The notes beneath the pieces are model-generated. The model made no database searches and was not told the origin of the DNA. It worked only from the letters and a program-made list of their open reading frames with translations. From Alphaproteobacteria bacterium (GTDB lineage: Bacteria; Pseudomonadota; Alphaproteobacteria; SHNJ01), in NCBI GenBank assembly GCA_004295055.1, contig SHNJ01000007.1:73081-137080 (forward strand): 64,000 bases of DNA, written 5' to 3'. Position numbers and translations under genes: made by a program. How positions within the stretch are numbered: position 1 is the stretch's first letter; the number at the start of each line of letters is the position of its first letter. Below, piece after piece: positions 1 through 64,000 of this stretch.

Positions 1-422
1 GCCGGGTGGCACGGTCCAATATTCCAATCCTGTTGAAAATGGGTGCAAAGGTACGCGTGATCGCGCCCCAATCCATGATGCCGCCAAATTATTTCGGCGG
101 ACAGGTGCAAAGTTTTACCGATTTGCGCGCAGGGATCAAGGATGCCGATATTGTGATGATGTTGCGCATTCAAAAAGAACGGATGCAAACCGACGAAGTT
201 CCCAATGAACGCGAATATGCGTTTCATTATGGGCTGGATATGGAAAAATTGAAATTGGCAAAGCCGGATGTTTTGGTAATGCATCCAGGGCCAATGAATC
301 GCGGCGTTGAAATTGATTCCGCGGTGGCCGATAATCCAAAACACAGTATTATTTTGGACCAGGTTAGTATGGGTGTTGCCATGCGCATGGCGATTTTGGA
401 ATGGATTTTAGCAGGTAAATAA
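1..422 (+). CDS. pyrB: Aspartate carbamoyltransferase catalytic subunit, C-terminal fragment (gene starts upstream of window)
   Basis: Translation contains the ATCase C-terminal motif [11 protein letters not shown] and conserved [13 protein letters not shown]; the ORF is open to the window edge. Confidence 0.85.
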
Positions 423-1106
423 ATGACTATATTCGATTCGATCAGCTTGGTATTCGTGTTTATGTTCTGCTATTTCATTGGCGCGATCCCATTTGGGCTG
501 ATCGTTACCAAATATGCTGGCTTAGGCGATATTCGCAATATTGGATCCGGCAATATTGGCGCAACCAATGTGCTGCGCACCGGACGCAAAGGCTTAGCGG
601 CGCTAACTTTGCTGTTGGACGGATTAAAAGGCGCGGTGGCGGTTTATTTGGGCACCCATGTATTAATGCCAGCCCACTTGGCTGAATTTAAAGACAATTA
701 TATTGCCGTATCGTCTTTGGCAGTGGTGCTTGGGCATATATTTCCGGTGTGGCTGAAGTTTAAGGGCGGAAAGGGCGTTGCCACGACATTCGGAGCCTTT
801 GCCATGATAAATCCAATATGGGCGTTAATGTTATTCATTATCTGGATGGGAATGGCGTTTAGTTTTCAATATTCTTCACTGTCCGCTCTTGTGGCTACTT
901 TTATTGCCCCTTTTATAGGGAAATATGTTTTCGATTTTTCTGGTACCGTATTTATTTCAACCTGCATTATTGCGGCGATAGTGATTATTAAGCATAAATC
1001 TAACATTCAGCGATTGTTGAATGGCACGGAAAGCAAAATTAATTTAAAGAAAAAATCCGCGCCACGGCAGGACAACCAAGATGACGGCACCGGTGTACCG
1101 CTCTAA
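423..1106 (+). CDS. plsY: Glycerol-3-phosphate acyltransferase PlsY
   Basis: Multi-TM protein with the PlsY signature GSGNIGATNVLRTGRK and FKGGKGVAT. Confidence 0.9.
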   Translation: MTIFDSISLVFVFMFCYFIGAIPFGLIVTKYAGLGDIRNIGSGNIGATNVLRTGRKGLAALTLLLDGLKGAVAVYLGTHVLMPAHLAEFKDNYIAVSSLAVVLGHIFPVWLKFKGGKGVATTFGAFAMINPIWALMLFIIWMGMAFSFQYSSLSALVATFIAPFIGKYVFDFSGTVFISTCIIAAIVIIKHKSNIQRLLNGTESKINLKKKSAPRQDNQDDGTGVPL

Positions 1107-2247
1107 TTCAGCGCCCAATTACGCGGCGCAGCCCTCAATCTCGGCCGAGGAGAAAATCCATTGGCTGCGACTGATTCGTTCTGAAAACGTTGGACCTATT
1201 ACTTTCTACCAATTGCTGCAACGGTTTGGCACCGCCAAAAAAGCCATCGAGGCCTTGCCGCATCTGGCCCGGCGCGGCGGTAAAAACGGCAATTTAAAAA
1301 TTTGTACGCTGGCGGATGCCGAAGCTGAAATGAAAGCCCATGAAAAGCATGGTAGCCGGATTGTGGTTGCCGCCGAAGCCGAATATCCGCCATTGCTAAA
1401 ACAAATCGAAGACGCGCCGCCAATTTTATCCGTGCGCGGCCATGCGCATTTGTTGCAAAAACCTTGTGCCGCGATTGTGGGTACACGCAATGCGTCGGCG
1501 GCTGGGCGTAAGTTTACTGAAAAACTGGCCAGTGAATTGGGCGAGGCGGGATATATCGTGGCCTCCGGCTTGGCGCGCGGGATTGATTCCGCCGCGCATA
1601 TTGCCGCGTTGCGAACCGGAACGATTGCGGTGATGGCCGGTGGCATCGATCAAATATACCCGCCGGACAATCAGGAATTATACAATCAAATCACGGAACA
1701 AGGAGTGCTGGCCAGTGAAATTCAATTCGGTATCAACCCGCAAGCGAGGCATTTCCCGCGCCGCAATCGGATTGTATCGGGATTGTCGCTGGGCGTTGTG
1801 GTGATCGAAGCCGCGTTACAATCGGGATCGTTAATCACCGCGCGTTGCGCGCTGGATCAAAACCGCGAAGTATTTGCCGTGCCCGGATCGCCGCTCGACC
1901 CGCGTTGCCAGGGCACCAACAGTTTGATTAAACAAGGTGCGACCTTGGTCGAATCGGCGGGCGATGTTCTGGAAGTATTACGCCGCATACAACCGCCCGC
2001 GGCCCATACCAAATCCGATGTATTTTTCAAGGCCCTGGCCTTTACCGAAGAAAAGGCAGAACAGATGATTGCCGAGGCCACACCTATTATATTAGAGCTT
2101 TTAAGCGCCACCCCAACCCCCATTGACGACTTGATCCGAATGTCGGGTTTAACCGCGCCAATCGTGCTTTCTGTGATCATGGAACTAGAGCTGGCAGGCC
2201 GTTTACAGCGCTTCCCTGGAAATAAAGTTGCATTATTCTATCATTAG
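1081..2247 (+). CDS. dprA: DNA processing/protecting protein DprA (Smf)
   Basis: Rossmann-like DprA core (IVGTRNAS, SGLARGIDSAAH, FAVPGSPLD) plus C-terminal winged-helix region; the predicted start overlaps the plsY 3' end so the true start is uncertain. Confidence 0.9.
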   Translation: MTAPVYRSNSAPNYAAQPSISAEEKIHWLRLIRSENVGPITFYQLLQRFGTAKKAIEALPHLARRGGKNGNLKICTLADAEAEMKAHEKHGSRIVVAAEAEYPPLLKQIEDAPPILSVRGHAHLLQKPCAAIVGTRNASAAGRKFTEKLASELGEAGYIVASGLARGIDSAAHIAALRTGTIAVMAGGIDQIYPPDNQELYNQITEQGVLASEIQFGINPQARHFPRRNRIVSGLSLGVVVIEAALQSGSLITARCALDQNREVFAVPGSPLDPRCQGTNSLIKQGATLVESAGDVLEVLRRIQPPAAHTKSDVFFKALAFTEEKAEQMIAEATPIILELLSATPTPIDDLIRMSGLTAPIVLSVIMELELAGRLQRFPGNKVALFYH

Positions 2248-2282
2248 AGTATAAGAGACAACTTTATAACTCACGGGGTACC

Positions 2283-3053
2283 ATGAGCAACGTCGTTATC
2301 GTCGAATCGCCGGCCAAGGCCAAGACTATTAATAAGTATCTGGGATCGGATTACACCGTTATCGCCAGTTTCGGTCATATCCGCGATTTGCCATCCAAAG
2401 ACGGTTCGGTCAAGCCGGACGAAGACTTTTCTATGATTTGGAGCCTCGAAGACCGGGGCGAGGCGCGTATTGCCGAGATTATTAAGGCCCTTAAGAATGC
2501 CGATACTTTATATTTAGCCACCGACCCTGACCGGGAAGGGGAAGCCATTTCCTGGCACGTTAAGGAAGTTTTGCAGGAAAAACGGGCGCTTAAGGACGTA
2601 AATGTCCGCCGCGTGACGTTCAATGAAATTACCAAGTCGGCTGTTAAAGACGCTTTTGACCATGCCCGCGACATAGACTCCCAATTGGTCGAAGCATACT
2701 TGGCGCGCCGGGCGCTGGATTATTTGGTGGGATTTAATATCTCACCAATTTTATGGCGCAAATTGCCAGGCTCTCGTTCGGCTGGGCGCGTGCAATCTGT
2801 TGCATTGCGTTTGATTTGTGAACGTGAATCCGAAATCGAAGTATTCAAGCCACAAGAATATTGGAGCATCCTTGGCACATTCAAATCCGCCAAAGGCCAT
2901 AGTTTCGAAGCGCGCTTGACGCATTTCGATAAGAAATTGGACAAATTCGATATCGGTAACAAGGATGCGGCGGATAAAATCCTGGCCGCTCTACAATCGC
3001 AACAATTCACCGTTGACGATATTGAAAAGAAAACCGTTCGCCGCAATCCATAA
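2283..3053 (+). CDS. topA: DNA topoisomerase I, N-terminal part (TOPRIM), ending at an in-frame TAA
   Basis: MSNVVIVESPAKAKTINKYLG and GHIRDLP TOPRIM motifs; the ORF stops at TAA 3051-3053 although the topA frame continues. Confidence 0.85.
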   Translation: MSNVVIVESPAKAKTINKYLGSDYTVIASFGHIRDLPSKDGSVKPDEDFSMIWSLEDRGEARIAEIIKALKNADTLYLATDPDREGEAISWHVKEVLQEKRALKDVNVRRVTFNEITKSAVKDAFDHARDIDSQLVEAYLARRALDYLVGFNISPILWRKLPGSRSAGRVQSVALRLICERESEIEVFKPQEYWSILGTFKSAKGHSFEARLTHFDKKLDKFDIGNKDAADKILAALQSQQFTVDDIEKKTVRRNP

Positions 3054-3122
3054 GCGCCGTTTATCACATCGACCTTACAACAAGAAGCATCGCGGAAACT
3101 TGGTTTAACTGCGTCCCGCACC

Positions 3123-4904
3123 ATGCGTTTGGCGCAGCAATTATATGAAGGCGTGGAAATCGGAGGCGAAACCGTTGGTTTGATCACCTATATGCGTACC
3201 GATGGTATTACATTGTCGGGCGAGGCGATTGGCCAAGCGCGCCGTTTCATCGAACGCGATTTTGGCAAAAATTATTTGCCGGATTCTCCGCGCGCTTATG
3301 TCAGTAAGGCGAAAAACGCGCAAGAAGCGCACGAAGCGATCCGCCCAACCGATATTTTCAGAACGCCGCAATCGATTGAAAAATACCTCGAAGGCGATCA
3401 GTATAAATTGTACGAATTGATTTGGAAACGCACCGTTGCTTGCCAAATGGAAAGCGCGGTATTGGACCAAGTCGGCGCCGATTTAAAAAGCACTGATGGC
3501 AAAAGTATTTTTCGCGCCACCGGTTCCGTGGTGGTGTTCGATGGATTTTTAAAAGTCTATCAAGAAACGCTGGACGAACCTGATGACAAAGAAGAAGGCG
3601 GACGTTTACCGGCGCTGGAAGTCGGCGAAAAAACCGCAAAAGAAAATATTCGCGGCGAACAGCATTTTACCCAGCCGCCGCCAAGATATTCCGAGGCAAG
3701 CCTTGTAAAGAAACTGGAAGAATTGGGCATTGGCCGTCCATCCACCTATGCCAGCATTATTCAGGTATTACAGGACCGCGATTATGTGCGGCTGGATAAA
3801 AAGCGCTTCATCCCGGAAGATCGCGGCCGTGTAGTCACGACGTTCTTGTCGGAATATTTTACCCGTTATGTGGAATATGGATTTACCGCCGGTCTGGAAG
3901 AACAGCTGGATGATATTTCCGCCGGCAATTTAAATTGGAAACAGGTTCTGCGCGATTTTTGGCGCGACTTCACCGGCGCGATTGAATCTTGCAAAGATTT
4001 GACGATCACCCAAGTTATCGACCGGTTGGATGCCGAATTGGGTCCGCATTTCTTTCCGCCGCAAAGTGATGGCCGCGATCCGCGCAAATGTCCGTCCGAC
4101 GGCGGACGTCTTGGTTTGAAACTGGGTAAATTTGGTGCCTTTATCGGTTGTTCCAATTATCCGGAATGCAAATTCACCAAACAATTGGCTGTTGCGCAGG
4201 CGGATGATGGCACTGGCACAGCCGATTTCCCGAACCAAAAGGAACTGGGCGTGGATTCCTTGTCCGGTATGATGGTCACGATCCGCAAAGGCCCGTATGG
4301 ATTTTATGTGCAATTGGGCGAGGCGGTGAAAAAAGGCGAAAAGCCGAAACGCATGGCCGTGCCGAAAAACGTGTCGCCGAACGATATTGATTTGGAAAAG
4401 GCATTGATCTTGCTTGCTTTGCCGCGCGATATCGGCAAACACCCGGAAAGCGGTGAAATGATCGCGGTGGGGCTTGGCCGTTTTGGTCCATTTCTGAAAC
4501 ATGGCGCGAAATACGTTACCTTGCCGCCAACCGAAGATATTTTTACGATCGGTATTAACCGCGCTGTTGTCGTTATTGCCGAAGCCAAAGATAAACCGTC
4601 CAATAACCGCGTTGCCGCAACGCCAGCCAAGGTTTTGGGCAATCACCCAACCGATGGCAAGCCAATCAAATCCGGCAAAGGCCGTTTTGGCCCGTATGTG
4701 CAATGGGGTAAAACCTATGCCTCGATCCCGAAATCGGTCGATCCCGATACGGTGGATTTAAATCAGGCGGTGGAATTGCTGGACGCTAAAATCGCCAAAG
4801 GCGCTGCGAAAAAAGCGGCAGCGGGCGGTGATGCGGATGTGGCGGAAAAACCAGCCAAACCAAAGGCCAAACGCGCGGCGAAGAAAAAAGCCGCTAGCGA
4901 ATAG
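3123..4904 (+). CDS. topA: DNA topoisomerase I, C-terminal part (catalytic Tyr region, zinc-ribbon and Lys-rich tail), same frame as the N-terminal part
   Basis: GLITYMRTDG active-site region and C4 zinc-ribbon cysteines; the 23 codons between 3054 and 3122 translate to APFITSTLQQEASRKLGLTASRT, a conserved TopA segment. Confidence 0.85.
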   Translation: MRLAQQLYEGVEIGGETVGLITYMRTDGITLSGEAIGQARRFIERDFGKNYLPDSPRAYVSKAKNAQEAHEAIRPTDIFRTPQSIEKYLEGDQYKLYELIWKRTVACQMESAVLDQVGADLKSTDGKSIFRATGSVVVFDGFLKVYQETLDEPDDKEEGGRLPALEVGEKTAKENIRGEQHFTQPPPRYSEASLVKKLEELGIGRPSTYASIIQVLQDRDYVRLDKKRFIPEDRGRVVTTFLSEYFTRYVEYGFTAGLEEQLDDISAGNLNWKQVLRDFWRDFTGAIESCKDLTITQVIDRLDAELGPHFFPPQSDGRDPRKCPSDGGRLGLKLGKFGAFIGCSNYPECKFTKQLAVAQADDGTGTADFPNQKELGVDSLSGMMVTIRKGPYGFYVQLGEAVKKGEKPKRMAVPKNVSPNDIDLEKALILLALPRDIGKHPESGEMIAVGLGRFGPFLKHGAKYVTLPPTEDIFTIGINRAVVVIAEAKDKPSNNRVAATPAKVLGNHPTDGKPIKSGKGRFGPYVQWGKTYASIPKSVDPDTVDLNQAVELLDAKIAKGAAKKAAAGGDADVAEKPAKPKAKRAAKKKAASE

Positions 4905-4909
4905 CTCCC

Positions 4910-5692
4910 TTATTTTTCAGCGACTGGGACCCTAGCGTTTCTTAATTTTCTAGTAAGGGAAGTAATGGAGACCGAGTTTGCGGCAGGGTGCTGGCGTTTC
5001 TGTACTTCATGCAAAGCGTCTCGGTACGGAATCGCTGTTGGCACAAGTGTTGTACATAAACGTCCGGCATTATCTATCACGCGATTGGCGCTATTGATGT
5101 TTTGATCAAGGTAGCTTGAGTCTCTTGCTTTACCATAAGCCCGCGCAGCGCGAATCGCATCATCTTGCGTCATGTTTTCAGGTACCAAAGTTTGATAAAC
5201 GCGATCCATTAATGGCCAGTTAAAATTTATATGCCCTTGTCTTGTTTGCAATAAAACTTCGCTTTGGCAGGTACGGACCATATGTTCCCCAATCGATGTT
5301 CTTTGATCCGGCGATAAACCCGTATGCCAGAATTGTACAAAATCTGCGGCGTTACGCGGCTGCGCAAAAAATTGCCTCAATGTGGAATGGGAGTTCCATC
5401 CTCTCCCACCCGGGATTAAATAGGCTAAACAAAAAATATCCAATCCAATGGGCGCATCTTGTTGTGCTTTGAAAGTAGCATCTGCGCGGCAGGCATAAGC
5501 AAGCAAAACTAGTGGTGAAACAGTTCCCTTTTGCCTTTCAATGTGGCTGATTAAGGCATCTGTTGCCACATCTACGGTAGTTTCGATAGTTTGCCCATCA
5601 CCGTCAACACAAACAATTTGCGGCTTGCGCGAAACCAACCATGCTTTCTCAGTGCTTTGGTTATAACCAGTGACATCACATATCCAGCTCAT
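4910..5692 (-). CDS. Hypothetical protein (no recognisable family), 260 aa
   Basis: Long ORF with coding-like composition between topA and the sugar cluster; no motif I can assign. Confidence 0.4.
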   Translation of the reverse strand: MSWICDVTGYNQSTEKAWLVSRKPQIVCVDGDGQTIETTVDVATDALISHIERQKGTVSPLVLLAYACRADATFKAQQDAPIGLDIFCLAYLIPGGRGWNSHSTLRQFFAQPRNAADFVQFWHTGLSPDQRTSIGEHMVRTCQSEVLLQTRQGHINFNWPLMDRVYQTLVPENMTQDDAIRAARAYGKARDSSYLDQNINSANRVIDNAGRLCTTLVPTAIPYRDALHEVQKRQHPAANSVSITSLTRKLRNARVPVAEK

Positions 5693-5819
5693 CTCACCCT
5701 CTATTATAGGTTCGTTTACTGAAATTCAGCCTAATATAAAAATAAGCCGAATCTCAAGAACAAATTCGGTGGCGAAATAATATAACCAAGGATAAGTCAG
5801 GGGTAGAGCTGGGCGGAGA

Positions 5820-6347
5820 TTAGAGTAACGGATAAGCCAAATCCCGTTCCGATATTATTCGATGAGTGATTTTTGGCCAATCGATGCCGATTTTTGGATC
5901 ATCCCAACGCAGGCCTTTGGATAATTCCGGATAATAAAATTCGGCCATTTGATAAAATACTTCACTGTTATCCGTCAGGGTTTGGAATCCGTGCGCGAAA
6001 CCTTCGGGGATATACATCGCACATCTATTTTCGGCGGTCAGTTCCACGCCAAACCATTCCAAGTAAGTATCGGAATCTGGACGGATATCGACCGCGACAT
6101 CGAAAATCCCGCCCATGGTGCAACGTACCAGTTTGGCTTCTTCGCGCGGAGCGGTTTGATAATGCAAACCGCGCAGCGTGCCAATCTTGTGGTTGAACGA
6201 AATATTGCATTGCGCCAATTTTGGATTGAGACCTTGTTTGATAAATTCTTCGCCGCACCAGGTGCGCGCAAAAAAACCGCGCTCGTCTGTTTGCAACTCC
6301 GGCTCGATAACAAATAGCCCTTCGATAGAGGTGGCGATAAATTTCAC
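5820..6347 (-). CDS. rfbC: NDP-4-keto-6-deoxyhexose 3,5-epimerase (RmlC-like cupin)
   Basis: RmlC family motifs (FIEPELQTDERGFF, RGLHYQ, DWP); likely GTG start at 6347 overlapping the upstream stop as TAGTG; the ORF track extends it to 6395. Confidence 0.8.
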   Translation of the reverse strand: MKFIATSIEGLFVIEPELQTDERGFFARTWCGEEFIKQGLNPKLAQCNISFNHKIGTLRGLHYQTAPREEAKLVRCTMGGIFDVAVDIRPDSDTYLEWFGVELTAENRCAMYIPEGFAHGFQTLTDNSEVFYQMAEFYYPELSKGLRWDDPKIGIDWPKITHRIISERDLAYPLL

Positions 6348-7618
6348 TATAATACCTTTACGGTTGGGATCGGTACCACGAACTTGCCGCCCCATTCCTT
6401 GATATAGGCATGGGTGTTAGCGACTTCATCCCGGATATTCCAAGGCAGAATTAATACATAATCCGGCTTGGTTTCCTTGATTTTTTCTGGCGCATAGATT
6501 GGAATATGCGTGCCGGGCAAAAACATATTCTGTTTATGCGGATTCAGATCCACCACATAATCCAGGAAATCGCCGCGAATGCCGCAATAATTCAGCAGCG
6601 TATTGCCCTTGGCCGCGGCGCCATAGCCGGCGATTTTCTTGCCTTGCTGCTTGGCTTCGATCAGGAATTCCAGCAATTTTTGCTTGGTCACGCGGACTTG
6701 TTGCGCGAATTTTTCATAAGTGCTGATTTGATCCAGCCCGAAAGTCAGTTCTTTTTTTAGAACATCTTGATATCCATCGGTCAAGGTCCGGTGGCCCTGA
6801 TGACAGGCGTGAATTCGCAAGCTGCCGCCATGGGTCGGTAATTCCTCGACATCGAAAATAGTTAGGCCGTGATGGGCAAAAACTTTGGAAATGGCGAGCA
6901 GGGAGAAATAACAGAAATGTTCATGATAAATAGTATCAAATTGGTTCTCTTCCATCAATTTCAGCAAATGGGGGAATTCAAAAGTGATAACGCCTTTTGG
7001 CGCCAGCAATATTTTTAATCCCAACACAAAATCGTTCAGATCGGGCACATGCGCCAAAACGTTGTTGCCCAATAATAAATCCGCTTGGCGGCCCTCGGCG
7101 ACCAATTTCTTGGCGCAAGCTACGCCAAAGAATTCAACACGGGTGGGAACGCATTTTTCGATTGCAACCTTGGCAACATTGGCGGCAGGCTCGATGCCCA
7201 AGGCAGGGATTCCGGCCTTTACAAAGTTCTGCAATAAATATCCGTCGTTGCTGGCAATTTCTATCACCAGCGAGCTTTTACCGATACCGTATTGTTTTTG
7301 CATTTGTTCGCAATAACGTTGGCAATGCGCCATCCAGCTGCTGGAATAGGATGAGAAGTATGCATAATCATGCGCAAAAATTTCTTCGGCGGTATGAAAC
7401 TGTTCCAACTGTACCAAGAAACATTTGTCGCAAACATAGGCGTGCAATGGATAAAACGGTTCCATATCTTTCAATTGATCTTCGCGCAAATAACGATTCG
7501 ATGGTGGGCTCATTCCCAAGTCGCACAGTGTTTGCGATAAATGGCCTTGGCAAAAACGGCAGATATTTTTCGGTGCCAGTCTTTCCTGTTTTGCGGCGAG
7601 ATTCGATACATTAGCCAT
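6347..7618 (-). CDS. NDP-hexose C-methyltransferase (TylCIII-like: N-terminal Cys4 zinc ribbon, SAM methyltransferase core, C-methyltransferase C-terminal domain)
   Basis: CRFCQGH...CDKC zinc ribbon, SAM-binding IEIASNDGYLL, long C-terminal domain typical of sugar C-methyltransferases; ATG at 7618 overlaps the rfbG stop (ATGGCTAA). Confidence 0.7.
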   Translation of the reverse strand: MANVSNLAAKQERLAPKNICRFCQGHLSQTLCDLGMSPPSNRYLREDQLKDMEPFYPLHAYVCDKCFLVQLEQFHTAEEIFAHDYAYFSSYSSSWMAHCQRYCEQMQKQYGIGKSSLVIEIASNDGYLLQNFVKAGIPALGIEPAANVAKVAIEKCVPTRVEFFGVACAKKLVAEGRQADLLLGNNVLAHVPDLNDFVLGLKILLAPKGVITFEFPHLLKLMEENQFDTIYHEHFCYFSLLAISKVFAHHGLTIFDVEELPTHGGSLRIHACHQGHRTLTDGYQDVLKKELTFGLDQISTYEKFAQQVRVTKQKLLEFLIEAKQQGKKIAGYGAAAKGNTLLNYCGIRGDFLDYVVDLNPHKQNMFLPGTHIPIYAPEKIKETKPDYVLILPWNIRDEVANTHAYIKEWGGKFVVPIPTVKVL

Positions 7619-8726
7619 GGTGATCCCCATTAATGAATTCCATAATTTGCGAACGGGTAACATTTTCAACATTTTTTCCTTGATGCTGAACGGCGTACCA
7701 GTGGGCCGTTTTTTGAATTGCCTGTTTTGTGGTCCAGCGCGGATTCCAGCCCAGCGTTTTGCGCGCCAGGCGGTTGTCCAACATCAATAATTTCGCTTCG
7801 TATATGCTATTGTCAGGCACATGTTTCCATTCAGCTTTGGACTTTGAACGGGTATTCCATTCTGTAACAAAATGGTCTGCAATCCAACCAACCGTTTGGC
7901 AATCGCGCGCGTCCGGGCCGATATTAAACGATAATAATGGCGATCGGTGTTTGGCGGTTTCCTCTACAATCCGCATGATCGCATAACAAGGTTCCAGCAC
8001 GTGTTGCCAGGGGCGCACCGATTGCGGATGACGCAGAATTAATGGCTGGCCTGTGCCAAAGGCGCGAACCGCATCTGGAATCAGCCTGTCCACCGACCAG
8101 TCGCCACCGCCAATCACATTGCCGGCACGCAATGTGGCGAATGGGATATTTCGCGATTTGAAATAACTATGCCAATAAGACGAGGTTACAATTTCAGCGC
8201 AGGCCTTGCTGGCGCCATACGGTTCGTAACCGCCCAATTTATCATTCTCGCCATAACCGCGCTGAACTTCGATATTTTCGTAAACTTTGTCTGTGGTGAA
8301 AATCAAAACCGCTTGCAGATCTTTGCATTCGCGTGCGGCTTCTAACACATGAATCGTGCCATTGACATTGGTTGAAAATGTATCGACCGGATCTTTGAAG
8401 GCTGGACGGACTAAGGCTTGTGCGCCCAAATGCAGAATAATATGCGGGTTGAATTCAGAAATGGCCTTTTTGACGGCGCCTGCATCACGCAAATCGGCGA
8501 TATGGTGCTTGCCATAATTTTTAATTCCGGAAAGATCATAAAAGCTTGGATCGCTGGATGGGGCTAACGAAAATCCGGCCAACTCGACTTCCATTTCACG
8601 CAGCCAGAAATACAGCCACCCGCCAATAAATCCGGTATGGCCGGTAATTAAAACGCGTTTATTTAGCCAGAAATTTTTATCTAAGGGGTGGGGAAGTTGG
8701 GTGGAACGGGAAAGAAAAGAAAACAT
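7611..8726 (-). CDS. rfbG: CDP-glucose 4,6-dehydratase
   Basis: N-terminal FWLNKRVLITGHTGFIGGWL Rossmann motif, YGASKACAE catalytic YxxxK, size and order after rfbF. Confidence 0.85.
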   Translation of the reverse strand: MFSFLSRSTQLPHPLDKNFWLNKRVLITGHTGFIGGWLYFWLREMEVELAGFSLAPSSDPSFYDLSGIKNYGKHHIADLRDAGAVKKAISEFNPHIILHLGAQALVRPAFKDPVDTFSTNVNGTIHVLEAARECKDLQAVLIFTTDKVYENIEVQRGYGENDKLGGYEPYGASKACAEIVTSSYWHSYFKSRNIPFATLRAGNVIGGGDWSVDRLIPDAVRAFGTGQPLILRHPQSVRPWQHVLEPCYAIMRIVEETAKHRSPLLSFNIGPDARDCQTVGWIADHFVTEWNTRSKSKAEWKHVPDNSIYEAKLLMLDNRLARKTLGWNPRWTTKQAIQKTAHWYAVQHQGKNVENVTRSQIMEFINGDHHG

Positions 8727-8730
8727 GCGC

Positions 8731-9534
8731 CTACCACAGACGCCATGGCGCCTGACCCTTGTTCCACATGTTGTTCAGCATTTCCATTTCGCGGTATGTA
8801 TCCATGCACTGCCAGAATCCGCCATGCTGATAAACGGCCAATTCGTCGTCACGCGCCAATTTCTCCAATACACCATTTTCCAGGCTGACATCGGTTGAAT
8901 CTTCATCGACATGATCGAATGCGGTTTTGTTTAATACCAGGAAGCCGCCATTGATCCAGCCTTCGGCGACTTGCGGTTTTTCGGCAAAACTATTGACCAT
9001 GCCTTCCTGTATGCCAAGTTCGCCAAACCGGGACGAGGGGCGCACGGCGGAAACCGTTCCCAGTTTTTGCGCGCGGCGATGAGTTTCCAATAATGCCTTT
9101 AAATCGATGTTCGATACACCATCGCCATAAGTCGCCATGAAAGTATCGTTGCGTACATATTTCAACGCCCGTTTGATACGCGATCCGGTCAGTGTGTCGC
9201 GGCCAGTCTCAGCCAGAACAATACGCCAGTCTTCACGATAGGTGTTGGTCAGTGTTTCAACATCGCCGGTTGAAAAATCAATGGCAAAATCGCTGTTCCT
9301 AAAGTGATAGTTTAAAAAATAATCGCGAATGGCATCGCCCTTATATCCAAGACACAGAATAAAATTCTTCACGCCAAAAGAATGGTAGTGTTTCATGATG
9401 TGCCACAGCACCGGGCGGCCACCGACCTCAACCATTGGTTTCGGCTTAAATTCGGTTTCTTCGCGCAATCGCGTGCCTAGGCCGCCGCATAAAATAATGG
9501 CGTCCATTTTGCCGATTTCGTTTGGTGCAACCAT
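8731..9534 (-). CDS. rfbF: Glucose-1-phosphate cytidylyltransferase
   Basis: DAIILCGGLGTRL nucleotidyltransferase motif and full-length similarity pattern to RfbF; true start probably the internal ATG (about 9507). Confidence 0.85.
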   Translation of the reverse strand: MVAPNEIGKMDAIILCGGLGTRLREETEFKPKPMVEVGGRPVLWHIMKHYHSFGVKNFILCLGYKGDAIRDYFLNYHFRNSDFAIDFSTGDVETLTNTYREDWRIVLAETGRDTLTGSRIKRALKYVRNDTFMATYGDGVSNIDLKALLETHRRAQKLGTVSAVRPSSRFGELGIQEGMVNSFAEKPQVAEGWINGGFLVLNKTAFDHVDEDSTDVSLENGVLEKLARDDELAVYQHGGFWQCMDTYREMEMLNNMWNKGQAPWRLW

Positions 9535-9610
9535 GTGAATAAAAACCTTAGGGAGGGACTTAATATCCCTTATAGTCTAGTAAAAGTTAAAGAAAGCTTA
9601 AATCGCTAAC

Positions 9611-10126
9611 TTAACCAATAACGTGTTGAACGGAATATTTGTTGTTTGAAAGCACGAATTGGCGGGCAATCCGGCGGACGCTGTCGACCAGAATAGGGGC
9701 GCGATGGTTGATCGACATGGTAATACCTTGGCCTGGCGCCAGGGTACGGATAGTAATGACAAACATAACTATCAAATCTGGTTTTTGAATGCCTAAGCTG
9801 TCGGCGGCCTCTTTTAAATCTTCGGCATCGATCGGCGCCGTATCGGGATCGGTCGGCAATACAATAAAAGACAGGCGAGGTTCCGCCAAACACTGTAATA
9901 AATTGAATTGGGGCATGTTCGGTAAATTAGCCAGGCCAAATTCATGCACATCCGGAAAACCAACAATGCCAACTGGGAAATTGATTGCCAAGCTGCGATC
10001 ATATTCAAAGGTGCCAAGGTTGTTGGTAATCCGTACCAAATTCGGATTATCCGAACTCGATTCGGTTATGGCCGGCGGGGCGGGATCATTTGGGGCCATT
10101 TGGGTTGCACATCCTTGGTTAAACAT
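9611..10126 (-). CDS. fliW: Flagellar assembly factor FliW
   Basis: FliW-like core (LAINFPVGIVGFPDVHEFGL, FIVLP), size about 150-170 aa, located immediately downstream of flgL. Confidence 0.75.
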   Translation of the reverse strand: MFNQGCATQMAPNDPAPPAITESSSDNPNLVRITNNLGTFEYDRSLAINFPVGIVGFPDVHEFGLANLPNMPQFNLLQCLAEPRLSFIVLPTDPDTAPIDAEDLKEAADSLGIQKPDLIVMFVITIRTLAPGQGITMSINHRAPILVDSVRRIARQFVLSNNKYSVQHVIG

Positions 10127-10146
10127 AACGATGCTCCATATTAAAA

Positions 10147-11154
10147 TTAACGCAGGAAGTTCACAAGACTTACCTGATTCAGACGGGAAATAGTCATGTA
10201 AGAAGCCTCCAGCTGTGTCTGTTCTGCACTAAGCTTGGCCATGGTTTCTGGAATATCGGCTGCTTGCAAGTCTTGAACCAGATCTTCGATTTTGCCCAAA
10301 TACGCGCCATGCGTGTCTTTGGTATCTAATAACATGCGGCCTTGAGCGCCGATGGTTGCCCTGGTATCGGCCAGACTGCCGATCACCGTAGTCATAATGG
10401 TCGAAGCCCCTTCCAGGCGGTCATGTTGTTCCGCGGTTGGCGCTGCGCCAATAGTGGCTGCCAAACGCAAAGCATAAATCAATTGGGCAAAAGCCGGATT
10501 TGAAGCGGTTGTACCGATGGATACAGATAAATTGTCATCCGCGCGCACAGTTTGTGTTGCGGTATTGCCCATATAGTAACCGAAATATTCGGATGTAGCG
10601 TTTGCACCGATGGTTACTGGAAAAGTGGTCGGTGTAGCGGGCAATGTCGGTACGGTATAAGCGTTCGGAGCGTTGAAATTGGTTGGAATAGGCATTGGCG
10701 CGCCCCAACGAGTGGTGTCTACGGGGCGTGTATTGGTCATGCTGCCGGCAAATAAATATTGGCCGTCCACCTGTTTGTTTAGCGTGCTTTGCAAGCTATC
10801 CAGCATGGACTGTGCTTGGGTAGATAAAGAAATCAAGTCGGCATTGTTGGCATTTAAAGCGCCAGTCAATAATGTTTTAAATTGTTCGGCTATACCTTGG
10901 ATGCTGGTCATCGACGCATCGAATTCGTCAATTTTTCTGTCCGCTATGGTAATATTGTCTTGATATCGTTTGATACGCATGTAACTGTTTTCAAGACTCA
11001 GTGCCTGATTGGCGGAAGAGGCAATATCGGAATAGGTTTCACCTTTACGTCCGGTGGCGGCTTGAATCTGCAATGCGGATACACGCGCTTGCGAGTTTTG
11101 AATCAGCAAGTTAATGCTGGTAAATTTTGAATAATCGCCGACACGGAAAGCCAT
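10147..11154 (-). CDS. flgL: Flagellar hook-associated protein 3 FlgL
   Basis: Flagellin-family N-terminal helix and C-terminal LSRLNQVSLVNFLR; follows flgK. Confidence 0.8.
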   Translation of the reverse strand: MAFRVGDYSKFTSINLLIQNSQARVSALQIQAATGRKGETYSDIASSANQALSLENSYMRIKRYQDNITIADRKIDEFDASMTSIQGIAEQFKTLLTGALNANNADLISLSTQAQSMLDSLQSTLNKQVDGQYLFAGSMTNTRPVDTTRWGAPMPIPTNFNAPNAYTVPTLPATPTTFPVTIGANATSEYFGYYMGNTATQTVRADDNLSVSIGTTASNPAFAQLIYALRLAATIGAAPTAEQHDRLEGASTIMTTVIGSLADTRATIGAQGRMLLDTKDTHGAYLGKIEDLVQDLQAADIPETMAKLSAEQTQLEASYMTISRLNQVSLVNFLR

Positions 11155-11335
11155 GATACTACCTCATTAAGGCTGCGGTAAAAGTCATTTTTGGTTTAGT
11201 TAAAGACGAATTCTTGGAAACATCGCAATTGTCCGCTGGTTTATTGTCAATCAATTCATCCGACAGAAAATTGCGTTTATATAAAGAATAGCTGGCCATT
11301 TTTGTTTTTTTATTCATGATCGTACCCTCCTGTCA

Positions 11336-13102
11336 TTATCCAAGAATTCTGGTTAGTTCATCGAACATTTGGTTAACCGTACGAATTACCTGTGCCGATG
11401 CATTGTATGCATTTTCTAAAACCACCATATTCGACATCTCTTCATCGATGCTTACGCCGCTTTCGCTGCCGATGCGTTTGTCCAGATTGTCAATGGTGGT
11501 TTGCGAAATATCGTAATCGGAATTGGCTGTTGAAGCGAGGCTGGCGTTAAATGAAATTAATGCGGCACTGAAATTGCCTATGGTGTTAGTCATTGCGGGC
11601 ATGCCGCCAACCGCAGAGAATGAGTATTGTGTAGTAAATACTGCGGCAAGACGTTGTGCGACCGATCCATCGCCAGGCGCGACGCCGTTTTCGCCAACAA
11701 CTGCGGTTAAAGATAAATCGCCGCGCGAGATATAGCCTGGGTTGGAAACCAAGGTTGGATTTACGGCCAAAGACAATGCTAAATCCCCATTTACCGCAGG
11801 ATTGTCTGTGCCGGTAAAAAAGTCATTTAGCCCAAAATACTGGGACAAGCCCTGGCCAGTTGCGCCGACTTGGCCGGTATTTTCATTGATTGCAACGCCG
11901 TTTGCCGCATTGGTGGCTTGGATTACTATTTGGCCGCTGGCATTAATAGTGCAAGTGCCGTCCGGACCAAGGGCGGCGTTAATAGCGGTAGTTACCGCGC
12001 CCACGGTCGATGCGACGGCTGGTAAGTTATAATCGACCACACGGACGATTGCACCGGTTGCATCGGTAATCGCAATACGAACCGCGCCAGTACTGGCGGG
12101 AAAAACTGTACCGGCGGCAAGTCCGCTTTGGGTGCCTGTTAAAGTACGTTGGGCCGGAACGCAGGTGCCATCATTGTGTACCGCATTCACGCGATCACGC
12201 AGAGCCAAGGCCATGGTGTCCAATTGGGCCATATAGTTCGGCAAAGTGGTATCGCGCAGAGTAATTAAAGATTTTAATTTGCCATTGGTGACTCGAGAAG
12301 TCAGATCGCCAACGCCACCGATGGTAATCGCACCAAAAGTAGTAGATGGGCTAACTACGGCTGCTGGGGTATAAGCGACTGTTTGTACCGTATCGCCAAC
12401 AAGATTATATCCGCCAATCGTGACCATGGTTCTGCCGTCACTGCGCGTATAGGTGGCAACGTCTACCAATTCGGCTAATTCGCGAATGGCTTGATCGCGG
12501 CGATCTTGGGCATCGGTAACGGACGAACCGCCAGCTGTGGTGTTGATGCCTTGCACGATTTGGTCGTTTAGATCATCGATTTGTGTTGCCAATTCATTAA
12601 TTCTACTAATGGTCGTACCGATTTCTTGGTCTGACTGGCCACGCAAATTGTTGGTGCTGGTTGCCATGGAATTGATTTGACGGGCCATGCGTACGGCGTC
12701 GTTCACCGTATCGGCTTGAGTTTGTGTATTTTGTGGTGTCGCGCCTAAGGCCTCGAACGAAGCGGCAAGGCGGCCGATATTGGCATTAATCGCATTTGCG
12801 GAACCGGGTGTGCCGAAGCTGTCTTGCACGCGAGCTAAATAAGTGCTTTGCACATTGCTTAAACCCATACGGCTCATTTGGCTGCGAAGTTCCCTGGCCA
12901 AACCATCATTGACCCGGCGCGTAACGCCAGCAATATCAACGCCGCCACCAATGCCGTTGGCGGTACGGCTCATTTGCTGAACGATTTTGCGGGTATATCC
13001 AGGGGTATTTACGTTAGAAATATTGTTCGACGTCACCGCCAAGCCGAACTGATTCAAGTTCATGCCGGAAAGAGCATTGCGCATGGCGAGGGTGAGTGAC
13101 AT
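11336..13102 (-). CDS. flgK: Flagellar hook-associated protein 1 FlgK
   Basis: N-terminal MSLTLAMRNALSGMNLNQFGLAVTSNNISNVNTPGYTRK rod/hook family motif and C-terminal MVVLENAYNASAQVIRT. Confidence 0.9.
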   Translation of the reverse strand: MSLTLAMRNALSGMNLNQFGLAVTSNNISNVNTPGYTRKIVQQMSRTANGIGGGVDIAGVTRRVNDGLARELRSQMSRMGLSNVQSTYLARVQDSFGTPGSANAINANIGRLAASFEALGATPQNTQTQADTVNDAVRMARQINSMATSTNNLRGQSDQEIGTTISRINELATQIDDLNDQIVQGINTTAGGSSVTDAQDRRDQAIRELAELVDVATYTRSDGRTMVTIGGYNLVGDTVQTVAYTPAAVVSPSTTFGAITIGGVGDLTSRVTNGKLKSLITLRDTTLPNYMAQLDTMALALRDRVNAVHNDGTCVPAQRTLTGTQSGLAAGTVFPASTGAVRIAITDATGAIVRVVDYNLPAVASTVGAVTTAINAALGPDGTCTINASGQIVIQATNAANGVAINENTGQVGATGQGLSQYFGLNDFFTGTDNPAVNGDLALSLAVNPTLVSNPGYISRGDLSLTAVVGENGVAPGDGSVAQRLAAVFTTQYSFSAVGGMPAMTNTIGNFSAALISFNASLASTANSDYDISQTTIDNLDKRIGSESGVSIDEEMSNMVVLENAYNASAQVIRTVNQMFDELTRILG

Positions 13103-13129
13103 AGGAGCGATCCTTTTCCTAAATTAATC

Positions 13130-13594
13130 CTATAAGCGTTGGTCCAAAGTAACCGACAACGCTTCCTTATTGCCTTTGCCGGCATTGGCAGTAACCGTGG
13201 CCGGGTTGCTGTAGCCGCGTGTGCTAGAAACTTGTTCAATTGCAGCGTCGCGAATTGCCTCAAGAACGCGCAAATTAATGTGTCTTGCGGCCGTCAATAA
13301 ATGGATATTCTCACTGGCGGCTTCATCGAAACGGGCAGCCAGATCGTTCAATAATGCTTTCTGATCCTGGCTGATCGATGCAACTACGGCAGGATTTTCA
13401 CGCAAAACGCGAATCTGATTTTCATAGGCAAAGCTTAGACGGGCTTTTTCGCTTTGCAGGCCGCCGGCAGTGTTATATTTACGGTCCTTCAGCAGGGCAT
13501 TTTCTTCACTGATAACGTGAATTAACTGTTCGCTTACGCCGATCAGCATATCGATAAAATCGCTTTTATTTTCCACGGCTATGGTTTGGGTCAT
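13130..13594 (-). CDS. Putative flagellar export chaperone (FlgN-like), low confidence
   Basis: Small helical protein sandwiched between flgJ and flgK and translationally coupled to flgJ; assignment by position and composition only. Confidence 0.3.
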   Translation of the reverse strand: MTQTIAVENKSDFIDMLIGVSEQLIHVISEENALLKDRKYNTAGGLQSEKARLSFAYENQIRVLRENPAVVASISQDQKALLNDLAARFDEAASENIHLLTAARHINLRVLEAIRDAAIEQVSSTRGYSNPATVTANAGKGNKEALSVTLDQRL

Positions 13595-13905
13595 TTTGCC
13601 GCTCCTTGAATTTTGATCATTTCTTTCAAGATTGCATCGCTAATGCCAAGTCCGCCTTTTTGGCTCATGGCGTTGGCATATTCTTGAACCATCATCGAAC
13701 GAAACATATCTTCGCCATGTCCGCCGCCAAATTGGCTATTGGTTTTGATACCGGCAAACATTTGTTGCATCATTTCATTCAAAAATACCGATTCAAAATC
13801 CTGCGCGGCTTTTTTCATTGCCGGCAGATTTTTAGGCGCTGCTTCCGGCAATTTCGCTTCCGGGCGCATCATATCGGCTGTGGTGGCGGGTAAAGCGATA
13901 TCCAT
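13591..13905 (-). CDS. flgJ: Flagellar rod-binding protein (FlgJ N-terminal domain only / CheL-like)
   Basis: AAQDFESVFLNEMMQQMF rod-binding motif; no muramidase domain, as in alphaproteobacteria. Confidence 0.75.
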   Translation of the reverse strand: MDIALPATTADMMRPEAKLPEAAPKNLPAMKKAAQDFESVFLNEMMQQMFAGIKTNSQFGGGHGEDMFRSMMVQEYANAMSQKGGLGISDAILKEMIKIQGAAK

Positions 13906-15035
13906 TACATTACCTCGATATCGGCTTGCATCGCGCCAGCGGCTTTGATGGCTTGCAGAATGCTGATCATATCGCGTGGACCAATGCCAAGAGCATTCAG
14001 GCCGACCACTAAATCTTGAATCGATATACCGGCGCGCATAATGGTCATGCGTTTTTCCGAATCGTCGTCGACTTCAATCTTGGTGCGGTCAACCGTAGTG
14101 GTTTCCCCGGTTTCGGAAAAAGCGTTCGGTTGGGATACTTGCGGTGTTTCTGTAATTTTGATGGTTAGATTGCCTTGGGCGATTGCAACGGTGTTGATGC
14201 GCACATTTTCACCCATAACGATAATGCCGGATTGTTCATCAATCACGACGCGGGCTAATTGATCCGGTGCAATACGCAATTGTTCAATGTCGGTAATAAA
14301 GGCGACGGAATCTTTTTGGTATTTTTCCGGAACTTCAATAACGATAGTGCCAGGATCATTGGCTTTGGCGGCTTGCGCGCCAACGAAGCTGTTGATCGCT
14401 TCGGCAACCCGGCTGGAGGTGGTGAAGTCCGGATTACGCAAAGCAATTTTTAAAGTCTGCAATTCTTTCATTTGGAATGGCAATTCGCGTTCGATGATCG
14501 CGCCATTGGCAATACGGCCGTTGGTTGGCACGCCGCGCGTTACGCTGCCGCCTTTGCCTTCGGCGGTAAAACCGCCAGCGGCAATTTGGCCTTGAGATAC
14601 GGCGTAGACTTCGCCATCAGCGCCAAGCAGGGGTGTAACCATCAAAGTGCCACCCAGTAAACTTTTAGCATCGCCAATAGTGGCGACCGTAATATCAATT
14701 CGGCTGCCTTGACGGGAAAATGGGGGCAGGGTTGCGGTAACCATGACCGCGGCAACGTTTTTGGTTTTCAAGGCATCGTCCCGGGCGTTGATGCCAAGAC
14801 GTTCCAACATACCGATCAAGCTTTCTTTGGTGAATACAGAAGATGTAAGCGAATCGCCGGTGCCGTTCAAACCGACAACAAGTCCGTAACCGACGAGCAT
14901 ATTGTCGCGAACGCCTTCAAAATCGGCGATATCTTTGATGCGGGACATGGCGGCAACCGGGCTTGCAGGCATAAGGCAAGCGATCAGAGCGACCGATAGA
15001 ATGATTTTTCTGCGAATTTCCCCAAAACTAAACAT
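13905..15035 (-). CDS. flgI: Flagellar P-ring protein FlgI
   Basis: Signal peptide, IKDIADFEGVRDNMLVGYGLVVGLNGTGD and full-length FlgI pattern. Confidence 0.92.
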   Translation of the reverse strand: MFSFGEIRRKIILSVALIACLMPASPVAAMSRIKDIADFEGVRDNMLVGYGLVVGLNGTGDSLTSSVFTKESLIGMLERLGINARDDALKTKNVAAVMVTATLPPFSRQGSRIDITVATIGDAKSLLGGTLMVTPLLGADGEVYAVSQGQIAAGGFTAEGKGGSVTRGVPTNGRIANGAIIERELPFQMKELQTLKIALRNPDFTTSSRVAEAINSFVGAQAAKANDPGTIVIEVPEKYQKDSVAFITDIEQLRIAPDQLARVVIDEQSGIIVMGENVRINTVAIAQGNLTIKITETPQVSQPNAFSETGETTTVDRTKIEVDDDSEKRMTIMRAGISIQDLVVGLNALGIGPRDMISILQAIKAAGAMQADIEVM

Positions 15036-15085
15036 GTCTCGACTCGCTTTCTTTCGTTAAAAGCTGTTGAATCATTATTATTGCT

Positions 15086-15101
15086 TGCGAAGATCGTGCC
15101 A
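15086..15101 (-). promoter_or_regulatory. Candidate sigma54 (-24/-12) promoter for flgI: TGGCAC-N5-TCGCA on the minus strand
   Basis: Reverse complement of 15086-15101 reads TGGCACGATCTTCGCA; about 40-nt leader to the flgI ATG. Confidence 0.45.
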
Positions 15102-15323
15102 AAATAAGTTATTGTTAAATATAGGTTTTTTGTTTGTTTTATAGCAAAATTAGGGTAAGAGGTGCCTTGGGTGGGCAAAAAATTCCCAGTCTATATCAAG
15201 GATTTAGATGTTGATTTGGCGTTGCATAATTATTGAATTTGGCCGGATTGGGGACATATTTATCTGGTATGGTATAGTAGCTAGTGTAAAACTCCGATAT
15301 TCTATTAAAGTTCAGCGTAGTTC

Positions 15324-15746
15324 ATGAAAATCAAATCGACGGATTCCGTCAGTTCCAGTGTTGGCGTTCGCAAAGCCGGCAAGACCAAGTCTGCCGGAGG
15401 CAGCAGTTTTGCCAGCCATTTGCAGGAAACCGAAGAAACGCAGGGCGTGATGTCCACGTCCGCGGTAAGCAATGTTGATTCATTGCTTTCATTGCAGGCT
15501 ATGGGATCTTCGACGGATAAAAACACCAAAGCCAGGCAGCATGGAGAAGAGGTTCTGGATGTGCTAGAGCGCGTATTGCACGATTTGTTGGCTGGCGGCG
15601 TGCCCGTTTCGCGTTTGCGAAATCTAGCGGATATGATGCAACGCCAACGGGAATACGCTGGCGTTAGCCCTAAAATGCTTGAAATCATCGATGAAATTGA
15701 AACGCGGGCTTTGGTGGAATTGGCCAAATTGGAAGCCTATTTATAA
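15324..15746 (+). CDS. fliX: FliX-like flagellar regulatory/assembly protein (divergent from flgI as in Caulobacter)
   Basis: Ser/Gly-rich N-terminal half, conserved C-terminal helical region ending EIETRALVELAKLEAYL; divergent arrangement with flgI; family call from memory only. Confidence 0.45.
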   Translation: MKIKSTDSVSSSVGVRKAGKTKSAGGSSFASHLQETEETQGVMSTSAVSNVDSLLSLQAMGSSTDKNTKARQHGEEVLDVLERVLHDLLAGGVPVSRLRNLADMMQRQREYAGVSPKMLEIIDEIETRALVELAKLEAYL

Positions 15747-15865
15747 GGCCTTTATTCTCAGATTTTATGGGCGGAAAACGATAAAGTTGTGAATCGTTCT
15801 AAACATTTTCCCTTGAACTGGCTTTATTCGAACCCTATATTTTCCAGATCTTTAATCCTGTTAGG

Positions 15866-16321
15866 ATGTTTATGATGACCGCAAAACCGCAAACCGCTGT
15901 AATGACCTTGGCTCCGGATTACAAACCATCGACCAAGGAAGAATATATGTGTCCGGCGCATTTGGAATATTTCCGCCGCAAGTTGATCGCGTGGAAAGAG
16001 GAAATTTTGCGCGAATCAAAACAGACTCTGCATCATATTCAGGAAGAAAGTTTACAGCAGCCGGATATTACCGACCGCGCTTCGCTGGAAACCGATATGG
16101 CGCTGGAATTGCGCACCCGCGATCGCGAACGCAAGCTGATTTCTAAAATCGATGCGGCGATGGAGCGTATCGAGCAGGGCGAATATGGCTATTGCGAAGA
16201 AACCGGTGCGCCAATCGGCTTGGCCCGACTAGAGGCTCGTCCGATAGCCACCTTGTGCCTTGAAGCGCAAGAGAGTCACGAGAAATACGAACGTACCCAT
16301 CGCGACGAAGATAAAGAATAA
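15866..16321 (+). CDS. dksA: DksA/TraR-family RNA-polymerase-binding transcription factor
   Basis: Coiled-coil plus C-terminal GEYGYCEETGAPIGLARLEARPIATLCLEAQ DksA finger region. Confidence 0.8.
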   Translation: MFMMTAKPQTAVMTLAPDYKPSTKEEYMCPAHLEYFRRKLIAWKEEILRESKQTLHHIQEESLQQPDITDRASLETDMALELRTRDRERKLISKIDAAMERIEQGEYGYCEETGAPIGLARLEARPIATLCLEAQESHEKYERTHRDEDKE

Positions 16322-16349
16322 TTCTTATATATTCAAGAAAAGTGCCAGG

Positions 16350-18902
16350 TTATGCGTTTGGCAATAGATGCTTGTTGAGGATTTTCTCTACGGTGGCTAG
16401 TTGCACTGGCTTGCTGATGTAATCATCCATTCCGGCATTCAGGGATTTTTCGCGATCGCCTTCTAATGCATCTGCGGTTAAGGCAATAATTGGGTGACGT
16501 TTAGATTGATTTTCCCTTTCTTTCGATCGGATAAGGTTCGTGGCCTGAAAGCCATCCATTTCCGGCATATGAAAATCCATAAAAATTAAATAATAATCTT
16601 TTTTCAGAAACATATCGACCGCTTCGACGCCATTGCTAGCCACATCGGTATTGCATCCGAATTTGGCCAGTACGCTTCGCATCAGCATTTGATTGATGGC
16701 CATGTCCTCGACTACCAGAATATTGCGATTCTGAAATTGGAGAATGTTGTTTTTGCGTTTTTCAGAAAGACGTGGATCCTGAAAAATGCTTTTAATAAAA
16801 TTACGTGTGATGAAATCAGTTGGTTTATTGCTGCTGATTCTGTCCCAAATTAAAATAATGGTTTGCTGAATTTCGGTGGGGTAATAAGGTTTAGTTAACA
16901 TTCCGGCAAATCCGATGGATGACAATTCCTGTTGATTTCCAGCATAAAGATGGGAAGTTAATAGAATTAAGGCTGTATTTTTGATTTTAGGGTTGGCTTT
17001 TATTCTTTGGGCAAGGGTTTTTCCGTCCTGATCCGGCATACGGTAATCTAGAAGGGCAATGTGATATGGCTCGCCTTTGTCCGCCATTGTTATAAGTTCT
17101 TGATAAGCGGCTTCGGAACTATTAACCGCATTGTGGAAAATATTCCAGTTATGACAATAGGCCGCTAAAATATCCGCACTAACAGGATAATCGTCGACAA
17201 TTAGTAAGCGTACAGAAGATATATCTTTTTTCTCCAGTATGAAACCGCTGGTTTCCTTGGCGCCAGGCGCGTTGCTGGCTATGGTAAATGGGATAGTAAG
17301 ACTAAAAGTGGATCCTTCTCCGAATCTGCTGTTTGCAACAATATCGCCACCCATCATCTCGGTTAATTTCTTGCAAATGGTTAACCCCAAACCACTTCCA
17401 CCAAACCGGCGGGTGGTAGATGCCTCGGCTTGGCTGAAAACAGTAAAAATATGGTCTATTTTATCTGGTGAAATGCCGATACCGCTGTCTTTAATTTCAA
17501 AAGTGATAGAGACTTTTTCCTGATCAATGGATTTTGTTTTTATTTCCAATAAAACATAACCCTCCAAGGTAAATTTCAATGCATTACCGAGCAGGTTGAG
17601 CAGTATTTGCCTGACGCGTACAGGGTCGCCAATCAAATTTTCAGGAATCTCGTTGCTGGCATACATTAATAATTCAAGATTCTTTTCTTTGGCCGTAACA
17701 GCCAAAAGATCCATGCATTCTTCAATGATTTTGGATAGGCTGAATGGAATGGATTCTAAGGTAAATTTACCGGCTTCGATTTTGGTAAAATCCATAATAT
17801 CATTGATTAATGTAAGCAAGGAATCGCCGGACCGGCCGACTATTTCCGCCCAGCGCCGCTGTTCTTCGTCCAAATCGCTGTCTAGGAGTAAAGAAGTCAT
17901 GCCTATGACAGCATTCATTGGCGTTCGTATTTCATGGCTCATATTGGCTAGAAATTCGGATTTCGCCGCGCTTGCTTTTAATAATAAGGTATTGGTGGCA
18001 GCCAGTGTTCTGACCGTTTGGTATAACATTATTAGAATAGCAGTGACGTAGCAGATCAAGACTAAAGATAGTAGAAATAAACCAATATTATAAAATACTT
18101 CTGCATTGCGGGCAATGTCCGATCTTTGTGCAATTAGAGAGTTTAGTTCATTCAATAAGTCCTTATTTTCTGGAGCTAATAATTGTTTGGTCAAGTGCAG
18201 AACATCCACATGAGCATTAAGAATAATTCTGATATGTTTTGCCATATATTCCAAACTTTTCTGGTCATCGACAGATAAGCGATAAGGAAAGTGGTCTATA
18301 TTTTTAAGCGCCTGCTCTACATCGAGTCTGCTTTGCTCTTCCCCATCAATGAGGAATAGTAAAGTTGCCTGGTATAGCGCATCGATTTGAAACGCGGCGT
18401 TATGCTGGTTCTTTTTATGTAGGGCCACATCAAGTTCTTGATATATCGTGGGCATATATTTGGCGGAGTTGCGCAGAATGGCATTTTTCGCCTTGAATTC
18501 TTCTAAGGTAGCTTTGCGGACATTATTAAATTCAATATATTTTTCAATGCCGGATTTTATAGACTGTCCAATAATCTGATATTGGCGAGAGTTATATGGA
18601 GATGGGAGAAGAAAGGAAGCGGATATTTGGTTGGTGGTCTCGATTTCTTCTTGAACGACCAGTGATGTTTCATTAATTGCCTGGGATAGGTGTACTAAAC
18701 TATCATAGTTATTCAATAGATTGTTCTTTGCCAATAAAATATTTTCATTCAACTCCGAATTCAAGCTTCGTAGAGTTAGCAACTCATTAAATATGGCAGA
18801 GTAAATATTTCTGGATGACCAATAAGATTGGTAGAAAAAGAAGCAGACCCCGGCGGCCAGGATTGAAATGAAGAAAAAATGCCTTTGAAGGGAATGTTTC
18901 AT
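16350..18902 (-). CDS. Hybrid sensor histidine kinase with periplasmic sensor domain (2 TM), HisKA/HATPase core and two C-terminal receiver domains
   Basis: H-box [21 protein letters not shown]-box motifs, two REC domains ([14 protein letters not shown]... and [13 protein letters not shown]...DFHMPEMDG); AT-rich codon usage. Confidence 0.85.
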
Positions 18903-18904
18903 GA

Positions 18905-19867
18905 CTACTCTGGGACAGGCAATGTGCCAGTTAAAGTTTTAAGGAATTCAACCAGCTTGTGGCGTTCATCAGCCGATAAGGTGCGGCCCAGTTGGTATTT
19001 GGCCATAATATCGACCGCTTCTTCCAAGGTTTTAGCGGTACCATCGTGAAAATAAGGCGCCGTTTTATTTACATTGCGCAGTGATGGAACTTTAAATACA
19101 TATCGATCTTCTTCTCTATGAGTAACGTTAAAGCGTCCATTATCTTCCTGCGTTAAATTTCCACGATCTTTGAAGTAATCACCAACAATGCCGAATTTCT
19201 GGAACATATTGCCGCCGACATTTTCCCCCTGATGGCATGAAGAACATCCCAAATCTTTGAACAATTTATATCCCGCCTTGGCATCTGCAGAGATTGCAAG
19301 TTTCTTGCCCGTTAAGTATTGATCAAATGGCGAATTAATAGGAATAAGGGTGCGTTCGTAATTGGCGATAGCATCTTTGATATTCTTTTCTGTCGGGGGA
19401 GATTTATAAACTTCTCGGAATGCATCGGCATATTCCGGTATTGTTTTCAGCTTGGCAATAATATCGGGCCAAGTATTGCCCATTTCGTCTGGATTTAAAA
19501 TCGGCCCATTAATTTGTTCTTCTAAAGTCGCCGCGCGGCCGTCCCAGAATTGCGCTAAATTAAGTGCGCTGCCCCAAATCGTAGGTACATTGATAAGCAG
19601 GTTTTTTCCGCTTACGCCTTGGATCGGATAAGGTGCATTTAAAGCGCCGCTATTTGCGATATCGTGACAAGAGGAGCAAGAAAGTTTATCGTTCTTGGAC
19701 AGCCTTGGGTCATGGAATAACTTCTGGCCCAATTTTGCACGTCCATGATCCAGTCCTTTTATGGATGTGACGGGTTGAATAGGTTCATTGCTATAAGACG
19801 TGTGATCCAAACCCATGGCGCAGGAAGGAAACAATAAAAGACAAAGAATAAAGTAAATATAGCGCAT
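18905..19867 (-). CDS. Di-heme cytochrome c peroxidase (CCP/MauG family), secreted
   Basis: Signal peptide; two CXXCH motifs (CSSCHD, CSSCHQG), conserved FWDGRA and PYFHDG; stop overlaps the kinase start (ATGA). Confidence 0.85.
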
Positions 19868-19895
19868 TATTTCAACAGGTTTGTTACAGGGAAAA

Positions 19896-20237
19896 TCATT
19901 CTGAGTTGTTGGTGCTGAGTAAGGCGGATTTAACCAGGCCGTATTCTTGTTCTAATAAACGGAGAATTTTTTGCTTTTCCTCCGGGCTGGTCATGTACTG
20001 ATCTTGCGCATTTTTGCATATATCTGCCAGTTTCTCAGCGCCAAGATTGAGGCTGATGCCTTTCCATGCGTGCGCATGGCGTTTCCATTGTTCGGCGTCA
20101 TTTGGGCCTGCAGTTTGCTGCAGATGACTTAGGCATTCTTCCGACGAATCTAGAAAAACATTGAACAATTGCTTTTCCAAATCGATATCGCCACCGGTTA
20201 ATTCCCTAAGATTGGATAAATTCAGAATTTGATTCAT
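19896..20237 (-). CDS. Histidine phosphotransfer (Hpt) domain protein
   Basis: HAHAWKGISLNLGAEKL matches the Hpt H-x-x-KG-S/A signature; 113 aa. Confidence 0.7.
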   Translation of the reverse strand: MNQILNLSNLRELTGGDIDLEKQLFNVFLDSSEECLSHLQQTAGPNDAEQWKRHAHAWKGISLNLGAEKLADICKNAQDQYMTSPEEKQKILRLLEQEYGLVKSALLSTNNSE

Positions 20238-21241
20238 GAATTTCCCTTTGCCTCTTGGCGGGTGTTTTTGTTCGCCGCCAAATACCGATTAACATAAGAC
20301 AATATTTTTTGTTTGCTAAAAGGCTTGACCACAAAACCTTTGACGTTGTTTTTACGGGCAATTTCCACATCATCGACCGAATGATGGGCGGTGACCATTA
20401 TTAAATGCGCGTTGTTGTCTAATTGCTCAATTTTCTGCGCCAGTTCATGTCCGCTGCCGTCTGGCAATTCAATATCGATGAATGCTATATCTGGCACTAT
20501 TTCCAGGTATAAGCGCCATGCTTCCTCTAATGTTCCTGCGGTGTTTACTTGGAATTTATAACCAAGAATTCCGTACAGCAACTGTTGAGAGAATAATTGG
20601 TCTTCCACAATTAATATGCGTATGTGCTGGCGCCCGATCCGCTGCAATTTGGCACTCATAAAATGCTCTATTTGCTGATCGGTGTGATGAAGACTGGCTT
20701 GGGTAATGGCGCGAGATGTTTTTTTCATGGGGTCTATGGAGGTAAGTTTTGTGGGGATGGATGCTGGTTTGGTATCGATGTCAACTAATTTTGCGGAGTC
20801 GGTTATCTGCTTATTCGGTTCTTCGGGTGAAATGGGAATCGGAAGATCCAGGTCGACTTTCAAAAATTTTTTAAGGAATAGGCTTAGTTCATCGGCCATC
20901 AACTGAGCATCGAAATAGGTAAGAACATCGTCGGTTGTTTTTTCAAACTCCGGTTTCAACATATGTGGGATGATAATGGCTCTTAATTTTTCATAAATAC
21001 GTTTTGGCATGCCGCACCAGGCCAAGTATACATCCCCATTTTCCATGAAAAAAATGCGCGCATCCACGGCGCTATGCATGGCTTGTTTTAAGGTGATCAC
21101 AAATTGATCTTGCGGTATGCTGGTTAGGTATTGTGTCCGAATATTCACAATACTCCACGCGCTGGTATGATTGATATTGATTTCTCTAATCAGTTCAATC
21201 AGCGCTTGCTCGGCCTCATGTTCTGTAATTCCAATCAGCAT
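20234..21241 (-). CDS. Response regulator with C-terminal receiver domain and uncharacterised about 200-aa N-terminal domain
   Basis: C-terminal REC (IRILIVEDQLFS...IDIELPDGSG...MVTAHH...KPF); no family recognised in the N-terminal part; stop overlaps the Hpt start. Confidence 0.75.
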   Translation of the reverse strand: MLIGITEHEAEQALIELIREININHTSAWSIVNIRTQYLTSIPQDQFVITLKQAMHSAVDARIFFMENGDVYLAWCGMPKRIYEKLRAIIIPHMLKPEFEKTTDDVLTYFDAQLMADELSLFLKKFLKVDLDLPIPISPEEPNKQITDSAKLVDIDTKPASIPTKLTSIDPMKKTSRAITQASLHHTDQQIEHFMSAKLQRIGRQHIRILIVEDQLFSQQLLYGILGYKFQVNTAGTLEEAWRLYLEIVPDIAFIDIELPDGSGHELAQKIEQLDNNAHLIMVTAHHSVDDVEIARKNNVKGFVVKPFSKQKILSYVNRYLAANKNTRQEAKGNS

Positions 21242-21409
21242 ATGGGCGCACTATAATTTTAGAAGAAGTAAAGGTTCCACTCTTTTATCATATTCTTTCA
21301 TGGCTAACATCTTACTAAAGGATGCGCGAATAGAAAGAAAATATACAACTATATGGTGTATAAGTCTTGGTCCATACATGGGTAAGAAAATACAATTGTA
21401 TTTCATACA

Positions 21410-21448
21410 AAGAAAAATGACCGGTTTAATCCGGTCATAAGTTTTTTT
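21410..21448. terminator. Bidirectional rho-independent terminator (ATGACCGG-TTTAAT-CCGGTCAT flanked by A-run and T-run)
   Basis: Perfect 8-bp stem with TTTTTTT on the plus strand and TTTTTCTTT on the minus strand; lies between the flgH 3' end and the phosphorelay operon. Confidence 0.55.
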
Positions 21449-21469
21449 GGGGGGAGTAGAAACTTTAAA

Positions 21470-22243
21470 TTAGAATGGCAACAAAATATCCATTACCTGA
21501 CTGCCATAGCGCGGCTGCTGCACATCGCTGAGCACGCCGCGGCCGCCATAAGAAATTCTGGCCTCGGCGATTTTGTCGGAGGTAATCGAGTTAACGGAAC
21601 TGATATCGGCCGGGCGAATAATGCCGCTAACGGTCAATTCACGTAATTCATGATTCACGCGAATCTCTTGTTTGCCAAGAATTACTAAGTTGCCATTAGG
21701 CAATACTTGAGTCACCACTGCCGCTACTTTGACATTAATGTCTTCCTTGCGGTCGATCGATGCTTCGCCTTTATTTTTCAAGTCGCTGCTGGTGTTTACT
21801 AAGCTGCTTGGATCAATTGCATTCGGTAATTTTTTGCCCAATTCCGCTTCTAAACCGAATAGACCTGGTACGCCCATGGATTCATCATTTTCGCGTTTGC
21901 GTTCGGTATCGTTATCCAATTTAGCGGAATCCGAAATCTGTACCATGACGGTTAAGATATCTCCGACCCGACCGGCGCGTTGGTCTTTGAAGAAAGATCT
22001 TGATCCCGCACGCCATAAAGAATTCACTTCACGGGTGTCAGGAACGGCCGCTGGCATTGGCATGGTAACGGGGCGATAACCTGCTTGCATGGTTGGATTC
22101 ACCGTGCTGCTTAGGGCAGGGGGCTCGCCTACTTCGGCCAGGCGATCCAAAGTAACGCAGCCAGTCAACAAAAAGCAGGATGCTGTTACTAATAGTACTT
22201 TTGAGTTGCTTAGATGTGATTTTTTCATGATGCTTACTCCCAC
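21470..22243 (-). CDS. flgH: Flagellar L-ring lipoprotein FlgH
   Basis: Lipobox LLTGC, full-length FlgH pattern (GDILTVMV, GNLVILGKQEIRVN). Confidence 0.9.
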   Translation of the reverse strand: MGVSIMKKSHLSNSKVLLVTASCFLLTGCVTLDRLAEVGEPPALSSTVNPTMQAGYRPVTMPMPAAVPDTREVNSLWRAGSRSFFKDQRAGRVGDILTVMVQISDSAKLDNDTERKRENDESMGVPGLFGLEAELGKKLPNAIDPSSLVNTSSDLKNKGEASIDRKEDINVKVAAVVTQVLPNGNLVILGKQEIRVNHELRELTVSGIIRPADISSVNSITSDKIAEARISYGGRGVLSDVQQPRYGSQVMDILLPF

Positions 22244-22987
22244 TTATTTCGCTGCTACGGATTTTTTAGAATTGCTGGTGATGCCGACGGTAGCCTGATC
22301 GGAACCGGTAACAACGGCGTCCAAAATTTTATTGGTTTGTGTATTCAAGGCTCGAATAGTATCTCCCATCGCTCCATCGTTTAACGCGCGCGCTTGATGG
22401 CTGATGGTCAAATATTCGGTTTGATACAGCATGGTGATCAGGTCGTTTTTGCGTACTACGATCGGTGCGCTAACCATGCCAGTGCGAATGACAGATCCTG
22501 ATGCAATTAAACGTTTGGCTGTTTTGCCGACCAATTGTTCTACATTGGTAATTGCGCTATTGCCCAAGCTTGCTTGTTCCATGTCAACAAAGGCGATGTC
22601 GGCATCTTCAATAGTTTCGCCAGCATTGCGTTGAGTGCTTAGAACGGGCACGCTGATCATCGAAATAATACGGCCGGCAAAATTGATTCTTTGTTTCGGA
22701 GAATCGCTAAGGCTGGCCTCGACAGTAAAGCTTTGCGCCGCTTTGTTGATTTCCAGATTGTCCAATATGATTTGATCATTGGCGCTCATGCTGATCAGAT
22801 TTTTACCATTGCGGCTGACTCGTACTTGAACGTTGCTGCCGTATCCTTGATCTAAGGCGGCGGCCTTGACGGCAGCGATCAGTTCCGCATCGGTAATCAC
22901 GCGTGGAGTTACCGTTGCTTTTTCTTCAGCATGAGCGCTAAAAGAAAAAGACAGCAGAACTAAACAAATGAGCAAGATACGGGACAT
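22244..22987 (-). CDS. flgA: Flagellar basal-body P-ring formation chaperone FlgA
   Basis: Signal peptide, SAF-type domain, position between flgG and flgH. Confidence 0.8.
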   Translation of the reverse strand: MSRILLICLVLLSFSFSAHAEEKATVTPRVITDAELIAAVKAAALDQGYGSNVQVRVSRNGKNLISMSANDQIILDNLEINKAAQSFTVEASLSDSPKQRINFAGRIISMISVPVLSTQRNAGETIEDADIAFVDMEQASLGNSAITNVEQLVGKTAKRLIASGSVIRTGMVSAPIVVRKNDLITMLYQTEYLTISHQARALNDGAMGDTIRALNTQTNKILDAVVTGSDQATVGITSNSKKSVAAK

Positions 22988-23011
22988 TACAGAACTCCTA
23001 TATTTAACCTA

Positions 23012-23797
23012 TTACCGCATTTGGCTGATGGTACCCATCATTTGATCGCCGGTTTCGATGACTTTGGAATTCATCTCATAGGCGCGCTGGGCGGTAATCA
23101 AGGTTGTAATCTCGGAAACGATATTGACGTTCGAAGCTTCTAAATAATTTTGTTGGATCGATCCGAAACCGGTCGTGTTGGCTTGGCCGGTAACTGGGGC
23201 GCCGGACGATTCGGTCTCAAGATAAAGGTTATTGCCGTGTGCGGCTAAACCAGACTCGTTTGGAAAAGTCGCCAGATCCAATTGCCCAACGTTGCTCAAT
23301 GCGGTTTGACCATCCTGTTTGACTAATACAGCGCCGTCTTCGCTTATTGCTACATCGACTGCATCGCTGGGAATTGTGATGCTGGGTTGAACTTGATATC
23401 CATCCTGCGTAACCAACTGGCCGCTGGCGTTCAATGTGAACGCGCCTTCGCGGGTATAGGCGGTTTCGCCGTTGGGTAATAAAACTTGAAAGAATCCCTT
23501 GCCTTTGATCGCCAAATCATATGGATTGCCGGTCGATTGCAAAGTACCTTGATCGTGGATACGGTAAACGGCCGCGGTTTGCACGCCCAGACCGACTTGG
23601 ACGCCGGTTGGAACGACTTCGCCACCGCCACCGGTGGATGCACCAACGCGGCGCATGCTTTGGTATAATAAATCCTGAAATTCGGCCCGGCTGCGTTTAA
23701 AGCCAGTAGTGTTCAAGTTGGCGATGTTGTTCGAAATGACCTCAACGTTTGTTTGTTGAGCTAACATTCCGGTGGCAGCAATACTAAGGGCGCGCAT
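23012..23797 (-). CDS. flgG: Flagellar distal rod protein FlgG
   Basis: MRALSIAATGMLAQQTNVEVISNNIANLNTTGFKRSRAEFQDLLYQ and C-terminal rod motif. Confidence 0.92.
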   Translation of the reverse strand: MRALSIAATGMLAQQTNVEVISNNIANLNTTGFKRSRAEFQDLLYQSMRRVGASTGGGGEVVPTGVQVGLGVQTAAVYRIHDQGTLQSTGNPYDLAIKGKGFFQVLLPNGETAYTREGAFTLNASGQLVTQDGYQVQPSITIPSDAVDVAISEDGAVLVKQDGQTALSNVGQLDLATFPNESGLAAHGNNLYLETESSGAPVTGQANTTGFGSIQQNYLEASNVNIVSEITTLITAQRAYEMNSKVIETGDQMMGTISQMR

Positions 23798-23807
23798 GAT
23801 TTTTCTC

Positions 23808-24569
23808 CTATTGCATTTGGGCTAGACGGCGGATCGCTTGGCGGACCCGGTCGTCTTCTCGTTCAATCATCTTTTGTGCCGACTCATAAGACCGCGACAC
23901 TTGCATCATTTTGGTCATTTCTTGTACGCTTTGGACATTGGATGCCTCGATACTGCCTTGAACCATCACGGGATGTTCAATTGGGGCCGGAGCATCGATC
24001 GATCCTTGTGGTAACTTGTATAATCCTGCGCCTTCGCGTTCTAGTAATCCGGCGTTTTTAAAACCGACCAGGCCGATTTTTCCGATCACGTCCTTGTCGG
24101 CGTAAATCGTGCCGTCTTGTGCCACGGTAATTTGCTCTGCGGCAGATGGGACCACGATAGGGGCGCCGCCATCCGATAACAGTGGATCGCCATTTTCATT
24201 GACGATTTGACCATTACCATCCAGACGGAAATGGCCATCACGGGTAAAACGGTTGCCGGCGGCGGTGCCGACAGTAAAGAATCCTTCGCCATTGATTGCG
24301 AAATCGAAATCGGCACCTGTATGGGTAATAGAACCTTGTGAAAAATCGGTTACAACGCCTAATTCTTGAACATAAGATGTATCTTCGCCATCTTCATTTT
24401 TGGCTAAGTATTCTTTGAATGCCAAATTGCTGGATTTAAATCCGGCTGTGGAGATATTGGCAATGTTGTTGGCAATAATCTCCATTTGGCGAGTAAGCGC
24501 CGTTTGTTGAGATATGGCTACGTATGCACTGCTTTCCACTGTCAAATCCCTTTCCAAAAACCAATTCAT
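23808..24569 (-). CDS. flgF: Flagellar proximal rod protein FlgF (true start probably the GTG at 24539)
   Basis: Rod-family N-terminus (SAYVAISQQTAL...ANNIANISTAGFK) and C-terminus; AAGGGA Shine-Dalgarno 7 nt before the internal GTG. Confidence 0.88.
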   Translation of the reverse strand: MNWFLERDLTVESSAYVAISQQTALTRQMEIIANNIANISTAGFKSSNLAFKEYLAKNEDGEDTSYVQELGVVTDFSQGSITHTGADFDFAINGEGFFTVGTAAGNRFTRDGHFRLDGNGQIVNENGDPLLSDGGAPIVVPSAAEQITVAQDGTIYADKDVIGKIGLVGFKNAGLLEREGAGLYKLPQGSIDAPAPIEHPVMVQGSIEASNVQSVQEMTKMMQVSRSYESAQKMIEREDDRVRQAIRRLAQMQ

Positions 24570-24592
24570 TATTTTTTTTCTGGAAGGGTAGT

Positions 24593-24608
24593 TGCAGCTT
24601 CTGTGCCA
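24593..24608 (-). promoter_or_regulatory. Candidate sigma54 promoter for the flgF-flgG-flgA-flgH operon (TGGCAC-N5-CTGCA on the minus strand)
   Basis: Reverse complement of 24593-24608 is TGGCACAGAAGCTGCA; a plus-strand TGGAAG-N5-TTGCA element (24581-24596) overlaps it. Confidence 0.45.
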
Positions 24609-24871
24609 AAATCAAATTACATACAAATCAATGAGTTAATATTCGGAATTGGCGCGGTGATACGGATTTAGCACTATGGATGGTAGATTCTGCCTACTAT
24701 TTCTTGCCAATACTGTTGCAAAGCATTGAAATGAGATAATATTTTTATAATGCACCCCGCATAAATGGCTGGCGTGCAAGTATTTGTTAACCAAGTTCCT
24801 ATACTGTTAAGTGTAGGCACAAAGGTTTTCCGAGTTCCGCATTTATTTCATTTAGTTCCATAGGCATCATC

Positions 24872-25429
24872 ATGGCCGACGATAAAAAAGAAGATAAAAA
24901 AGAAGACGAAAAAGAAAAAAAAGAAGGGGAAGAGGGCGCTGCTGCTGAAGGCGAGGGCGGCGAGAAAAAATCAAAAAAGAAATTGATTTTGTTCATCGTG
25001 CTGCCAATTGTCGCCATCTTGGGCGCCGGCGCGGGTTTGTATTTCTCCGGCATGCTGGATAGCTTGCTTGGCAAAGAAGCAGAACATGCGGAAGAGGCGA
25101 AGGAAGAGCCTAAAAAAATCGAAGATTTCGTGTATTTCGATTTACCTGAAATCGTGGTGAATTTGTCGGCTACCGGCAAGAAAAATACATTTATGAAAAT
25201 TTCCATCAGCCTTCAGGTGGAAAAAGAAGAGGAAAAAACCGAGCTTGAAAAAATCACACCGCGTATTGTCGATAAGTTCCAAGTTTATTTGCGCGGCCTG
25301 CAAGTAGAGGATTTACAAGGCTCTGCCGGTATTTATCGTTTACGCGAGGAGTTATTGGCCCGGGTGAATGTAGTAACGGAACCGATTAAAATTCACGACG
25401 TTTTATTCAAAGAAATTTTGGTGCAATAG
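24872..25429 (+). CDS. fliL: Flagellar basal-body-associated protein FliL
   Basis: Lys/Glu-rich N-terminus, single TM, FliL core (YFDLPEIVVNL...MKISISLQV). Confidence 0.85.
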   Translation: MADDKKEDKKEDEKEKKEGEEGAAAEGEGGEKKSKKKLILFIVLPIVAILGAGAGLYFSGMLDSLLGKEAEHAEEAKEEPKKIEDFVYFDLPEIVVNLSATGKKNTFMKISISLQVEKEEEKTELEKITPRIVDKFQVYLRGLQVEDLQGSAGIYRLREELLARVNVVTEPIKIHDVLFKEILVQ

Positions 25430-25436
25430 GTTAACT

Positions 25437-26507
25437 ATGGCTGACGATACACCACCACCAGAAGAAGCAAAACCCGAAGGCGAAGCGCCGAAAGAAGGCG
25501 AGCCAGGTTGGGACGATCAGGTTGCCCTGAACGAGGCCGCCAGTAGCCGGGTTTTGAACCAGGACGAAATCGACAGCTTGCTTGGCTTTGATGAAGCTGG
25601 CAGCGAGGCTGCGGCGGCATCCGGCATTCAGGCGATTGTCAATTCCGGCATGGTGTCTTACGAGCGCTTGCCTATGCTCGAGGTTGTGTTTGACCGTCTC
25701 GTGCGTGTTATGTCTACGTCATTGCGTAACTTAACATCGGACAACGTCGAGGTTTCTCTGGATAATATTTCTTCGATCCGCTTTGGCGATTATTTGAATT
25801 CGATTCCGTTGCCTGCGATGTTGGGCGTGTTTAAGGCGGAAGAATGGGACAATTACGGTCTGGTGGTTATCGACTCGTCGCTGATTTATTCGATCGTGGA
25901 CGTGTTGCTTGGCGGACGTCGCGGCACCGCCGCGATGCGTATTGAAGGCCGTCCGTACACAACTATTGAACGCAATCTGGTTGAGCGTATGGCCAATGTT
26001 ATTTTGGGTGATTTGACGGCGGCGTTCGATCCGTTAAGCCCAGTTACATTCCGTTTGGAACGTCTTGAAACCAACCCACGGTTCGCCACTATCGCTCGTC
26101 CCGCCAACGCCGCGATTCTGGCCCGGTTGCGCGTGGATATGGATGATCGTGGCGGAAGAATGGAATTGCTATTGCCATACGCCACGCTGGAACCTGTGCG
26201 CGAATTGTTATTGCAAATGTTCATGGGTGAAAAATTCGGCCGCGATACGATTTGGGAAAGCCACTTGGCGACAGAACTTTGGTATACGGATTTACCGGTA
26301 CATGCTGTTTTAGACGAAGTCATGATCCCGCTGGGCCAAATTATGAACTGGAAGGTTGGCGATAAGATTATGTTGGATGTTCAGCCGAATTCTCCGGTCG
26401 AGGTGCGGTGTGGAGACTTATCTATGTTTTCCGCGAAGATTGGCCGCAAAGGCAAAAATATCGCGGTGCGCATTGATGGCAAATTGGGCAAATTGGTGAA
26501 TTTATAA
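25437..26507 (+). CDS. fliM: Flagellar motor switch protein FliM
   Basis: N-terminal CheY-binding LNQDEIDSLLGF motif and FliM middle/C-terminal domains. Confidence 0.9.
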   Translation: MADDTPPPEEAKPEGEAPKEGEPGWDDQVALNEAASSRVLNQDEIDSLLGFDEAGSEAAAASGIQAIVNSGMVSYERLPMLEVVFDRLVRVMSTSLRNLTSDNVEVSLDNISSIRFGDYLNSIPLPAMLGVFKAEEWDNYGLVVIDSSLIYSIVDVLLGGRRGTAAMRIEGRPYTTIERNLVERMANVILGDLTAAFDPLSPVTFRLERLETNPRFATIARPANAAILARLRVDMDDRGGRMELLLPYATLEPVRELLLQMFMGEKFGRDTIWESHLATELWYTDLPVHAVLDEVMIPLGQIMNWKVGDKIMLDVQPNSPVEVRCGDLSMFSAKIGRKGKNIAVRIDGKLGKLVNL

Positions 26508-26508
26508 A

Positions 26509-27012
26509 ATGAATCAAGAGATGTTATCTTTAGGGTTGGATATTGTGATTGCGGTGTTGTTATGCGCAACCATCGTTTACGCCTATATGCTAAACAAGCG
26601 TTTGCAAGCTTTGCGCGCGGACCGGGAAGAAATGGAAAATCTGCTGCGTAAGTTTTATGACGCTACCAATAAAGCGGATGCCAGCATTAAAGGTTTAAAA
26701 CAAACATCAGAAGTCATGGGCGGCGAATTGCAGGAAAAAATCGACAAAGCCAGATCCTTGCGTGATGAAATTACTTTTATGTTGGAACGTGGCGATTTAC
26801 TGGCTAATCAGCTTGAAGGCGCTATCAGCGCTTCGCGTACGGAACGGCCTGGCCAGGACTTAAGCGGATTGATGAATAAAGCCGCGCAAAACATGGAAAA
26901 GAAAAGCAAAACTAAAGATCTGCGTAATTTAGAAAATATTTTTACAGAAGAAGCCGAAGGACAATCGGCGGTGGAAAAAGAACTGTTAAAAGCATTAAAA
27001 GGGTTGCGATAG
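26509..27012 (+). CDS. Hypothetical flagellar-locus protein (single N-terminal TM, coiled-coil)
   Basis: Translationally coupled to fliM (stop/start adjacent); no family assigned. Confidence 0.4.
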   Translation: MNQEMLSLGLDIVIAVLLCATIVYAYMLNKRLQALRADREEMENLLRKFYDATNKADASIKGLKQTSEVMGGELQEKIDKARSLRDEITFMLERGDLLANQLEGAISASRTERPGQDLSGLMNKAAQNMEKKSKTKDLRNLENIFTEEAEGQSAVEKELLKALKGLR

Positions 27013-27018
27013 ACTATA

Positions 27019-27753
27019 ATGGATAAAATTCGCGTTTTGCCATTGCTGATATTTACCTGCTGCTTCATGCTGTTCGTCCGCATTGAAACAATTTGGGCGG
27101 AAAGCAAGGAAATTGCAAAAGAAGCGGCCGCGACCAAGGAAGAGCCAAAAAAAGAAGAAACAAAAGCGGCGGAAACAGTAAAGACTGAAGAAGCGCCGGC
27201 CGCAACCGGCGAGGCGGCAGCCGAAAAACCAGCTGAGGGCGGGGCTGAGCCATCTAAAAACACAGCCGATCCATTGCTATTTAACGATTCGGAACTGGAT
27301 ATATTGCAGTCCTTATCCGCGCGCCGGGCACAATTGGATGAGCGTGAGCGCCAGATCGAACAAAAAGAAGGCTTGTTGCAAATTACCGAACAGCGTATCG
27401 AAGAAAAGCTGACGGAACTAAAGACGCTTAAAGCGGAATTAGAAGCGACTAAGTCAGAAGTAGAAAAGATGACCAGCAGTCTTCAAGGTAAAGAAAAAGA
27501 AGAATTGCTCAGTCTGGTCAAAACCTATGAAACTATGAAGCCAAAAGACGCCGCAGCGCGATTTGATAATTTAGATCTGGCTTTGCAGGTACGTATTGCA
27601 CGCAATCTGAAGGAAGCTAAATTGGCGCCGATTATGGCGGCTATGGACCCCATGAAGGCCGCAAAATTAACGACCGAGCTGGCAACAAGCAAAAACATCC
27701 CTGATCTTAATCCGGAACCAGCCGGCACGCCGCCACCGCCGAAATCCAAATAG
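27019..27753 (+). CDS. motE: MotE-like periplasmic flagellar protein (MgtE_N-like C-terminal domain)
   Basis: Signal peptide, Lys/Glu-rich coiled coil, C-terminal AARFDNLDLALQVRIARNL...IMAAMDPMKAAKLTTEL resembling the MgtE-N/MotE family. Confidence 0.5.
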   Translation: MDKIRVLPLLIFTCCFMLFVRIETIWAESKEIAKEAAATKEEPKKEETKAAETVKTEEAPAATGEAAAEKPAEGGAEPSKNTADPLLFNDSELDILQSLSARRAQLDERERQIEQKEGLLQITEQRIEEKLTELKTLKAELEATKSEVEKMTSSLQGKEKEELLSLVKTYETMKPKDAAARFDNLDLALQVRIARNLKEAKLAPIMAAMDPMKAAKLTTELATSKNIPDLNPEPAGTPPPPKSK

Positions 27754-27757
27754 GCTG

Positions 27758-28150
27758 GTGTTGATGACTGTCGACAAAGAAATCCCAATTTTGATAGTTG
27801 ACGATTACAAGACGATGTTGCGTATTTTGCGGGGCCTTCTAAATCAATTGGGGTTTCGTAATATTGAAGAAGCCACGGATGGAAAAACCGCTATGGCTAG
27901 ACTCCGTAACGAAGCTTTCAGTCTTGTGATATCGGACTGGGGAATGGAACCCATGGACGGCCTGCAGTTGTTAAAAACTATCCGTGCCGATGAAAAACTG
28001 AAAAAAATACCATTTATTATGGTAGCTTCCGATACCAAGCCCGAAGATGTGATGAAGGCCAAGCAAGCCGGGGTATCCAATTTTATTTTAAAGCCATTCA
28101 ATGCGGACACGCTGAAAAGTAAATTGATCAGCGTTTTGGGTCCGTTTTAG
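27758..28150 (+). CDS. cheY: CheY-like single-domain response regulator
   Basis: ILIVDD...LVISDWGMEPMDGLQLLKTIRA...KP closely matches the CheY signature (DWNMPNMDG in E. coli). Confidence 0.85.
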   Translation: MLMTVDKEIPILIVDDYKTMLRILRGLLNQLGFRNIEEATDGKTAMARLRNEAFSLVISDWGMEPMDGLQLLKTIRADEKLKKIPFIMVASDTKPEDVMKAKQAGVSNFILKPFNADTLKSKLISVLGPF

Positions 28151-28254
28151 ACTTTGATCCAAACATCTATCCCACAATCCCCAGAAATATAATCTTTAAG
28201 ACGGGATAAGCCGTCTTTGGCCTTGCGGATATGGTATAGTATTTTACCCTATTA

Positions 28255-31200
28255 TTGGCCTTATTCATGCTGCGTTTTCTTAGAGTATCGATTTTATTTT
28301 TGGGAATTTTGCTGGCGCCATTTTTGGCGCATGCGGCCGATGTGTCCGCGTCTATGCAAAACGACACGGCAACTATTCAGTTCGATTTGGATCAGGACTC
28401 AGGCTATACCGCAAAATTGGCGGGGGGGTCGCTGATCGTTAGGTTCGAGCAGCCGCAAAATATAGAACCGCGTAAAATAAAGCCGGCCTTAAAAGCGTTA
28501 GTTAGCGAGGCAATCTTAAGCGGCGATAAAAAAACCTTGATTGTCGGGCTTACTCATCCGGTTGCGGTTTTGGATGAAAAGGTAGGAAAAACAATCACTA
28601 TTACCCTCTTGCCGCCGTCGGCTGCCGCCACAATGGGAGATGGAAAAAAACCGGCGAAGCCTCCAAAGCCGGTTTTATCGGCAGGCACAGTTAAAATTCG
28701 TGCGGCCCGTCACCCGGATTTTTATCGCACCGTTTATGAATGGCCGGAGAAGGTGGGATATCATTTAGAAGAGCAAGGTCGCCACGCCACTGTGGAGTTC
28801 GAGGCGATTGTTCCAATCCCATCGCAGGAATTGAATAAAATCAAAATACCCGACTGCGAAATGGCATCGCCGATTGTATCAACCACCACGACGAAAATTC
28901 AATTTGAATGCAAGGATTCAATTTCCATCCGGCATTATGCCAAAGAAACGACGGTTGTCCTGGATTTTGCTATGCCGCCACCCGCCGCGCCGGTAAAAAA
29001 GCCGGAAGCCGCGGCTGAACCTGCTCCAGAAGCACAAAAGGCCGAAGCTAAACCTGTTGAACCGCCAAAGCCGGAAGTGCCAGTCGATCCTAAGGAAGAA
29101 GCCAAATTTGCTTTGCCTAGTGTGGATTTGAATCCTCAGGCTGAAGTTACGCCGCCACCGGAACAGGTGCCGCCGCCTTTGGTAGAAGAAGTGCCCGATG
29201 ACCCGCTGGAAGTACAGAATGTGGAATTGGTGGCCAGCAAAACCAGCACGGTATTAAGTTTCAAGGCTGTATGGCCAAAATCGGTGGGCGTGTCCATTTT
29301 CAAACGCGCTGGATTCGCGTGGATGGTGTTTGACCGCCCAGCGACTATCACGATGAATCCCGAAACGCAGTCTGTGTTGAACATTATCGGGGGCATGGAA
29401 ATTGTCAAAGGGCCAACATCTACCGCCTTGCGTATCCATACCGTTACGGGCTTGGAACCGACTGTACAGGCCTCGCCAGACCGGAAGATATGGCAAATTG
29501 ACTATAAATCACAAAAAATCCGCCCAGCCGTAACTATTCCGGCTGAGTATAAAGAGTTTGCCGACAGGCAATTTGGATTGTACCTGACCGTTCCAAGTTC
29601 CGGCCGGGTTATGCAATTGACCGATCCAGAAGTTGGCGATCAAATTATTGTTGCAACGGTAAATATTCCTGGCCGGGGCGTGAATGGCGAACGCAATTTC
29701 AGCGAATTTGCCCTGTTGCCGTCCGCCCAAGGCATTGCCGTGGTGCCTAAAGTATCGGATATAGAAATCCGTCCGGATTTCGATGGATTTATGGTTGTTA
29801 AAAAATCTGGTGTATTATTGTTGGCGCAAAATAAGCCGGTCGAAGTAACCGATCCTAACAAAGCCAATCAAAAAGACGTTTATGGTCCGTGGGTAAATGA
29901 AGGGCCGCCAAGCAATCCTGCGATTTTAAAATATGCGGAATGGCGTGGCGATCCAAAAAAAGGCTTTTTTGATAAAGAGCAGGATTTGCTTGCTGAATTA
30001 GGCAAGTTTAAGCCCGAAGAACGCTTAGACAGGCGAATGGATTTGGCTAAATTATATTACAGCTATGGCTGGATGGCCGAAGCCATCGCGGTATTGAATG
30101 TCAATGCGCAGTGGGATGAAACTTTGGCTCGTGGCGCGGAATTTCTAGCTATTCGCGGATCGGCTTATATTATTGAACAAAATTACAAGCAAGCCACCGA
30201 AGATTTAAAAGATCAAAGATTTGACGAACAGCCGGATATTGCTACTTGGCGCGCGGTATTGGCGGTGCAACAAAATGATTGGGCGGCGTCGGATCAATAT
30301 TTTACCATGTCAGATGAACCGAATGATGCGCCGCCGGCCAACGCCAAGAAAATGATCGGTCTTGCGCAAATTGAATCTGAAATTAATAACAATCATTTAG
30401 ATCAGGCCAAAACTATTATTGATCGCCTGGATAAAGATGCTGAATTGGTGAAAATGCACGATATTCTGAATTACTGGCGGGGCGAGATCGCAATGCGCGA
30501 AACCAAGCCAGAAGAGGCGGTTAAATTATGGGAAGGCGTCGTTAAAAATGAAGAACCATATGCCCGTCCTCGTGCGGAATTTGCGCTGATTAAATATGGG
30601 GAGTCGACGGGCGAGTTAAAACGTGAAGATATTATCGCGCGTTTGGAACGGCTGCGTTTTGCCTGGCGAGGCGATAAATTTGAATTCAATGTCTTGCAGA
30701 TGCTGGGCCGGATGCAGATCGAAGACGGTCTTTATCGCGAAGGCTTGTTCACATTGCGCCGGGCGGTCACCAATTACGCCGATCAGCCTTATGTGGTCGA
30801 ACTGACGGATATGATGACCGATACCTTCAAGAAACTGTTTATGGAAGGCGCCGCCGATAACATGCCGCCGTTGACCGCGCTGGGGCTGTTCGATGAATTT
30901 CGCGATTTGACCCCAACTGGCCCCGATGGCGATAAAATTATTCAGCGTCTGGTTGATCGCTTAATTGCTGTCGATTTGTTGGAACGTGCGGCTGATTTGC
31001 TTTCGCACCAGGTCAATTATCGCTTGCAAGGCGAAGACAAGGCACGGGTAGGGGCCAAGTTAGCTTTTGTCTATATTGCCGACCGGAAGCCAGTAGAGGC
31101 AGTCAAAGCCTTGGATCTAAGCAACGCACCGCAAATTCCAGCGGAATTGGCTGCAGAGCGCCGTTTACTGAAGGCGCGCGCGTTGTTTGATCAAAATAAA

Positions 31201-31671
31201 CCGCAAGAAGCATTGGATTTGATCGCGGCCGAGAAAAGCCGGGAGGCCGACATGCTGCGCACGGATATATACTGGCGGATGCGCAATTGGGGCATGGTGG
31301 CTGAAAAATTGAATCGGTTGATTGTGGAATCTCTGGACGATGAAGAAAAACAGCGTCAACAATCGGATCAGCCAGCACCTGCCGAGCCGGCTAAATTATC
31401 TCCACAGGTCGCCCAGTGGGTCTTGAACTTGGCGATCGCGGCGGCGCTGGACGGCGATGACGATGCCTTGAAGCACATCAAACGCAGCTATTGGGCTAGA
31501 ATGAAAACCTTGCCACAATTTGAGGCGTTTGAAATTATTACCAGTGTGGACGCGAACGAACCGCTCAGCCTGGCCGAATTGACCGGCAAGCTGGATGAAG
31601 CGGTAAAATATGAAAACTTCATGACCTTCTATAAAGAGAAGATCAAAAAAGGCACTTTCGCAATTAATTAG
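28255..31671 (+). CDS. Large secreted protein (1138 aa): signal peptide, Pro/Ala/Glu/Lys-rich linker, beta-rich middle, C-terminal TPR-like helical repeats; candidate periplasmic flagellar scaffold
   Basis: Sec signal MALFMLRFLRVSILFLGILLAPFLAHA; Pro-rich PPPAAPVKKPEAAAEPAPEAQK...; C-terminal 500 aa with repeated helical hairpins; embedded between cheY and fliP. Confidence 0.6.
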   Translation: MALFMLRFLRVSILFLGILLAPFLAHAADVSASMQNDTATIQFDLDQDSGYTAKLAGGSLIVRFEQPQNIEPRKIKPALKALVSEAILSGDKKTLIVGLTHPVAVLDEKVGKTITITLLPPSAAATMGDGKKPAKPPKPVLSAGTVKIRAARHPDFYRTVYEWPEKVGYHLEEQGRHATVEFEAIVPIPSQELNKIKIPDCEMASPIVSTTTTKIQFECKDSISIRHYAKETTVVLDFAMPPPAAPVKKPEAAAEPAPEAQKAEAKPVEPPKPEVPVDPKEEAKFALPSVDLNPQAEVTPPPEQVPPPLVEEVPDDPLEVQNVELVASKTSTVLSFKAVWPKSVGVSIFKRAGFAWMVFDRPATITMNPETQSVLNIIGGMEIVKGPTSTALRIHTVTGLEPTVQASPDRKIWQIDYKSQKIRPAVTIPAEYKEFADRQFGLYLTVPSSGRVMQLTDPEVGDQIIVATVNIPGRGVNGERNFSEFALLPSAQGIAVVPKVSDIEIRPDFDGFMVVKKSGVLLLAQNKPVEVTDPNKANQKDVYGPWVNEGPPSNPAILKYAEWRGDPKKGFFDKEQDLLAELGKFKPEERLDRRMDLAKLYYSYGWMAEAIAVLNVNAQWDETLARGAEFLAIRGSAYIIEQNYKQATEDLKDQRFDEQPDIATWRAVLAVQQNDWAASDQYFTMSDEPNDAPPANAKKMIGLAQIESEINNNHLDQAKTIIDRLDKDAELVKMHDILNYWRGEIAMRETKPEEAVKLWEGVVKNEEPYARPRAEFALIKYGESTGELKREDIIARLERLRFAWRGDKFEFNVLQMLGRMQIEDGLYREGLFTLRRAVTNYADQPYVVELTDMMTDTFKKLFMEGAADNMPPLTALGLFDEFRDLTPTGPDGDKIIQRLVDRLIAVDLLERAADLLSHQVNYRLQGEDKARVGAKLAFVYIADRKPVEAVKALDLSNAPQIPAELAAERRLLKARALFDQNKPQEALDLIAAEKSREADMLRTDIYWRMRNWGMVAEKLNRLIVESLDDEEKQRQQSDQPAPAEPAKLSPQVAQWVLNLAIAAALDGDDDALKHIKRSYWARMKTLPQFEAFEIITSVDANEPLSLAELTGKLDEAVKYENFMTFYKEKIKKGTFAIN

Positions 31672-31676
31672 TGGTG

Positions 31677-32426
31677 TTATCCGCCGGTTCCATAACTCTG
31701 CACCAAGCTTCCGGCGATTAGATACCAGCCATCGACAAGCACAAAGAAAATCAATTTAAAGGGCAGGGCGATCATTGCCGGGGGTAACATCATCATACCC
31801 ATGGACATCAGGATCGATGCAACCACCATATCGATAATCAAAAACGGCAGGAATATTAAAAAGCCAATTTCAAAGGCGCGGCGCAATTCGCTAATCATAA
31901 AGGCCGGAATAACGGCTTGTATTGGTGTTTTGTCAACTTCAACGGCTGGATCGATTTTAGCCATTTCACGGAATAACCCTAAATCCTTGTCGCGCGTATG
32001 TTCCAGCATAAAAGTTTTAAATGGTTCCACGCCACGGCTAAATGCTTCCATTTCATTAATCTGCTCGTTGATCAATGGTTCAATGCCCACGCGATACGAT
32101 TCTTCGAATACCGGCATCATGATAAATAAAGTTAGGAACAAGGCTAAACTGATCAGTACCGAATTTGGCGGGGTTTGCTGAACGCCTAGGGCGCTTCGCA
32201 ATAAGGACAATACGACGATAATTCTGGTAAAAGATGTCACCATCACCAATATCGATGGCGCCAAACTTAGAACGCTGATGAGCGCTAGGAACTGTAAAAT
32301 CCGGCTGGTGGCGGAACCGCCGCCTTCGCCCATATCCAAATTTAATGTTTGTGCCAGGGCCGGTGAGGCAAGTACAAAACTGGCAATCGTAAAACCTAAT
32401 ATTGTCAGAATATGTTTTATTTTCAT
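31677..32426 (-). CDS. fliP: Flagellar export apparatus protein FliP
   Basis: Full-length FliP pattern (signal peptide, FTRIIVVLSLLR, GFLIFLPFLIIDMVVASILMSMGMMM). Confidence 0.92.
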   Translation of the reverse strand: MKIKHILTILGFTIASFVLASPALAQTLNLDMGEGGGSATSRILQFLALISVLSLAPSILVMVTSFTRIIVVLSLLRSALGVQQTPPNSVLISLALFLTLFIMMPVFEESYRVGIEPLINEQINEMEAFSRGVEPFKTFMLEHTRDKDLGLFREMAKIDPAVEVDKTPIQAVIPAFMISELRRAFEIGFLIFLPFLIIDMVVASILMSMGMMMLPPAMIALPFKLIFFVLVDGWYLIAGSLVQSYGTGG

Positions 32427-32725
32427 GCGGTCTTCCTAATATCTTGGGAATTAGCGGCATCCGGCGCGGCAGGGCGGCTGGAAATCAGGCAATCATGGCC
32501 TTGGCCGGTCAGAATCAGATGCTCGGTGTCATCGTGGCGAATTAAAAATAGTTTCTTTTTGTGATCAATCGGCATGATTTCCAGAACTCTGATCCGTCGT
32601 TTATGTTGTGGCATCATTGCGGGTCCAATACCGCCATATTTACGCAGCAAGTAGGCGCAAAGACCCAGTATCGCAAGAACGAATACCAAGGATGCCACAA
32701 ATTTAACGTAAACCACGCCTTCCAT
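32423..32725 (-). CDS. fliO: Flagellar export protein FliO
   Basis: Small single-TM protein immediately upstream of and overlapping fliP. Confidence 0.7.
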   Translation of the reverse strand: MEGVVYVKFVASLVFVLAILGLCAYLLRKYGGIGPAMMPQHKRRIRVLEIMPIDHKKKLFLIRHDDTEHLILTGQGHDCLISSRPAAPDAANSQDIRKTA

Positions 32726-33003
32726 TAATCCTCGCCGGTTGTATTTTTGATGTTGGATGCTTTGTTGTAAGCATGAACCGCTTGGCGGTTTGGATTCAGT
32801 TGCTTGATTTGTTCCATCAATTCGCCATGCCGCGATTTCATTTCCTCGTAATACTTGTCCATATCATCCAAAAGGGCCATTAAATGCGGCTGTACGGTTT
32901 TGCGATCGTTGGCCGGCAGTTTCTGAATCAACCCGCAGACGTCTTTGACGCGCATTTCGACATTGTTCAATTCCATAATTTGTCCGGCCTTCAGCATGCC
33001 CAT
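32725..33003 (-). CDS. Hypothetical small coiled-coil protein in flagellar operon (start chosen at the internal ATG to avoid overlapping the flhB-like gene)
   Basis: ORF between the flhB C-domain paralog and fliO; the longer ORF-track version (to 33129) would overlap the upstream gene by more than 90 nt. Confidence 0.3.
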   Translation of the reverse strand: MGMLKAGQIMELNNVEMRVKDVCGLIQKLPANDRKTVQPHLMALLDDMDKYYEEMKSRHGELMEQIKQLNPNRQAVHAYNKASNIKNTTGED

Positions 33004-33037
33004 CGCGCCGAGCACACTGTTTTTGATGGAATTGACT

Positions 33038-33376
33038 TCATCGATTATCTGTGGAAGGTTTTTCATTCTTTTTCTCCCAAGGCGGGACGATTCCATTCGC
33101 ACGGTACACATAGGACAGGATTTCCGCAACTGCGGCGAAGACTTCGACCGGAATTTCTAAATCCACCTCTAGCGCCGACAGCACTTCGGCCAAATCCGGG
33201 TCTTGGCGAACTTTGATATTGTTTCTGAAGGCTAGTTCCAGAATTTTCTCAGCTATTTTGCCACGTCCTGTTGCCGTAATGCGGGGAATCGCATCGGTCT
33301 CAAGGTCATGTTGCAATGCTACGGCGACTTTTTGTTTCAGTTTACGCCGTTTAGCTTTTTTTTCAGATTCCGCCAT
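33038..33376 (-). CDS. FlhB C-terminal-domain paralog (EscU/YscU/FlhB cytoplasmic domain-like small protein)
   Basis: KVAVALQHD...PRITATGRGKIAEKILELAFRNNIKVRQDPDLAEVLSALEVDLEIPVEVFAAVAEILSYVY resembles the FlhB C-domain around and after the NPTH site. Confidence 0.7.
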   Translation of the reverse strand: MAESEKKAKRRKLKQKVAVALQHDLETDAIPRITATGRGKIAEKILELAFRNNIKVRQDPDLAEVLSALEVDLEIPVEVFAAVAEILSYVYRANGIVPPWEKKNEKPSTDNR

Positions 33377-33648
33377 TATACTTTTGGATCAGGCTTTGGC
33401 TTGGCCAAGGCCTGGGTAGCGGATGGTGCGGTACCGGCTTTGATCAGGTTGGCGGCAAAGTCACCGGCTGCTGCTGCTGCTTTATTTTCTTCCTGAATCC
33501 GGTCATATAATTCCCGGCGCAGGACGCTAGCCGATTGGGGAAAGGTAAAGCCTAATTTGATGGATTTGCCACGAATTTCGACCACGGTAACCTCGATATT
33601 GTCATTGATTACAACGGATTCGCCTACCTTGCGAGTTAAGTAAAGCAT
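33376..33648 (-). CDS. csrA: Carbon storage regulator CsrA with C-terminal extension
   Basis: MLYLTRKVGESVVINDNIEVTVVEIRGKSIKLGFTFPQSASVLRRELY is a near-canonical CsrA; a 35-aa Ala-rich tail follows. Confidence 0.88.
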   Translation of the reverse strand: MLYLTRKVGESVVINDNIEVTVVEIRGKSIKLGFTFPQSASVLRRELYDRIQEENKAAAAAGDFAANLIKAGTAPSATQALAKPKPDPKV

Positions 33649-33722
33649 TGATATACCTATGAAAAATTATCTACCTGAACTTATGTCACATATTAGCGCC
33701 TTTTAGGGGGGTGGGTAAAGCT

Positions 33723-33738
33723 TTAACCGGTCCTTAAC
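33723..33738 (+). promoter_or_regulatory. Candidate CtrA box TTAA-N7-TTAAC upstream of flgB
   Basis: TTAACCGGTCCTTAAC about 95 nt upstream of the flgB ATG in the csrA/flgB divergent region. Confidence 0.4.
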
Positions 33739-33830
33739 CCTAATAAGTTATAACTAAAGGTACGCCTGGAATAGGTATTTGGGGGGAACCAAGTGCCATT
33801 TCAGGGGGATTAGATAAAAACAAATTATAA

Positions 33831-34244
33831 ATGTTGGCACAAATGGACTCTAAACAACCCGAGCTTTTCACGGCTTTACAATCCCAAATGAAGTGGGCTG
33901 CTGCGCGTCAAAGTTTGATCGCGGGCAATATCGCTCATGCCAACACACCCGGATTTCAACCAAAAGACTTAAAGCCACTCGACTTTCGTAGTGTCTTAAA
34001 AGCAACACAAAGTCCTTCGCTGGCTGTTACCAACCCAAAACATATCTCGCCGGTAAGAGCGGAAGGGCCATTTGAAAAGCATCGTTTATCGTATGAAACA
34101 TCGTTAAGCCATAATGGCGTTGATGTAGAAGAACAAGCATTACTATCTGCCAAGACAAAAGACATGCACACGGAAGCCGCGAATATTTACAGCAAATATT
34201 CCGGCATGTTTCGTTTAGTCATTGGCCGTGGCGGCGGATTATAG
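33831..34244 (+). CDS. flgB: Flagellar basal-body rod protein FlgB
   Basis: Rod N-terminal motif (IAGNIAHANTPGF) and size. Confidence 0.88.
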   Translation: MLAQMDSKQPELFTALQSQMKWAAARQSLIAGNIAHANTPGFQPKDLKPLDFRSVLKATQSPSLAVTNPKHISPVRAEGPFEKHRLSYETSLSHNGVDVEEQALLSAKTKDMHTEAANIYSKYSGMFRLVIGRGGGL

Positions 34245-34257
34245 GTAAAGGTGAATT

Positions 34258-34665
34258 ATGGATTTAAGCAAGGCAATGGACATTTCCGCATCCGGTTTAC
34301 GGGCCCAAGGCGCCCGTATTAAGGTGATATCGGAAAATATGGCGAACTCGGAATCCGGTCCATCGCGTCCGGGCGGAGAGCCGTATAAACGCAAAACTAT
34401 TTCATTCAAGGCGCAAGTAGATAAGGCCAGTGGCGCTGAGATGGTAAAGGTTTCCGGTTACGGTCAAGATAAAACACCGCCAAGAATGAAATTCGATCCG
34501 GCCAATCCTATGGCGGATCCAGATGGGTATGTGCCGATGCCCAATATTAATCCCGTTATTGAAATGACCGATATGCGCGAAGCGCAGCGCAGTTACGAAG
34601 CGAATTTAAGCATGATAGAGACATCGCGCAGCATGATTCGGTCGACTTTGGATTTATTGAAATAA
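34258..34665 (+). CDS. flgC: Flagellar basal-body rod protein FlgC
   Basis: MDISASGLRAQGARIKVISENMANSES and C-terminal VEMTDMREAQRSYEANL. Confidence 0.92.
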   Translation: MDLSKAMDISASGLRAQGARIKVISENMANSESGPSRPGGEPYKRKTISFKAQVDKASGAEMVKVSGYGQDKTPPRMKFDPANPMADPDGYVPMPNINPVIEMTDMREAQRSYEANLSMIETSRSMIRSTLDLLK

Positions 34666-34695
34666 GATAGATAGAGTTGAACAGGGAGAAGAATA

Positions 34696-35004
34696 ATGGA
34701 CGCCAGATTTACAAACGCTACCGCCGCTTATGGCAAATCGCCAATGATGGGCGGTTCTGGACTGGAAGCGCGCGATTCCGGCGCTGGCAACAGTTTTGCC
34801 AATACATTGCAAAATATGATTGGCGACAGTTTGAACTCTGTCCGCCAGGCTGAAACAACGACTATGGCCGGATTGACTGGCAATGTTGACCTAACCGATG
34901 TGGTTACAGCAATCAGTAAAGCCGAATTGACTTTGCAAGCCGTTGTCGCCGTGCGCGATAAAGTTATTACCGGTTATCAAGAAATTATGCGTATGCCTAT
35001 TTAA
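34696..35004 (+). CDS. fliE: Flagellar hook-basal body protein FliE
   Basis: FliE C-terminal motif (LTDVVTAISKAELTLQAVVAVRDKVITGYQEIMRM). Confidence 0.88.
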   Translation: MDARFTNATAAYGKSPMMGGSGLEARDSGAGNSFANTLQNMIGDSLNSVRQAETTTMAGLTGNVDLTDVVTAISKAELTLQAVVAVRDKVITGYQEIMRMPI

Positions 35005-35136
35005 TAGGGAATAGGGGTGGCGTAAAGGCTGGCAGGGCTGCAAGTTTATGGCCCCACTGCATCAAGTGTTTACCCCTTTTCCTTTATTATAATAATTTCC
35101 CTATACCCTGTACCATAAACCCTATACCCTGGCCGC

Positions 35137-35403
35137 ATGGAACAATCAGAATTTATCAGTATCTGCCGAGAGGCAATTTGGGTGATGATGAAAGTCGGCG
35201 GACCGATGATGTTGATCGCCTTGATCGTCGGTCTTACCATTTCTTTGGTTCAAGCATTAACGCAAATTCAGGAAACGACTTTATCGTTCGTTCCCAAAAT
35301 CATCTGCATTTTCATGGGTATGATTTTGTTTCTGCCGTTTATGCTGAATTCGCTCACCGCTTTTACTCACGAGATATTCGATAAGATTATCACAATCGAT
35401 TAG
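35137..35403 (+). CDS. fliQ: Flagellar export apparatus protein FliQ
   Basis: 88-aa two-TM protein with the FliQ pattern (AIWVMMKVGGPMMLIALIVGLTISLVQALTQIQE). Confidence 0.92.
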   Translation: MEQSEFISICREAIWVMMKVGGPMMLIALIVGLTISLVQALTQIQETTLSFVPKIICIFMGMILFLPFMLNSLTAFTHEIFDKIITID

Positions 35404-35413
35404 CAGGTAAGCC

Positions 35414-36187
35414 GTGCCGCAAATCGCGCAATTGTTAGTACCGGAATTGCTGTTTGCTTTTTTGTTGGTGCTGACGCGCCTTGGCGGCGTATTTTTAATG
35501 TTGCCTGGATTTGGCGAAGTTTTTATCAGTCCCCGTATACGCATATGTTTGGCGGTTCTGGTCAGTTTTACCATGTTTCCGCTTGTTAGGGATGGATTGC
35601 CCCCGTTGCCGCCGGATGTTTATGGCCTTGTTATGCTGGTCGCTCACGAAGCCTTGATTGGGCTTTTTATAGGCGTTTTTTCCAGGATTGTTTTGTCCTG
35701 CCTCGAAGTGGGGGGTATGATTATTTCCACCCAGATGGGTATTTCCGCCGCCGTCATGTTTAACCCAGTATTGGCGACCCAAGGGTCTTTAATCAGCGTT
35801 TTCCTGACGCTGGCTGGAATCGAAATGATGTTTTTAACCGATTTGCATCATTTATTTTTTCATGCCATGCAGGATAGTTATCAAATTTTTCCAGCAACGG
35901 GCGCATTGCCGCTGGAAGACATGTCACAGACCTTTAGCCAGATTGTAAGTAAATCCTTTAAAATCGCCGTACAATTATCCGCGCCATTTTTGGTGCTCGG
36001 CGTTGTATTTTTCGTCGGCATGGGGCTGCTGGCGCGATTGATGCCGCAAATGCAGGTGTTTTTTATTGCGATGCCGCTGCAAATTTTGTTGGGTTTGCTT
36101 TTAGTTTCAATTAGTTTTTCTGCAATGTTAATTCTTTATCTTGACTTCTTTAACGAATCGCTGACCCCATTTTTGGTGCCAAGGTAA
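35414..36187 (+). CDS. fliR: Flagellar export apparatus protein FliR
   Basis: Multi-TM FliR pattern directly after fliQ. Confidence 0.9.
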   Translation: MPQIAQLLVPELLFAFLLVLTRLGGVFLMLPGFGEVFISPRIRICLAVLVSFTMFPLVRDGLPPLPPDVYGLVMLVAHEALIGLFIGVFSRIVLSCLEVGGMIISTQMGISAAVMFNPVLATQGSLISVFLTLAGIEMMFLTDLHHLFFHAMQDSYQIFPATGALPLEDMSQTFSQIVSKSFKIAVQLSAPFLVLGVVFFVGMGLLARLMPQMQVFFIAMPLQILLGLLLVSISFSAMLILYLDFFNESLTPFLVPR

Positions 36188-36191
36188 GAAA

Positions 36192-37259
36192 ATGGCCGAA
36201 GAATCAGACGATTCCGATAAAACCGAAGAACCCAGTCAACGAAAGCTAGACGAGGCGAGACAGCACGGCCAGGTTCCACAATCCCGTGAAATTACCCATT
36301 GGTTTATGATCATGGCGGCTGGCGTTACTGTGCTGATGTTTGGTCCAAGCTTTGCTCATGGGCTGTATACGGATCTTGTTGGGCTTTGGGAGCATCCGCA
36401 GGATCTGGTATTTAATCAAAACAATATCGGAGATTTGCTGACAGATCTTGTTTTGAAAGTAATGTTCGTAATGCTGTTGCCATTGTTATTGTTGGTGGCG
36501 GCGGCGTTTTTGGGACATGTTTTACAATACGGATTGCTATTTGCGCCTGACCATATTCAACCCAAACTGGAACGCATTTCCTTGATGAAAGGATTTGAAC
36601 GTATTTTTTCCATGCGGTCGGTGGTCGAACTGGTAAAGGGAATTGTCAAAATAGCTATTGTGGGCGGTGTAATTTATATGATTATTCGTCCGATGTTCGA
36701 CCAGGCGCCATCTTTTATTACGTACGATATGCCGGATTTGTTGAAGGCCGTTTATCAGCTGACCGGCAAAGTGCTGATGGTGGTGGTTGCAGTACTAACC
36801 GGAATTGCGGTGGTCGACTGGCTTTATCAGCGCCTGACTTTCATGCAGAAAATGCGCATGAGCAAGCAAGAATTAAAAGACGAGTATAAGCAGTCGGAAG
36901 GCGATCCGATGATAAAACAACGCATCAGGCAGATTCGCGCAGACCGGGCGCGTAAGCGCATGATGGCGGCAGTGCCCAAGTCGACGGTGGTCGTCACCAA
37001 CCCAACCCACTACGCAGTGGCGTTATTATACGAAGGCGAAAAAATGCATGCCCCGCGCGTAGTAGCCAAGGGGGTGGATACAATCGCTCTGCGTATTCGC
37101 GCGATCGCCGAGGAAAACAAAGTGCCCATCATGGAAAATCCTCCTTTGGCCAGGTCTTTATACGCTTCCGTTGATGTAGACGAGGATATACCGGTAGAAC
37201 ATTACAAAGCGGTAGCGGAAGTCATTACCTTCGTTATGAAATTCAAGAAAAGGAAATAG
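36192..37259 (+). CDS. flhB: Flagellar export apparatus protein FlhB
   Basis: Full-length FlhB including the NPTH autocleavage site (VVTNPTHYAVAL). Confidence 0.92.
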   Translation: MAEESDDSDKTEEPSQRKLDEARQHGQVPQSREITHWFMIMAAGVTVLMFGPSFAHGLYTDLVGLWEHPQDLVFNQNNIGDLLTDLVLKVMFVMLLPLLLLVAAAFLGHVLQYGLLFAPDHIQPKLERISLMKGFERIFSMRSVVELVKGIVKIAIVGGVIYMIIRPMFDQAPSFITYDMPDLLKAVYQLTGKVLMVVVAVLTGIAVVDWLYQRLTFMQKMRMSKQELKDEYKQSEGDPMIKQRIRQIRADRARKRMMAAVPKSTVVVTNPTHYAVALLYEGEKMHAPRVVAKGVDTIALRIRAIAEENKVPIMENPPLARSLYASVDVDEDIPVEHYKAVAEVITFVMKFKKRK

Positions 37260-37360
37260 GGAAGAGTCCAAGCCGGTTTTGTGCAGAAAAATGACTAATT
37301 CTGACATACTGCCCACAATGTCCAATTCTTGCTTGCTTTGCCTTATGTAACAACATATCT

Positions 37361-39946
37361 TTGAAAAATAAGTCTTTTTTTACCCTCTATTTTTCGGGCC
37401 GTGTTCCTGTGCTGTTAAAAGGCGAAGAAATTAAAACCGATGATCCATCCAGCAAGCAAAATCGCGCGGTGCTGGTAAGTCCGATTCTATGGTTAACCGG
37501 CGCGACTTTGGCGGCCAGTTTTTATCTGGTATTTTATTATTTTTTTACCGAATACGATTTCCCAAGCGTTCTTTTGTATATTTTTACCGGCATTTCGGTT
37601 TCGCTGGCTATTATTCTATGGTTTAGCTTGCGTCAGTTCCAAATGCTGCAACAAAGTGTGGTCGAATCGCAGATTTATCGCGACGCGTTTGAATATGCTT
37701 ATGACGCGCAGTTAATCTTGAATCAAGACGGGCGAACTTTTTCTTCGAATTTTTCCGCGGGGCGTTTTGCCACCAATAAAAACGAACCTTTGCTCGCGGC
37801 GCTCGATAAAATGATGATCGAAGGCGACCGGGAAGGGCGCTATAACCTTTCTGTTTTGCGCAGCAGCGCCGCCGAAGGCAAAAGCGGCGAAGTTTCCACC
37901 CGTATTTATTCCCCGACCAATTATAATGCCAGAATGCTGGTTGCGGCTGCGCCGTTAAAGGGTTTTCGCGGCATGTCCGTTTGGCGTATCGTCCAAAACG
38001 CGCAGCGCAGCGGGACGCATCAGGATCTTGCGCCGGAATTAGCCGCCCTGCAATATGTGATTGATCAAGTTCCGATCGGTATTTTTACCCTGGGTGAAGA
38101 AGGTATTATGTTGGGTGTCAATAATACCATGGCGGAATGGTTGGGTTGGCCGCCGGGGGAAATCGTCAGCAAGAAATTGAAGATCGACGAGTTTTTGATT
38201 GCGCAAGGGGAAGGCGATGTTAATGCCGCTGAAGAAAAATCCAATCAACCGGAAATCTGTTCAGTCACTTTGAAAGATAAAAAAGGCGGCACGTTTAATG
38301 CCACCTTGGTAAAGGTAAATTTAAAACAAATCTCTGCTGATAAAACGCATGAAAATCCGATTCGCGGCGGTGGGCTGATTATACGGCATATGGATAACAA
38401 CCTTGCGTTGGAATCAGCCTTTAAACGTTCGCGTTTATTATTCAAACGCTTTTTCGAAGACGCGCCGGTGGGTATCGCTTTGGTTGATTTGAATGGCCGC
38501 ATTACCGAAGCAAACCGGACTTTCCGTAAAATGATGGAAAAAACCTTGGGTAAGGTCGAAGGCCGGGCGGTGGCCGATGCGATTAAAAAAGATGATCGCG
38601 AACGTCTTGCCAATATCTTCACTTTTGCCATGTCGTCCACCGACATGTTGCCAATTTTGGAAACCAAGGTTTTAACGGCACAGGAAAAAGTCGCTTCGTT
38701 GTATATCAGCCGGCTCGAAGACGAATATGGCGTCGTGGTCGGATTCGTTATCCACTTTGTCGATGTGACGGAGCAGAAGAACCTCGAAGTCCAATTCGTG
38801 CAATCGCAAAAAATGCAGGCGATCGGCCAACTGGCTGGGGGCATCGCGCACGATTTTAACAATATTCTTACGGCGATTATGGGATATTGCGATTTGTTAT
38901 TGCTGCGCCATCGTCCTGGCGATCAGTCGTTCGGCGATATTCAGCAGATCAAGCAAAATTCCACCCGTGCGGCTAATCTGGTGCGGCAATTGCTTGCGTT
39001 TTCGCGCCAACAGCAATTGAAGCCGCGTGTATTGAACATTACGGACATTCTGTCCGAATTGGCCAATTTGCTTCGCCGTTTGATTGGCGAGAATATCAAG
39101 CTGAACATTACCCATGGTCGCGATCTTGGTCTGTTAAAGGTCGACCAGGTGCAGTTCGAACAAGTGATCATCAATATGGTCGTTAACGCGCGCGACGCTA
39201 TGCCAAAAGGCGGCGAGCTGTCGGTGCGAACCCAAAACGCCACATTCGACGCGCCGGTAAATTATGGGTCTGAGGTAATTCCAGCCGGCGAATATGTGCA
39301 GATCGATGTCAAGGATACCGGCGTCGGCATTCCAAAGGAAAACCTGACCCGTATTTTCGAACCGTTCTTTACCACCAAAGGTCCGGGGGCGGGTACTGGC
39401 CTTGGGCTTTCAACAGTTTATGGTATCGTTAAACAAACCGGCGGATTTATTATCGTCGATTCCACCATCAATGTCGGCACGACATTCACCGTATTTTTAC
39501 CACGCCATATGGGCGGCGAAGAAGCGCAAGCAAAACCGGAAGCTGAAAGCGACGATCAGAATACCAGCGATTTGACCGGCGTCGGCACAATCTTGCTGGT
39601 CGAGGACGAAGACGCGGTTCGTTCGTTCAGCACCCGCGCACTGCGGAATAAAGGATACAAAGTGCTGGAGGCACCGAGCGGCGATGCGGCGTTAAAAATG
39701 ATTATCGAAGACCGTCCGAAATTGGATTTACTGGTGACCGACGTTATGATGCCGGGCATGGACGGCCCCGCCTTGATCCGCGAAGTGCGTAAAATCATGC
39801 CGGATATCAAAGTGGTTTGCATTTCCGGTTATGCCGAAGATACGTTGCGCGAAAAAATCGGCGGCGATCAAAATATTCATTTCTTGCCGAAACCGTTCAG
39901 CCTGAAACAGCTCGCCGGCAAGGTGAAAGAGCTGATGGGGGCGTAA
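37361..39946 (+). CDS. cckA: CckA-like membrane hybrid histidine kinase (TM region, PAS domains, HisKA/HATPase, C-terminal receiver)
   Basis: H-box [21 protein letters not shown], ATPase G-boxes, C-terminal REC ([11 protein letters not shown]...DVMMPGMDG...KPF); architecture as in Caulobacter CckA. Confidence 0.65.
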
Positions 39947-39951
39947 TCCCG

Positions 39952-40854
39952 GTGCCTTTCATTCAACATTATATTTTGGATCCGTTGCTGGGCGCACTGG
40001 TAGCGATCTTGCAAATTATATTCTGGATTCTGCCATTCCGCGTATCGTCGGCGATTGGTGGTGGGTTGGCGCGGTTGATTGGCCCCAATCTAGCTATATC
40101 GCGCAAAGCGCAAAAGAATCTGCAATATGTTTGGCCAGATATGCCGCCCGAACGGCAGCAGGAAATAATTACGCGCATGTGGGACAATCTTGGCCGCAAT
40201 TTTGCGGAATATCCAGGTCTGGGCCGATTGCAATTTGGCAATATGATCCATGTGCATGGGGCAGAGGCTGTAAATTCAATTATTGGTAAAAGGCCAATTG
40301 TATTTGCCGCGGCGCATATCGGTAATTGGGAAACTATTCCTTATTTCTGGGCAAAGCAGGGATGGAAAGTCGATATTGTTTATCGCCGTGCGAATAATCG
40401 ATATGTGGATTGGGTGATACAATTTATCCGCTCGCGGACTGGTTTGACTTTTGCGGCAAAGGGAAGAGAAGCATCAAAACAAATTATTCAATCTTTATCA
40501 AAATCGTCCAGTGTTGCTCTGCTAATGGATCAGCGGATGAGCGATGGTGAGGAAATTGACTTCCTGGGTAAACCCGCAATGACCGGAACCGGGTGGATTA
40601 AGTTGGTATTGCGCAACAACGCTGCAATAGTTCCTGTGTATTGCGTCCGGGGCAGGGATCATGATCCATGTAAATTCGATATGATATACGACACACCGAT
40701 TCTGCCGGAACAATTAAACTTGCCGGCGGATTCCGCCGAGGCGGTACGGTTCGTTGCGGCGGTAGTCAATAAAAAATACGGCGAGTGGATTAGCGCTGGT
40801 CGCGGGGCCGACCAGTGGCTTTGGCTGCACCGGCGGTGGGGTCGCCTCGTTTAG
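39952..40854 (+). CDS. Lipid A biosynthesis lauroyl/myristoyl acyltransferase family (LpxL/HtrB-like)
   Basis: LpxL-family pattern (AAAHIGNWE motif region, acyltransferase core); the ORF-track start at 39817 overlaps cckA by 130 nt, so a GTG near 39952 is more plausible. Confidence 0.7.
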   Translation: MPFIQHYILDPLLGALVAILQIIFWILPFRVSSAIGGGLARLIGPNLAISRKAQKNLQYVWPDMPPERQQEIITRMWDNLGRNFAEYPGLGRLQFGNMIHVHGAEAVNSIIGKRPIVFAAAHIGNWETIPYFWAKQGWKVDIVYRRANNRYVDWVIQFIRSRTGLTFAAKGREASKQIIQSLSKSSSVALLMDQRMSDGEEIDFLGKPAMTGTGWIKLVLRNNAAIVPVYCVRGRDHDPCKFDMIYDTPILPEQLNLPADSAEAVRFVAAVVNKKYGEWISAGRGADQWLWLHRRWGRLV

Positions 40855-41509
40855 CGGATTTCTTCTCTGCATGAATTACGCGGAGGCGGTTTAATGCCTC
40901 TTGGCGTCTATCTCTTTGTCCGAGTATTTTATATGTATCCAGTAAAACAAGGCATAGTCTTTTATCGGCTGTTGCTAAAGATCCATGATATTGATCGGCT
41001 GTGCTTCTTAATTTAGCCCCCTGTTTTCCATAAATATATGTTTTTAATAATATGGTTAAGGCATGGCCATCGTTGGGGTCAAGGGCCAATAGATCGAAAC
41101 ATATCGCCTCTGCTTCGCCGAATTTCTGCATTGCAAGCAGCAGGCTGGCTTTTTTGGTTTTAATTTTAACGGGTAATTTGGGATCGTCCTCTGATCTGTT
41201 ATGCGGATGAGCAAGCAATTTATCATATAATTGAAGGCCCTTTGTTCCATAGCCGGTTCTCAATTCATCGTGAGCAGGCCCTAAGTTTTTTAAATGGGAA
41301 CAAGCCATTTGGCAGGCGGTTGCATAAATCAATATAAATTCAAAATCTTCTGCTGATTCAGGAGTGGTTTCATTCGATTCCCCTAAGGCTAATGCATCCT
41401 TTAGGGGCTCTATATTCCACTTACCGTCTTTATTGCGATTGTGTGTTACGCGGAATAATAACTTACGCATTTGTTCGGCCAAAGGATTTGAATTTCTTTT
41501 TTCGCCCAT
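40790..41509 (-). CDS. Hypothetical TPR-like protein in an AT-rich segment
   Basis: Helical-repeat composition; the gene body is visibly AT-rich relative to its neighbours; the 3' end overlaps the lpxL-like 3' end by about 65 nt. Confidence 0.35.
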   Translation of the reverse strand: MGEKRNSNPLAEQMRKLLFRVTHNRNKDGKWNIEPLKDALALGESNETTPESAEDFEFILIYATACQMACSHLKNLGPAHDELRTGYGTKGLQLYDKLLAHPHNRSEDDPKLPVKIKTKKASLLLAMQKFGEAEAICFDLLALDPNDGHALTILLKTYIYGKQGAKLRSTADQYHGSLATADKRLCLVLLDTYKILGQRDRRQEALNRLRVIHAEKKSAKRGDPTAGAAKATGRPRDQR

Positions 41510-41582
41510 ATTGTATCTTTTTAATAAAAGTCACAGTTTTCTACGACTTCTTCCTAAGCTTAAATTCTTCGCTTGTCAAATA

Positions 41583-41597
41583 GAACAAAACGTGTAC
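41583..41597 (+). promoter_or_regulatory. Possible alphaproteobacterial LexA (SOS) box GAAC-N7-GTAC upstream of recA
   Basis: GAACAAAACGTGTAC about 50 nt upstream of the recA ATG; one mismatch to GAAC-N7-GAAC. Confidence 0.3.
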
Positions 41598-41648
41598 ACT
41601 CGGATTATTCGATAAGTCCTATTCATCATCCATCACAGGGGAATAATC

Positions 41649-42761
41649 ATGGCAAATCCTTCACTCCGCGCCGTTAGCAGCGATAAAGAAAGCAAGAAAA
41701 CAGCGTCATCCGACAATCCTGAGAAAAAACGCGCGCTGGAAGCTGCGTTGTCCCAAATTGAACGTTCTTTCGGTAAGGGTTCGATTATGAAATTGGGGAC
41801 CCAAGATAAAATCGAAGTGGAAACGATTCCAACAGGCTCTTTGGGTTTGGATCTGGCGCTGGGTATTGGTGGTTTGGCCAAAGGACGTATCATTGAAATT
41901 TATGGCCCGGAAAGTTCGGGTAAAACCACACTCGCGCTGCATGTCGTTGCTGAAGCGCAGAAAAAAGGTGGTACGGCTGCGTTTGTCGATGCTGAACACG
42001 CACTCGATACCGCTTATGCGCAGAAACTGGGTGTTGACATCAATAATTTGCTGATATCGCAGCCTGATTCGGGCGAACAGGCGCTTGAAATCGCCGATAC
42101 GCTGGTTCGTTCCGGCGCGGTTGATATTTTGGTGATCGATTCGGTTGCGGCGCTTGTCCCTCGCGCGGAACTTGAAGGCGAAATGGGCGATTCGCACATG
42201 GGATTGCATGCGCGCTTAATGTCTCAAGCCCTGCGGAAATTGACGGGCTCGATCGCGCGTTCCAATACCACGGTAATTTTCATCAATCAAATCCGTTTGA
42301 AAATCGGCGTGATGTTCGGCAATCCGGAAACCACCACCGGCGGCAATGCGTTGAAATTCTATGCCTCGGTCCGTTTGGATATCCGCCGTACCGGCGCGAT
42401 TAAAGCTGGCGAAGAAATCGTTGGATCTTCCACCCGCGTTAAGGTTGTAAAAAACAAACTGGCGCCGCCATTCCGTACCGTCGAATTCGATATTATGTAT
42501 GGCGAAGGTATTTCCAAAACCGGCGAATTGTTGGATTTGGGCGTAACCGCCAATCTGGTCGAAAAATCTGGCGCATGGTTTTCTTATAAAAACAACCGTA
42601 TTGGCCAGGGACGTGAAAACGCCAAGCAGTATCTGAAGGATAATCCAAAGATCGCTGCGGAATTGGAGGCTGCGATTCGCGCCAATGCCGCCGCCGTGGC
42701 CAATAAAATGACCACGGGCCCGGATGCCGGCGATGACAAAGATAATGCCAGTGATGATTAA
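41649..42761 (+). CDS. recA: Recombinase RecA
   Basis: Walker [13 protein letters not shown], full-length RecA conservation. Confidence 0.95.
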
Positions 42762-42768
42762 GTAAATT

Positions 42769-42818
42769 CCAGGCGGCCGGCCGGTTGCAGGACCGGCTAA
42801 TTAGCCGCCTGGTTTTCC
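42769..42818 (+). terminator. Rho-independent terminator after recA (CCAGGCGGC...GCCGCCTGG + TTTT)
   Basis: 9-bp GC-rich stem with internal CCGG palindromes followed by TTTTCC. Confidence 0.5.
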
Positions 42819-42876
42819 TAAGTCTCAATTCTAGATCATATGTATGAAATTCATGGCTTCTTGCAGCTGCCATGAT

Positions 42877-42917
42877 AAGCGGAAGCCTTTCCCTGTAGGG
42901 CTTCCGCTTTTTATTTT
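42877..42917 (+). terminator. Second, strong rho-independent terminator (11-bp perfect stem AAGCGGAAGCC/GGCTTCCGCTT + TTTTTATTTT)
   Basis: Perfect stem, 11-nt loop and U-tract read directly from the sequence. Confidence 0.6.
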
Positions 42918-43041
42918 AATGAAAAAAGAGATCTACATACCAAAGCGTTATTGCCACATTAGAATTTTGCCACAATCAATTGAAATATATAAATAAAACC
43001 TAAAAATAATTGATTTAGGGTGCTGTTTATGCTATATACAA

Positions 43042-43344
43042 ATGATAATAAGAAAAACCAAGTTAGGAGTGCGGGTGCAAAATCAAATTGTGGGGCAAGT
43101 TTCTGGCGGCTTTGCCAATGTGGATGCTGCCTTTAATTCTTATGCTTTTGGGTACAATAATTCAACTGCGGCCCCAAATTTTTTGACCGCAGGGAATATG
43201 GGATCTGTTTCTACCGTACCAGGCTTTACGGTATCCAACAACGCAGCGGATATAATTGGCGTGCCTTCTCCTGGCGCGATAGCGCTGGTTCTTATCGGTA
43301 CCGTAGTGGCATTGCGTGGCCGCAAACGTTCTAACAGCCGTTAA
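43042..43344 (+). CDS. Small hypothetical protein with PEP-CTERM-like C-terminal tail (VPSPGAIALVLIGTVVALRGRKR)
   Basis: C-terminal Pro-x-Pro motif, hydrophobic helix and Arg/Lys cluster; no N-terminal signal peptide found, so the call is weak. Confidence 0.3.
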   Translation: MIIRKTKLGVRVQNQIVGQVSGGFANVDAAFNSYAFGYNNSTAAPNFLTAGNMGSVSTVPGFTVSNNAADIIGVPSPGAIALVLIGTVVALRGRKRSNSR

Positions 43345-43430
43345 TCAATAAAGCTTGAAAACCTGCGGCAAATACTGCAATTTAGCGGCCTTAATGAATT
43401 ATAAGCCCGTTTACCATTGCAGGATTACCG

Positions 43431-46163
43431 ATGCTCGATAAAACCTACAGCCCCGCCGACATTGAAAAGAAACATTACGAACGCGCCGAACAGTCCGGCG
43501 CTTTTGCCGCGCATCCGGGATCGATCAAAAAGCCCTATACCATTATGATGCCGCCTCCCAATGTGACCGGCAATTTGCACATGGGCCATGCGCTGACTTT
43601 TTCGATTCAAGATATTTTGATCCGGTATTACCGCCGAGCCAACCGCGATGCGTTATGGATGCCAGGCACGGATCACGCGGGGATTGCCACGCAAATGGTG
43701 GTCGAACGCCAATTGGCCGAACAAAAAGTAACGCGCCATGATTTAGGCCGGGAAAAATTCCTTGAAAAGGTATGGCATTGGAAAGAAGAATCGGGCGGGG
43801 CGATAACGCGTCAATTGCGTCGCCTTGGCGCCAGCGCCGACTGGAACCGGGAGCGTTTTACGCTGGATGACGGTCTTTCCGCCGCTGTGCGCAAGGTGTT
43901 CGTCGAATTGCACAAACAAAAATTGATTTACCGCGATAAACGCCTGGTGAACTGGGATCCAAAATTGCAAACCGCGATTTCGGATCTGGAGGTTGAGCAA
44001 AGGCCAACCAAAGGCAAGTTATGGTATTTGCATTATCCATTAGTTGGCGAGCAAGGCCATATCACCATTGCTACCACGCGTCCCGAATCGATGCTGGGCG
44101 GCGATGCGGCGGTTGCGGTACATCCCGAAGACGACCGGTATAAAAAACTGATCGGCAAAAAAGTCAAATTGCCAATGGTAGATTGTGTACTGCCCATTAT
44201 TGCCGATGAATATGTCGACCGGGAAAAAGGCAGCGGCGCCGTGAAAATTTCGCCGGCGCACGATTTCAACGATTTTGAAATCGCCAAACGCCATAATTTG
44301 CCGATGCCGAATGTATTCGATAAAACCGCGCATCTGAATGAATTGGCGCCAACCGAATATCGCGGCATGGACCGTTTCAAGGCGCGCGAAAAATTTATTG
44401 CGGAGATGGAGTCGCTTGGATTGCTGGAAAAGATCGAAGACAATGCTATGGTCATTCCGCACGGTGACCGTTCCGGCGTGGTCATCGAACCGTTCCTGAC
44501 CGATCAATGGTATTGCGATGCGGTGACATTGGCCAAACCCGCGATCGAGGCCGTGCGTTCTGGCAAAATCAAATTCGTGCCGCAAAAATGGGAAAATACC
44601 TATTACAGCTGGATGGAAAATATTCAGCCTTGGTGTATTTCGCGCCAATTATGGTGGGGCCACCAAATCCCGGCCTGGTATGGACCGGACGGGCATGTGT
44701 TTGTCGGCATGGATGATGCGGATGTCATTAAACAGGCGGAAAAACATTACAACAATACCGAAGTTTATGTGCAGAATGATCCGAATAAACCTGTTCAACC
44801 GCGCACCGCCAACACCGATAAAATTATCATTCTTAAACGCGATCAAGACGTTCTGGATACTTGGTTTTCATCGGCGCTGTGGCCGTTCTCAACGCTTGGT
44901 TGGGAAAATGGCAAGGATGATCGCGCCAAATGGGATGAATTGAAACGGTACTATCCGACCGATGTGCTGGTGACCGGATTCGATATTATTTTCTTCTGGG
45001 TTGCGCGCATGGTGATGATGGGCATGCACTTTATCAAGGACGTGCCGTTCCGCGAAATTTATATTCACGCCCTGGTGCGCGACGCCAAGGGACAAAAAAT
45101 GTCCAAGACCAAAGGCAATGTGATCGATCCATTATCGACCATAGACGAATTCGGATGCGATGCGTTGCGGTTTACATTGGCGGCATTGTCGGTGCCGGGC
45201 AGGGATATTAAAATGTCCACCGACCGTATTTCCGGATACCGTAGTTTCGCAACCAAATTATGGAACGCTGCGCGGTTCTGTGAAATGAATGGCTGCGCGT
45301 TCGATGCGAATTTCGATCCCAAAACCGCAACCAACGTGATCAATAAATGGATCATCGGCGAGATCGTTTCGTTGGAACAGAAACTGTCCAAGGCGATTCG
45401 CGATTACCGTTTTGACGAAGCCGCCAACGTGATTTATCACACGACTTGGGGCAGTTTCTGCGATTGGTATTTGGAATTCACCAAACCAATTCTGGCGGGC
45501 GAAGATATTATCGCCGCATCTGAAGTACGCAAAACTACGGCCTGGGCACTGGCGCAATTGGTGCATATGCTGAACCCATTCATGCCGTTCATTACCGAAG
45601 AGTTATCGGAAAAATTATCGTTCAATCATGATCGCCCATTAATTACCGAGCCATGGCCGAAATACGATACGATTAAAGTAGATGCGAACGCCGCGGATGA
45701 AGTCAATTGGCTGATCGATGTGATCAGCACCGTTCGCACGTTGCGCATGGAACTGAATATCTCGCCATCCGCGCCATTGTCTTTACTGTTTAAGGATATT
45801 AGTCCGGCGAAAAAAGCGCAGGCGGATCAATATCGCGATGTGATCATGCGTTTGGCCAGATTAAAAGATATAAATTATTTGGCTGGCGATTTGCCCAAAG
45901 GCGCAGTGGTTGGTATCGTGCGCGATGCGACCATCGTGTTGCCGGTCGCAGATGTGATCGACCTTGGCGTTGAACGCGCGCGTTTGGAAAAAGAAATGAA
46001 AAAACTGGCGGACGAGTTGGCCAAATTAGATGCCAAGCTGAACAACCCCAAATTCATGGAAAACGCCGCCGAAGACGCGGTCGAGGAAGTTCGCGAAAAA
46101 CGCGCCGAGGCGGTGGAAATTAAAGAAAAACTGGAATCGGCCCTGAAGCGGATTGCCGGATAA
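43431..46163 (+). CDS. valS: Valine--tRNA ligase
   Basis: HIGH (PPPNVTGNLHMGHAL) and KMSKS (KMSKTKGNVIDP) motifs, C-terminal coiled coil. Confidence 0.95.
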   Translation: MLDKTYSPADIEKKHYERAEQSGAFAAHPGSIKKPYTIMMPPPNVTGNLHMGHALTFSIQDILIRYYRRANRDALWMPGTDHAGIATQMVVERQLAEQKVTRHDLGREKFLEKVWHWKEESGGAITRQLRRLGASADWNRERFTLDDGLSAAVRKVFVELHKQKLIYRDKRLVNWDPKLQTAISDLEVEQRPTKGKLWYLHYPLVGEQGHITIATTRPESMLGGDAAVAVHPEDDRYKKLIGKKVKLPMVDCVLPIIADEYVDREKGSGAVKISPAHDFNDFEIAKRHNLPMPNVFDKTAHLNELAPTEYRGMDRFKAREKFIAEMESLGLLEKIEDNAMVIPHGDRSGVVIEPFLTDQWYCDAVTLAKPAIEAVRSGKIKFVPQKWENTYYSWMENIQPWCISRQLWWGHQIPAWYGPDGHVFVGMDDADVIKQAEKHYNNTEVYVQNDPNKPVQPRTANTDKIIILKRDQDVLDTWFSSALWPFSTLGWENGKDDRAKWDELKRYYPTDVLVTGFDIIFFWVARMVMMGMHFIKDVPFREIYIHALVRDAKGQKMSKTKGNVIDPLSTIDEFGCDALRFTLAALSVPGRDIKMSTDRISGYRSFATKLWNAARFCEMNGCAFDANFDPKTATNVINKWIIGEIVSLEQKLSKAIRDYRFDEAANVIYHTTWGSFCDWYLEFTKPILAGEDIIAASEVRKTTAWALAQLVHMLNPFMPFITEELSEKLSFNHDRPLITEPWPKYDTIKVDANAADEVNWLIDVISTVRTLRMELNISPSAPLSLLFKDISPAKKAQADQYRDVIMRLARLKDINYLAGDLPKGAVVGIVRDATIVLPVADVIDLGVERARLEKEMKKLADELAKLDAKLNNPKFMENAAEDAVEEVREKRAEAVEIKEKLESALKRIAG

Positions 46164-46165
46164 GA

Positions 46166-47134
46166 TTAAGAATCCAGCAAGGCTTGCACATGCGCCTTGG
46201 CACTGGCGGCGCTCGCGGCGATATCGTAACCGCCTTCTAATACCGACATGATTCTGCCTTTGGCATGTTTCTGCGCTAGGGAAATAAGGTCTTTGGTAAC
46301 GGTATAATAATCTTGGGTTTCTAAATTTTGCGATCCTTTGGGGTCGTCTTTGTGAGCGTCAAACCCGGCTGAGATAACAATAAATTCAGGCGCGAATTTA
46401 TCGATCGCCGGCAAAATTTTGGTTTGCCAGCTTTGCATCCACGCATCGCGTGAAATATCGGGTTTTACAGGAACATTAATAATATTGCCGACGCCGGTTT
46501 CATGTTCGTATCCGCTTTCTGGCCAAAGAGGCAATTGGTGGATGCTGGCAACCAGTACAGAATTATCTTTTTCAAAAATTTGTTGCGTACCATTGGCGTG
46601 ATGCACGTCAAAATCCACAATCGCTACTTTTTTGATTTTATATTGTTGCTGCGCATAGCGTGCGGCGATAGCAGCATTGGCGAATACACAAAATCCCATC
46701 GATTTATGGGTCAGGGCATGATGGCCAGGTGGACGCGTGGCCGCAAAAGCGGTTTTGGCCTGGTTCTTAAAAATCAAATCTACTGCATGGCAAGATGCGC
46801 CGACACTGCGCCACAAGGCTTCGCCCGATGCAGGGCTTAGGGTAGTGACTTCACCACCGTCATCATTGGAAACAACTTCGTTAATCTCAACCGCTTTATA
46901 TCCTTGGGTTGGGACATTCTGAAAAATGAAATCCATATATTCCGGCGTGTGGGCCAGCAATATTTGTTCCTTATTTCCGCGTGGGGCTTCGATCCATTGA
47001 ATATTTTGATTGGCGATTTCTTTCAAAGCTTTTTCAATCGCTACCAAACGTTCCGAACGTTCAGAATGATTTGGCCCCGGATCATGAGCGATGCAGGCCG
47101 AATGATGAATAATAGCGAGTTTAGACATATACAA
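46166..47134 (-). CDS. Histone deacetylase-family amidohydrolase (AcuC/acetylpolyamine amidohydrolase-like)
   Basis: HDAC motifs (RPPGHHA, VDFDVHHANGTQ, SAGFDAHKDDP, EGGY). Confidence 0.8.
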   Translation of the reverse strand: MYMSKLAIIHHSACIAHDPGPNHSERSERLVAIEKALKEIANQNIQWIEAPRGNKEQILLAHTPEYMDFIFQNVPTQGYKAVEINEVVSNDDGGEVTTLSPASGEALWRSVGASCHAVDLIFKNQAKTAFAATRPPGHHALTHKSMGFCVFANAAIAARYAQQQYKIKKVAIVDFDVHHANGTQQIFEKDNSVLVASIHQLPLWPESGYEHETGVGNIINVPVKPDISRDAWMQSWQTKILPAIDKFAPEFIVISAGFDAHKDDPKGSQNLETQDYYTVTKDLISLAQKHAKGRIMSVLEGGYDIAASAASAKAHVQALLDS

Positions 47135-47146
47135 TAAAGTTATAGA

Positions 47147-48172
47147 TTACGCACGGATACGACTTCTGTGACATGCGGCTAATGTACGTACCACATCTGG
47201 AGTTAAGACACCAATTTTCATTTCATGCTTTTCATAACTGAGCGGTTTACCACCAAGCGCTGCCAGAGCATGTTGTAATAATGTATTATCGCTTGCAACC
47301 TTAACATCTATGTTGCCTGCAGGAGGAATGCCCATTTGATGAGCGGCTTCGGCCAATAATATGCGCGCAAGTGCTTCCGGACTTTTTGCATGCTCATGTT
47401 CGATTAATTGGGGGTCGTTTTGGGTAATAGCCAGATTAGCGATATGTAATCCGGCGGCGGCATTAAAGGTAGAATAGCTAGTATAGCCGCTAAGTGTGTT
47501 AGCATGACCATTATCACCAAAAGAAACCGCGATTTCATGGGGCTGCAATACCGATAAGGCAGGCATAGTTTCCAATCTTGTTACATCACCAGACAATCGT
47601 CTATGTTCCATAACTTGGGCACAGGATACGCGCCAACTGCCCATATCTTCCGGAAATTTTGCGCCGACTTTTTCATACATGGTGATTGCGGCTTGATTTA
47701 CTTTATCGACTTCCCATACAATTTTGGAATGACCAGCCTGTTCCGCTAAATTGGCCAAATATTCCATCATAATGCGGCCATAACCATGACCGCGACGAGT
47801 ATGATCGGTAACAATGTCTTCTAAGTATAAATGACGGTTCTTGCCATCATGGCCGGGATAAATGGTAATAACACCAGCTACGGCATTTTGTACCGTCAAA
47901 AAATGCGCGCCCCAAACACCATTCTGAAGGTGGTCGATTAAACGTCTGCGATAGGAAGGTTCTGTGGGAAGAGGAGTGTCGTGTTGTTTGCCTTGTTGAT
48001 CCAGAAGTTCGATCAAACCTTCCAAATGGGCAGGGCTGCCATTGAACGGTTCAATAATACCTGTGCTTCTATCTTTTAATTCAACGGTAACAGGGGTAGT
48101 TGTAATGGGAAGTGCCATGCGCCCTGGAAGAGGCTCAGTAGTCGTAACGGTGGCGGGTACCGTATTAGTCAT
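47147..48172 (-). CDS. GNAT-family N-acetyltransferase with extra N- and C-terminal regions
   Basis: Acetyl-CoA-binding motif RRGHGYGRIMMEYLANLAEQAGHSKI; 12-nt spacing to the downstream deacetylase. Confidence 0.65.
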   Translation of the reverse strand: MTNTVPATVTTTEPLPGRMALPITTTPVTVELKDRSTGIIEPFNGSPAHLEGLIELLDQQGKQHDTPLPTEPSYRRRLIDHLQNGVWGAHFLTVQNAVAGVITIYPGHDGKNRHLYLEDIVTDHTRRGHGYGRIMMEYLANLAEQAGHSKIVWEVDKVNQAAITMYEKVGAKFPEDMGSWRVSCAQVMEHRRLSGDVTRLETMPALSVLQPHEIAVSFGDNGHANTLSGYTSYSTFNAAAGLHIANLAITQNDPQLIEHEHAKSPEALARILLAEAAHQMGIPPAGNIDVKVASDNTLLQHALAALGGKPLSYEKHEMKIGVLTPDVVRTLAACHRSRIRA

Positions 48173-48471
48173 TATTTTTATATCCCCTGTAACAAATTAG
48201 CAATATCTTTAAAGGATTCATTATATTTAAATCGATTGTAAAATCAACATAATAATAGGTGTTTACGCAAGCCTTATTTACACTTTCTTCTCTACATCAG
48301 TAACTTATCCACAGACCAGTATAAGGACTTTTCATTAATTTCAAATAGTTAGAAATAATCATCCTTATCAGAAGCTAATTTACTGTCGTACATTTTAGCT
48401 AATTTAAACTATTTGCTAACCTCACGCCTATAAGCTGGACCCATAAAACAAACAAAGAACAGGGTTCGGTT

Positions 48472-48885
48472 ATGTACTTCAATCTTTCGCGCTATATGTG
48501 CCGTTTTGTATTTTTCGCCATCACCGGATCGGTGCGCATGGTGACCAGCTTGGCCTTTTTACCGGTCAAGATTTCTTACAAATTATTGGCCCTGACTTGC
48601 GGCGGTTTGGCATTTGCTGCCGTTAATCCAGCCCGTAAGGCAATTCAAAATAAATTCTTTCCGCCTGTACCGCCAAAACGCTATATGAAAGTGGGCAAGC
48701 CCGCTGTTGCGCCTATCACGGCCAGTGCTGTTAACCGCCCATCCTTAGGCGATGTCGCGCCAGTCATGTATGCCTATAGAAACGTGGCCAGTGTTGATGC
48801 GGCTATGGATCATATGAAACGCAGCTTGATCCAAAAACAAATCTTCCGCGCCAAATTTGCGGATGTGGTTCAGGTGGGCGCTTAG
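48472..48885 (+). CDS. Hypothetical membrane protein
   Basis: Two predicted TM helices at the N-terminus; no family assigned. Confidence 0.3.
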   Translation: MYFNLSRYMCRFVFFAITGSVRMVTSLAFLPVKISYKLLALTCGGLAFAAVNPARKAIQNKFFPPVPPKRYMKVGKPAVAPITASAVNRPSLGDVAPVMYAYRNVASVDAAMDHMKRSLIQKQIFRAKFADVVQVGA

Positions 48886-49652
48886 TTCAATTCAATAACA
48901 ACCGGCGTGTGGTCGGATGGTTTTTCCCATCCGCGCGGGGTTTTGTCGATAGTTGCGGATTTTAATCGCTGCGCCGCATAGGCATTGGCGAACAAATAAT
49001 CGATCCGGAATCCTAAATTGCGTTCGAATCCGCCAGCGCGGTAATCCCACCAAGAAAATTCATGCGCGCCTGGATTCATCGCGCGATAGCAATCGACCAA
49101 GCCAAGATTGACAATGCTGTGTAACGCCGCGCGTTCAGGATCGGAAAATAAAACTTCGCCACGACAAACCTTGGCATCGAAAACATCGATATCCTGCATT
49201 GCGACGTTGAAATCGCCGCCAATGACAACTTTACGTTCGGTTGCAAGGGCGAGGGCGATGTGTGCGCGCAACCGTTCATAAAATTTCATCTTATAAGCGA
49301 ATTTGTCTGAACCAACCGCCTGGCCATTCGGCACATAGATATTGATCAATCGCCAGCCATCCGGCAAATCGACTTCGATATATCTCGCTTGTAAATCCTC
49401 ATCATCGCCGGGCAGGGCAGAATGGACTACTTTGGATTTGATGCGCGATAGGATCGCGACGCCATTATAGGTTTTCTGGCCCACAAGTTCTGCGTGATAT
49501 CCAAGCCCTGTGAAATCGAGCGCGGGAAAATCCTCCGCCACGCATTTCAATTCCTGCAACATAACCACATCGGGTTGCGCGTCATGCATCCAGCGCATCA
49601 AATGCTCGCGTCTGGATTTTATGGAATTAACGTTCCAACAAGCTATTTTCAT
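48882..49652 (-). CDS. xthA: Exodeoxyribonuclease III
   Basis: MKIACWNVNSIKSR N-terminus and the EEP nuclease motif pattern. Confidence 0.92.
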   Translation of the reverse strand: MKIACWNVNSIKSRREHLMRWMHDAQPDVVMLQELKCVAEDFPALDFTGLGYHAELVGQKTYNGVAILSRIKSKVVHSALPGDDEDLQARYIEVDLPDGWRLINIYVPNGQAVGSDKFAYKMKFYERLRAHIALALATERKVVIGGDFNVAMQDIDVFDAKVCRGEVLFSDPERAALHSIVNLGLVDCYRAMNPGAHEFSWWDYRAGGFERNLGFRIDYLFANAYAAQRLKSATIDKTPRGWEKPSDHTPVVIELN

Positions 49653-49655
49653 TAT

Positions 49656-50210
49656 TTACGCTGCGGTGCGACGGCGAGAACGGGTATGAACGGCTTCGTT
49701 ATCTTGATGCTGGCGGAAACGCTCTTCTAAGATGGCATTATTGGCGCGGATCGCCTCGTTTTGAATTTTTGCGGCTTGTTGTTCGGTCAAAGAACCATTC
49801 GCCCGTATTTCCTTTGCGCCAGAAAACATCGCATTGGCAAAAGCAGTATTGCCCGACATTTGGGCAATGTCCCGGGCTGCGTCGATAATTTGCGGATTGC
49901 GCACGCCAACCAAAGCTTCTGCAACTTCTTTTAGGTTTCCATTATAAGCCGCATGCAATAATTGCCGTTCCATCGGGCTTAACGCCATGTTGGTTCCAGC
50001 CAAAGTATTTTCCAGAATTTCCAACATCATTGGAATATTTTTGGTGCGCACGGCTTCGGCATAACCGGAATCTAAATCCAAACGCAAATTGCCAATATTT
50101 TGATTCGCCCCAGGATTTGGATTGGCGCCTCTTTCAACGGCGGATTCATATGCTTCGCGGTCGCCATGAGTGATGGCGGTTAAAGCTTCTTCATCTCTAA
50201 TGCGATCCAT
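49656..50210 (-). CDS. Hypothetical protein co-transcribed with xthA
   Basis: 4-nt gap to xthA; helical composition; no family assigned. Confidence 0.4.
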   Translation of the reverse strand: MDRIRDEEALTAITHGDREAYESAVERGANPNPGANQNIGNLRLDLDSGYAEAVRTKNIPMMLEILENTLAGTNMALSPMERQLLHAAYNGNLKEVAEALVGVRNPQIIDAARDIAQMSGNTAFANAMFSGAKEIRANGSLTEQQAAKIQNEAIRANNAILEERFRQHQDNEAVHTRSRRRTAA

Positions 50211-50219
50211 AACTCTCTC

Positions 50220-50555
50220 CTATATTGAAAAACTGACGCCGCAACCGCAACCGCTGGCGGCGTTGGGATTTTTAACTGAAAAATACGCGCCGATCATTTC
50301 TTCGACATAATCGATGCGGCTGCCTTTGACCAATTCCAAGGATATCGGATCGATCACCAATGCCATGCCGTTATGTTCGAATAAAAGGTCATCATCGGCC
50401 TTTTTATCATCGAAATCGAAAACATAGGAAAAGCCGGAACATCCACCCGAATCCACCCGTAGGCGCAACATCAGGGCCGGATTTTTCTCGGTTTCCCGCA
50501 TTTCGGCGATCCGTTTGGCGGCATTATCGGTCAAAGTAACGCTGTCGTTCATCAA
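50220..50555 (-). CDS. erpA: Iron-sulfur cluster insertion protein (ErpA/IscA, HesB family)
   Basis: C-terminal CGCGVSF motif and conserved Cys in GGCSGFSY. Confidence 0.85.
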   Translation of the reverse strand: MMNDSVTLTDNAAKRIAEMRETEKNPALMLRLRVDSGGCSGFSYVFDFDDKKADDDLLFEHNGMALVIDPISLELVKGSRIDYVEEMIGAYFSVKNPNAASGCGCGVSFSI

Positions 50556-50676
50556 AACCCCATATATTCTTATGGGTAATGTAATTAATTATGGAAAAAA
50601 GTCAATTTTTTCAGCAATAAACTTGCTCAATAATCGCAATATGCTAGCTTAATCCGCTTAGAAAAATAAGGGTATT

Positions 50677-51885
50677 ATGGCTGTTCGAAATATTAAATCG
50701 CCTGCTGGCGTTGCGAATGAAAATAGGTCCAAAGATCTGGCTGTGTATGCCTGCAGCGCGGCGAACAGCCGCGGCCGGCTGATTCGCGAACCATTGCCAT
50801 CCAACCGCACAGAATTTCAACGCGACCGAGACAGGATTATTCACTCCGGTGCGTTTCGCAAGCTGGAATATAAAACCCAAGTCTTCGTCAATCACGAAGG
50901 CGATTATTACAGAACGCGTTTGACCCACTCATTAGAAGTCGCGCAAATCGCGCGTTCTATTTCCCGCAATTTGCAATTGGACGAAGATCTGGCCGAAGCC
51001 TGCGCGCTGGCGCATGATCTTGGCCACACGCCATTTGGCCACGCGGGCGAAGATGCGTTGAACGAAGTGATGGAATCATTCGGCGGGTTTGATCATAATG
51101 ATCAAACGTTGCGTGTATTGACGCAACTGGAAAAACGCTATGCGAAATTCGATGGGCTGAATCTAACCTTTGAAACGCTGGAAGGCGTTGTGAAGCATAA
51201 CGGGCCAATGGGCAAAAAAACATTGCCGACAACTATCGCGGCCTACAGCAAAAAACATGATTTGAAATTGAACACCCATCCAAGTGCGGAGGCGCAAGTC
51301 GCGGCGCTGGCGGATGATATCGCCTATTGTAACCACGATATCGATGATGGCATTCGCGCGGGATTATTCACCATCGATGATTTGCAATCCGTGTCGATTA
51401 TTTCTGGCGTTATTGCACGGGTGCGTAAATCTTATCCAAAAATTGATACAGACCGATTGATGCACGAAGCCATCCGCGAAATGATTGGCAATATGGTTTC
51501 GGATGTACTGGCTGAAACTCGCCGCCGCTTGAAAAAAATCGCGCCGGAATCGGTCGATGATATTCGCGGCGCCAAAATGCCGGTAGTGGCGTTTTCGAAA
51601 TCGATGCAGGAAAATTTGCTGGAATTAAAACAATTCCTGATGCGCCGCATGTATCGCCATTACCGCGTCAACCGGATGACCAGCAAGGCGCGGCGCGTGG
51701 TGCGGGAATTATTCATGATTTTGTTGGCCGAACCGGAATGTTTGCCGGAATCCTGGCAAGATGATATGCAAGGCCAGAATGAAAAAACCCGCGCGCGCAT
51801 TGTCGCGGATTATATTGCGGGCATGACCGATCGCTATGCGCTCGACGAACACCGACGATTGTTCGATTTATACGCCAAAAGCTAG
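50677..51885 (+). CDS. dgt: dGTP triphosphohydrolase-like HD-domain protein
   Basis: YRTRLTHSLEVAQIARSI and HDLGHTPFGHAGE HD motifs. Confidence 0.88.
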   Translation: MAVRNIKSPAGVANENRSKDLAVYACSAANSRGRLIREPLPSNRTEFQRDRDRIIHSGAFRKLEYKTQVFVNHEGDYYRTRLTHSLEVAQIARSISRNLQLDEDLAEACALAHDLGHTPFGHAGEDALNEVMESFGGFDHNDQTLRVLTQLEKRYAKFDGLNLTFETLEGVVKHNGPMGKKTLPTTIAAYSKKHDLKLNTHPSAEAQVAALADDIAYCNHDIDDGIRAGLFTIDDLQSVSIISGVIARVRKSYPKIDTDRLMHEAIREMIGNMVSDVLAETRRRLKKIAPESVDDIRGAKMPVVAFSKSMQENLLELKQFLMRRMYRHYRVNRMTSKARRVVRELFMILLAEPECLPESWQDDMQGQNEKTRARIVADYIAGMTDRYALDEHRRLFDLYAKS

Positions 51886-51924
51886 TTCCTATAATCAACC
51901 CAATTTAAATAAAAGCCTATTGTA

Positions 51925-53694
51925 ATGACCAATATCTTTAATGATTTTAAAAATAAAATTGAAAAAATAATTCAGGATCTGAATGCGGCAGGGGAATTAC
52001 CCGGTCAGTTGGATTTATCCAAAATTACCGCCGAACCGCCGCGCGATCCATCGCATGGGGATATTTCCACCAATGTGGCGATGGTATTGAGTAAACAAGT
52101 TAGTCTCTCCCCAAAAGCTACCGCAGATATAATTCTGCCTATTGTCAGTGGATTGCCATATGTTCAATCTGCTGAAACAGTGGGGCCAGGTTTTATTAAT
52201 TTGCGATCGCAAAAAAGTATGTGGCAAAGCCATTTAGCAGAAATTTTGAATGCTGGAACTAATTACGGTTTTGAGAATATTGGCAAGGGCGAGCCCATCA
52301 ACGTTGAATTCGTATCCGCGAATCCAACCGGGCCAATGCATGTGGGCCATGGGCGCGGCGCGGTGTTTGGCGATACATTATCGACATTATTGGAAAAAAC
52401 CGGATACAAAGTCACGCGTGAATATTATCTGAACGATGCCGGTGCGCAGGTGGAAAAATTATCGCGCACTTTGCATCTTCGGTATCGCGAACATTTTGGC
52501 GAAAATATCGGTGAAATTCCCGCCGGGCTTTATCCGGCCGAATATATGAAGGAAGTTGCGGCGGCACTGGCAGAACGTGACGGCAAAAAATGGTTGGGCA
52601 AGGAAGAACCGGAATGGTTGGAACCGTTGCGCCAATTTGCGGTGAATCATATTCTTGGCTGGATCAAGGACGATTTAAAATTTCTTGGGGTGCGGCACGA
52701 TGTGTTTTCCAGTGAATTTGAATTAATCAAGGCCGGTAAAGTCGATGTGATGATCAAACGCCTGCAGGATTTAGGGTTGTTGTATGTCGGCGTGCTGGAA
52801 CCGCCAAAGGGCAAAAAGCCGGACGATTGGGAACCGCGCCCGCAAACATTGTTTCAATCGACCAAATTTGGCGACGATATCGACCGCCCGTTAAAAAAAT
52901 CGGATGGCAGCAATACCTATTTCGCCAATGACGTTGCATATCATTATGATAAATATCTTCGTACAGGCAAGAATCTGGTCAATTGCCTTGGCGCGGATCA
53001 TGGCGGCTATGTTCGCCGTATTACTGCCGCGACCAAGGCCGTCAGCAATGGCGAGGCGGAGCTGGATTGCAAGCTGAATCAACTAATCAATATCATGCGT
53101 AATGGCGAACCGGTGCGTATGTCCAAACGGGCAGGGACGTTTGTAACCTTGCGCGATGTGCTTGAGGATGTGGGTAAGGATGTATTCCGCTTCGTTATTA
53201 TGACCCGCAAAAACGATGTGGCCTTTGATTTCGATTTGGTGAAGGTCAAGGAACAATCCAAGGATAACCCAGTATTTTATGTTCAATACGCTCATGCCCG
53301 GATCTGTTCGGTTATGCGGCATGCGGCGGAAATGTTCGGCGCGGCGACGATTGCCACAGACCAACTTAAAAAAGCCAATTTTAGCCTGTTGAATGATGAA
53401 GCCGAAATGGGGCTGATCAAGCTGATGGCCGCGTGGCCGCGCGCTATCGAGGCGGCAGCCTTGGCCCACGAACCGCATCGCCTGTGTTTTTATATTCAGG
53501 ATCTGGCCGCCGCGTTCCATAGCCTGTGGAACAAGGGCAAAGATCACGCCGAGCTGCGATTTTTGATCGAAGGCAAGAAAGATGAAAGCATCGCGCGCCT
53601 GGCTATGATAGAATCGTGCCGTAGTATTATCGAAAGCGGTCTTTCGGTATTCGGTGTTCAAGCAGTAAAAGAAATGAGTGCAAAGGAAGAGTGA
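51925..53694 (+). CDS. argS: Arginine--tRNA ligase
   Basis: HIGH-region SANPTGPMHVGHGR and full-length ArgRS pattern. Confidence 0.95.
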   Translation: MTNIFNDFKNKIEKIIQDLNAAGELPGQLDLSKITAEPPRDPSHGDISTNVAMVLSKQVSLSPKATADIILPIVSGLPYVQSAETVGPGFINLRSQKSMWQSHLAEILNAGTNYGFENIGKGEPINVEFVSANPTGPMHVGHGRGAVFGDTLSTLLEKTGYKVTREYYLNDAGAQVEKLSRTLHLRYREHFGENIGEIPAGLYPAEYMKEVAAALAERDGKKWLGKEEPEWLEPLRQFAVNHILGWIKDDLKFLGVRHDVFSSEFELIKAGKVDVMIKRLQDLGLLYVGVLEPPKGKKPDDWEPRPQTLFQSTKFGDDIDRPLKKSDGSNTYFANDVAYHYDKYLRTGKNLVNCLGADHGGYVRRITAATKAVSNGEAELDCKLNQLINIMRNGEPVRMSKRAGTFVTLRDVLEDVGKDVFRFVIMTRKNDVAFDFDLVKVKEQSKDNPVFYVQYAHARICSVMRHAAEMFGAATIATDQLKKANFSLLNDEAEMGLIKLMAAWPRAIEAAALAHEPHRLCFYIQDLAAAFHSLWNKGKDHAELRFLIEGKKDESIARLAMIESCRSIIESGLSVFGVQAVKEMSAKEE

Positions 53695-53697
53695 CCC

Positions 53698-54744
53698 ATG
53701 ACGGACAATGAATTTCGGATGAATCGCGACGAACGTATTGGTGACGAAGATTCGCCGCGCCGTCCGCGCCGCGTTAAACGTTATGTGGTTCTAATTGTGC
53801 TCCTTGCATTCGTTGGTATCGTATTCTACGCCTTCAGCCAAGGCCAGCAAAATGGCATTAGCGGCGTGACGCCGGTGATCAAAGCCGATGCCGAACCATT
53901 CAAGGTCCGTCCGGATCAGCCAGGTGGTATGGAAATTCCGCACCAGGACAAATTGGTTTATGAGCAGATTCAGGGCAATGAATCAGCCTCCGCCACCGAA
54001 AAATTGGTGCCTGGCCCAGAAAAACCAATTGATCCTGCAACCAAAGTATCGGCAAGCGAATCCGATGCTGGCGATGCCGATCTGGAAATCATTGCTATCG
54101 ACCGTGCCGGTAATGCGCAAAGCAAGCCAGAATCGCTTGCGCTAGCGCCAGCCAAGGAAGTCAATGTTGCCGAAGTGCCAAAACCGGAAACAAAGAAACA
54201 AGAAGCACAAAAACAGCCGGAGATGAAATCCGAGCCAGTTACTGTTCAAGAAGCTAAAAAACCGGAACCAAAGGCGGAACCTGTTAAGCAAGCGAAGAAA
54301 GAGCCTGTGAAAACGGAAACCCTAAAAACAGAAGCCGTGAAAACTGAAACCGCTAAAACCGAGACTGTTAAAACAGAGCCAGTGAAAAAAGCCGAAACGA
54401 CAAAAACTGCGGTAAAAACAGAAAGCAAAAAGACGGCCAGTACGGTGAAAACTGAAAAACCGGCTGCAAGCTCTACGCCAACATCGACGGCCACTGGCGC
54501 GCATAAGATTCAGTTGGCTTCCCTGCCGGATAAAACCCAGGCGGAAAAAGCCGCTGCTTTGTTCAAAAGCAAATATCCAGATGTGCTCAGCAATCGCCGT
54601 TTGAATATTCGTTCCGCCGATATCCCAGGAAAAGGAACATATTACCGTGTTCAGGCTGAAGGATTTGCCGACAAAGCTTCGGCCAGCGCTGCCTGCACAT
54701 CGTTGAAATCCCACGGCCAAGGATGCTTGTATGTCGCCCCATAG
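53698..54744 (+). CDS. SPOR-domain septal peptidoglycan-binding protein with TM anchor and (V/A)KTE-type tandem repeats
   Basis: N-terminal TM segment, Lys/Glu/Thr-rich repeat linker, C-terminal SPOR fold (HKIQLASLPDKTQAE...YYRVQAEGFADKASASAAC). Confidence 0.75.
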   Translation: MTDNEFRMNRDERIGDEDSPRRPRRVKRYVVLIVLLAFVGIVFYAFSQGQQNGISGVTPVIKADAEPFKVRPDQPGGMEIPHQDKLVYEQIQGNESASATEKLVPGPEKPIDPATKVSASESDAGDADLEIIAIDRAGNAQSKPESLALAPAKEVNVAEVPKPETKKQEAQKQPEMKSEPVTVQEAKKPEPKAEPVKQAKKEPVKTETLKTEAVKTETAKTETVKTEPVKKAETTKTAVKTESKKTASTVKTEKPAASSTPTSTATGAHKIQLASLPDKTQAEKAAALFKSKYPDVLSNRRLNIRSADIPGKGTYYRVQAEGFADKASASAACTSLKSHGQGCLYVAP

Positions 54745-55714
54745 CAATCTGCGCCCGGCGATTTTTGGAATTTCTGGCACGGTTCTAACCGATGCCGAGA
54801 AAAAGTTTTTCCAGGAAACCAATCCGGTCGGGGCGATTTTATTCGCGCGCAATATCGAAAGTTTGGATCAAGTTACCGCATTGACAGCGTCATTGCGCGA
54901 GGTAACAGGCAATAAAGATTTGTTGGTACTGATTGATCAAGAAGGCGGCCGCGTAGCGCGATTGAAACCGCCTTTATGGCCCGAATATCCGCCTGCGCGA
55001 ACTTTTGGCGATCTTTATGCCAAAAATCCGGACGATGCTTTGGAAAAAGTATACGACAATTATGTGCGTATTGGGCAGGGATTGCTAGATCTTGGCATTA
55101 ACGTCGACTGTGCTCCGGTGCTGGATATTCCAATTTCAGGGGCGCATGATGTGATCGGTGATCGTGCTTTTGCCGAAAAATCCTGGCCTGTCACCCAATT
55201 GGGCCAAAGCGCCTGTTTGGGTTTGATTGATTCCGGCGTATTGCCGGTGATTAAACATATTCCTGGGCATGGCCGCGCCATGGCCGACAGCCATCATGAA
55301 TTGCCGCGTGTCGATACGGATTATGCAACGTTGAAAACAACCGATTTCGCGCCATTCAAATTTTTATGCGACATGCCGCTCGCCATGACCGCGCATATTC
55401 TGTACACCGATATCGATCCGGAATTGCCGGCGACATTATCACCTAAGATTGTGGAACAGGTCATTCGCGGCGATATTGGTTATTTAGGTGTGTTGATGTC
55501 GGACGATATCGGCATGAAAGCCTTAAAAGGCGATTTCGCCGATTTAACCCGGCAGACGCTTGCGGCTGGATGCGATTTGGTTTTGCATTGCAGCGGCAAA
55601 ATGGATGAAATGTTGGCGGCGGCTTCAGCGTTGCCAAAAGCCATGAATGAACAAAGCGCGCAACGTTTTGAACAAGCGTTACACCTTGTGCTGCACAGTA
55701 AATTGGTGGCTTAG
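54731..55714 (+). CDS. nagZ: Beta-N-acetylhexosaminidase NagZ (GH3)
   Basis: LIDQEGGRVARL and KHIPGHGRAMADSHHELP motifs. Confidence 0.88.
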   Translation: MSPHSNLRPAIFGISGTVLTDAEKKFFQETNPVGAILFARNIESLDQVTALTASLREVTGNKDLLVLIDQEGGRVARLKPPLWPEYPPARTFGDLYAKNPDDALEKVYDNYVRIGQGLLDLGINVDCAPVLDIPISGAHDVIGDRAFAEKSWPVTQLGQSACLGLIDSGVLPVIKHIPGHGRAMADSHHELPRVDTDYATLKTTDFAPFKFLCDMPLAMTAHILYTDIDPELPATLSPKIVEQVIRGDIGYLGVLMSDDIGMKALKGDFADLTRQTLAAGCDLVLHCSGKMDEMLAAASALPKAMNEQSAQRFEQALHLVLHSKLVA

Positions 55715-55717
55715 ACC

Positions 55718-56419
55718 ATGGATACCGGAATTGATTTTTCAACTGTGATTACGGGTTTAGCCCATTGGGGCATACCCGTGCTGCTTGCCATTTGTTTGCA
55801 CGAGGCCGCGCATGGTTATGTCGCCTGGATGCTGGGGGACGATACCGCCAAACGTCTTGGCCGCGTTAGCATCAATCCATTCCGCCATATTCATCCGGTA
55901 GGCACCATTTTATTGCCTGCCATTTTGTTTTTCGCACGCGCCCCGTTTTTGTTTGGCTTTGCGAAACCAGTTCCGGTCAATTTTACCCGCCTGCGCCACC
56001 CCAAAACCGATATGGTTTGGGTTGCCTTGGCCGGGCCAGCCATCAATATTTTTCTGGCTTTTGTTTCGGCGCTTTTATTGCACACGATCGATCTTGCTGG
56101 GCCTTATGCCGATATTTTGCAGGAAAATCTGTCTAATTCCTTTATGGTTAATATTGGCCTTGCAGTTTTCAACATGTTTCCTTTGCCCCCCCTGGATGGT
56201 GGACGAATTATTACTGGAATTCTGCCTTTAAAATGGGCTATACCTTATGCAAAGCTTGAAAGTTATGGGCTATTTATCTTAGTTAGCTTGATTTTTCTGC
56301 TGCCCATGATGGGAGATCGATACGGGCTGGATTTAGACTTATTCAGCCATTTTATGGAAGTCGGGATCGCCAGCTTGGGTAATTTAATTATTTTATTGGC
56401 CGGGGGATTCAGCCATTGA
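55718..56419 (+). CDS. Site-2 protease-family zinc metalloprotease (M50-like membrane protein)
   Basis: HEAAHG zinc-binding motif within a TM helix; multi-TM. Confidence 0.7.
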   Translation: MDTGIDFSTVITGLAHWGIPVLLAICLHEAAHGYVAWMLGDDTAKRLGRVSINPFRHIHPVGTILLPAILFFARAPFLFGFAKPVPVNFTRLRHPKTDMVWVALAGPAINIFLAFVSALLLHTIDLAGPYADILQENLSNSFMVNIGLAVFNMFPLPPLDGGRIITGILPLKWAIPYAKLESYGLFILVSLIFLLPMMGDRYGLDLDLFSHFMEVGIASLGNLIILLAGGFSH

Positions 56420-57225
56420 CGACAACACTTAATCCATCGTTCGAAGCGGATGTTCATCCGCCACAAGCCAGCAATGAAAATACTGGCGGCGAGGGGTTGC
56501 GCGTCGATTTAGGCGGATATGAAGGCCCGTTAGATGTTTTGCTGAATCTTGCCCGCGATCAGAAAATCGATTTGGCGCAAATCAACATTGTCGCCTTGGC
56601 CGATCAATATCTCAGCTTTATTCATTTAGCCAAAAAACAAAATTTGGAAATTGCCGCCGATTATTTGGTCATGGCCGCTTGGCTGACTTATTTAAAATCG
56701 CGTTTGTTGCTGCCAGATCCGCCGCCGGAAGACGAGCCAACACCCGAAGAATTATCCGCGGCCCTGCAATGGCAATTGCAACGTTTGGCGTCGATGCAAA
56801 AGGCTGGCGCGCAATTAATGTCCAAATCGCGTTTGGGAATAGATGTGTTCCGCCGCGCAGAACCAGAAGGCATTCCGGTCGTACATAATTCCGAATATGA
56901 TGTCAGTTTGTATGATTTATTGTCGGCTTATGGCGATTTTAAACAACGGATCACGGCCGCAAAAACATTTACCATCAATCCGGATTTGCTGGAAACCATT
57001 GAGCGCGCAATGGGCCGGTTGCGCCAACGCATGGGTTTGTCGCAACATTGGGAGTCCTTGATTTCTTATCTGCCGACGGAATTATTGCCAGGCGTTGTAG
57101 GAAGATCCTTTATCGCATCGACTTTTGCCGCATCCTTGGAATTGACCAAATCGGGCGAGGCGCAATTGCGCCAGTTGCAAAATTTTGGACCATTATATAT
57201 CCGCAAGAAAAGTGAGACCGCATGA
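56416..57225 (+). CDS. scpA: Segregation and condensation protein A
   Basis: ScpA pattern (LAQINIVALADQYLSFI...YLVMAAWLTYLKSRLLLP). Confidence 0.88.
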   Translation: MTTTLNPSFEADVHPPQASNENTGGEGLRVDLGGYEGPLDVLLNLARDQKIDLAQINIVALADQYLSFIHLAKKQNLEIAADYLVMAAWLTYLKSRLLLPDPPPEDEPTPEELSAALQWQLQRLASMQKAGAQLMSKSRLGIDVFRRAEPEGIPVVHNSEYDVSLYDLLSAYGDFKQRITAAKTFTINPDLLETIERAMGRLRQRMGLSQHWESLISYLPTELLPGVVGRSFIASTFAASLELTKSGEAQLRQLQNFGPLYIRKKSETA

Positions 57226-57905
57226 CCGAATCTAATGCCGCCATCATAGAAGCCGTTGTTGAAGACGCCGATAACGATAATGTGGTTCCATTTCAAGACC
57301 GGGCAGAGCATAGACGCTTGCTGGAAGCTTTGATTTTCGCGACCGATAAACCGCTATCGCTGTCGGATTTGAAATCCTTTTTTCCAGAAGATTTTGACAT
57401 CGAGCCATTGTTGGCGGAATTGGAAGAAACCTATCGCAATACCGGATTCCAATTGACGCAAATTGGCGGTAAGTGGTCGTTTCGCACCGCAGCCGATTTA
57501 GGTCCGTATTTGAAGCGTGAAAAAACCGTACAGCGTAAATTGACCCGCGCAACAGTGGAAACTCTGGCGATCATTGCGTATCACCAACCGGTCACCCGCG
57601 CCGAAATCGAAGATATTCGCGGCGTATCGGTGGCGCAGGGGACATTGGATATTTTGCTGCAGGCCGGATGGATTAAACCAGGCCGCCGCCGGGAAACGCC
57701 TGGTCGTCCGGTAACCTGGATTACAACGGAAGAATTCTTACAGCATTTTGGCGTTGCCGCTATCGAGGATCTGCCAGGATTCGATGAATTGAAGGCATCC
57801 GGTCTATTGGATAAAAACCGGCCTGTGGCGGGTCCTTTATTCCAGCAGACGGAAGAGGGTGAACCGGCCGTTTCGGAAGATGCGGAAGATAGCGAAGAAT
57901 TGTAA
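57222..57905 (+). CDS. scpB: Segregation and condensation protein B
   Basis: LEALIFATDKPLS and tandem winged-helix pattern; overlaps the scpA stop. Confidence 0.88.
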   Translation: MTESNAAIIEAVVEDADNDNVVPFQDRAEHRRLLEALIFATDKPLSLSDLKSFFPEDFDIEPLLAELEETYRNTGFQLTQIGGKWSFRTAADLGPYLKREKTVQRKLTRATVETLAIIAYHQPVTRAEIEDIRGVSVAQGTLDILLQAGWIKPGRRRETPGRPVTWITTEEFLQHFGVAAIEDLPGFDELKASGLLDKNRPVAGPLFQQTEEGEPAVSEDAEDSEEL

Positions 57906-58032
57906 TTTTTATCTAAAAAGCGCCACATCCGCCCATAAAATAGCTAAAAAACCGCCGATTATTGAGCAAATATCCATTATTTGCCGATATGATATACTAT
58001 CTTATTGAAATTCCTTATCTGTCGAGGTTCTT

Positions 58033-58206
58033 ATGGGTTCATTTAGCTTAATGCATTGGTTGATCGTAATCGTGGTCATTCTGTTGTTGTTTGGCCGCGG
58101 ACGTTTGTCGCAAGTCATGGGCGATTTCGCCAAAGGCATCAAAGCCTTTAAAACTGAAATGAAAGACGACAGCAAAGACGATCAGCAAAAAATCAATAAA
58201 GATTAA
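58033..58206 (+). CDS. tatA: Sec-independent translocase TatA (57 aa, below the ORF-track length cutoff)
   Basis: [40 protein letters not shown] matches the TatA TM plus amphipathic helix. Confidence 0.8.
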
Positions 58207-58217
58207 TCGGTAAACCC

Positions 58218-58541
58218 ATGTTTGATATCGGTTGGTCCGAACTTGCATTGATCGGGGTTGTGGCGATCGTGGTGATCGGCCCCAAGGACATGCCCAAAGT
58301 AATGAAGCAAGTTGGTAAATTCGTCCGCACCGCTCGTAAGATTATGCGCGATTTTCAAAATCAGGTCGAAGAAGTGGTCCACGCCGAGGAAGTCAAAGAA
58401 TTTCGCGAGCAGTTGGAAAAGCACGGAATTACCGATTTTCATGAGCAGATTCAGCGAGAACTGGATAACACGGCGGCCCAGATGCAAGAAGGGTTAACTG
58501 ACAATTCAGGTGAAACTTCAGATACCAAGCCTAAAGCATAG
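58218..58541 (+). CDS. tatB: Sec-independent translocase TatB
   Basis: MFDIGWSELALIGVVAIVVIGPKDMPKV TatA/B-family N-terminus with longer C-terminus. Confidence 0.85.
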   Translation: MFDIGWSELALIGVVAIVVIGPKDMPKVMKQVGKFVRTARKIMRDFQNQVEEVVHAEEVKEFREQLEKHGITDFHEQIQRELDNTAAQMQEGLTDNSGETSDTKPKA

Positions 58542-58543
58542 TA

Positions 58544-59356
58544 ATGACAACGGAAAAAAATAAAAGTGCCGACGATCAATTTATGGAAATGCCGTTTATG
58601 CAGCATTTCATCGAGTTGCGCGCGCGGTTGTTTTATGTTGCGGTTGGCTTTGTAATCGCATTCGGCATTAGTTTCCATTATGCCGGCCACGTTTATGATT
58701 TTCTGGCAAGGCCATTGATCGATGCCATGATTGCCAATGGCCACAGCAATCCACATATGATTTTTACAGGCATTGCAGAAGCGTTTTTTACCCATCTGAA
58801 GCTCGCGATGTGGATGGGATTGTTTATCACCTTGCCATTGTTGCTTTCGCAAGTATGGATGTTTGTTGCCCCAGGATTGTATAAAAACGAAAAACGGGCG
58901 TTTTTGCCGTTTCTGATTGCAACGCCAATTCTGTTCCTAATGGGCGCGGCGATGGCTTATTATGTTGTCTTTCCGATGGCTTGGAAATTTTTTCTTAGTT
59001 ATGAGACAATCGGCACCGCGGATGGTTTGCCAATCCAACTGGAAGCAAAAGTGAATGAATATTTATCTATTGTTACTGGATTGCTGATGGCGTTTGGATT
59101 TTGTTTTGAATTGCCGGTGCTTTTGGTGCTGCTGAATAAAGTGGGCTTAATTATGGCCCAGACTTTGGCGGAAAGCCGCCGGTATGCGATTGTCCTTATA
59201 TTGATCGTGGCGGCCATCGTCACCCCGCCGGATGTTATCAGCCAGCTTATGCTCGCTATCCCAATGTATTTTTTATATGAAATATCGGTCTGGATCTGTA
59301 TTGCCCAGGAAAAGGCCGCTGGAAAGCGCGAATTAATTGCGGCGAATAAGTCCTAA
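58544..59356 (+). CDS. tatC: Sec-independent translocase TatC
   Basis: Six-TM TatC pattern (HFIELRARL..., FITLPLLLSQVWMFVAPGLY). Confidence 0.92.
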   Translation: MTTEKNKSADDQFMEMPFMQHFIELRARLFYVAVGFVIAFGISFHYAGHVYDFLARPLIDAMIANGHSNPHMIFTGIAEAFFTHLKLAMWMGLFITLPLLLSQVWMFVAPGLYKNEKRAFLPFLIATPILFLMGAAMAYYVVFPMAWKFFLSYETIGTADGLPIQLEAKVNEYLSIVTGLLMAFGFCFELPVLLVLLNKVGLIMAQTLAESRRYAIVLILIVAAIVTPPDVISQLMLAIPMYFLYEISVWICIAQEKAAGKRELIAANKS

Positions 59357-59381
59357 ACCATAACAGTGCCCTAATTTTAAA

Positions 59382-59504
59382 TTCCCCTCCCTTTGGGAGG
59401 GGGTGGGGGGGAGGGTTAGGCAAGACCTAAATCAGAAAAACGAAATGAATGTAGCAGATACCGGGCCTAACCCCCTCCTTACCTCCCCCAAAGGGGGAGG
59501 AATT
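59382..59504. repeat. GC-rich nested palindromic element (MITE/REP-like): two about 40-bp imperfect inverted arms, each an internal palindrome (CCCTCCC-TTTGGG-AGGGGG), separated by about 43 nt
   Basis: Left arm TTCCCCTCCCTTTGGGAGGGGGTGGGGGGGAGGGTTAGGC, right arm GCCTAACCCCCTCCTTACCTCCCCCAAAGGGGGAGGAATT; strongly different composition from the flanks. Confidence 0.5.
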
Positions 59505-59575
59505 TCCGAATTATATCATTACTAAATTCACGACAAAGATTGATTTTCTGGGCTTTTTACGTTATTTAGCTACTC

Positions 59576-61048
59576 ATGCACGATATTCAATTTATTCGCG
59601 ATCATCCCGATCAATTCGACAAATCCTTAAAAAGCCGTGGCCTTGCCGCGCAGGCCCAAGCCATTTTAGACGTTGACGCGCGCCGCCGTGCCGCCTTGAC
59701 CGAATCGCAACAATTGCAGGCGAAACGCAACGATTTATCCAAGCAAATTGGGCAATTAAAAAAACAGGGCGTCAACACCGATATGGTGATGAAAGAAGTC
59801 GCCGATATGAAAGATCGCTTGGCCGGTCTTGAAAAGGTCGCCGCCGATCTTGATGCTCATATGGAATCCATGCTTGCTTATATCCCGAATCTGCCGGCAA
59901 ACGATGTGCCCGTGGCTGGCGATGAAACGGGCAACAAGGAAGCGCGTAAATTCGGAACGCCCACGAAATTGCCATTTGAAGCCAAGGCACATTACGATCT
60001 TGGCGAAAAATTGGGGATGATGGATTTTGAAGTTGCCGCCAAAATTACCGGTTCCCGGTTTGTGATGCTAAAAGGCCCATTGGCGCGCTTGGAACGGGCG
60101 ATTGCGCAATTCATGATCGATACGCACACACGGGAATTCGGTTATACCGAAGTATCTCCGCCCTATATGGTCAACGATACATCCATGTACGGCACCGGTA
60201 ATTTGCCGAAGTTCGCCACCGATTTATTTTATGCCGACAGTCTGGTGCTGGATGAATCCGCCCCGCTGGAAGACAGCGAATTAGAACGCCGCATCTTCGG
60301 CCAAATGAAAAAAGATTTGGCCGATCGCAATCCAGAGCTATTGAATTACATTACTCAAGCCGTTGGCGCTGGCGACCACGAAGCCTTTATCAAATTGATC
60401 GAGGCGGTCGAAGCGATGATGCGCCAAAACCGCAATTTGAATAATCGCAAATGGCTGATTCCAACGGCCGAAGTGCCGCTGACCAATATTGTCGCCGATC
60501 AAATTTTAAGCGCGGAGCAATTGCCGTTGCGCTTTACCGCATTTACGCCATGCTTTAGATCCGAAGCGGGGTCGGCCGGCAAAGACACGCGCGGGATGTT
60601 GCGCCAACATCAATTCAGCAAAGTGGAATTGGTCAGTGTTGTCGAGCCAGAAAAAAGCAATGAAGAACACGAACGGATGACAGGCGCCGCTGAAACGATT
60701 TTGCAGCGTTTGGAGTTGCCGTACCGTACAATGTTATTGTGCACCGGCGACATGGGATTTGCTTCGCGCAAAACCTACGATCTCGAGGTTTGGTTGCCGG
60801 CGCAAAATACTTACCGGGAAATTTCCAGCTGTTCAAATTGCGGCGATTTCCAAGCCCGCCGGATGAAGGCGCGTTACCGTGGCAAAGACGATAAAAACAC
60901 CAAATTCGTGCATACATTAAACGGTTCGGGCCTTGCTGTGGGACGCACGCTGATTGCGGTTATGGAAAATTATCAAAACGAAGATGGATCCATAACAATT
61001 CCATCCGTGCTGCAACCTTATATGGGCGGTCTTAACAGAATTGGATAA
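59576..61048 (+). CDS. serS: Serine--tRNA ligase (with lineage-specific about 60-aa insertion)
   Basis: N-terminal coiled coil, class II motifs ([40 protein letters not shown]); 490 aa versus typical about 425-430. Confidence 0.92.
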
Positions 61049-61137
61049 ATCAGGGTTTAGGGTATTGTGGTTTGGGTTTAAGGAGTAGAGAAATTTCCAA
61101 AACCCAATACCCAGAACCCAAAACCCATAGGAATCAA

Positions 61138-61803
61138 ATGGTATTTGACCCTCGCGTAATTCGTTTAATCATGGACCTTCGCACTGGCGGCGTGTCCGAT
61201 ACCGAAGTTCTATCGGCGATAGAACGTGTTCCACGCCATTTGTTCGTGCCGGATTCTTTGCAAGACCAAGCTTACGACAACGCCGCATTGCCGATCGGTC
61301 ATGGCCAGACGATCAGTCAACCTTTGATTGTTGCCTTGATGTGTCATGCGTTGGAGCCGGATAAAAAAATAAAAGTCCTGGAAATCGGAACCGGATCTGG
61401 ATATCAGGCCGCTGTTCTATCTTTTTTATTCCGCAGGGTTTATTCCATCGAATTGCACAAGCCGTTATTGGACGAAGCCAACGCGAAATTGGCCAATGCC
61501 GGCATTACCAATGTCACCACCAAATTGGGTGACGGCTATCAAGGTTGGGTGGAACAAAAACCGTTTGAGCGTATCATCGTTTCTGCGGCCGCAACCGAAA
61601 TTCCGCAAACCCTGGTCGATCAATTGGCGGATGGGGGTATTATGGTTATCCCGGTCGGGCCGCAAGACGGGGCGCAATATGTTATTAAATTAACCAAAAC
61701 GGGCGATTCTTATACCCAAGAAACGCTTTGGTCAGTGCAATTTGTGCCTTTTATATCAACAAATAATGGGCCAAATAATCAACAAAAACGAAAAATAAGT
61801 TAA
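61138..61803 (+). CDS. pcm: Protein-L-isoaspartate O-methyltransferase
   Basis: GQTISQPLIVALM and VLEIGTGSGYQAAVL SAM motifs; the ORF-track start at 61072 is a TTG inside an inverted repeat, so the ATG at 61138 is preferred. Confidence 0.85.
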   Translation: MVFDPRVIRLIMDLRTGGVSDTEVLSAIERVPRHLFVPDSLQDQAYDNAALPIGHGQTISQPLIVALMCHALEPDKKIKVLEIGTGSGYQAAVLSFLFRRVYSIELHKPLLDEANAKLANAGITNVTTKLGDGYQGWVEQKPFERIIVSAAATEIPQTLVDQLADGGIMVIPVGPQDGAQYVIKLTKTGDSYTQETLWSVQFVPFISTNNGPNNQQKRKIS

Positions 61804-61867
61804 TTGCAATATAGGCCGGTTTCGTTTATTTCTTTATCAGCAAAATTAACCCGAAATGAGGTAGAGA

Positions 61868-62251
61868 ATGTTTATTCGCAATGCCTGGGCCGATGCTCCG
61901 GTTGTTACTTCCGATGTTCCCGCCGCAGCCACCGGCACAACCGCTATGCCAGGACTGATGGGCCAGTTGGCGCCGCTAGTTTTGATTTTTGTCGTATTCT
62001 ATTTTCTATTGATTCGCCCACAACAAAAGAAATTGAAAGCGCATGTCGATATGGTCGCTGCTTTGCGTCGTGGAGATAAAGTTGTCACCGGCGGCGGAAT
62101 TGTTGGCACTATTACCCGTTTAATCGACGATAAAGAAGTTTCGGTAGAGATCGCCGACGGCGTTGAAATTAAGGTCATCCGCAGCTCGATTGCGGAAGTC
62201 ATTTCTAAAAGTCCGGTCAGCGCCCAGGACACCAAGGGCAAAGCCGCTTAA
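61868..62251 (+). CDS. yajC: Preprotein translocase subunit YajC
   Basis: Single TM plus LIRPQQKKLKAHVDMVAALRRGDKVVTGGGIVGTI YajC motif; the true start may be the internal ATG about 61946. Confidence 0.8.
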   Translation: MFIRNAWADAPVVTSDVPAAATGTTAMPGLMGQLAPLVLIFVVFYFLLIRPQQKKLKAHVDMVAALRRGDKVVTGGGIVGTITRLIDDKEVSVEIADGVEIKVIRSSIAEVISKSPVSAQDTKGKAA

Positions 62252-62275
62252 AAAGCTAAAGAATCAGGAAATACC

Positions 62276-63844
62276 ATGCAATCCAACAGACTTTATATTT
62301 GGTTCATCGTTTTTATTTGCGTTATGGGATTTATCCTAGCGTTGCCCAATGCCATCAGCGATGAGCGCTTGGCCAAATTGCCGGATTGGTTTCCGAAACA
62401 TAAAATCACTTTAGGTTTGGATTTGCAGGGCGGGTCGCATTTGCTGCTCGAAGTTAAAACCAGCGATGTTATTGCCGAACAACTGAATAATATGTTGGAT
62501 GGCGTGCGTTCCACGTTGCGGACGCAGGATATCGGTTATACCGATTTGTCGGCTGGCGATGGCGCGATTCAATTTACCTTGCGCGATTTGGCGCAAAAAG
62601 ACGCTGTATACGAAGCCTTGCGCAAAGAATATGGCCAGGATGCCGTGGTTGATATTAAGGCTGACGGCAAGGGCAGCATTACATTGCGCGAAGAATATGT
62701 TGCCAGCCGCAAAAAACTGGCGGTTGAGCAATCGATCGAAGTTGTCCGGCGCCGCGTCGATGAAACCGGTACCCGCGAGCCGACCATTATCCGTCAGGGT
62801 GAGGACCGTATTTTGGTTCAATTGCCGGGCGAGGGCGATCCAGAACGCTTAAAACGTTTGTTGGGCAAGACCGCGAAATTGACTTTTCAATTGGTGGATA
62901 TGAGCACCAGTGTGGATGAAGCCCGTATGGGACGTACGCCGCCAGGCTCGCAACTATTGCCGGCGGATAAAAAAGACGGCTATGCCTCGGATTACGTTGT
63001 TAAACGGCAAGTTATTATTTCCGGCGATATGCTGGTCGATGCCCAGCCAAGTTACCAGGAAAATCAACCTGTCGTGTCATTCCGTTTCGATTCGCGCGGT
63101 TCAAAAAAATTCGGCGAAGTAACTTCGGAAAATATCGGCAAGCCATTTGCGATTATTTTAGACGGTAAAGTAATCAGTGCGCCGGTAATCCGTTCCGCCA
63201 TTATTGGCGGTTCCGGCATTATCAGCGGTAGTTTTACGACCGAATCGGCGAAAGATCTGGCGTTATTGTTGCGCGCCGGTGCGTTGCCAGCGCCATTGAC
63301 GGTATTGGAAGAACGCTCGGTCGGTGCGGAATTGGGCCGCGATTCGGTTGAGGCGGGTACCATGGCCAGCATTATGGGTTTTGCGCTTGTCTCCTTATGT
63401 ATGGTTTTATGCTACAGCCTGTTTGGCGTATTCGCGGTGATTTCCTTGACCGTGAACTTGGCTTTGCTGGCGGCGGCGTTATCATTGTTGGGTGCAACGC
63501 TGACCCTTCCTGGTATTGCCGGGGTGGTTTTGTCGATCGGTATGTCGGTGGACGCCAACGTGCTTATTTTCGAACGTATCCGCGAGGAATTGCGTTTGGG
63601 ACGCGGCCCCCGCGCGGCGGTCGATAACGGATTCAAACATGCGGTCGGCACGATTACCGATGCCAATCTGACTGCATTGATTGCCAATTTCTTTTTATAT
63701 TTGTTTGGTACAGGGCCAGTGCGCGGCTTTGCCGTGACCTTGTCGATTGGTTTGTTGGCGTCGATGTTTACCGCCATCACCTTAACCCGTTTGATTGTGC
63801 AGGCTTGGATGAACCGCGTTCGTCCGCAAGCCTTGCCATTATAA
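62276..63844 (+). CDS. secD: Protein translocase subunit SecD
   Basis: N-terminal TM, periplasmic domain, C-terminal 6-TM RND-like bundle (GIAGVVLSIGMSVDANVLIFERIREE). Confidence 0.92.
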   Translation: MQSNRLYIWFIVFICVMGFILALPNAISDERLAKLPDWFPKHKITLGLDLQGGSHLLLEVKTSDVIAEQLNNMLDGVRSTLRTQDIGYTDLSAGDGAIQFTLRDLAQKDAVYEALRKEYGQDAVVDIKADGKGSITLREEYVASRKKLAVEQSIEVVRRRVDETGTREPTIIRQGEDRILVQLPGEGDPERLKRLLGKTAKLTFQLVDMSTSVDEARMGRTPPGSQLLPADKKDGYASDYVVKRQVIISGDMLVDAQPSYQENQPVVSFRFDSRGSKKFGEVTSENIGKPFAIILDGKVISAPVIRSAIIGGSGIISGSFTTESAKDLALLLRAGALPAPLTVLEERSVGAELGRDSVEAGTMASIMGFALVSLCMVLCYSLFGVFAVISLTVNLALLAAALSLLGATLTLPGIAGVVLSIGMSVDANVLIFERIREELRLGRGPRAAVDNGFKHAVGTITDANLTALIANFFLYLFGTGPVRGFAVTLSIGLLASMFTAITLTRLIVQAWMNRVRPQALPL

Positions 63845-63862
63845 TAAATAAAGGATTGAATC

Positions 63863-64000
63863 ATGCTGCCTATTCACTTAATTCCACAGCAACCGAACAT
63901 CAACTTTTTGCGCTATAAATGGATCGCGGTTGGATTGACCTTGTTCCTAACTTTGGCATCGATCTTTGTGGTCAGCACCAAGGGCCTGAGTTACGGCATC
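63863..64000 (+). CDS. secF: Protein translocase subunit SecF, N-terminal fragment (continues past window)
   Basis: MLPIHLIPQQPNINFLRYKWIAVGLTLFL resembles the SecF N-terminus; follows secD. Confidence 0.75.
   Translation, partial: MLPIHLIPQQPNINFLRYKWIAVGLTLFLTLASIFVVSTKGLSYGI

Follow-up and report, generated by a model that had tools for sequence, protein, structure and literature searches.

A response regulator whose receiver lies at the C-terminal end raises two questions: what is the domain that precedes the receiver, and is it the output of the phosphorelay encoded beside it? Such a regulator is found in the window, the whole 64,000-nt stretch of alphaproteobacterial DNA analysed here. 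According to the ORF list and its translation, the gene occupies positions 20234-21241 of the minus strand and runs from ATG to stop over 335 aa; the plus-strand frame of the same interval is full of stops. The start is secure, since only three codons lie between the ATG and the in-frame stop before it and the MLI... N-terminus is kept across relatives. The sequence is identical to NCBI TAH37567.1, 'MAG: response regulator [Alphaproteobacteria bacterium]'. From N- to C-terminus the protein displays an N-terminal domain (N-domain), a linker, a helix and the receiver.

The receiver matches Pfam PF00072 at residues 209-317 (E 2e-19, 70.2 bits against a cut-off of 30.2), which places it at the C-terminus, as the first-pass annotation had it. 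Its key residues are present: an acidic pocket formed by E213-D214, the phospho-acceptor D256, T284 on strand 4 and K306-P307 on strand 5. Across 23 relatives D214, D256 and K306 never vary and T284 reaches at least 90% conservation; judged by these residues the receiver is intact. A conserved helix at residues 188-201 runs into the receiver in the AlphaFold2 model, and a long C-terminal helix extends to residue 333. Helix, receiver and C-terminal helix, delimited by PF00072, the invariant columns and the model, are encoded at 20237-20680 (minus strand).

The pre-receiver helix is preceded by a disordered linker rich in Pro, Ser, Thr and Lys, at about residues 131-187 (20681-20851, minus strand), as delimited by pLDDT and the alignment. 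The AlphaFold2 pLDDT is below 50 at residues 130-178, and the linker is poorly conserved and varies in length and sequence among aligned relatives. The N-domain, residues 1-130 (20852-21241, minus strand), is compact, with a pLDDT of about 90 and a predicted order of strand, helix, strand, short helix, helix, beta-hairpin, helix, strand, helix. At a pTM of 0.52, the full-length model does not confidently predict that the N-domain docks on the receiver.

No Pfam family matches residues 1-205 of the regulator, and NCBIfam matches are confined to the receiver and the stretch immediately preceding it, with none in the N-domain. PDB sequences compared with the N-terminal region gave no match (best E 0.22 with the single sequence and 0.5 with a profile). 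A sub-threshold similarity to DUF7570 at residues 170-213 is present in one of 23 members and was rejected as chance; a literature search on DUF7570 found no paper that mentions it. Literature searches on C-terminal-receiver regulators and uncharacterised output domains gave no paper that describes the N-domain family, as judged by titles and abstracts. The initial proposal was of an unrecognised N-terminal domain of about 200 aa. The absence of Pfam, NCBIfam and PDB matches agrees with this, but the domain comprises about 130 aa and the rest is linker and helix. At the level of sequence the N-domain is a previously uncatalogued domain.

The N-domain is not peculiar to this protein. An exhaustive phmmer search with residues 1-205 against 1.84 billion representatives returned 31 cluster representatives; a word-indexed homologue search with the same residues returned only the query itself and one 67% relative. 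One candidate relative, P0015 (1067 aa, 12 'stretches'), proved to be a translated low-complexity repeat and was discarded. Complete family members are nearly all 285-330 aa long, with the N-domain at residues 1-125, and every one carries a C-terminal receiver. An iterated N-domain profile recovers 95 of the 98 N-terminal regions of such proteins from 80 alphaproteobacterial MAG loci. Of 5337 ORFs it matches 97, each of which carries a C-terminal receiver; 1960 shuffled sequences gave no match. At least about 100 regulators of uncultured Alphaproteobacteria carry the domain, in MAGs that are Rickettsiales-like, Rhodospirillales-like and Micavibrio-like. The suggestion that it may be a new effector domain fits a region that is conserved, uncatalogued by sequence and always N-terminal to the receiver, although at about 130 aa and not 200.

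Is the N-domain a second, degenerate receiver, so that the protein would be a REC-REC regulator like FrzZ or the N-terminal half of PleD? The motifs 'MLIxxxE' and 'Y-x-D-P' superficially resemble receiver strand 1 and the strand-5 K-P, and the first N-domain HMM weakly matched inside the receivers of four distant homologues. However, the domain displays neither a CheY-like (beta-alpha)5 fold nor similarity to REC profiles. Fold and profile comparisons reject a pseudo-receiver, which the first-pass annotation had named as a case that would refute it and which we regard as most improbable.

Foldseek comparison of the N-domain with PDB structures revealed no confident match to a known output domain; nothing was significant (best E 0.033, TM 0.3-0.43), and generic ferredoxin-like folds were listed first. 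Acylphosphatase/ACT-like structures at the top of the list (probability 0.66-0.87, E at least 0.04, 82-91 columns) have only the ferredoxin core in common with the N-domain and were rejected; the acylphosphatase phosphate-loop motif was not seen in the N-domain sequence. The best structural neighbours of the N-domain model are GGDEF cyclases and polymerase palm domains, which align with 97-111 of its 130 residues, versus 75-85 for the generic ferredoxin-like matches. With hhalign, a profile of 121 N-domain sequences aligns with GGDEF profiles over 73-75 columns at E 0.03, a score that alone is not significant, and does so in the register that the fold would predict; a 26-sequence profile gave E 0.17 and 0.27. 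The GGDEF profile PF00990 matched none of 26 N-domains at E<=10. On the strength of the model, the N-domain is tentatively predicted to fold as a GGDEF/palm-like alpha-beta sandwich, for which the reference order is helix, strand, two helices, hairpin, helix, strand, helix.

The N-domain hairpin reads N68-G69-D70-V71, and its tip, N68-G69-D70, lies at the position of GG[DE]EF in diguanylate cyclases. The GG[DE]EF active-site motif itself is absent from this hairpin. R35 aligns with the first Asp of the GGDEF DxD, such that an Arg replaces the strand-1 metal-binding Asp. An RxxD I-site is not conserved in the family, and the stretch five residues before the hairpin reads H-S-A-V-D-A-R. To judge from these motifs, the N-domain has lost what it takes to synthesise c-di-GMP or to bind it allosterically. 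Family-wide, W29 and D70 are conserved. The close clade has an invariant W75, and conservation of G77 and D111 there is at least 90%. In the wider family the hairpin consensus is D-G-D-[IV] (D 69%, D 74%) and D111 is also conserved. This acidic hairpin, together with D111, could form a metal or ligand site or retain residual catalysis and not be a pure interaction surface.

An active enzyme is one alternative. On this view a palm-type nucleotidyl cyclase or transferase, strongly diverged, would bind the catalytic metal with its acidic hairpin and be switched on when phosphorylation drives dimerisation through the receiver; PleD, WspR and DgcR work in this way, with their domains in the opposite order. 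The structural neighbours point in this direction, and the most conserved polar residues of the family, including D70 of the target, sit in what would be the palm catalytic-acid hairpin. N-domain proteins also occur as tandem paralogue pairs in about 25 loci, which would fit an obligate dimer. Against this, there is no conserved acid on the palm motif A/DxD strand, N68 of the target replaces the first hairpin Asp, the domain, at about 130 aa, is without the C-terminal strands that a full GGDEF domain has, a substrate-binding motif could not be recognised and the profile similarity is insignificant. An active enzyme is unlikely. The reading we prefer, that the regulator is a phosphorelay acceptor with an uncatalogued GGDEF/palm-like, non-catalytic effector domain at its N-terminus, may well be right.

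The operon provides the context for the acceptor role. The regulator is the first of four genes tightly packed in one minus-strand unit. Its stop codon is overlapped by 4 nt by the start of a gene for a 113-aa Hpt phosphotransfer protein (19896-20237, minus strand; PF01627, E 8e-11) with an H-x-x-K-G motif (HAWKG). The third gene (18905-19867, minus strand) encodes a 320-aa di-haem cytochrome c peroxidase/MauG-family protein (PF03150, E 8e-53), whose N-terminus resembles a signal peptide and whose CxxCH motifs lie at 64 and 208; it is part of the operon only in the window and at loci L001/L002. The fourth (16350-18902, minus strand) encodes an 850-aa hybrid histidine kinase, for which Pfam, sequence and hydropathy give the order TM, periplasmic DAHL, TM, HisKA (H323), HATPase, REC (D619), REC (D776). 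This kinase does not have an Hpt domain of its own. A literature search on DAHL-domain histidine kinases gave no match. On the upstream side, a terminator-like hairpin with a T-run (21417-21438, minus strand; identified by a consensus scan only, and in the sequence) directly follows flgH and separates the flgFGAH unit from the cassette. The spacer at 21242-21416 would hold the promoter of the cassette.

An H-box hybrid kinase with Asp-bearing receivers, a separate HxxKG Hpt and a receiver protein are thus all encoded at one locus. On paper, the operon would constitute a canonical multi-step His-Asp-His-Asp phosphorelay. Among relatives the Hpt gene lies directly downstream in most close ones, or is fused to the neighbouring kinase, and the adjoining hybrid kinases have interchangeable sensors (DAHL, MHYT, GAF/PAS or permease-fused). 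MHYT sensor kinases, a truncated globin and a di-haem peroxidase-like protein are among the family neighbours; these are types linked to oxygen, NO or redox sensing.

Whether the regulator is the terminal output of this relay, as was first supposed, is less certain. Receivers of the same sub-type also occur as stand-alone proteins of 130-170 aa with Hpt directly after (L009, L011, L013-15, L017-18). Given these relatives, the N-domain is an add-on to a REC-Hpt unit; the receiver can work without it, and the regulator may modulate phosphate flux and not be the output. It may then be a phosphate sink, a branch point or a connector of the Hpt, with the N-domain serving localisation or oligomerisation only and another regulator being the output. 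In the window this would perhaps be the 130-aa CheY-like protein encoded at 27758-28150; other clades would use the sigma-54 activator that lies adjacent. In the tandem-paralogue clade a sigma-54 activator of the REC-AAA+-HTH type is divergently encoded at 22 loci, and the flagellar cluster of the window also encodes another receiver-only protein. Additional single receivers are found beside the family member at L003. However, throughout a deep family the N-domain shows clear purifying selection (W75, G77 and D111; W29 and D70) and is never lost within the family proteins of about 300 aa, and the regulator is the sole non-kinase receiver protein in the window's operon. The sink or branch role is a minority possibility, though one to be taken seriously, and it weakens the assignment of the regulator as terminal output.

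For the preferred non-catalytic effector, the following sequence of events may be envisaged. The membrane DAHL hybrid kinase would autophosphorylate on H323, possibly working with the co-encoded periplasmic di-haem protein. Phosphate would then pass from H323 to the receiver(s) of the kinase, to the separate Hpt and to D256 of the regulator, the direction being the presumed one. The N-domain, tethered by the 55-residue flexible linker, would offer a surface for protein interaction, dimerisation or the binding of a small ligand, and phosphorylation of the receiver would switch its availability. Such a switch is modelled on PhyR and the PatA type, in which an N-terminal output likewise precedes a C-terminal receiver. 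What the analysis shows is the anatomy of the domains, the conservation of the family, the make-up of the operon and the loss of catalytic motifs; the course of phosphate transfer, control of the N-domain by the receiver, the kind of target and any link to the flagellum are inferences.

In two genomes a flagellar gene cluster surrounds the cassette. A tblastn search with the window's flagellar proteins against the 80 family loci gave matches only at L001/L002 and L069. Apart from the window, the flagellar neighbourhood recurs only in the closest relative (67-71% identity) and at a single distant locus, and is a lineage-specific context, not one of the family as a whole. A bolder proposal is that the N-domain represents a new functional class of palm-fold signalling domain, a nucleotidyl cyclase or transferase or else a nucleotide second-messenger receptor acting via the acidic D-G-D hairpin, which is switched by the receiver and here couples a periplasmic haem or redox signal to the flagellum; we hold this to be improbable.

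Output domains define how two-component pathways act, and censuses of them rest on catalogued domains. The N-domain is absent from Pfam and NCBIfam and has no solved relative by sequence. Its boundaries and the conserved W29, D70, W75, G77 and D111 provide a handle for binding and interaction screens.

Among known systems, the PatA-type regulators (PatA, PixG and PixE), in which PATAN (DUF4388, PF14332) is followed by a C-terminal REC, have their architecture in common with the regulator. PATAN is a proven output domain that binds PilB1/PilC (bioRxiv 10.1101/2021.06.11.447907). If the N-domain were a diverged PATAN, the regulator might bind a motility motor, with the flagellum in place of type IV pili; the N-terminal output, long linker and C-terminal receiver are alike, the PatA-type output binds a motility machine, and in the window the regulator adjoins motility genes. 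However, an output-then-receiver architecture is insufficient for membership, since it is common to several unrelated families, and the flagellar context is not conserved in this one. PatA itself matches PF14332, but the 26 N-domains do not, even at E<=10, and neither do 23 full-length members; hhalign against a profile of real PatA orthologues, a shallow one (Neff 2.8), gave E 0.33-0.44. Size also differs, PATAN in PixE having about 250 aa with an alpha-clip insertion (bioRxiv 10.1101/2021.06.11.447907) versus 130 aa here. PatA-type proteins are cyanobacterial and deltaproteobacterial and are fed by Che-like kinases, whereas the N-domain family is from uncultured Alphaproteobacteria and the regulator's operon has a hybrid kinase and Hpt relay. 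With no sequence or profile similarity between the two, a diverged PATAN is very unlikely.

PhyR, a regulator of the general stress response with a sigma-like domain followed by a C-terminal REC, is alphaproteobacterial and has its output before the receiver, as does the regulator. Its phosphorylation releases the N-terminal domain for partner binding. However, the fold of the N-domain is not sigma-like; NCBIfam NF006623 (PhyR) aligns with residues 183-325 of the regulator only (32.5 bits against a cut-off of 240), and no NepR- or EcfG-like genes were seen nearby. In the HptB-HsbR-HsbA system of Pseudomonas aeruginosa, a stand-alone Hpt and an atypical receiver protein are encoded beside flagellar genes and are fed by several hybrid kinases, and the system acts on a flagellar regulator by partner switching. 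In HsbR the PP2C and kinase-like outputs follow the receiver; the regulator has no homologous output domain, and no STAS or anti-sigma partner is encoded at its locus.

The remaining comparison is with the degenerate GGDEF proteins (the BcsE GGDEF*, LapD, PelD and FimX, with PopA as a further example), which are non-catalytic and function as receptors or interaction modules. Their domains of about 160-170 aa are larger than the 130 aa of the N-domain, which shows no PF00990 match, only the hhalign similarity given above and no significant Foldseek score. Their route to c-di-GMP binding is the RxxD I-site that the N-domain does not have, and the N-domain precedes the receiver and does not follow it. 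Should the GGDEF-like fold prove real, the cyclase/palm scaffold would again have been recycled as a non-catalytic effector, and in this family in the unusual order of output, then receiver.

The regulator gene is a 335 aa open reading frame, from ATG to stop, at 20234-21241 on the minus strand; the plus-strand frame over the same coordinates has many stops. An in-frame stop is found 3 codons upstream of the ATG, and the N-terminus MLI... is kept among relatives. The translated sequence is identical to TAH37567.1, which is annotated merely as 'MAG: response regulator [Alphaproteobacteria bacterium]'. The first-pass annotation had placed a receiver at the C-terminus, and this is borne out: the only above-threshold Pfam domain is an intact receiver at residues 209-317 of 335 (70 bits vs a cut-off of 30), with D214, the phospho-acceptor D256 and K306 invariant in 23 relatives and T284 at least 90% conserved. 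It had also described an unrecognised N-terminal domain of about 200 aa. No Pfam family indeed covers residues 1-205, but the compact domain, here termed the N-domain, comprises residues 1-130 only and is followed by a linker and a helix.

The N-terminal regions of 26 family members were scanned with Pfam, and none gave a match at a threshold as loose as E<=10. NCBIfam matches to the regulator are confined to the receiver and the stretch just before it, and neither the single sequence of residues 1-205 nor a profile found a PDB chain (best E 0.22 and 0.5). A sub-threshold DUF7570 match, seen in 1 of 23 members, is attributed to chance. Among the titles and abstracts searched, no paper describing the N-domain family was found.

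AlphaFold2 models from alignments of 23 and 26 sequences predict a compact N-domain (pLDDT about 90; pTM 0.83 when modelled alone), tethered by a disordered, poorly conserved linker (~131-187) rich in Pro, Ser, Thr and Lys (pLDDT <50 for 130-178), and a conserved helix, 188-201, that continues into the receiver. The full-length model has a pTM of 0.52, thus no fixed arrangement of N-domain and receiver is predicted. The modelled N-domain consists of strand 3-6, helix 10-24, strand 29-34, a short helical turn, helix 44-54, a beta-hairpin (60-65/71-76), helix 79-94, strand 107-111 and helix 112-128, i.e., a predicted ferredoxin-like beta-alpha-beta-beta-alpha-beta core with flanking elements.

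The N-domain family has one copy in the window. A word-indexed search returned the regulator itself and one relative of 67% identity, and nothing more. With residues 1-205 as the query, an exhaustive phmmer search through 1.84 billion representatives found 31 matches, one of them a spurious repeat protein. Nearly all complete matches are 285-330 aa long, with the N-domain at 1-125 and the receiver C-terminal; the shorter ones look like fragments. A scan of GTDB species genomes yielded 80 loci, and in 79 of these the MAG titles are alphaproteobacterial or generic Proteobacteria/Pseudomonadota (Rickettsiales, Rhodospirillales, Micavibrio, Pseudobdellovibrionaceae, or unclassified). The remaining locus, L058, bears a Pseudomonadaceae title, and the protein that it encodes was not recruited to the family. 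By an iterated N-domain HMM, 95 of the 98 N-terminal regions of ~300 aa 'X-REC' proteins in the 80 loci form one family; the profile matched 97 of 5337 ORFs, every one with a C-terminal receiver, and none of 1960 shuffled sequences. Two atypical members were seen: a 255 aa protein with a shortened N-domain-like region and a receiver, encoded beside a canonical member (L003, 6630-7397, minus strand), and a 403 aa protein that has, besides N-domain and receiver, ~110 additional aa at its C-terminus (L073, 8429-9640, plus strand).

Every member of the close clade has W75, and conservation there is at least 90% for G77 and D111; Y109 likewise reaches at least 90% among 23 full-length members. Family-wide, W29 is conserved at 72% and the two Asp of an acidic hairpin, D-G-D-[IV], at 69% and 74%.

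Structural neighbours of the N-domain include degenerate BcsE (scores 8.1/8.0), 3qyy (7.9), LapD (7.5), PelD (7.2), SiaD (7.1) and FimX (6.9), all GGDEF-type, and interleaved among them are palm domains of reverse transcriptases and RNA polymerases (AbiA 7.9, RSV L 7.5). Generic ferredoxin-like proteins reach 6.5-7.9, but over an aligned length of only 75-85 residues. Foldseek against the PDB gave no significant match (best E 0.033), with acylphosphatase, ACT and NikR on top and GGDEF domains also listed, at TM 0.41-0.43.

For profile-profile comparison, GGDEF profiles were made from five E. coli K-12 cyclases and then enlarged with 12 alphaproteobacterial GGDEF-EAL proteins. A 26-sequence N-domain profile gave E 0.27 and 0.17, respectively, and a 121-sequence profile gave E 0.03 with the GGDEF profiles. 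The alignment spans 73-75 columns in the register that the fold predicts: strand 29-34 falls on the l-x-x-D-x-D strand, the hairpin on GGDEF and helix 79-94 on the next helix. In this register R35 occupies the position of the first metal-binding Asp, N68-G69-D70-V71 stands in place of G-D-E-F, and the N-domain has no RxxD I-site. Cyclase and I-site motifs are lost, and the N-domain lies outside the GGDEF family by every defining motif. Its predicted fold is a palm/GGDEF-like alpha-beta sandwich, and it is probably a very diverged, truncated relative, with homology short of proof. The best-conserved polar residues in the family are the acids of the hairpin, and for this reason the N-domain could be a catalytically active, novel palm enzyme, which we consider improbable.

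The regulator gene is the first of a tightly packed minus-strand unit. It overlaps by 4 nt the gene of an Hpt protein (HAWKG motif), which is followed by the gene of a di-haem CCP/MauG-family protein (18905-19867, minus strand) with a signal-peptide-like N-terminus and CxxCH at 64 and 208, and then by that of a hybrid kinase, also on the minus strand, with the order TM, DAHL, TM, HisKA (H323), HATPase, REC (D619), REC (D776) and without its own Hpt. The parts of a relay are complete. The periplasmic di-haem protein may be a redox/peroxide co-sensor for the DAHL kinase; this CCP-in-relay-operon arrangement, with CCP and DAHL genes together, is common only to the window and the closest relative (L001/L002, 67-71% identity).

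Flagellar genes flank the unit on both sides (flgF-G-A-H, fliL-fliM, dksA, fliX, flgI, flgK, flagellin, fliP, fliR and flhB), and a terminator-like hairpin, by consensus match only, follows flgH just upstream of the regulator. The 67% relative has the same order: flgH, the regulator-Hpt-CCP-DAHL kinase genes, dksA-fliX-flgI. The four-gene cassette (16350-21241) has a GC of 0.414 vs 0.477 in the rest of the window, about 6 points lower, and that of L001 (10001-14913) 0.432 vs 0.493 in its flanks. This drop, and the position between flgH and dksA-fliX-flgI, where the cassette splits a flagellar cluster that is in other respects typical of Alphaproteobacteria, are consistent with an acquired or inserted module. 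A flagellar target had been proposed, for which only gene position in two closely related genomes speaks; among homologues, flagellar genes neighbour only the 67-71% relative and one distant member, L069.

Other features of this region should be noted. At 15305-15746 two ORFs, each of 140 aa, overlap in opposite orientation, the minus-strand one without a Pfam match; the real fliX is probably the plus-strand ORF 15324-15746, because the syntenic PF10768 FliX gene of L001 is opposite in orientation to the regulator. A 1138 aa ORF beside the flagellar genes (28255-31671, plus strand) has no Pfam match at E<=0.001, and its L001 counterpart just a 'faint' TPR match. A second hybrid kinase, PAS-HisKA-HATPase-REC, of 861 aa (37361-39946, plus strand) follows flhB, and a 130 aa CheY-like single receiver (27758-28150, plus strand) follows fliL-fliM-DUF6468; either might engage in cross-talk with the Hpt.

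Across the family three contexts are found. In the regulator's own clade, A, an Hpt gene lies directly downstream and a hybrid kinase recurs with a variable sensor: DAHL in the window, MHYT in L003, L004 and L007, and a permease-fused kinase in L008; in L003 the Hpt is fused to the kinase. In clade B (about 25 loci: L019, L021, L023, L026, L033, L037, L038, L048, L055 and ~15 more) the family is represented by two paralogues in tandem, with the gene of a PAS-kinase-REC-Hpt protein after them, and divergently from these lie the genes of a truncated globin and of a sigma-54 activator of the form REC-AAA+-HTH. The cluster resembles a sensing module of the O2/NO type that contains a pair of family members. 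Clade C, Micavibrio-like, has a single member in conserved housekeeping synteny. In 12 of its loci (L051, L054, L059, L062, L065, L066, L070, L072, L075, L076, L078, L079) a GGDEF-EAL protein of 720-780 aa, with the motif G-E-D-E-[FY], is encoded upstream on the opposite strand, 1-4 and most often two genes away, and in most of these GTP cyclohydrolase I lies directly downstream. The GGDEF-EAL neighbour could reflect a c-di-GMP link or mere synteny.

Stand-alone receivers of the regulator's sub-type, 130-170 aa long, are found in L009, L011, L013-L015, L017, L018, L027 and L029 (131-171 bits with the family receiver profile), with an Hpt directly 3′ wherever tblastn detected one (L009, L011, L013-L015, L017, L018). 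Since such receiver-Hpt pairs exist without the N-domain, receiver, Hpt and hybrid kinase make up the conserved core, to which the N-domain is joined as an extra module. These stand-alone pairs, and the sigma-54 regulators encoded nearby, also favour the main alternative, in which the regulator serves the Hpt as a branch or sink and the N-domain is there for localisation or oligomerisation; we hold this to be rather unlikely. To a relay-controlled regulator with a non-catalytic, partner- or ligand-binding N-domain we give about even credence. Phosphate would pass from the kinase to the Hpt and on to D256, phosphorylation would alter how available the N-domain is or its oligomeric state, and the N-domain would act non-catalytically on a protein partner or bind a small ligand.

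The best-known regulators with an N-terminal output and a C-terminal receiver acting on a motility motor are of the PatA type (bioRxiv 10.1101/2021.06.11.447907). A PATAN identity was rejected at the sequence and profile level (PF14332 never matches; a profile of real PatA orthologues gave E 0.33-0.44), as was PhyR, whose NCBIfam match is limited to the receiver region. Response regulators that combine an atypical N-terminal output with a receiver at the C-terminus, within a relay of hybrid kinase and Hpt, are a kind already known. The N-domain family itself is uncatalogued: an orphan signalling domain that is conserved and well defined, and for which the fold assignment is plausible.

Follow-up and report, generated by a model that had tools for sequence, protein, structure and literature searches.

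Periplasmic accessories of the flagellar motor of the kind considered here have already been described as MotK, FssB and PflA, and the functional idea is not a new one. In Campylobacter jejuni and Helicobacter pylori (PDB 9hmf, 9leq), PflA combines a signal peptide, a single AMIN-like β-sandwich, a flexible linker and a C-terminal TPR superhelix of about 16–17 repeats; its spokes scaffold the stators and connect to the FlgY E-ring (PMC12222027, PMC11870540, PMC12054838), and its β-sandwich binds PflB rather than the cell wall. According to the literature, this class is not conserved in sequence. MotK of the Cereibacter sphaeroides Fla2 system (RSWS8N_12065, UniProt Q3IY86) carries a Sec signal, an AMIN-like N-domain, Pro-rich disorder and TPRs, is needed for rotation, binds MotE and MotB2, and requires MotA2/MotB2 for its polar localisation; it is encoded in an operon of the order fliL-pflI-motE-motA-motK, and its authors describe it as lacking similarity to Caulobacter-type proteins (PMC10954123). 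Deletion of Caulobacter fssB (CC_2058) leaves cells flagellated but paralysed (PMC7885107). MotE is counted among the FlgY homologues (PMC13023049), and Supplementary Table 5 of PMC11870540 pairs such homologues with neighbouring TPR partners of about 950–1240 aa in Magnetospirillum (1168 aa), Maricaulis, Rhodopseudomonas, R. centenum and Caulobacter (958 aa). The composition of the Caulobacter periplasmic rings, a 13-spoke 'cogwheel' and an outer-membrane ring, was reported as unknown in 2020. The periplasmic TPR protein MotC of Sinorhizobium meliloti depends on MotE for its stability, and its amount has to be balanced against that of MotB.

The gene that we analysed lies within a flagellar locus of a 64-kb window, by which we mean the whole stretch of DNA studied. 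A string of forward-strand genes precedes it, headed by fliL and fliM (24872..26507; Pfam) and continuing with a DUF6468 gene (26509..27012; Pfam), which encodes a single transmembrane segment with a coiled coil and occupies the slot of pflI in the Cereibacter operon. A MotE/FlgY/FlbB-like gene follows (27019..27753), whose product begins with a hydrophobic segment, continues with a coiled coil and ends in an MgtE_N-like domain, and between this gene and our target stands a cheY-like gene for a single-domain response regulator (REC by Pfam; 27758..28150). On the reverse strand, fliP and a fliO-like gene (31677..32725) converge on the target, with fliP ending at 31677 and the target at 31671, a gap of 5 nt from the stop codon. 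The fliL-fliM-motE-like-cheY ... fliP-fliO block and the convergence with fliP described in an earlier note on this DNA are thus both borne out; Pfam agrees on the block, with two of its members matched below the curated cut-offs, namely FliO (53.7 bits against 55.25, for a 100-aa ORF past fliP) and the MotE-like protein (MgtE_N, E 7e-4; collar_FlbB, E 8.4e-5). A sequence search found no PDB relative of this MotE-like neighbour, which is presumably the partner of the target protein and an E-ring component. The weak hairpin reported after cheY also exists (28198..28217, forward strand), lying in the 116-nt spacer between cheY and the target with 7-bp arms, AAGACGG (28198–28204) pairing with CCGTCTT (28211–28217). 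It has no T-run and so is not a canonical terminator, and a terminator scan left it unflagged; together, the spacer and the hairpin make co-transcription of cheY and the target uncertain. Neither motA nor motB occurs in the 64-kb window, and at the locus itself we saw no genes for a PflB-like second TPR protein, a cage or a basal disk.

The open reading frame on the forward strand spans 28255..31671 and, read from the TTG at 28255, encodes 1138 residues. Translation likely starts instead at the ATG at 28267, giving 1134 aa, because both NCBI EYC62_01455 (1134 aa, from an 'Alphaproteobacteria bacterium' MAG), to which the window protein is 100% identical, and the N termini of the homologues agree with this choice. 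We therefore place the gene at 28267..31671 and count all residues from this ATG. Read directly, the sequence begins with a Sec-type signal peptide at residues 1–23 (28267..28335), as had been claimed: the N terminus, MLRFLRVSILFLGILLAPFLAHA|AD, displays by eye a basic n-region, a hydrophobic core and an AHA motif, with probable cleavage at AHA/AD, and the structure model places a helix at residues 4–15. With this signal, the protein reads as one exported to the periplasm. We dropped a lipoprotein reading since the signal peptide region has no lipobox cysteine, an outer-membrane barrel since the structure model contains no β-barrel, and an enzyme since no catalytic domain matched.

The structure model divides the mature protein into a β-rich N-terminal half and a helical C-terminal half. 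The first domain, D1, is an AMIN-like β-sandwich at residues 25–115 (28339..28611), separated by a short Pro-rich disordered linker (residues 120–139, 28624..28683; pLDDT <50) from D2, a second AMIN-like β-sandwich at residues 143–235 (28693..28971) assigned from the model, from repeat comparison and from homologue matches to PF24837. A long disordered linker rich in Pro, Ala, Glu and Lys follows, covering the 72 residues 238–309 (28978..29193; pLDDT <50) with 13 prolines among residues 251–300, close to the spacer placed earlier at about 240–330. Beyond it lie D3, a third and more divergent AMIN-like repeat recognised by repeat comparison and in the model (residues 317–415, 29215..29511), and D4, a conserved β domain with the motifs DPEVGD and LLPSAQGIA (residues 426–512, 29542..29802); residues 317–512 are β-rich in the model, in keeping with the β-rich middle region of the earlier note. 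The claimed C-terminal TPR-like array corresponds to an α-solenoid of about 31 helices at residues 556–1127 (about 570 aa, 29932..31647), supported by the model, by Foldseek and by Pfam TPR matches that are all below threshold. The two AMIN-like domains within residues 25–235, and the third at 317–415, had been overlooked.

The three AMIN-like domains are homologous to one another (D2 against D3, E 2.9e-12; D1 against D3, E 1.2e-9), and D4 has no similarity to any of them. In the region corresponding to D2, homologues match the Pfam AMIN-like family PF24837, which only some of them reach and for which the window protein itself stays below threshold; the family profile matches the AMIN domain of PilQ at E 0.0064. 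In PilQ (Myxococcus xanthus, three copies) and AmiC, the AMIN domains are attached to a secretin and an amidase, respectively, whereas those of the window protein are joined to a TPR solenoid. When the whole protein was scanned, no Pfam or NCBIfam model exceeded its cut-off, the matches below it being to TPR, YbgF and SctY. Conservation is uneven along the chain: identity to distant relatives is 18% in the linker 238–309 and 29% in D4, and rises to 42% against 16 distant relatives in residues 781–940 (30607..31086), the best-conserved core of the solenoid, which holds the motifs WRGDxxE and LTPxGxxGD...R....DLL and is a candidate partner-binding surface. The comparison of the Pro-rich region with FliK did not survive this analysis; the protein has a Sec-type signal, no FliK or Flg_hook domain is matched in Pfam or NCBIfam, and the linker is poorly conserved.

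A Foldseek search with the full model against 350,542 PDB chains ranked 9hmf_K first, with an E-value of 3.9e-10 over 925 aligned columns, and 9hmf_L eighth. This entry is the C. jejuni periplasmic scaffold, and the length of chain K, 773 residues, fits PflA residues 16–788. The margin over unrelated TPR proteins is modest (3.9e-10 for PflA against 5e-9) and TM-scores are low, at 0.15–0.19. Sequence similarity between PflA and the window protein is undetectable, and PflA and PflB were both absent when family sequence profiles were compared with the PDB, at E ≤1 for one profile and at E ≤10 for a second. The order of parts in the model, β-sandwich, linker and TPR, resembles PflA rather than PflB, with three repeats in place of the single β-sandwich and about 31 helices where PflA has its TPR repeats. 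The likeness to periplasmic stator and basal-disk scaffolds proposed in the earlier note therefore stands for a stator scaffold, given the top rank of 9hmf_K, but with PflA rather than PflB as the counterpart, and we found no evidence for a basal-disk protein of the FlgP/FlgT type.

The window protein has 22 homologues with E-values down to 0, and a family profile search recovered 3758 clusters (50% identity) at E ≤1e-30. The best 150 of these 3758 are 1060–1417 aa long and mostly match nearly the whole profile; shorter members of 959–970 aa exist as well. A full-length alignment used as the query gave about the same result as the single sequence, with one weak extra match, and a query restricted to D4 and the TPR region succeeded; we suspect that the low-complexity linkers swamped the full-length search. 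D4 was found in 292 of 294 family members and, with its DPEVGD and LLPSAQGIA motifs, is a family signature. Of 282 collected proteins, 245 carry WRG[DGE]..E and 213 carry TP.G..GD, two patterns of the solenoid core that lie 83 residues apart in 223 cases; the window protein carries all four motifs. Existing annotation calls the members no more than 'hypothetical' or 'TPR protein'. Most likely, then, the window protein belongs to a very widespread, unnamed alphaproteobacterial family of motor accessories. The description of the protein as novel or lineage-specific fails accordingly, since the family spans thousands of clusters and published accounts of the class exist for Cereibacter, Caulobacter and Campylobacterota.

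Conservation in the flagellar loci of relatives, which the earlier note had proposed as a check, is clear. The family gene has flagellar neighbours in 12 of 13 independent loci, where it usually follows fliL-fliM-DUF6468-MotE-like-(cheY/cheZ), and five loci (L001, L002, L012, L013 and L014) keep the arrangement flgH-flgA-flgG-flgF / fliL-fliM-DUF6468-MotE-like-(cheY/cheZ)-family gene at only 25–29% identity. A MotE-like gene lies upstream of the family gene in all eight loci with enough flanking sequence, and relatives have cheY-cheZ where the window has cheY. In L013, the family gene overlaps the end of a gene encoding MotB_plug and OmpA domains.

Among the described systems, MotK is similar to the window protein by published description only, sharing a Sec signal, an AMIN-like N terminus, Pro-rich linkers, a TPR-like C terminus and a neighbourhood of the fliL-pflI-motE type. 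At 652 aa with one AMIN-like domain, MotK is smaller than the 1134-aa window protein with its three repeats and D4, and unlike the motK locus, the window locus lacks motA and has cheY interposed. FssB (958 aa, WP_010919921.1; PMC7885107, PMC11870540), likewise compared by description only, has a Sec signal and TPRs and a size inside the family range. Its gene is reported just downstream of that for the MotE/FlgY homologue CC_2059, much as the window gene comes after the MotE-like gene, but no cheY is reported between CC_2059 and CC_2058. The 1168-aa Magnetospirillum protein, which matches in size, has already been listed as a possible candidate PflA homologue (PMC11870540). Searches of plasmids found no Rhodobacterales or Caulobacterales homologue, and a degenerate DNA pattern run on genome contigs found the window gene and five MAG loci, with no Caulobacter or Cereibacter among them. 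Plasmid flagellar clusters of Salipiger and Sulfitobacter, located with MotA as bait, had no motK-like gene in the loci inspected.

From the fold match, the gene context and these described systems, we consider it probable that the gene encodes a periplasmic flagellar motor accessory of the PflA/MotK/FssB class. After export, the AMIN-like repeats would bind peptidoglycan, possibly the septum-derived peptidoglycan of the pole, and the flexible linkers would bridge the cell wall to the inner membrane. The D4-TPR part would assemble round the MS-ring, next to the MotE/FlgY-like ring encoded two genes upstream, contact periplasmic MotB and perhaps FliL, and recruit stator units or keep them active and wall-anchored. 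Loss of the gene is predicted to leave flagella assembled, but paralysed or weak. Because the Campylobacter PflA β-sandwich binds PflB and not the wall, peptidoglycan binding by the AMIN-like domains is an assumption of this scheme. The family might instead be a distinct wall-anchored builder of periplasmic rings in alphaproteobacterial motors, contributing for example to those of Caulobacter, in which case the triple AMIN-like array would select polar peptidoglycan and D4 with the 781–940 core would make up a novel module that binds MotB, FliL or MotE and fixes the number of stators; we regard this version as unlikely.

Other roles can be imagined for a secreted TPR protein at this position. 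A polar landmark, or a factor for flagellar placement and assembly, would use the AMIN-like repeats to target septal or polar peptidoglycan and the TPR region to recruit early flagellar components or set the site or number of flagella, together with the DUF6468 (PflI-like) positioning protein. Mutants in MotK and FssB are flagellated but paralysed, with flagella neither misplaced nor absent, and in two loci a family member directly adjoins motA or motB, which makes a landmark improbable. If the protein instead acted like MotC, as a soluble regulator of the stator in the periplasm and not as a structural part of a ring, the MotE-like protein would be its dedicated chaperone and the TPR region would bind MotB transiently to open or gate the stator channel. 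Such a role would suit the conserved MotE-like gene beside the family gene and the S. meliloti precedent, in which MotE stabilises MotC and MotC has to balance MotB. MotC itself, which is required for rotation and is encoded beside motB, has about 434 residues and no AMIN domain. In the window protein, the three AMIN-like repeats and long linkers suggest a fixed anchor in the wall, not a diffusible factor. The dependence is moreover reversed in Cereibacter, where the stability of MotE needs MotK and MotE reaches the motor without it, and the family profile picked out no ORF in a 49-kb Sinorhizobium flagellar region that may or may not include motC (best E 0.035). We think a MotC-type role quite unlikely.

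The only sequence matches outside the family, to YbgF/CpoB, BamD, SctY and generic TPR, would fit a general envelope TPR protein, whether Tol-Pal/CpoB-like, BamD-like or a secretin pilotin, that sits in a flagellar cluster by chance. These matches are far under the curated cut-offs, no Tol-Pal, Bam or pilus genes adjoin the target, and flagellar synteny persists in 12 of the 13 loci across distant relatives, so that such an origin appears very remote. A motor accessory of the PflA/MotK/FssB class remains our preferred reading.

Outside enterobacteria, complex motors whose stators are fixed seem to be the norm, and an ancient origin has been proposed for the pair of E-ring and TPR spoke. To this picture, our analysis adds that the alphaproteobacterial proteins of the class make up a single, very large family of coherent sequence with thousands of clusters, for which no Pfam or NCBIfam model passes, with a canonical architecture of three AMIN-like domains, D4 and a TPR solenoid whose core at 781–940 is sharply conserved. 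It also adds that shorter proteins from flagellar loci of Sphingomonadales and from the plasmid-borne flagellar cluster of Azospirillum share the TPR module of the family. An 831-aa protein with a homologous module (hhalign E 1.7e-37) is encoded directly upstream of motA-motB on plasmid p5 of Azospirillum lipoferum, and a 548-aa protein with the same module (E 1.6e-41) sits after fliL-fliM-DUF6468-hypothetical on an Erythrobacter plasmid.

The open reading frame at 28255–31671 (+) is genuine, with the TTG at 28255 merely its earliest possible start. Initiation at the ATG at 28267 yields a 1134-residue product that is identical to NCBI EYC62_01455 (from an 'Alphaproteobacteria bacterium' MAG) and whose N terminus lines up with those of its homologues. 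By eye, the sequence opens with a Sec signal peptide without a lipobox (MLRFLRVSILFLGILLAPFLAHA|AD). In an AlphaFold2 model built with 21 homologues as input (mean pLDDT 79.5), the signal peptide (residues 1–23) is followed by a β domain, D1 (25–115), a Pro-rich linker (120–139), D2 (143–235), a disordered Pro/Ala/Glu/Lys linker (238–309), D3 (317–415), D4 (426–512), another linker (519–548) and a TPR-like solenoid of about 31 helices (556–1127). Profile–profile comparison identifies D1, D2 and D3 as copies of one AMIN-like domain (E 2.8e-20, 1.2e-9 and 2.9e-12), to which D4 is unrelated. The N-terminal third, on this evidence, consists of tandem copies of a domain known for peptidoglycan binding and localisation. 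The earlier note, which described a secreted Pro-rich TPR protein, was correct within its limits and overlooked this array; we found no support for its remark that the Pro-rich region is FliK-like.

Scans of the protein against Pfam and NCBIfam gave no model above its cut-off. Searched exhaustively with an HMM, 1.84 billion cluster representatives yielded 11,203 matches at E ≤ 0.001, of which 3758 reached E ≤ 1e-30; the 150 best are 1060–1417 residues long and mostly aligned across nearly the whole profile. Members with a named source belong to Magnetospirillum, Telmatospirillum, Rhizomicrobium, Kiloniellales, Aestuariispira, Fodinicurvata, Roseibium, Elioraea and Acetobacteraceae; without exception they are labelled 'hypothetical' or 'tetratricopeptide repeat protein'. 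The 294 members that we collected have a median length of 1139 residues; 245 carry three AMIN-like repeats, 39 two, 6 one and 4 none, and D4 is found in 292. Identity to 16 distant relatives is 42% in the solenoid core (residues 781–940; motifs WRGDxxE and LTPxGxxGD...R....DLL), 29% in D4 (motifs DPEVGD and LLPSAQGIA), 14–21% in the AMIN-like repeats and 9–18% in the linkers. The protein had been proposed as novel and lineage-specific and is neither, being one of a large family and of a known kind. This family still has neither a name nor a curated model.

The neighbouring genes are as previously described, and the Pfam-level gene order agrees. The genes flgH-flgA-flgG-flgF lie on the minus strand and are followed on the plus strand by fliL, fliM, a DUF6468 gene (26509–27012), an MgtE_N-like gene (27019–27753), a cheY-like gene (27758–28150) and the target, with the convergent fliP lying 5 nt past the target's stop codon. 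Past fliP come a near-threshold fliO, a small ORF without a match, a small FlhB-C-like ORF and csrA, and then flgB, flgC, fliE, fliQ, fliR and flhB. The hairpin noted after cheY is present (7 bp, 28198–28217), without a T-run. The MgtE_N-like product is built like MotE/FlgY: it has a hydrophobic segment at the N terminus, a coiled coil, and an MgtE_N-like domain at the C terminus. Its matches to the MgtE_N and FlbB models are both sub-threshold. Neither motA nor motB occurs in the 64-kb window. Before the family gene, three relatives (L001, L002 and L014) have cheY-cheZ and L013 has cheZ only; the window has no cheZ after cheY, just a 116-nt spacer with the hairpin.

The arrangement flgH-flgA-flgG-flgF followed by fliL-fliM-DUF6468-MotE-like-(cheY)-(cheZ)-family gene recurs at 25–29% identity at five loci, namely L001 (an ENA metagenome assembly), L002 (Elioraea), L012, L013 and L014 (Telmatospirillum). 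In a tblastn table of 13 independent loci, a MotE-like gene lies upstream of the family gene at all eight with enough flank. At L013, the family gene overlaps the end of a MotB_plug+OmpA gene. On Azospirillum lipoferum 4B plasmid p5 (L004, 7852–10347), an 831-residue protein is encoded directly upstream of motA-motB, and its TPR module is homologous to that of the family (hhalign E 1.7e-37). These two loci link the family to the stator. On an Erythrobacter aureus plasmid (L003, 8551–10197), a 548-residue version follows fliL-fliM-DUF6468-hypothetical and aligns to the solenoid only (E 1.6e-41). Since both shorter versions share the TPR module, we take this module to be constant and the AMIN-like array to be variable. 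Both are annotated hypothetical and are encoded in plasmid- or chromid-borne flagellar clusters. At L013, the family gene is immediately preceded by a tandem pair of MotB-like genes (6609–8011), whose products are a 224-residue protein that has one TM segment and only faint MotB similarity, and the 243-residue MotB_plug+OmpA protein; no motA was seen at that locus.

For the Fla2 system of Cereibacter sphaeroides, Velez-Gonzalez et al. 2024 (PMC10954123) described MotK, in which a Sec signal and an AMIN-like N-domain are combined with Pro-rich disorder and TPR-like helices. Its gene belongs to the operon fliL2-pflI-motE-motA2-motK; the protein binds MotE and MotB2, is polar only in the presence of MotA2/MotB2 and is needed for rotation, not for assembly; Roseobacteraceae and Caulobacteraceae carry large periplasmic genes with an AMIN-like N terminus after motE or motA (PMC10954123). 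The position of pflI in this operon is that of the DUF6468 gene in the window. In Caulobacter the large periplasmic gene is fssB (CC_2058), the deletion of which leaves cells flagellated but paralysed (PMC7885107). We liken MotK and FssB to the family by architecture and gene position as published. In Campylobacter and Helicobacter, PflA, with a β-sandwich, a linker and 16–17 TPRs, makes up radial spokes, which serve as a scaffold for the stators and join the FlgY E-ring; MotE is taken as a homologue of FlgY, while MotC, MotK and CC_2058 are equated with PflA (PMC12222027, PMC11870540, PMC12054838, PMC13023049). Supplementary Table 5 of PMC11870540 places a TPR protein beside the FlgY homologue in many alphaproteobacteria, including M. 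magneticum AMB-1 (1168 residues, the size of the Magnetospirillum family members here), Maricaulis (1140), R. palustris (1242), R. centenum (1102), Caulobacter (958) and Cereibacter (652).

Among 350,542 PDB chains, the top Foldseek match of the full model is 9hmf_K (E 3.9e-10, 925 columns), a chain of the periplasmic scaffold of C. jejuni whose 773 residues fit PflA 16–788; 9hmf_L of the same entry ranks eighth. Because 9hmf_K outranks unrelated TPR proteins by no more than a modest margin, and with low TM-scores, the match is a resemblance and no proof of homology. Sequence searches of the PDB with the family profiles found neither PflA nor PflB.

We consider the target to be, probably, a motor accessory of the periplasm that acts on the stator, and are less confident of the individual steps of the following mechanism. 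The protein would be exported by Sec and fastened to peptidoglycan by its AMIN-like repeats, perhaps favouring the septum-derived wall of the pole, as PilQ and AmiC are reported to do. The 72-residue Pro-rich linker could span the gap from wall to inner membrane, placing the D4–TPR part beside a MotE/FlgY-like ring, where it may bind MotB on its periplasmic side and possibly FliL. Contact with MotB would recruit stator units or keep them in place, and loss of the target would be expected to paralyse the flagella. The earlier suggestion of a motor scaffold was broadly right, with PflA rather than PflB as the proper comparison.

A role as a polar placement factor seems unlikely to us. We are equally doubtful of a diffusible MotC-like regulator with MotE as its chaperone. 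A Sinorhizobium flagellar region that may hold MotC contains no ORF related to the family. That the target is an unrelated envelope TPR protein is highly improbable, flagellar genes adjoining the family gene at 12 of 13 independent loci in the tblastn table.

Several other features of the cluster deserve mention. Within it, csrA (33376–33648 (−)) abuts a 112-residue ORF (33038–33376 (−)) whose similarity to FlhB is confined to the C-terminal part (Bac_export_2 positions 261–335); the small FlhB-C-like gene is kept in L001 and L014, csrA being listed in neither. Between the fliO-like and FlhB-C-like genes lies a 134-residue ORF without a family match (32725–33129 (−)), the true start of which is probably later than called, its 5′ end overlapping the neighbouring ORF; small genes without a match occupy this position in L001 (84 residues), L002 (88) and L014 (103). 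Directly after flhB is a PAS-HisKA-HATPase-REC hybrid histidine kinase (37361–39946 (+)), a position kept in the distant relatives L001, L002 and L014. Its domain order resembles that of CckA, so the kinase may be connected with regulation of the flagellar cluster. Adjoining flgH, a 335-residue protein (20234–21241 (−)) combines a C-terminal receiver domain with an N-terminal part without assignment, and two genes beyond it, past a di-haem cytochrome c peroxidase gene, lies a DAHL-domain hybrid histidine kinase with two receiver domains (16350–18902 (−)).
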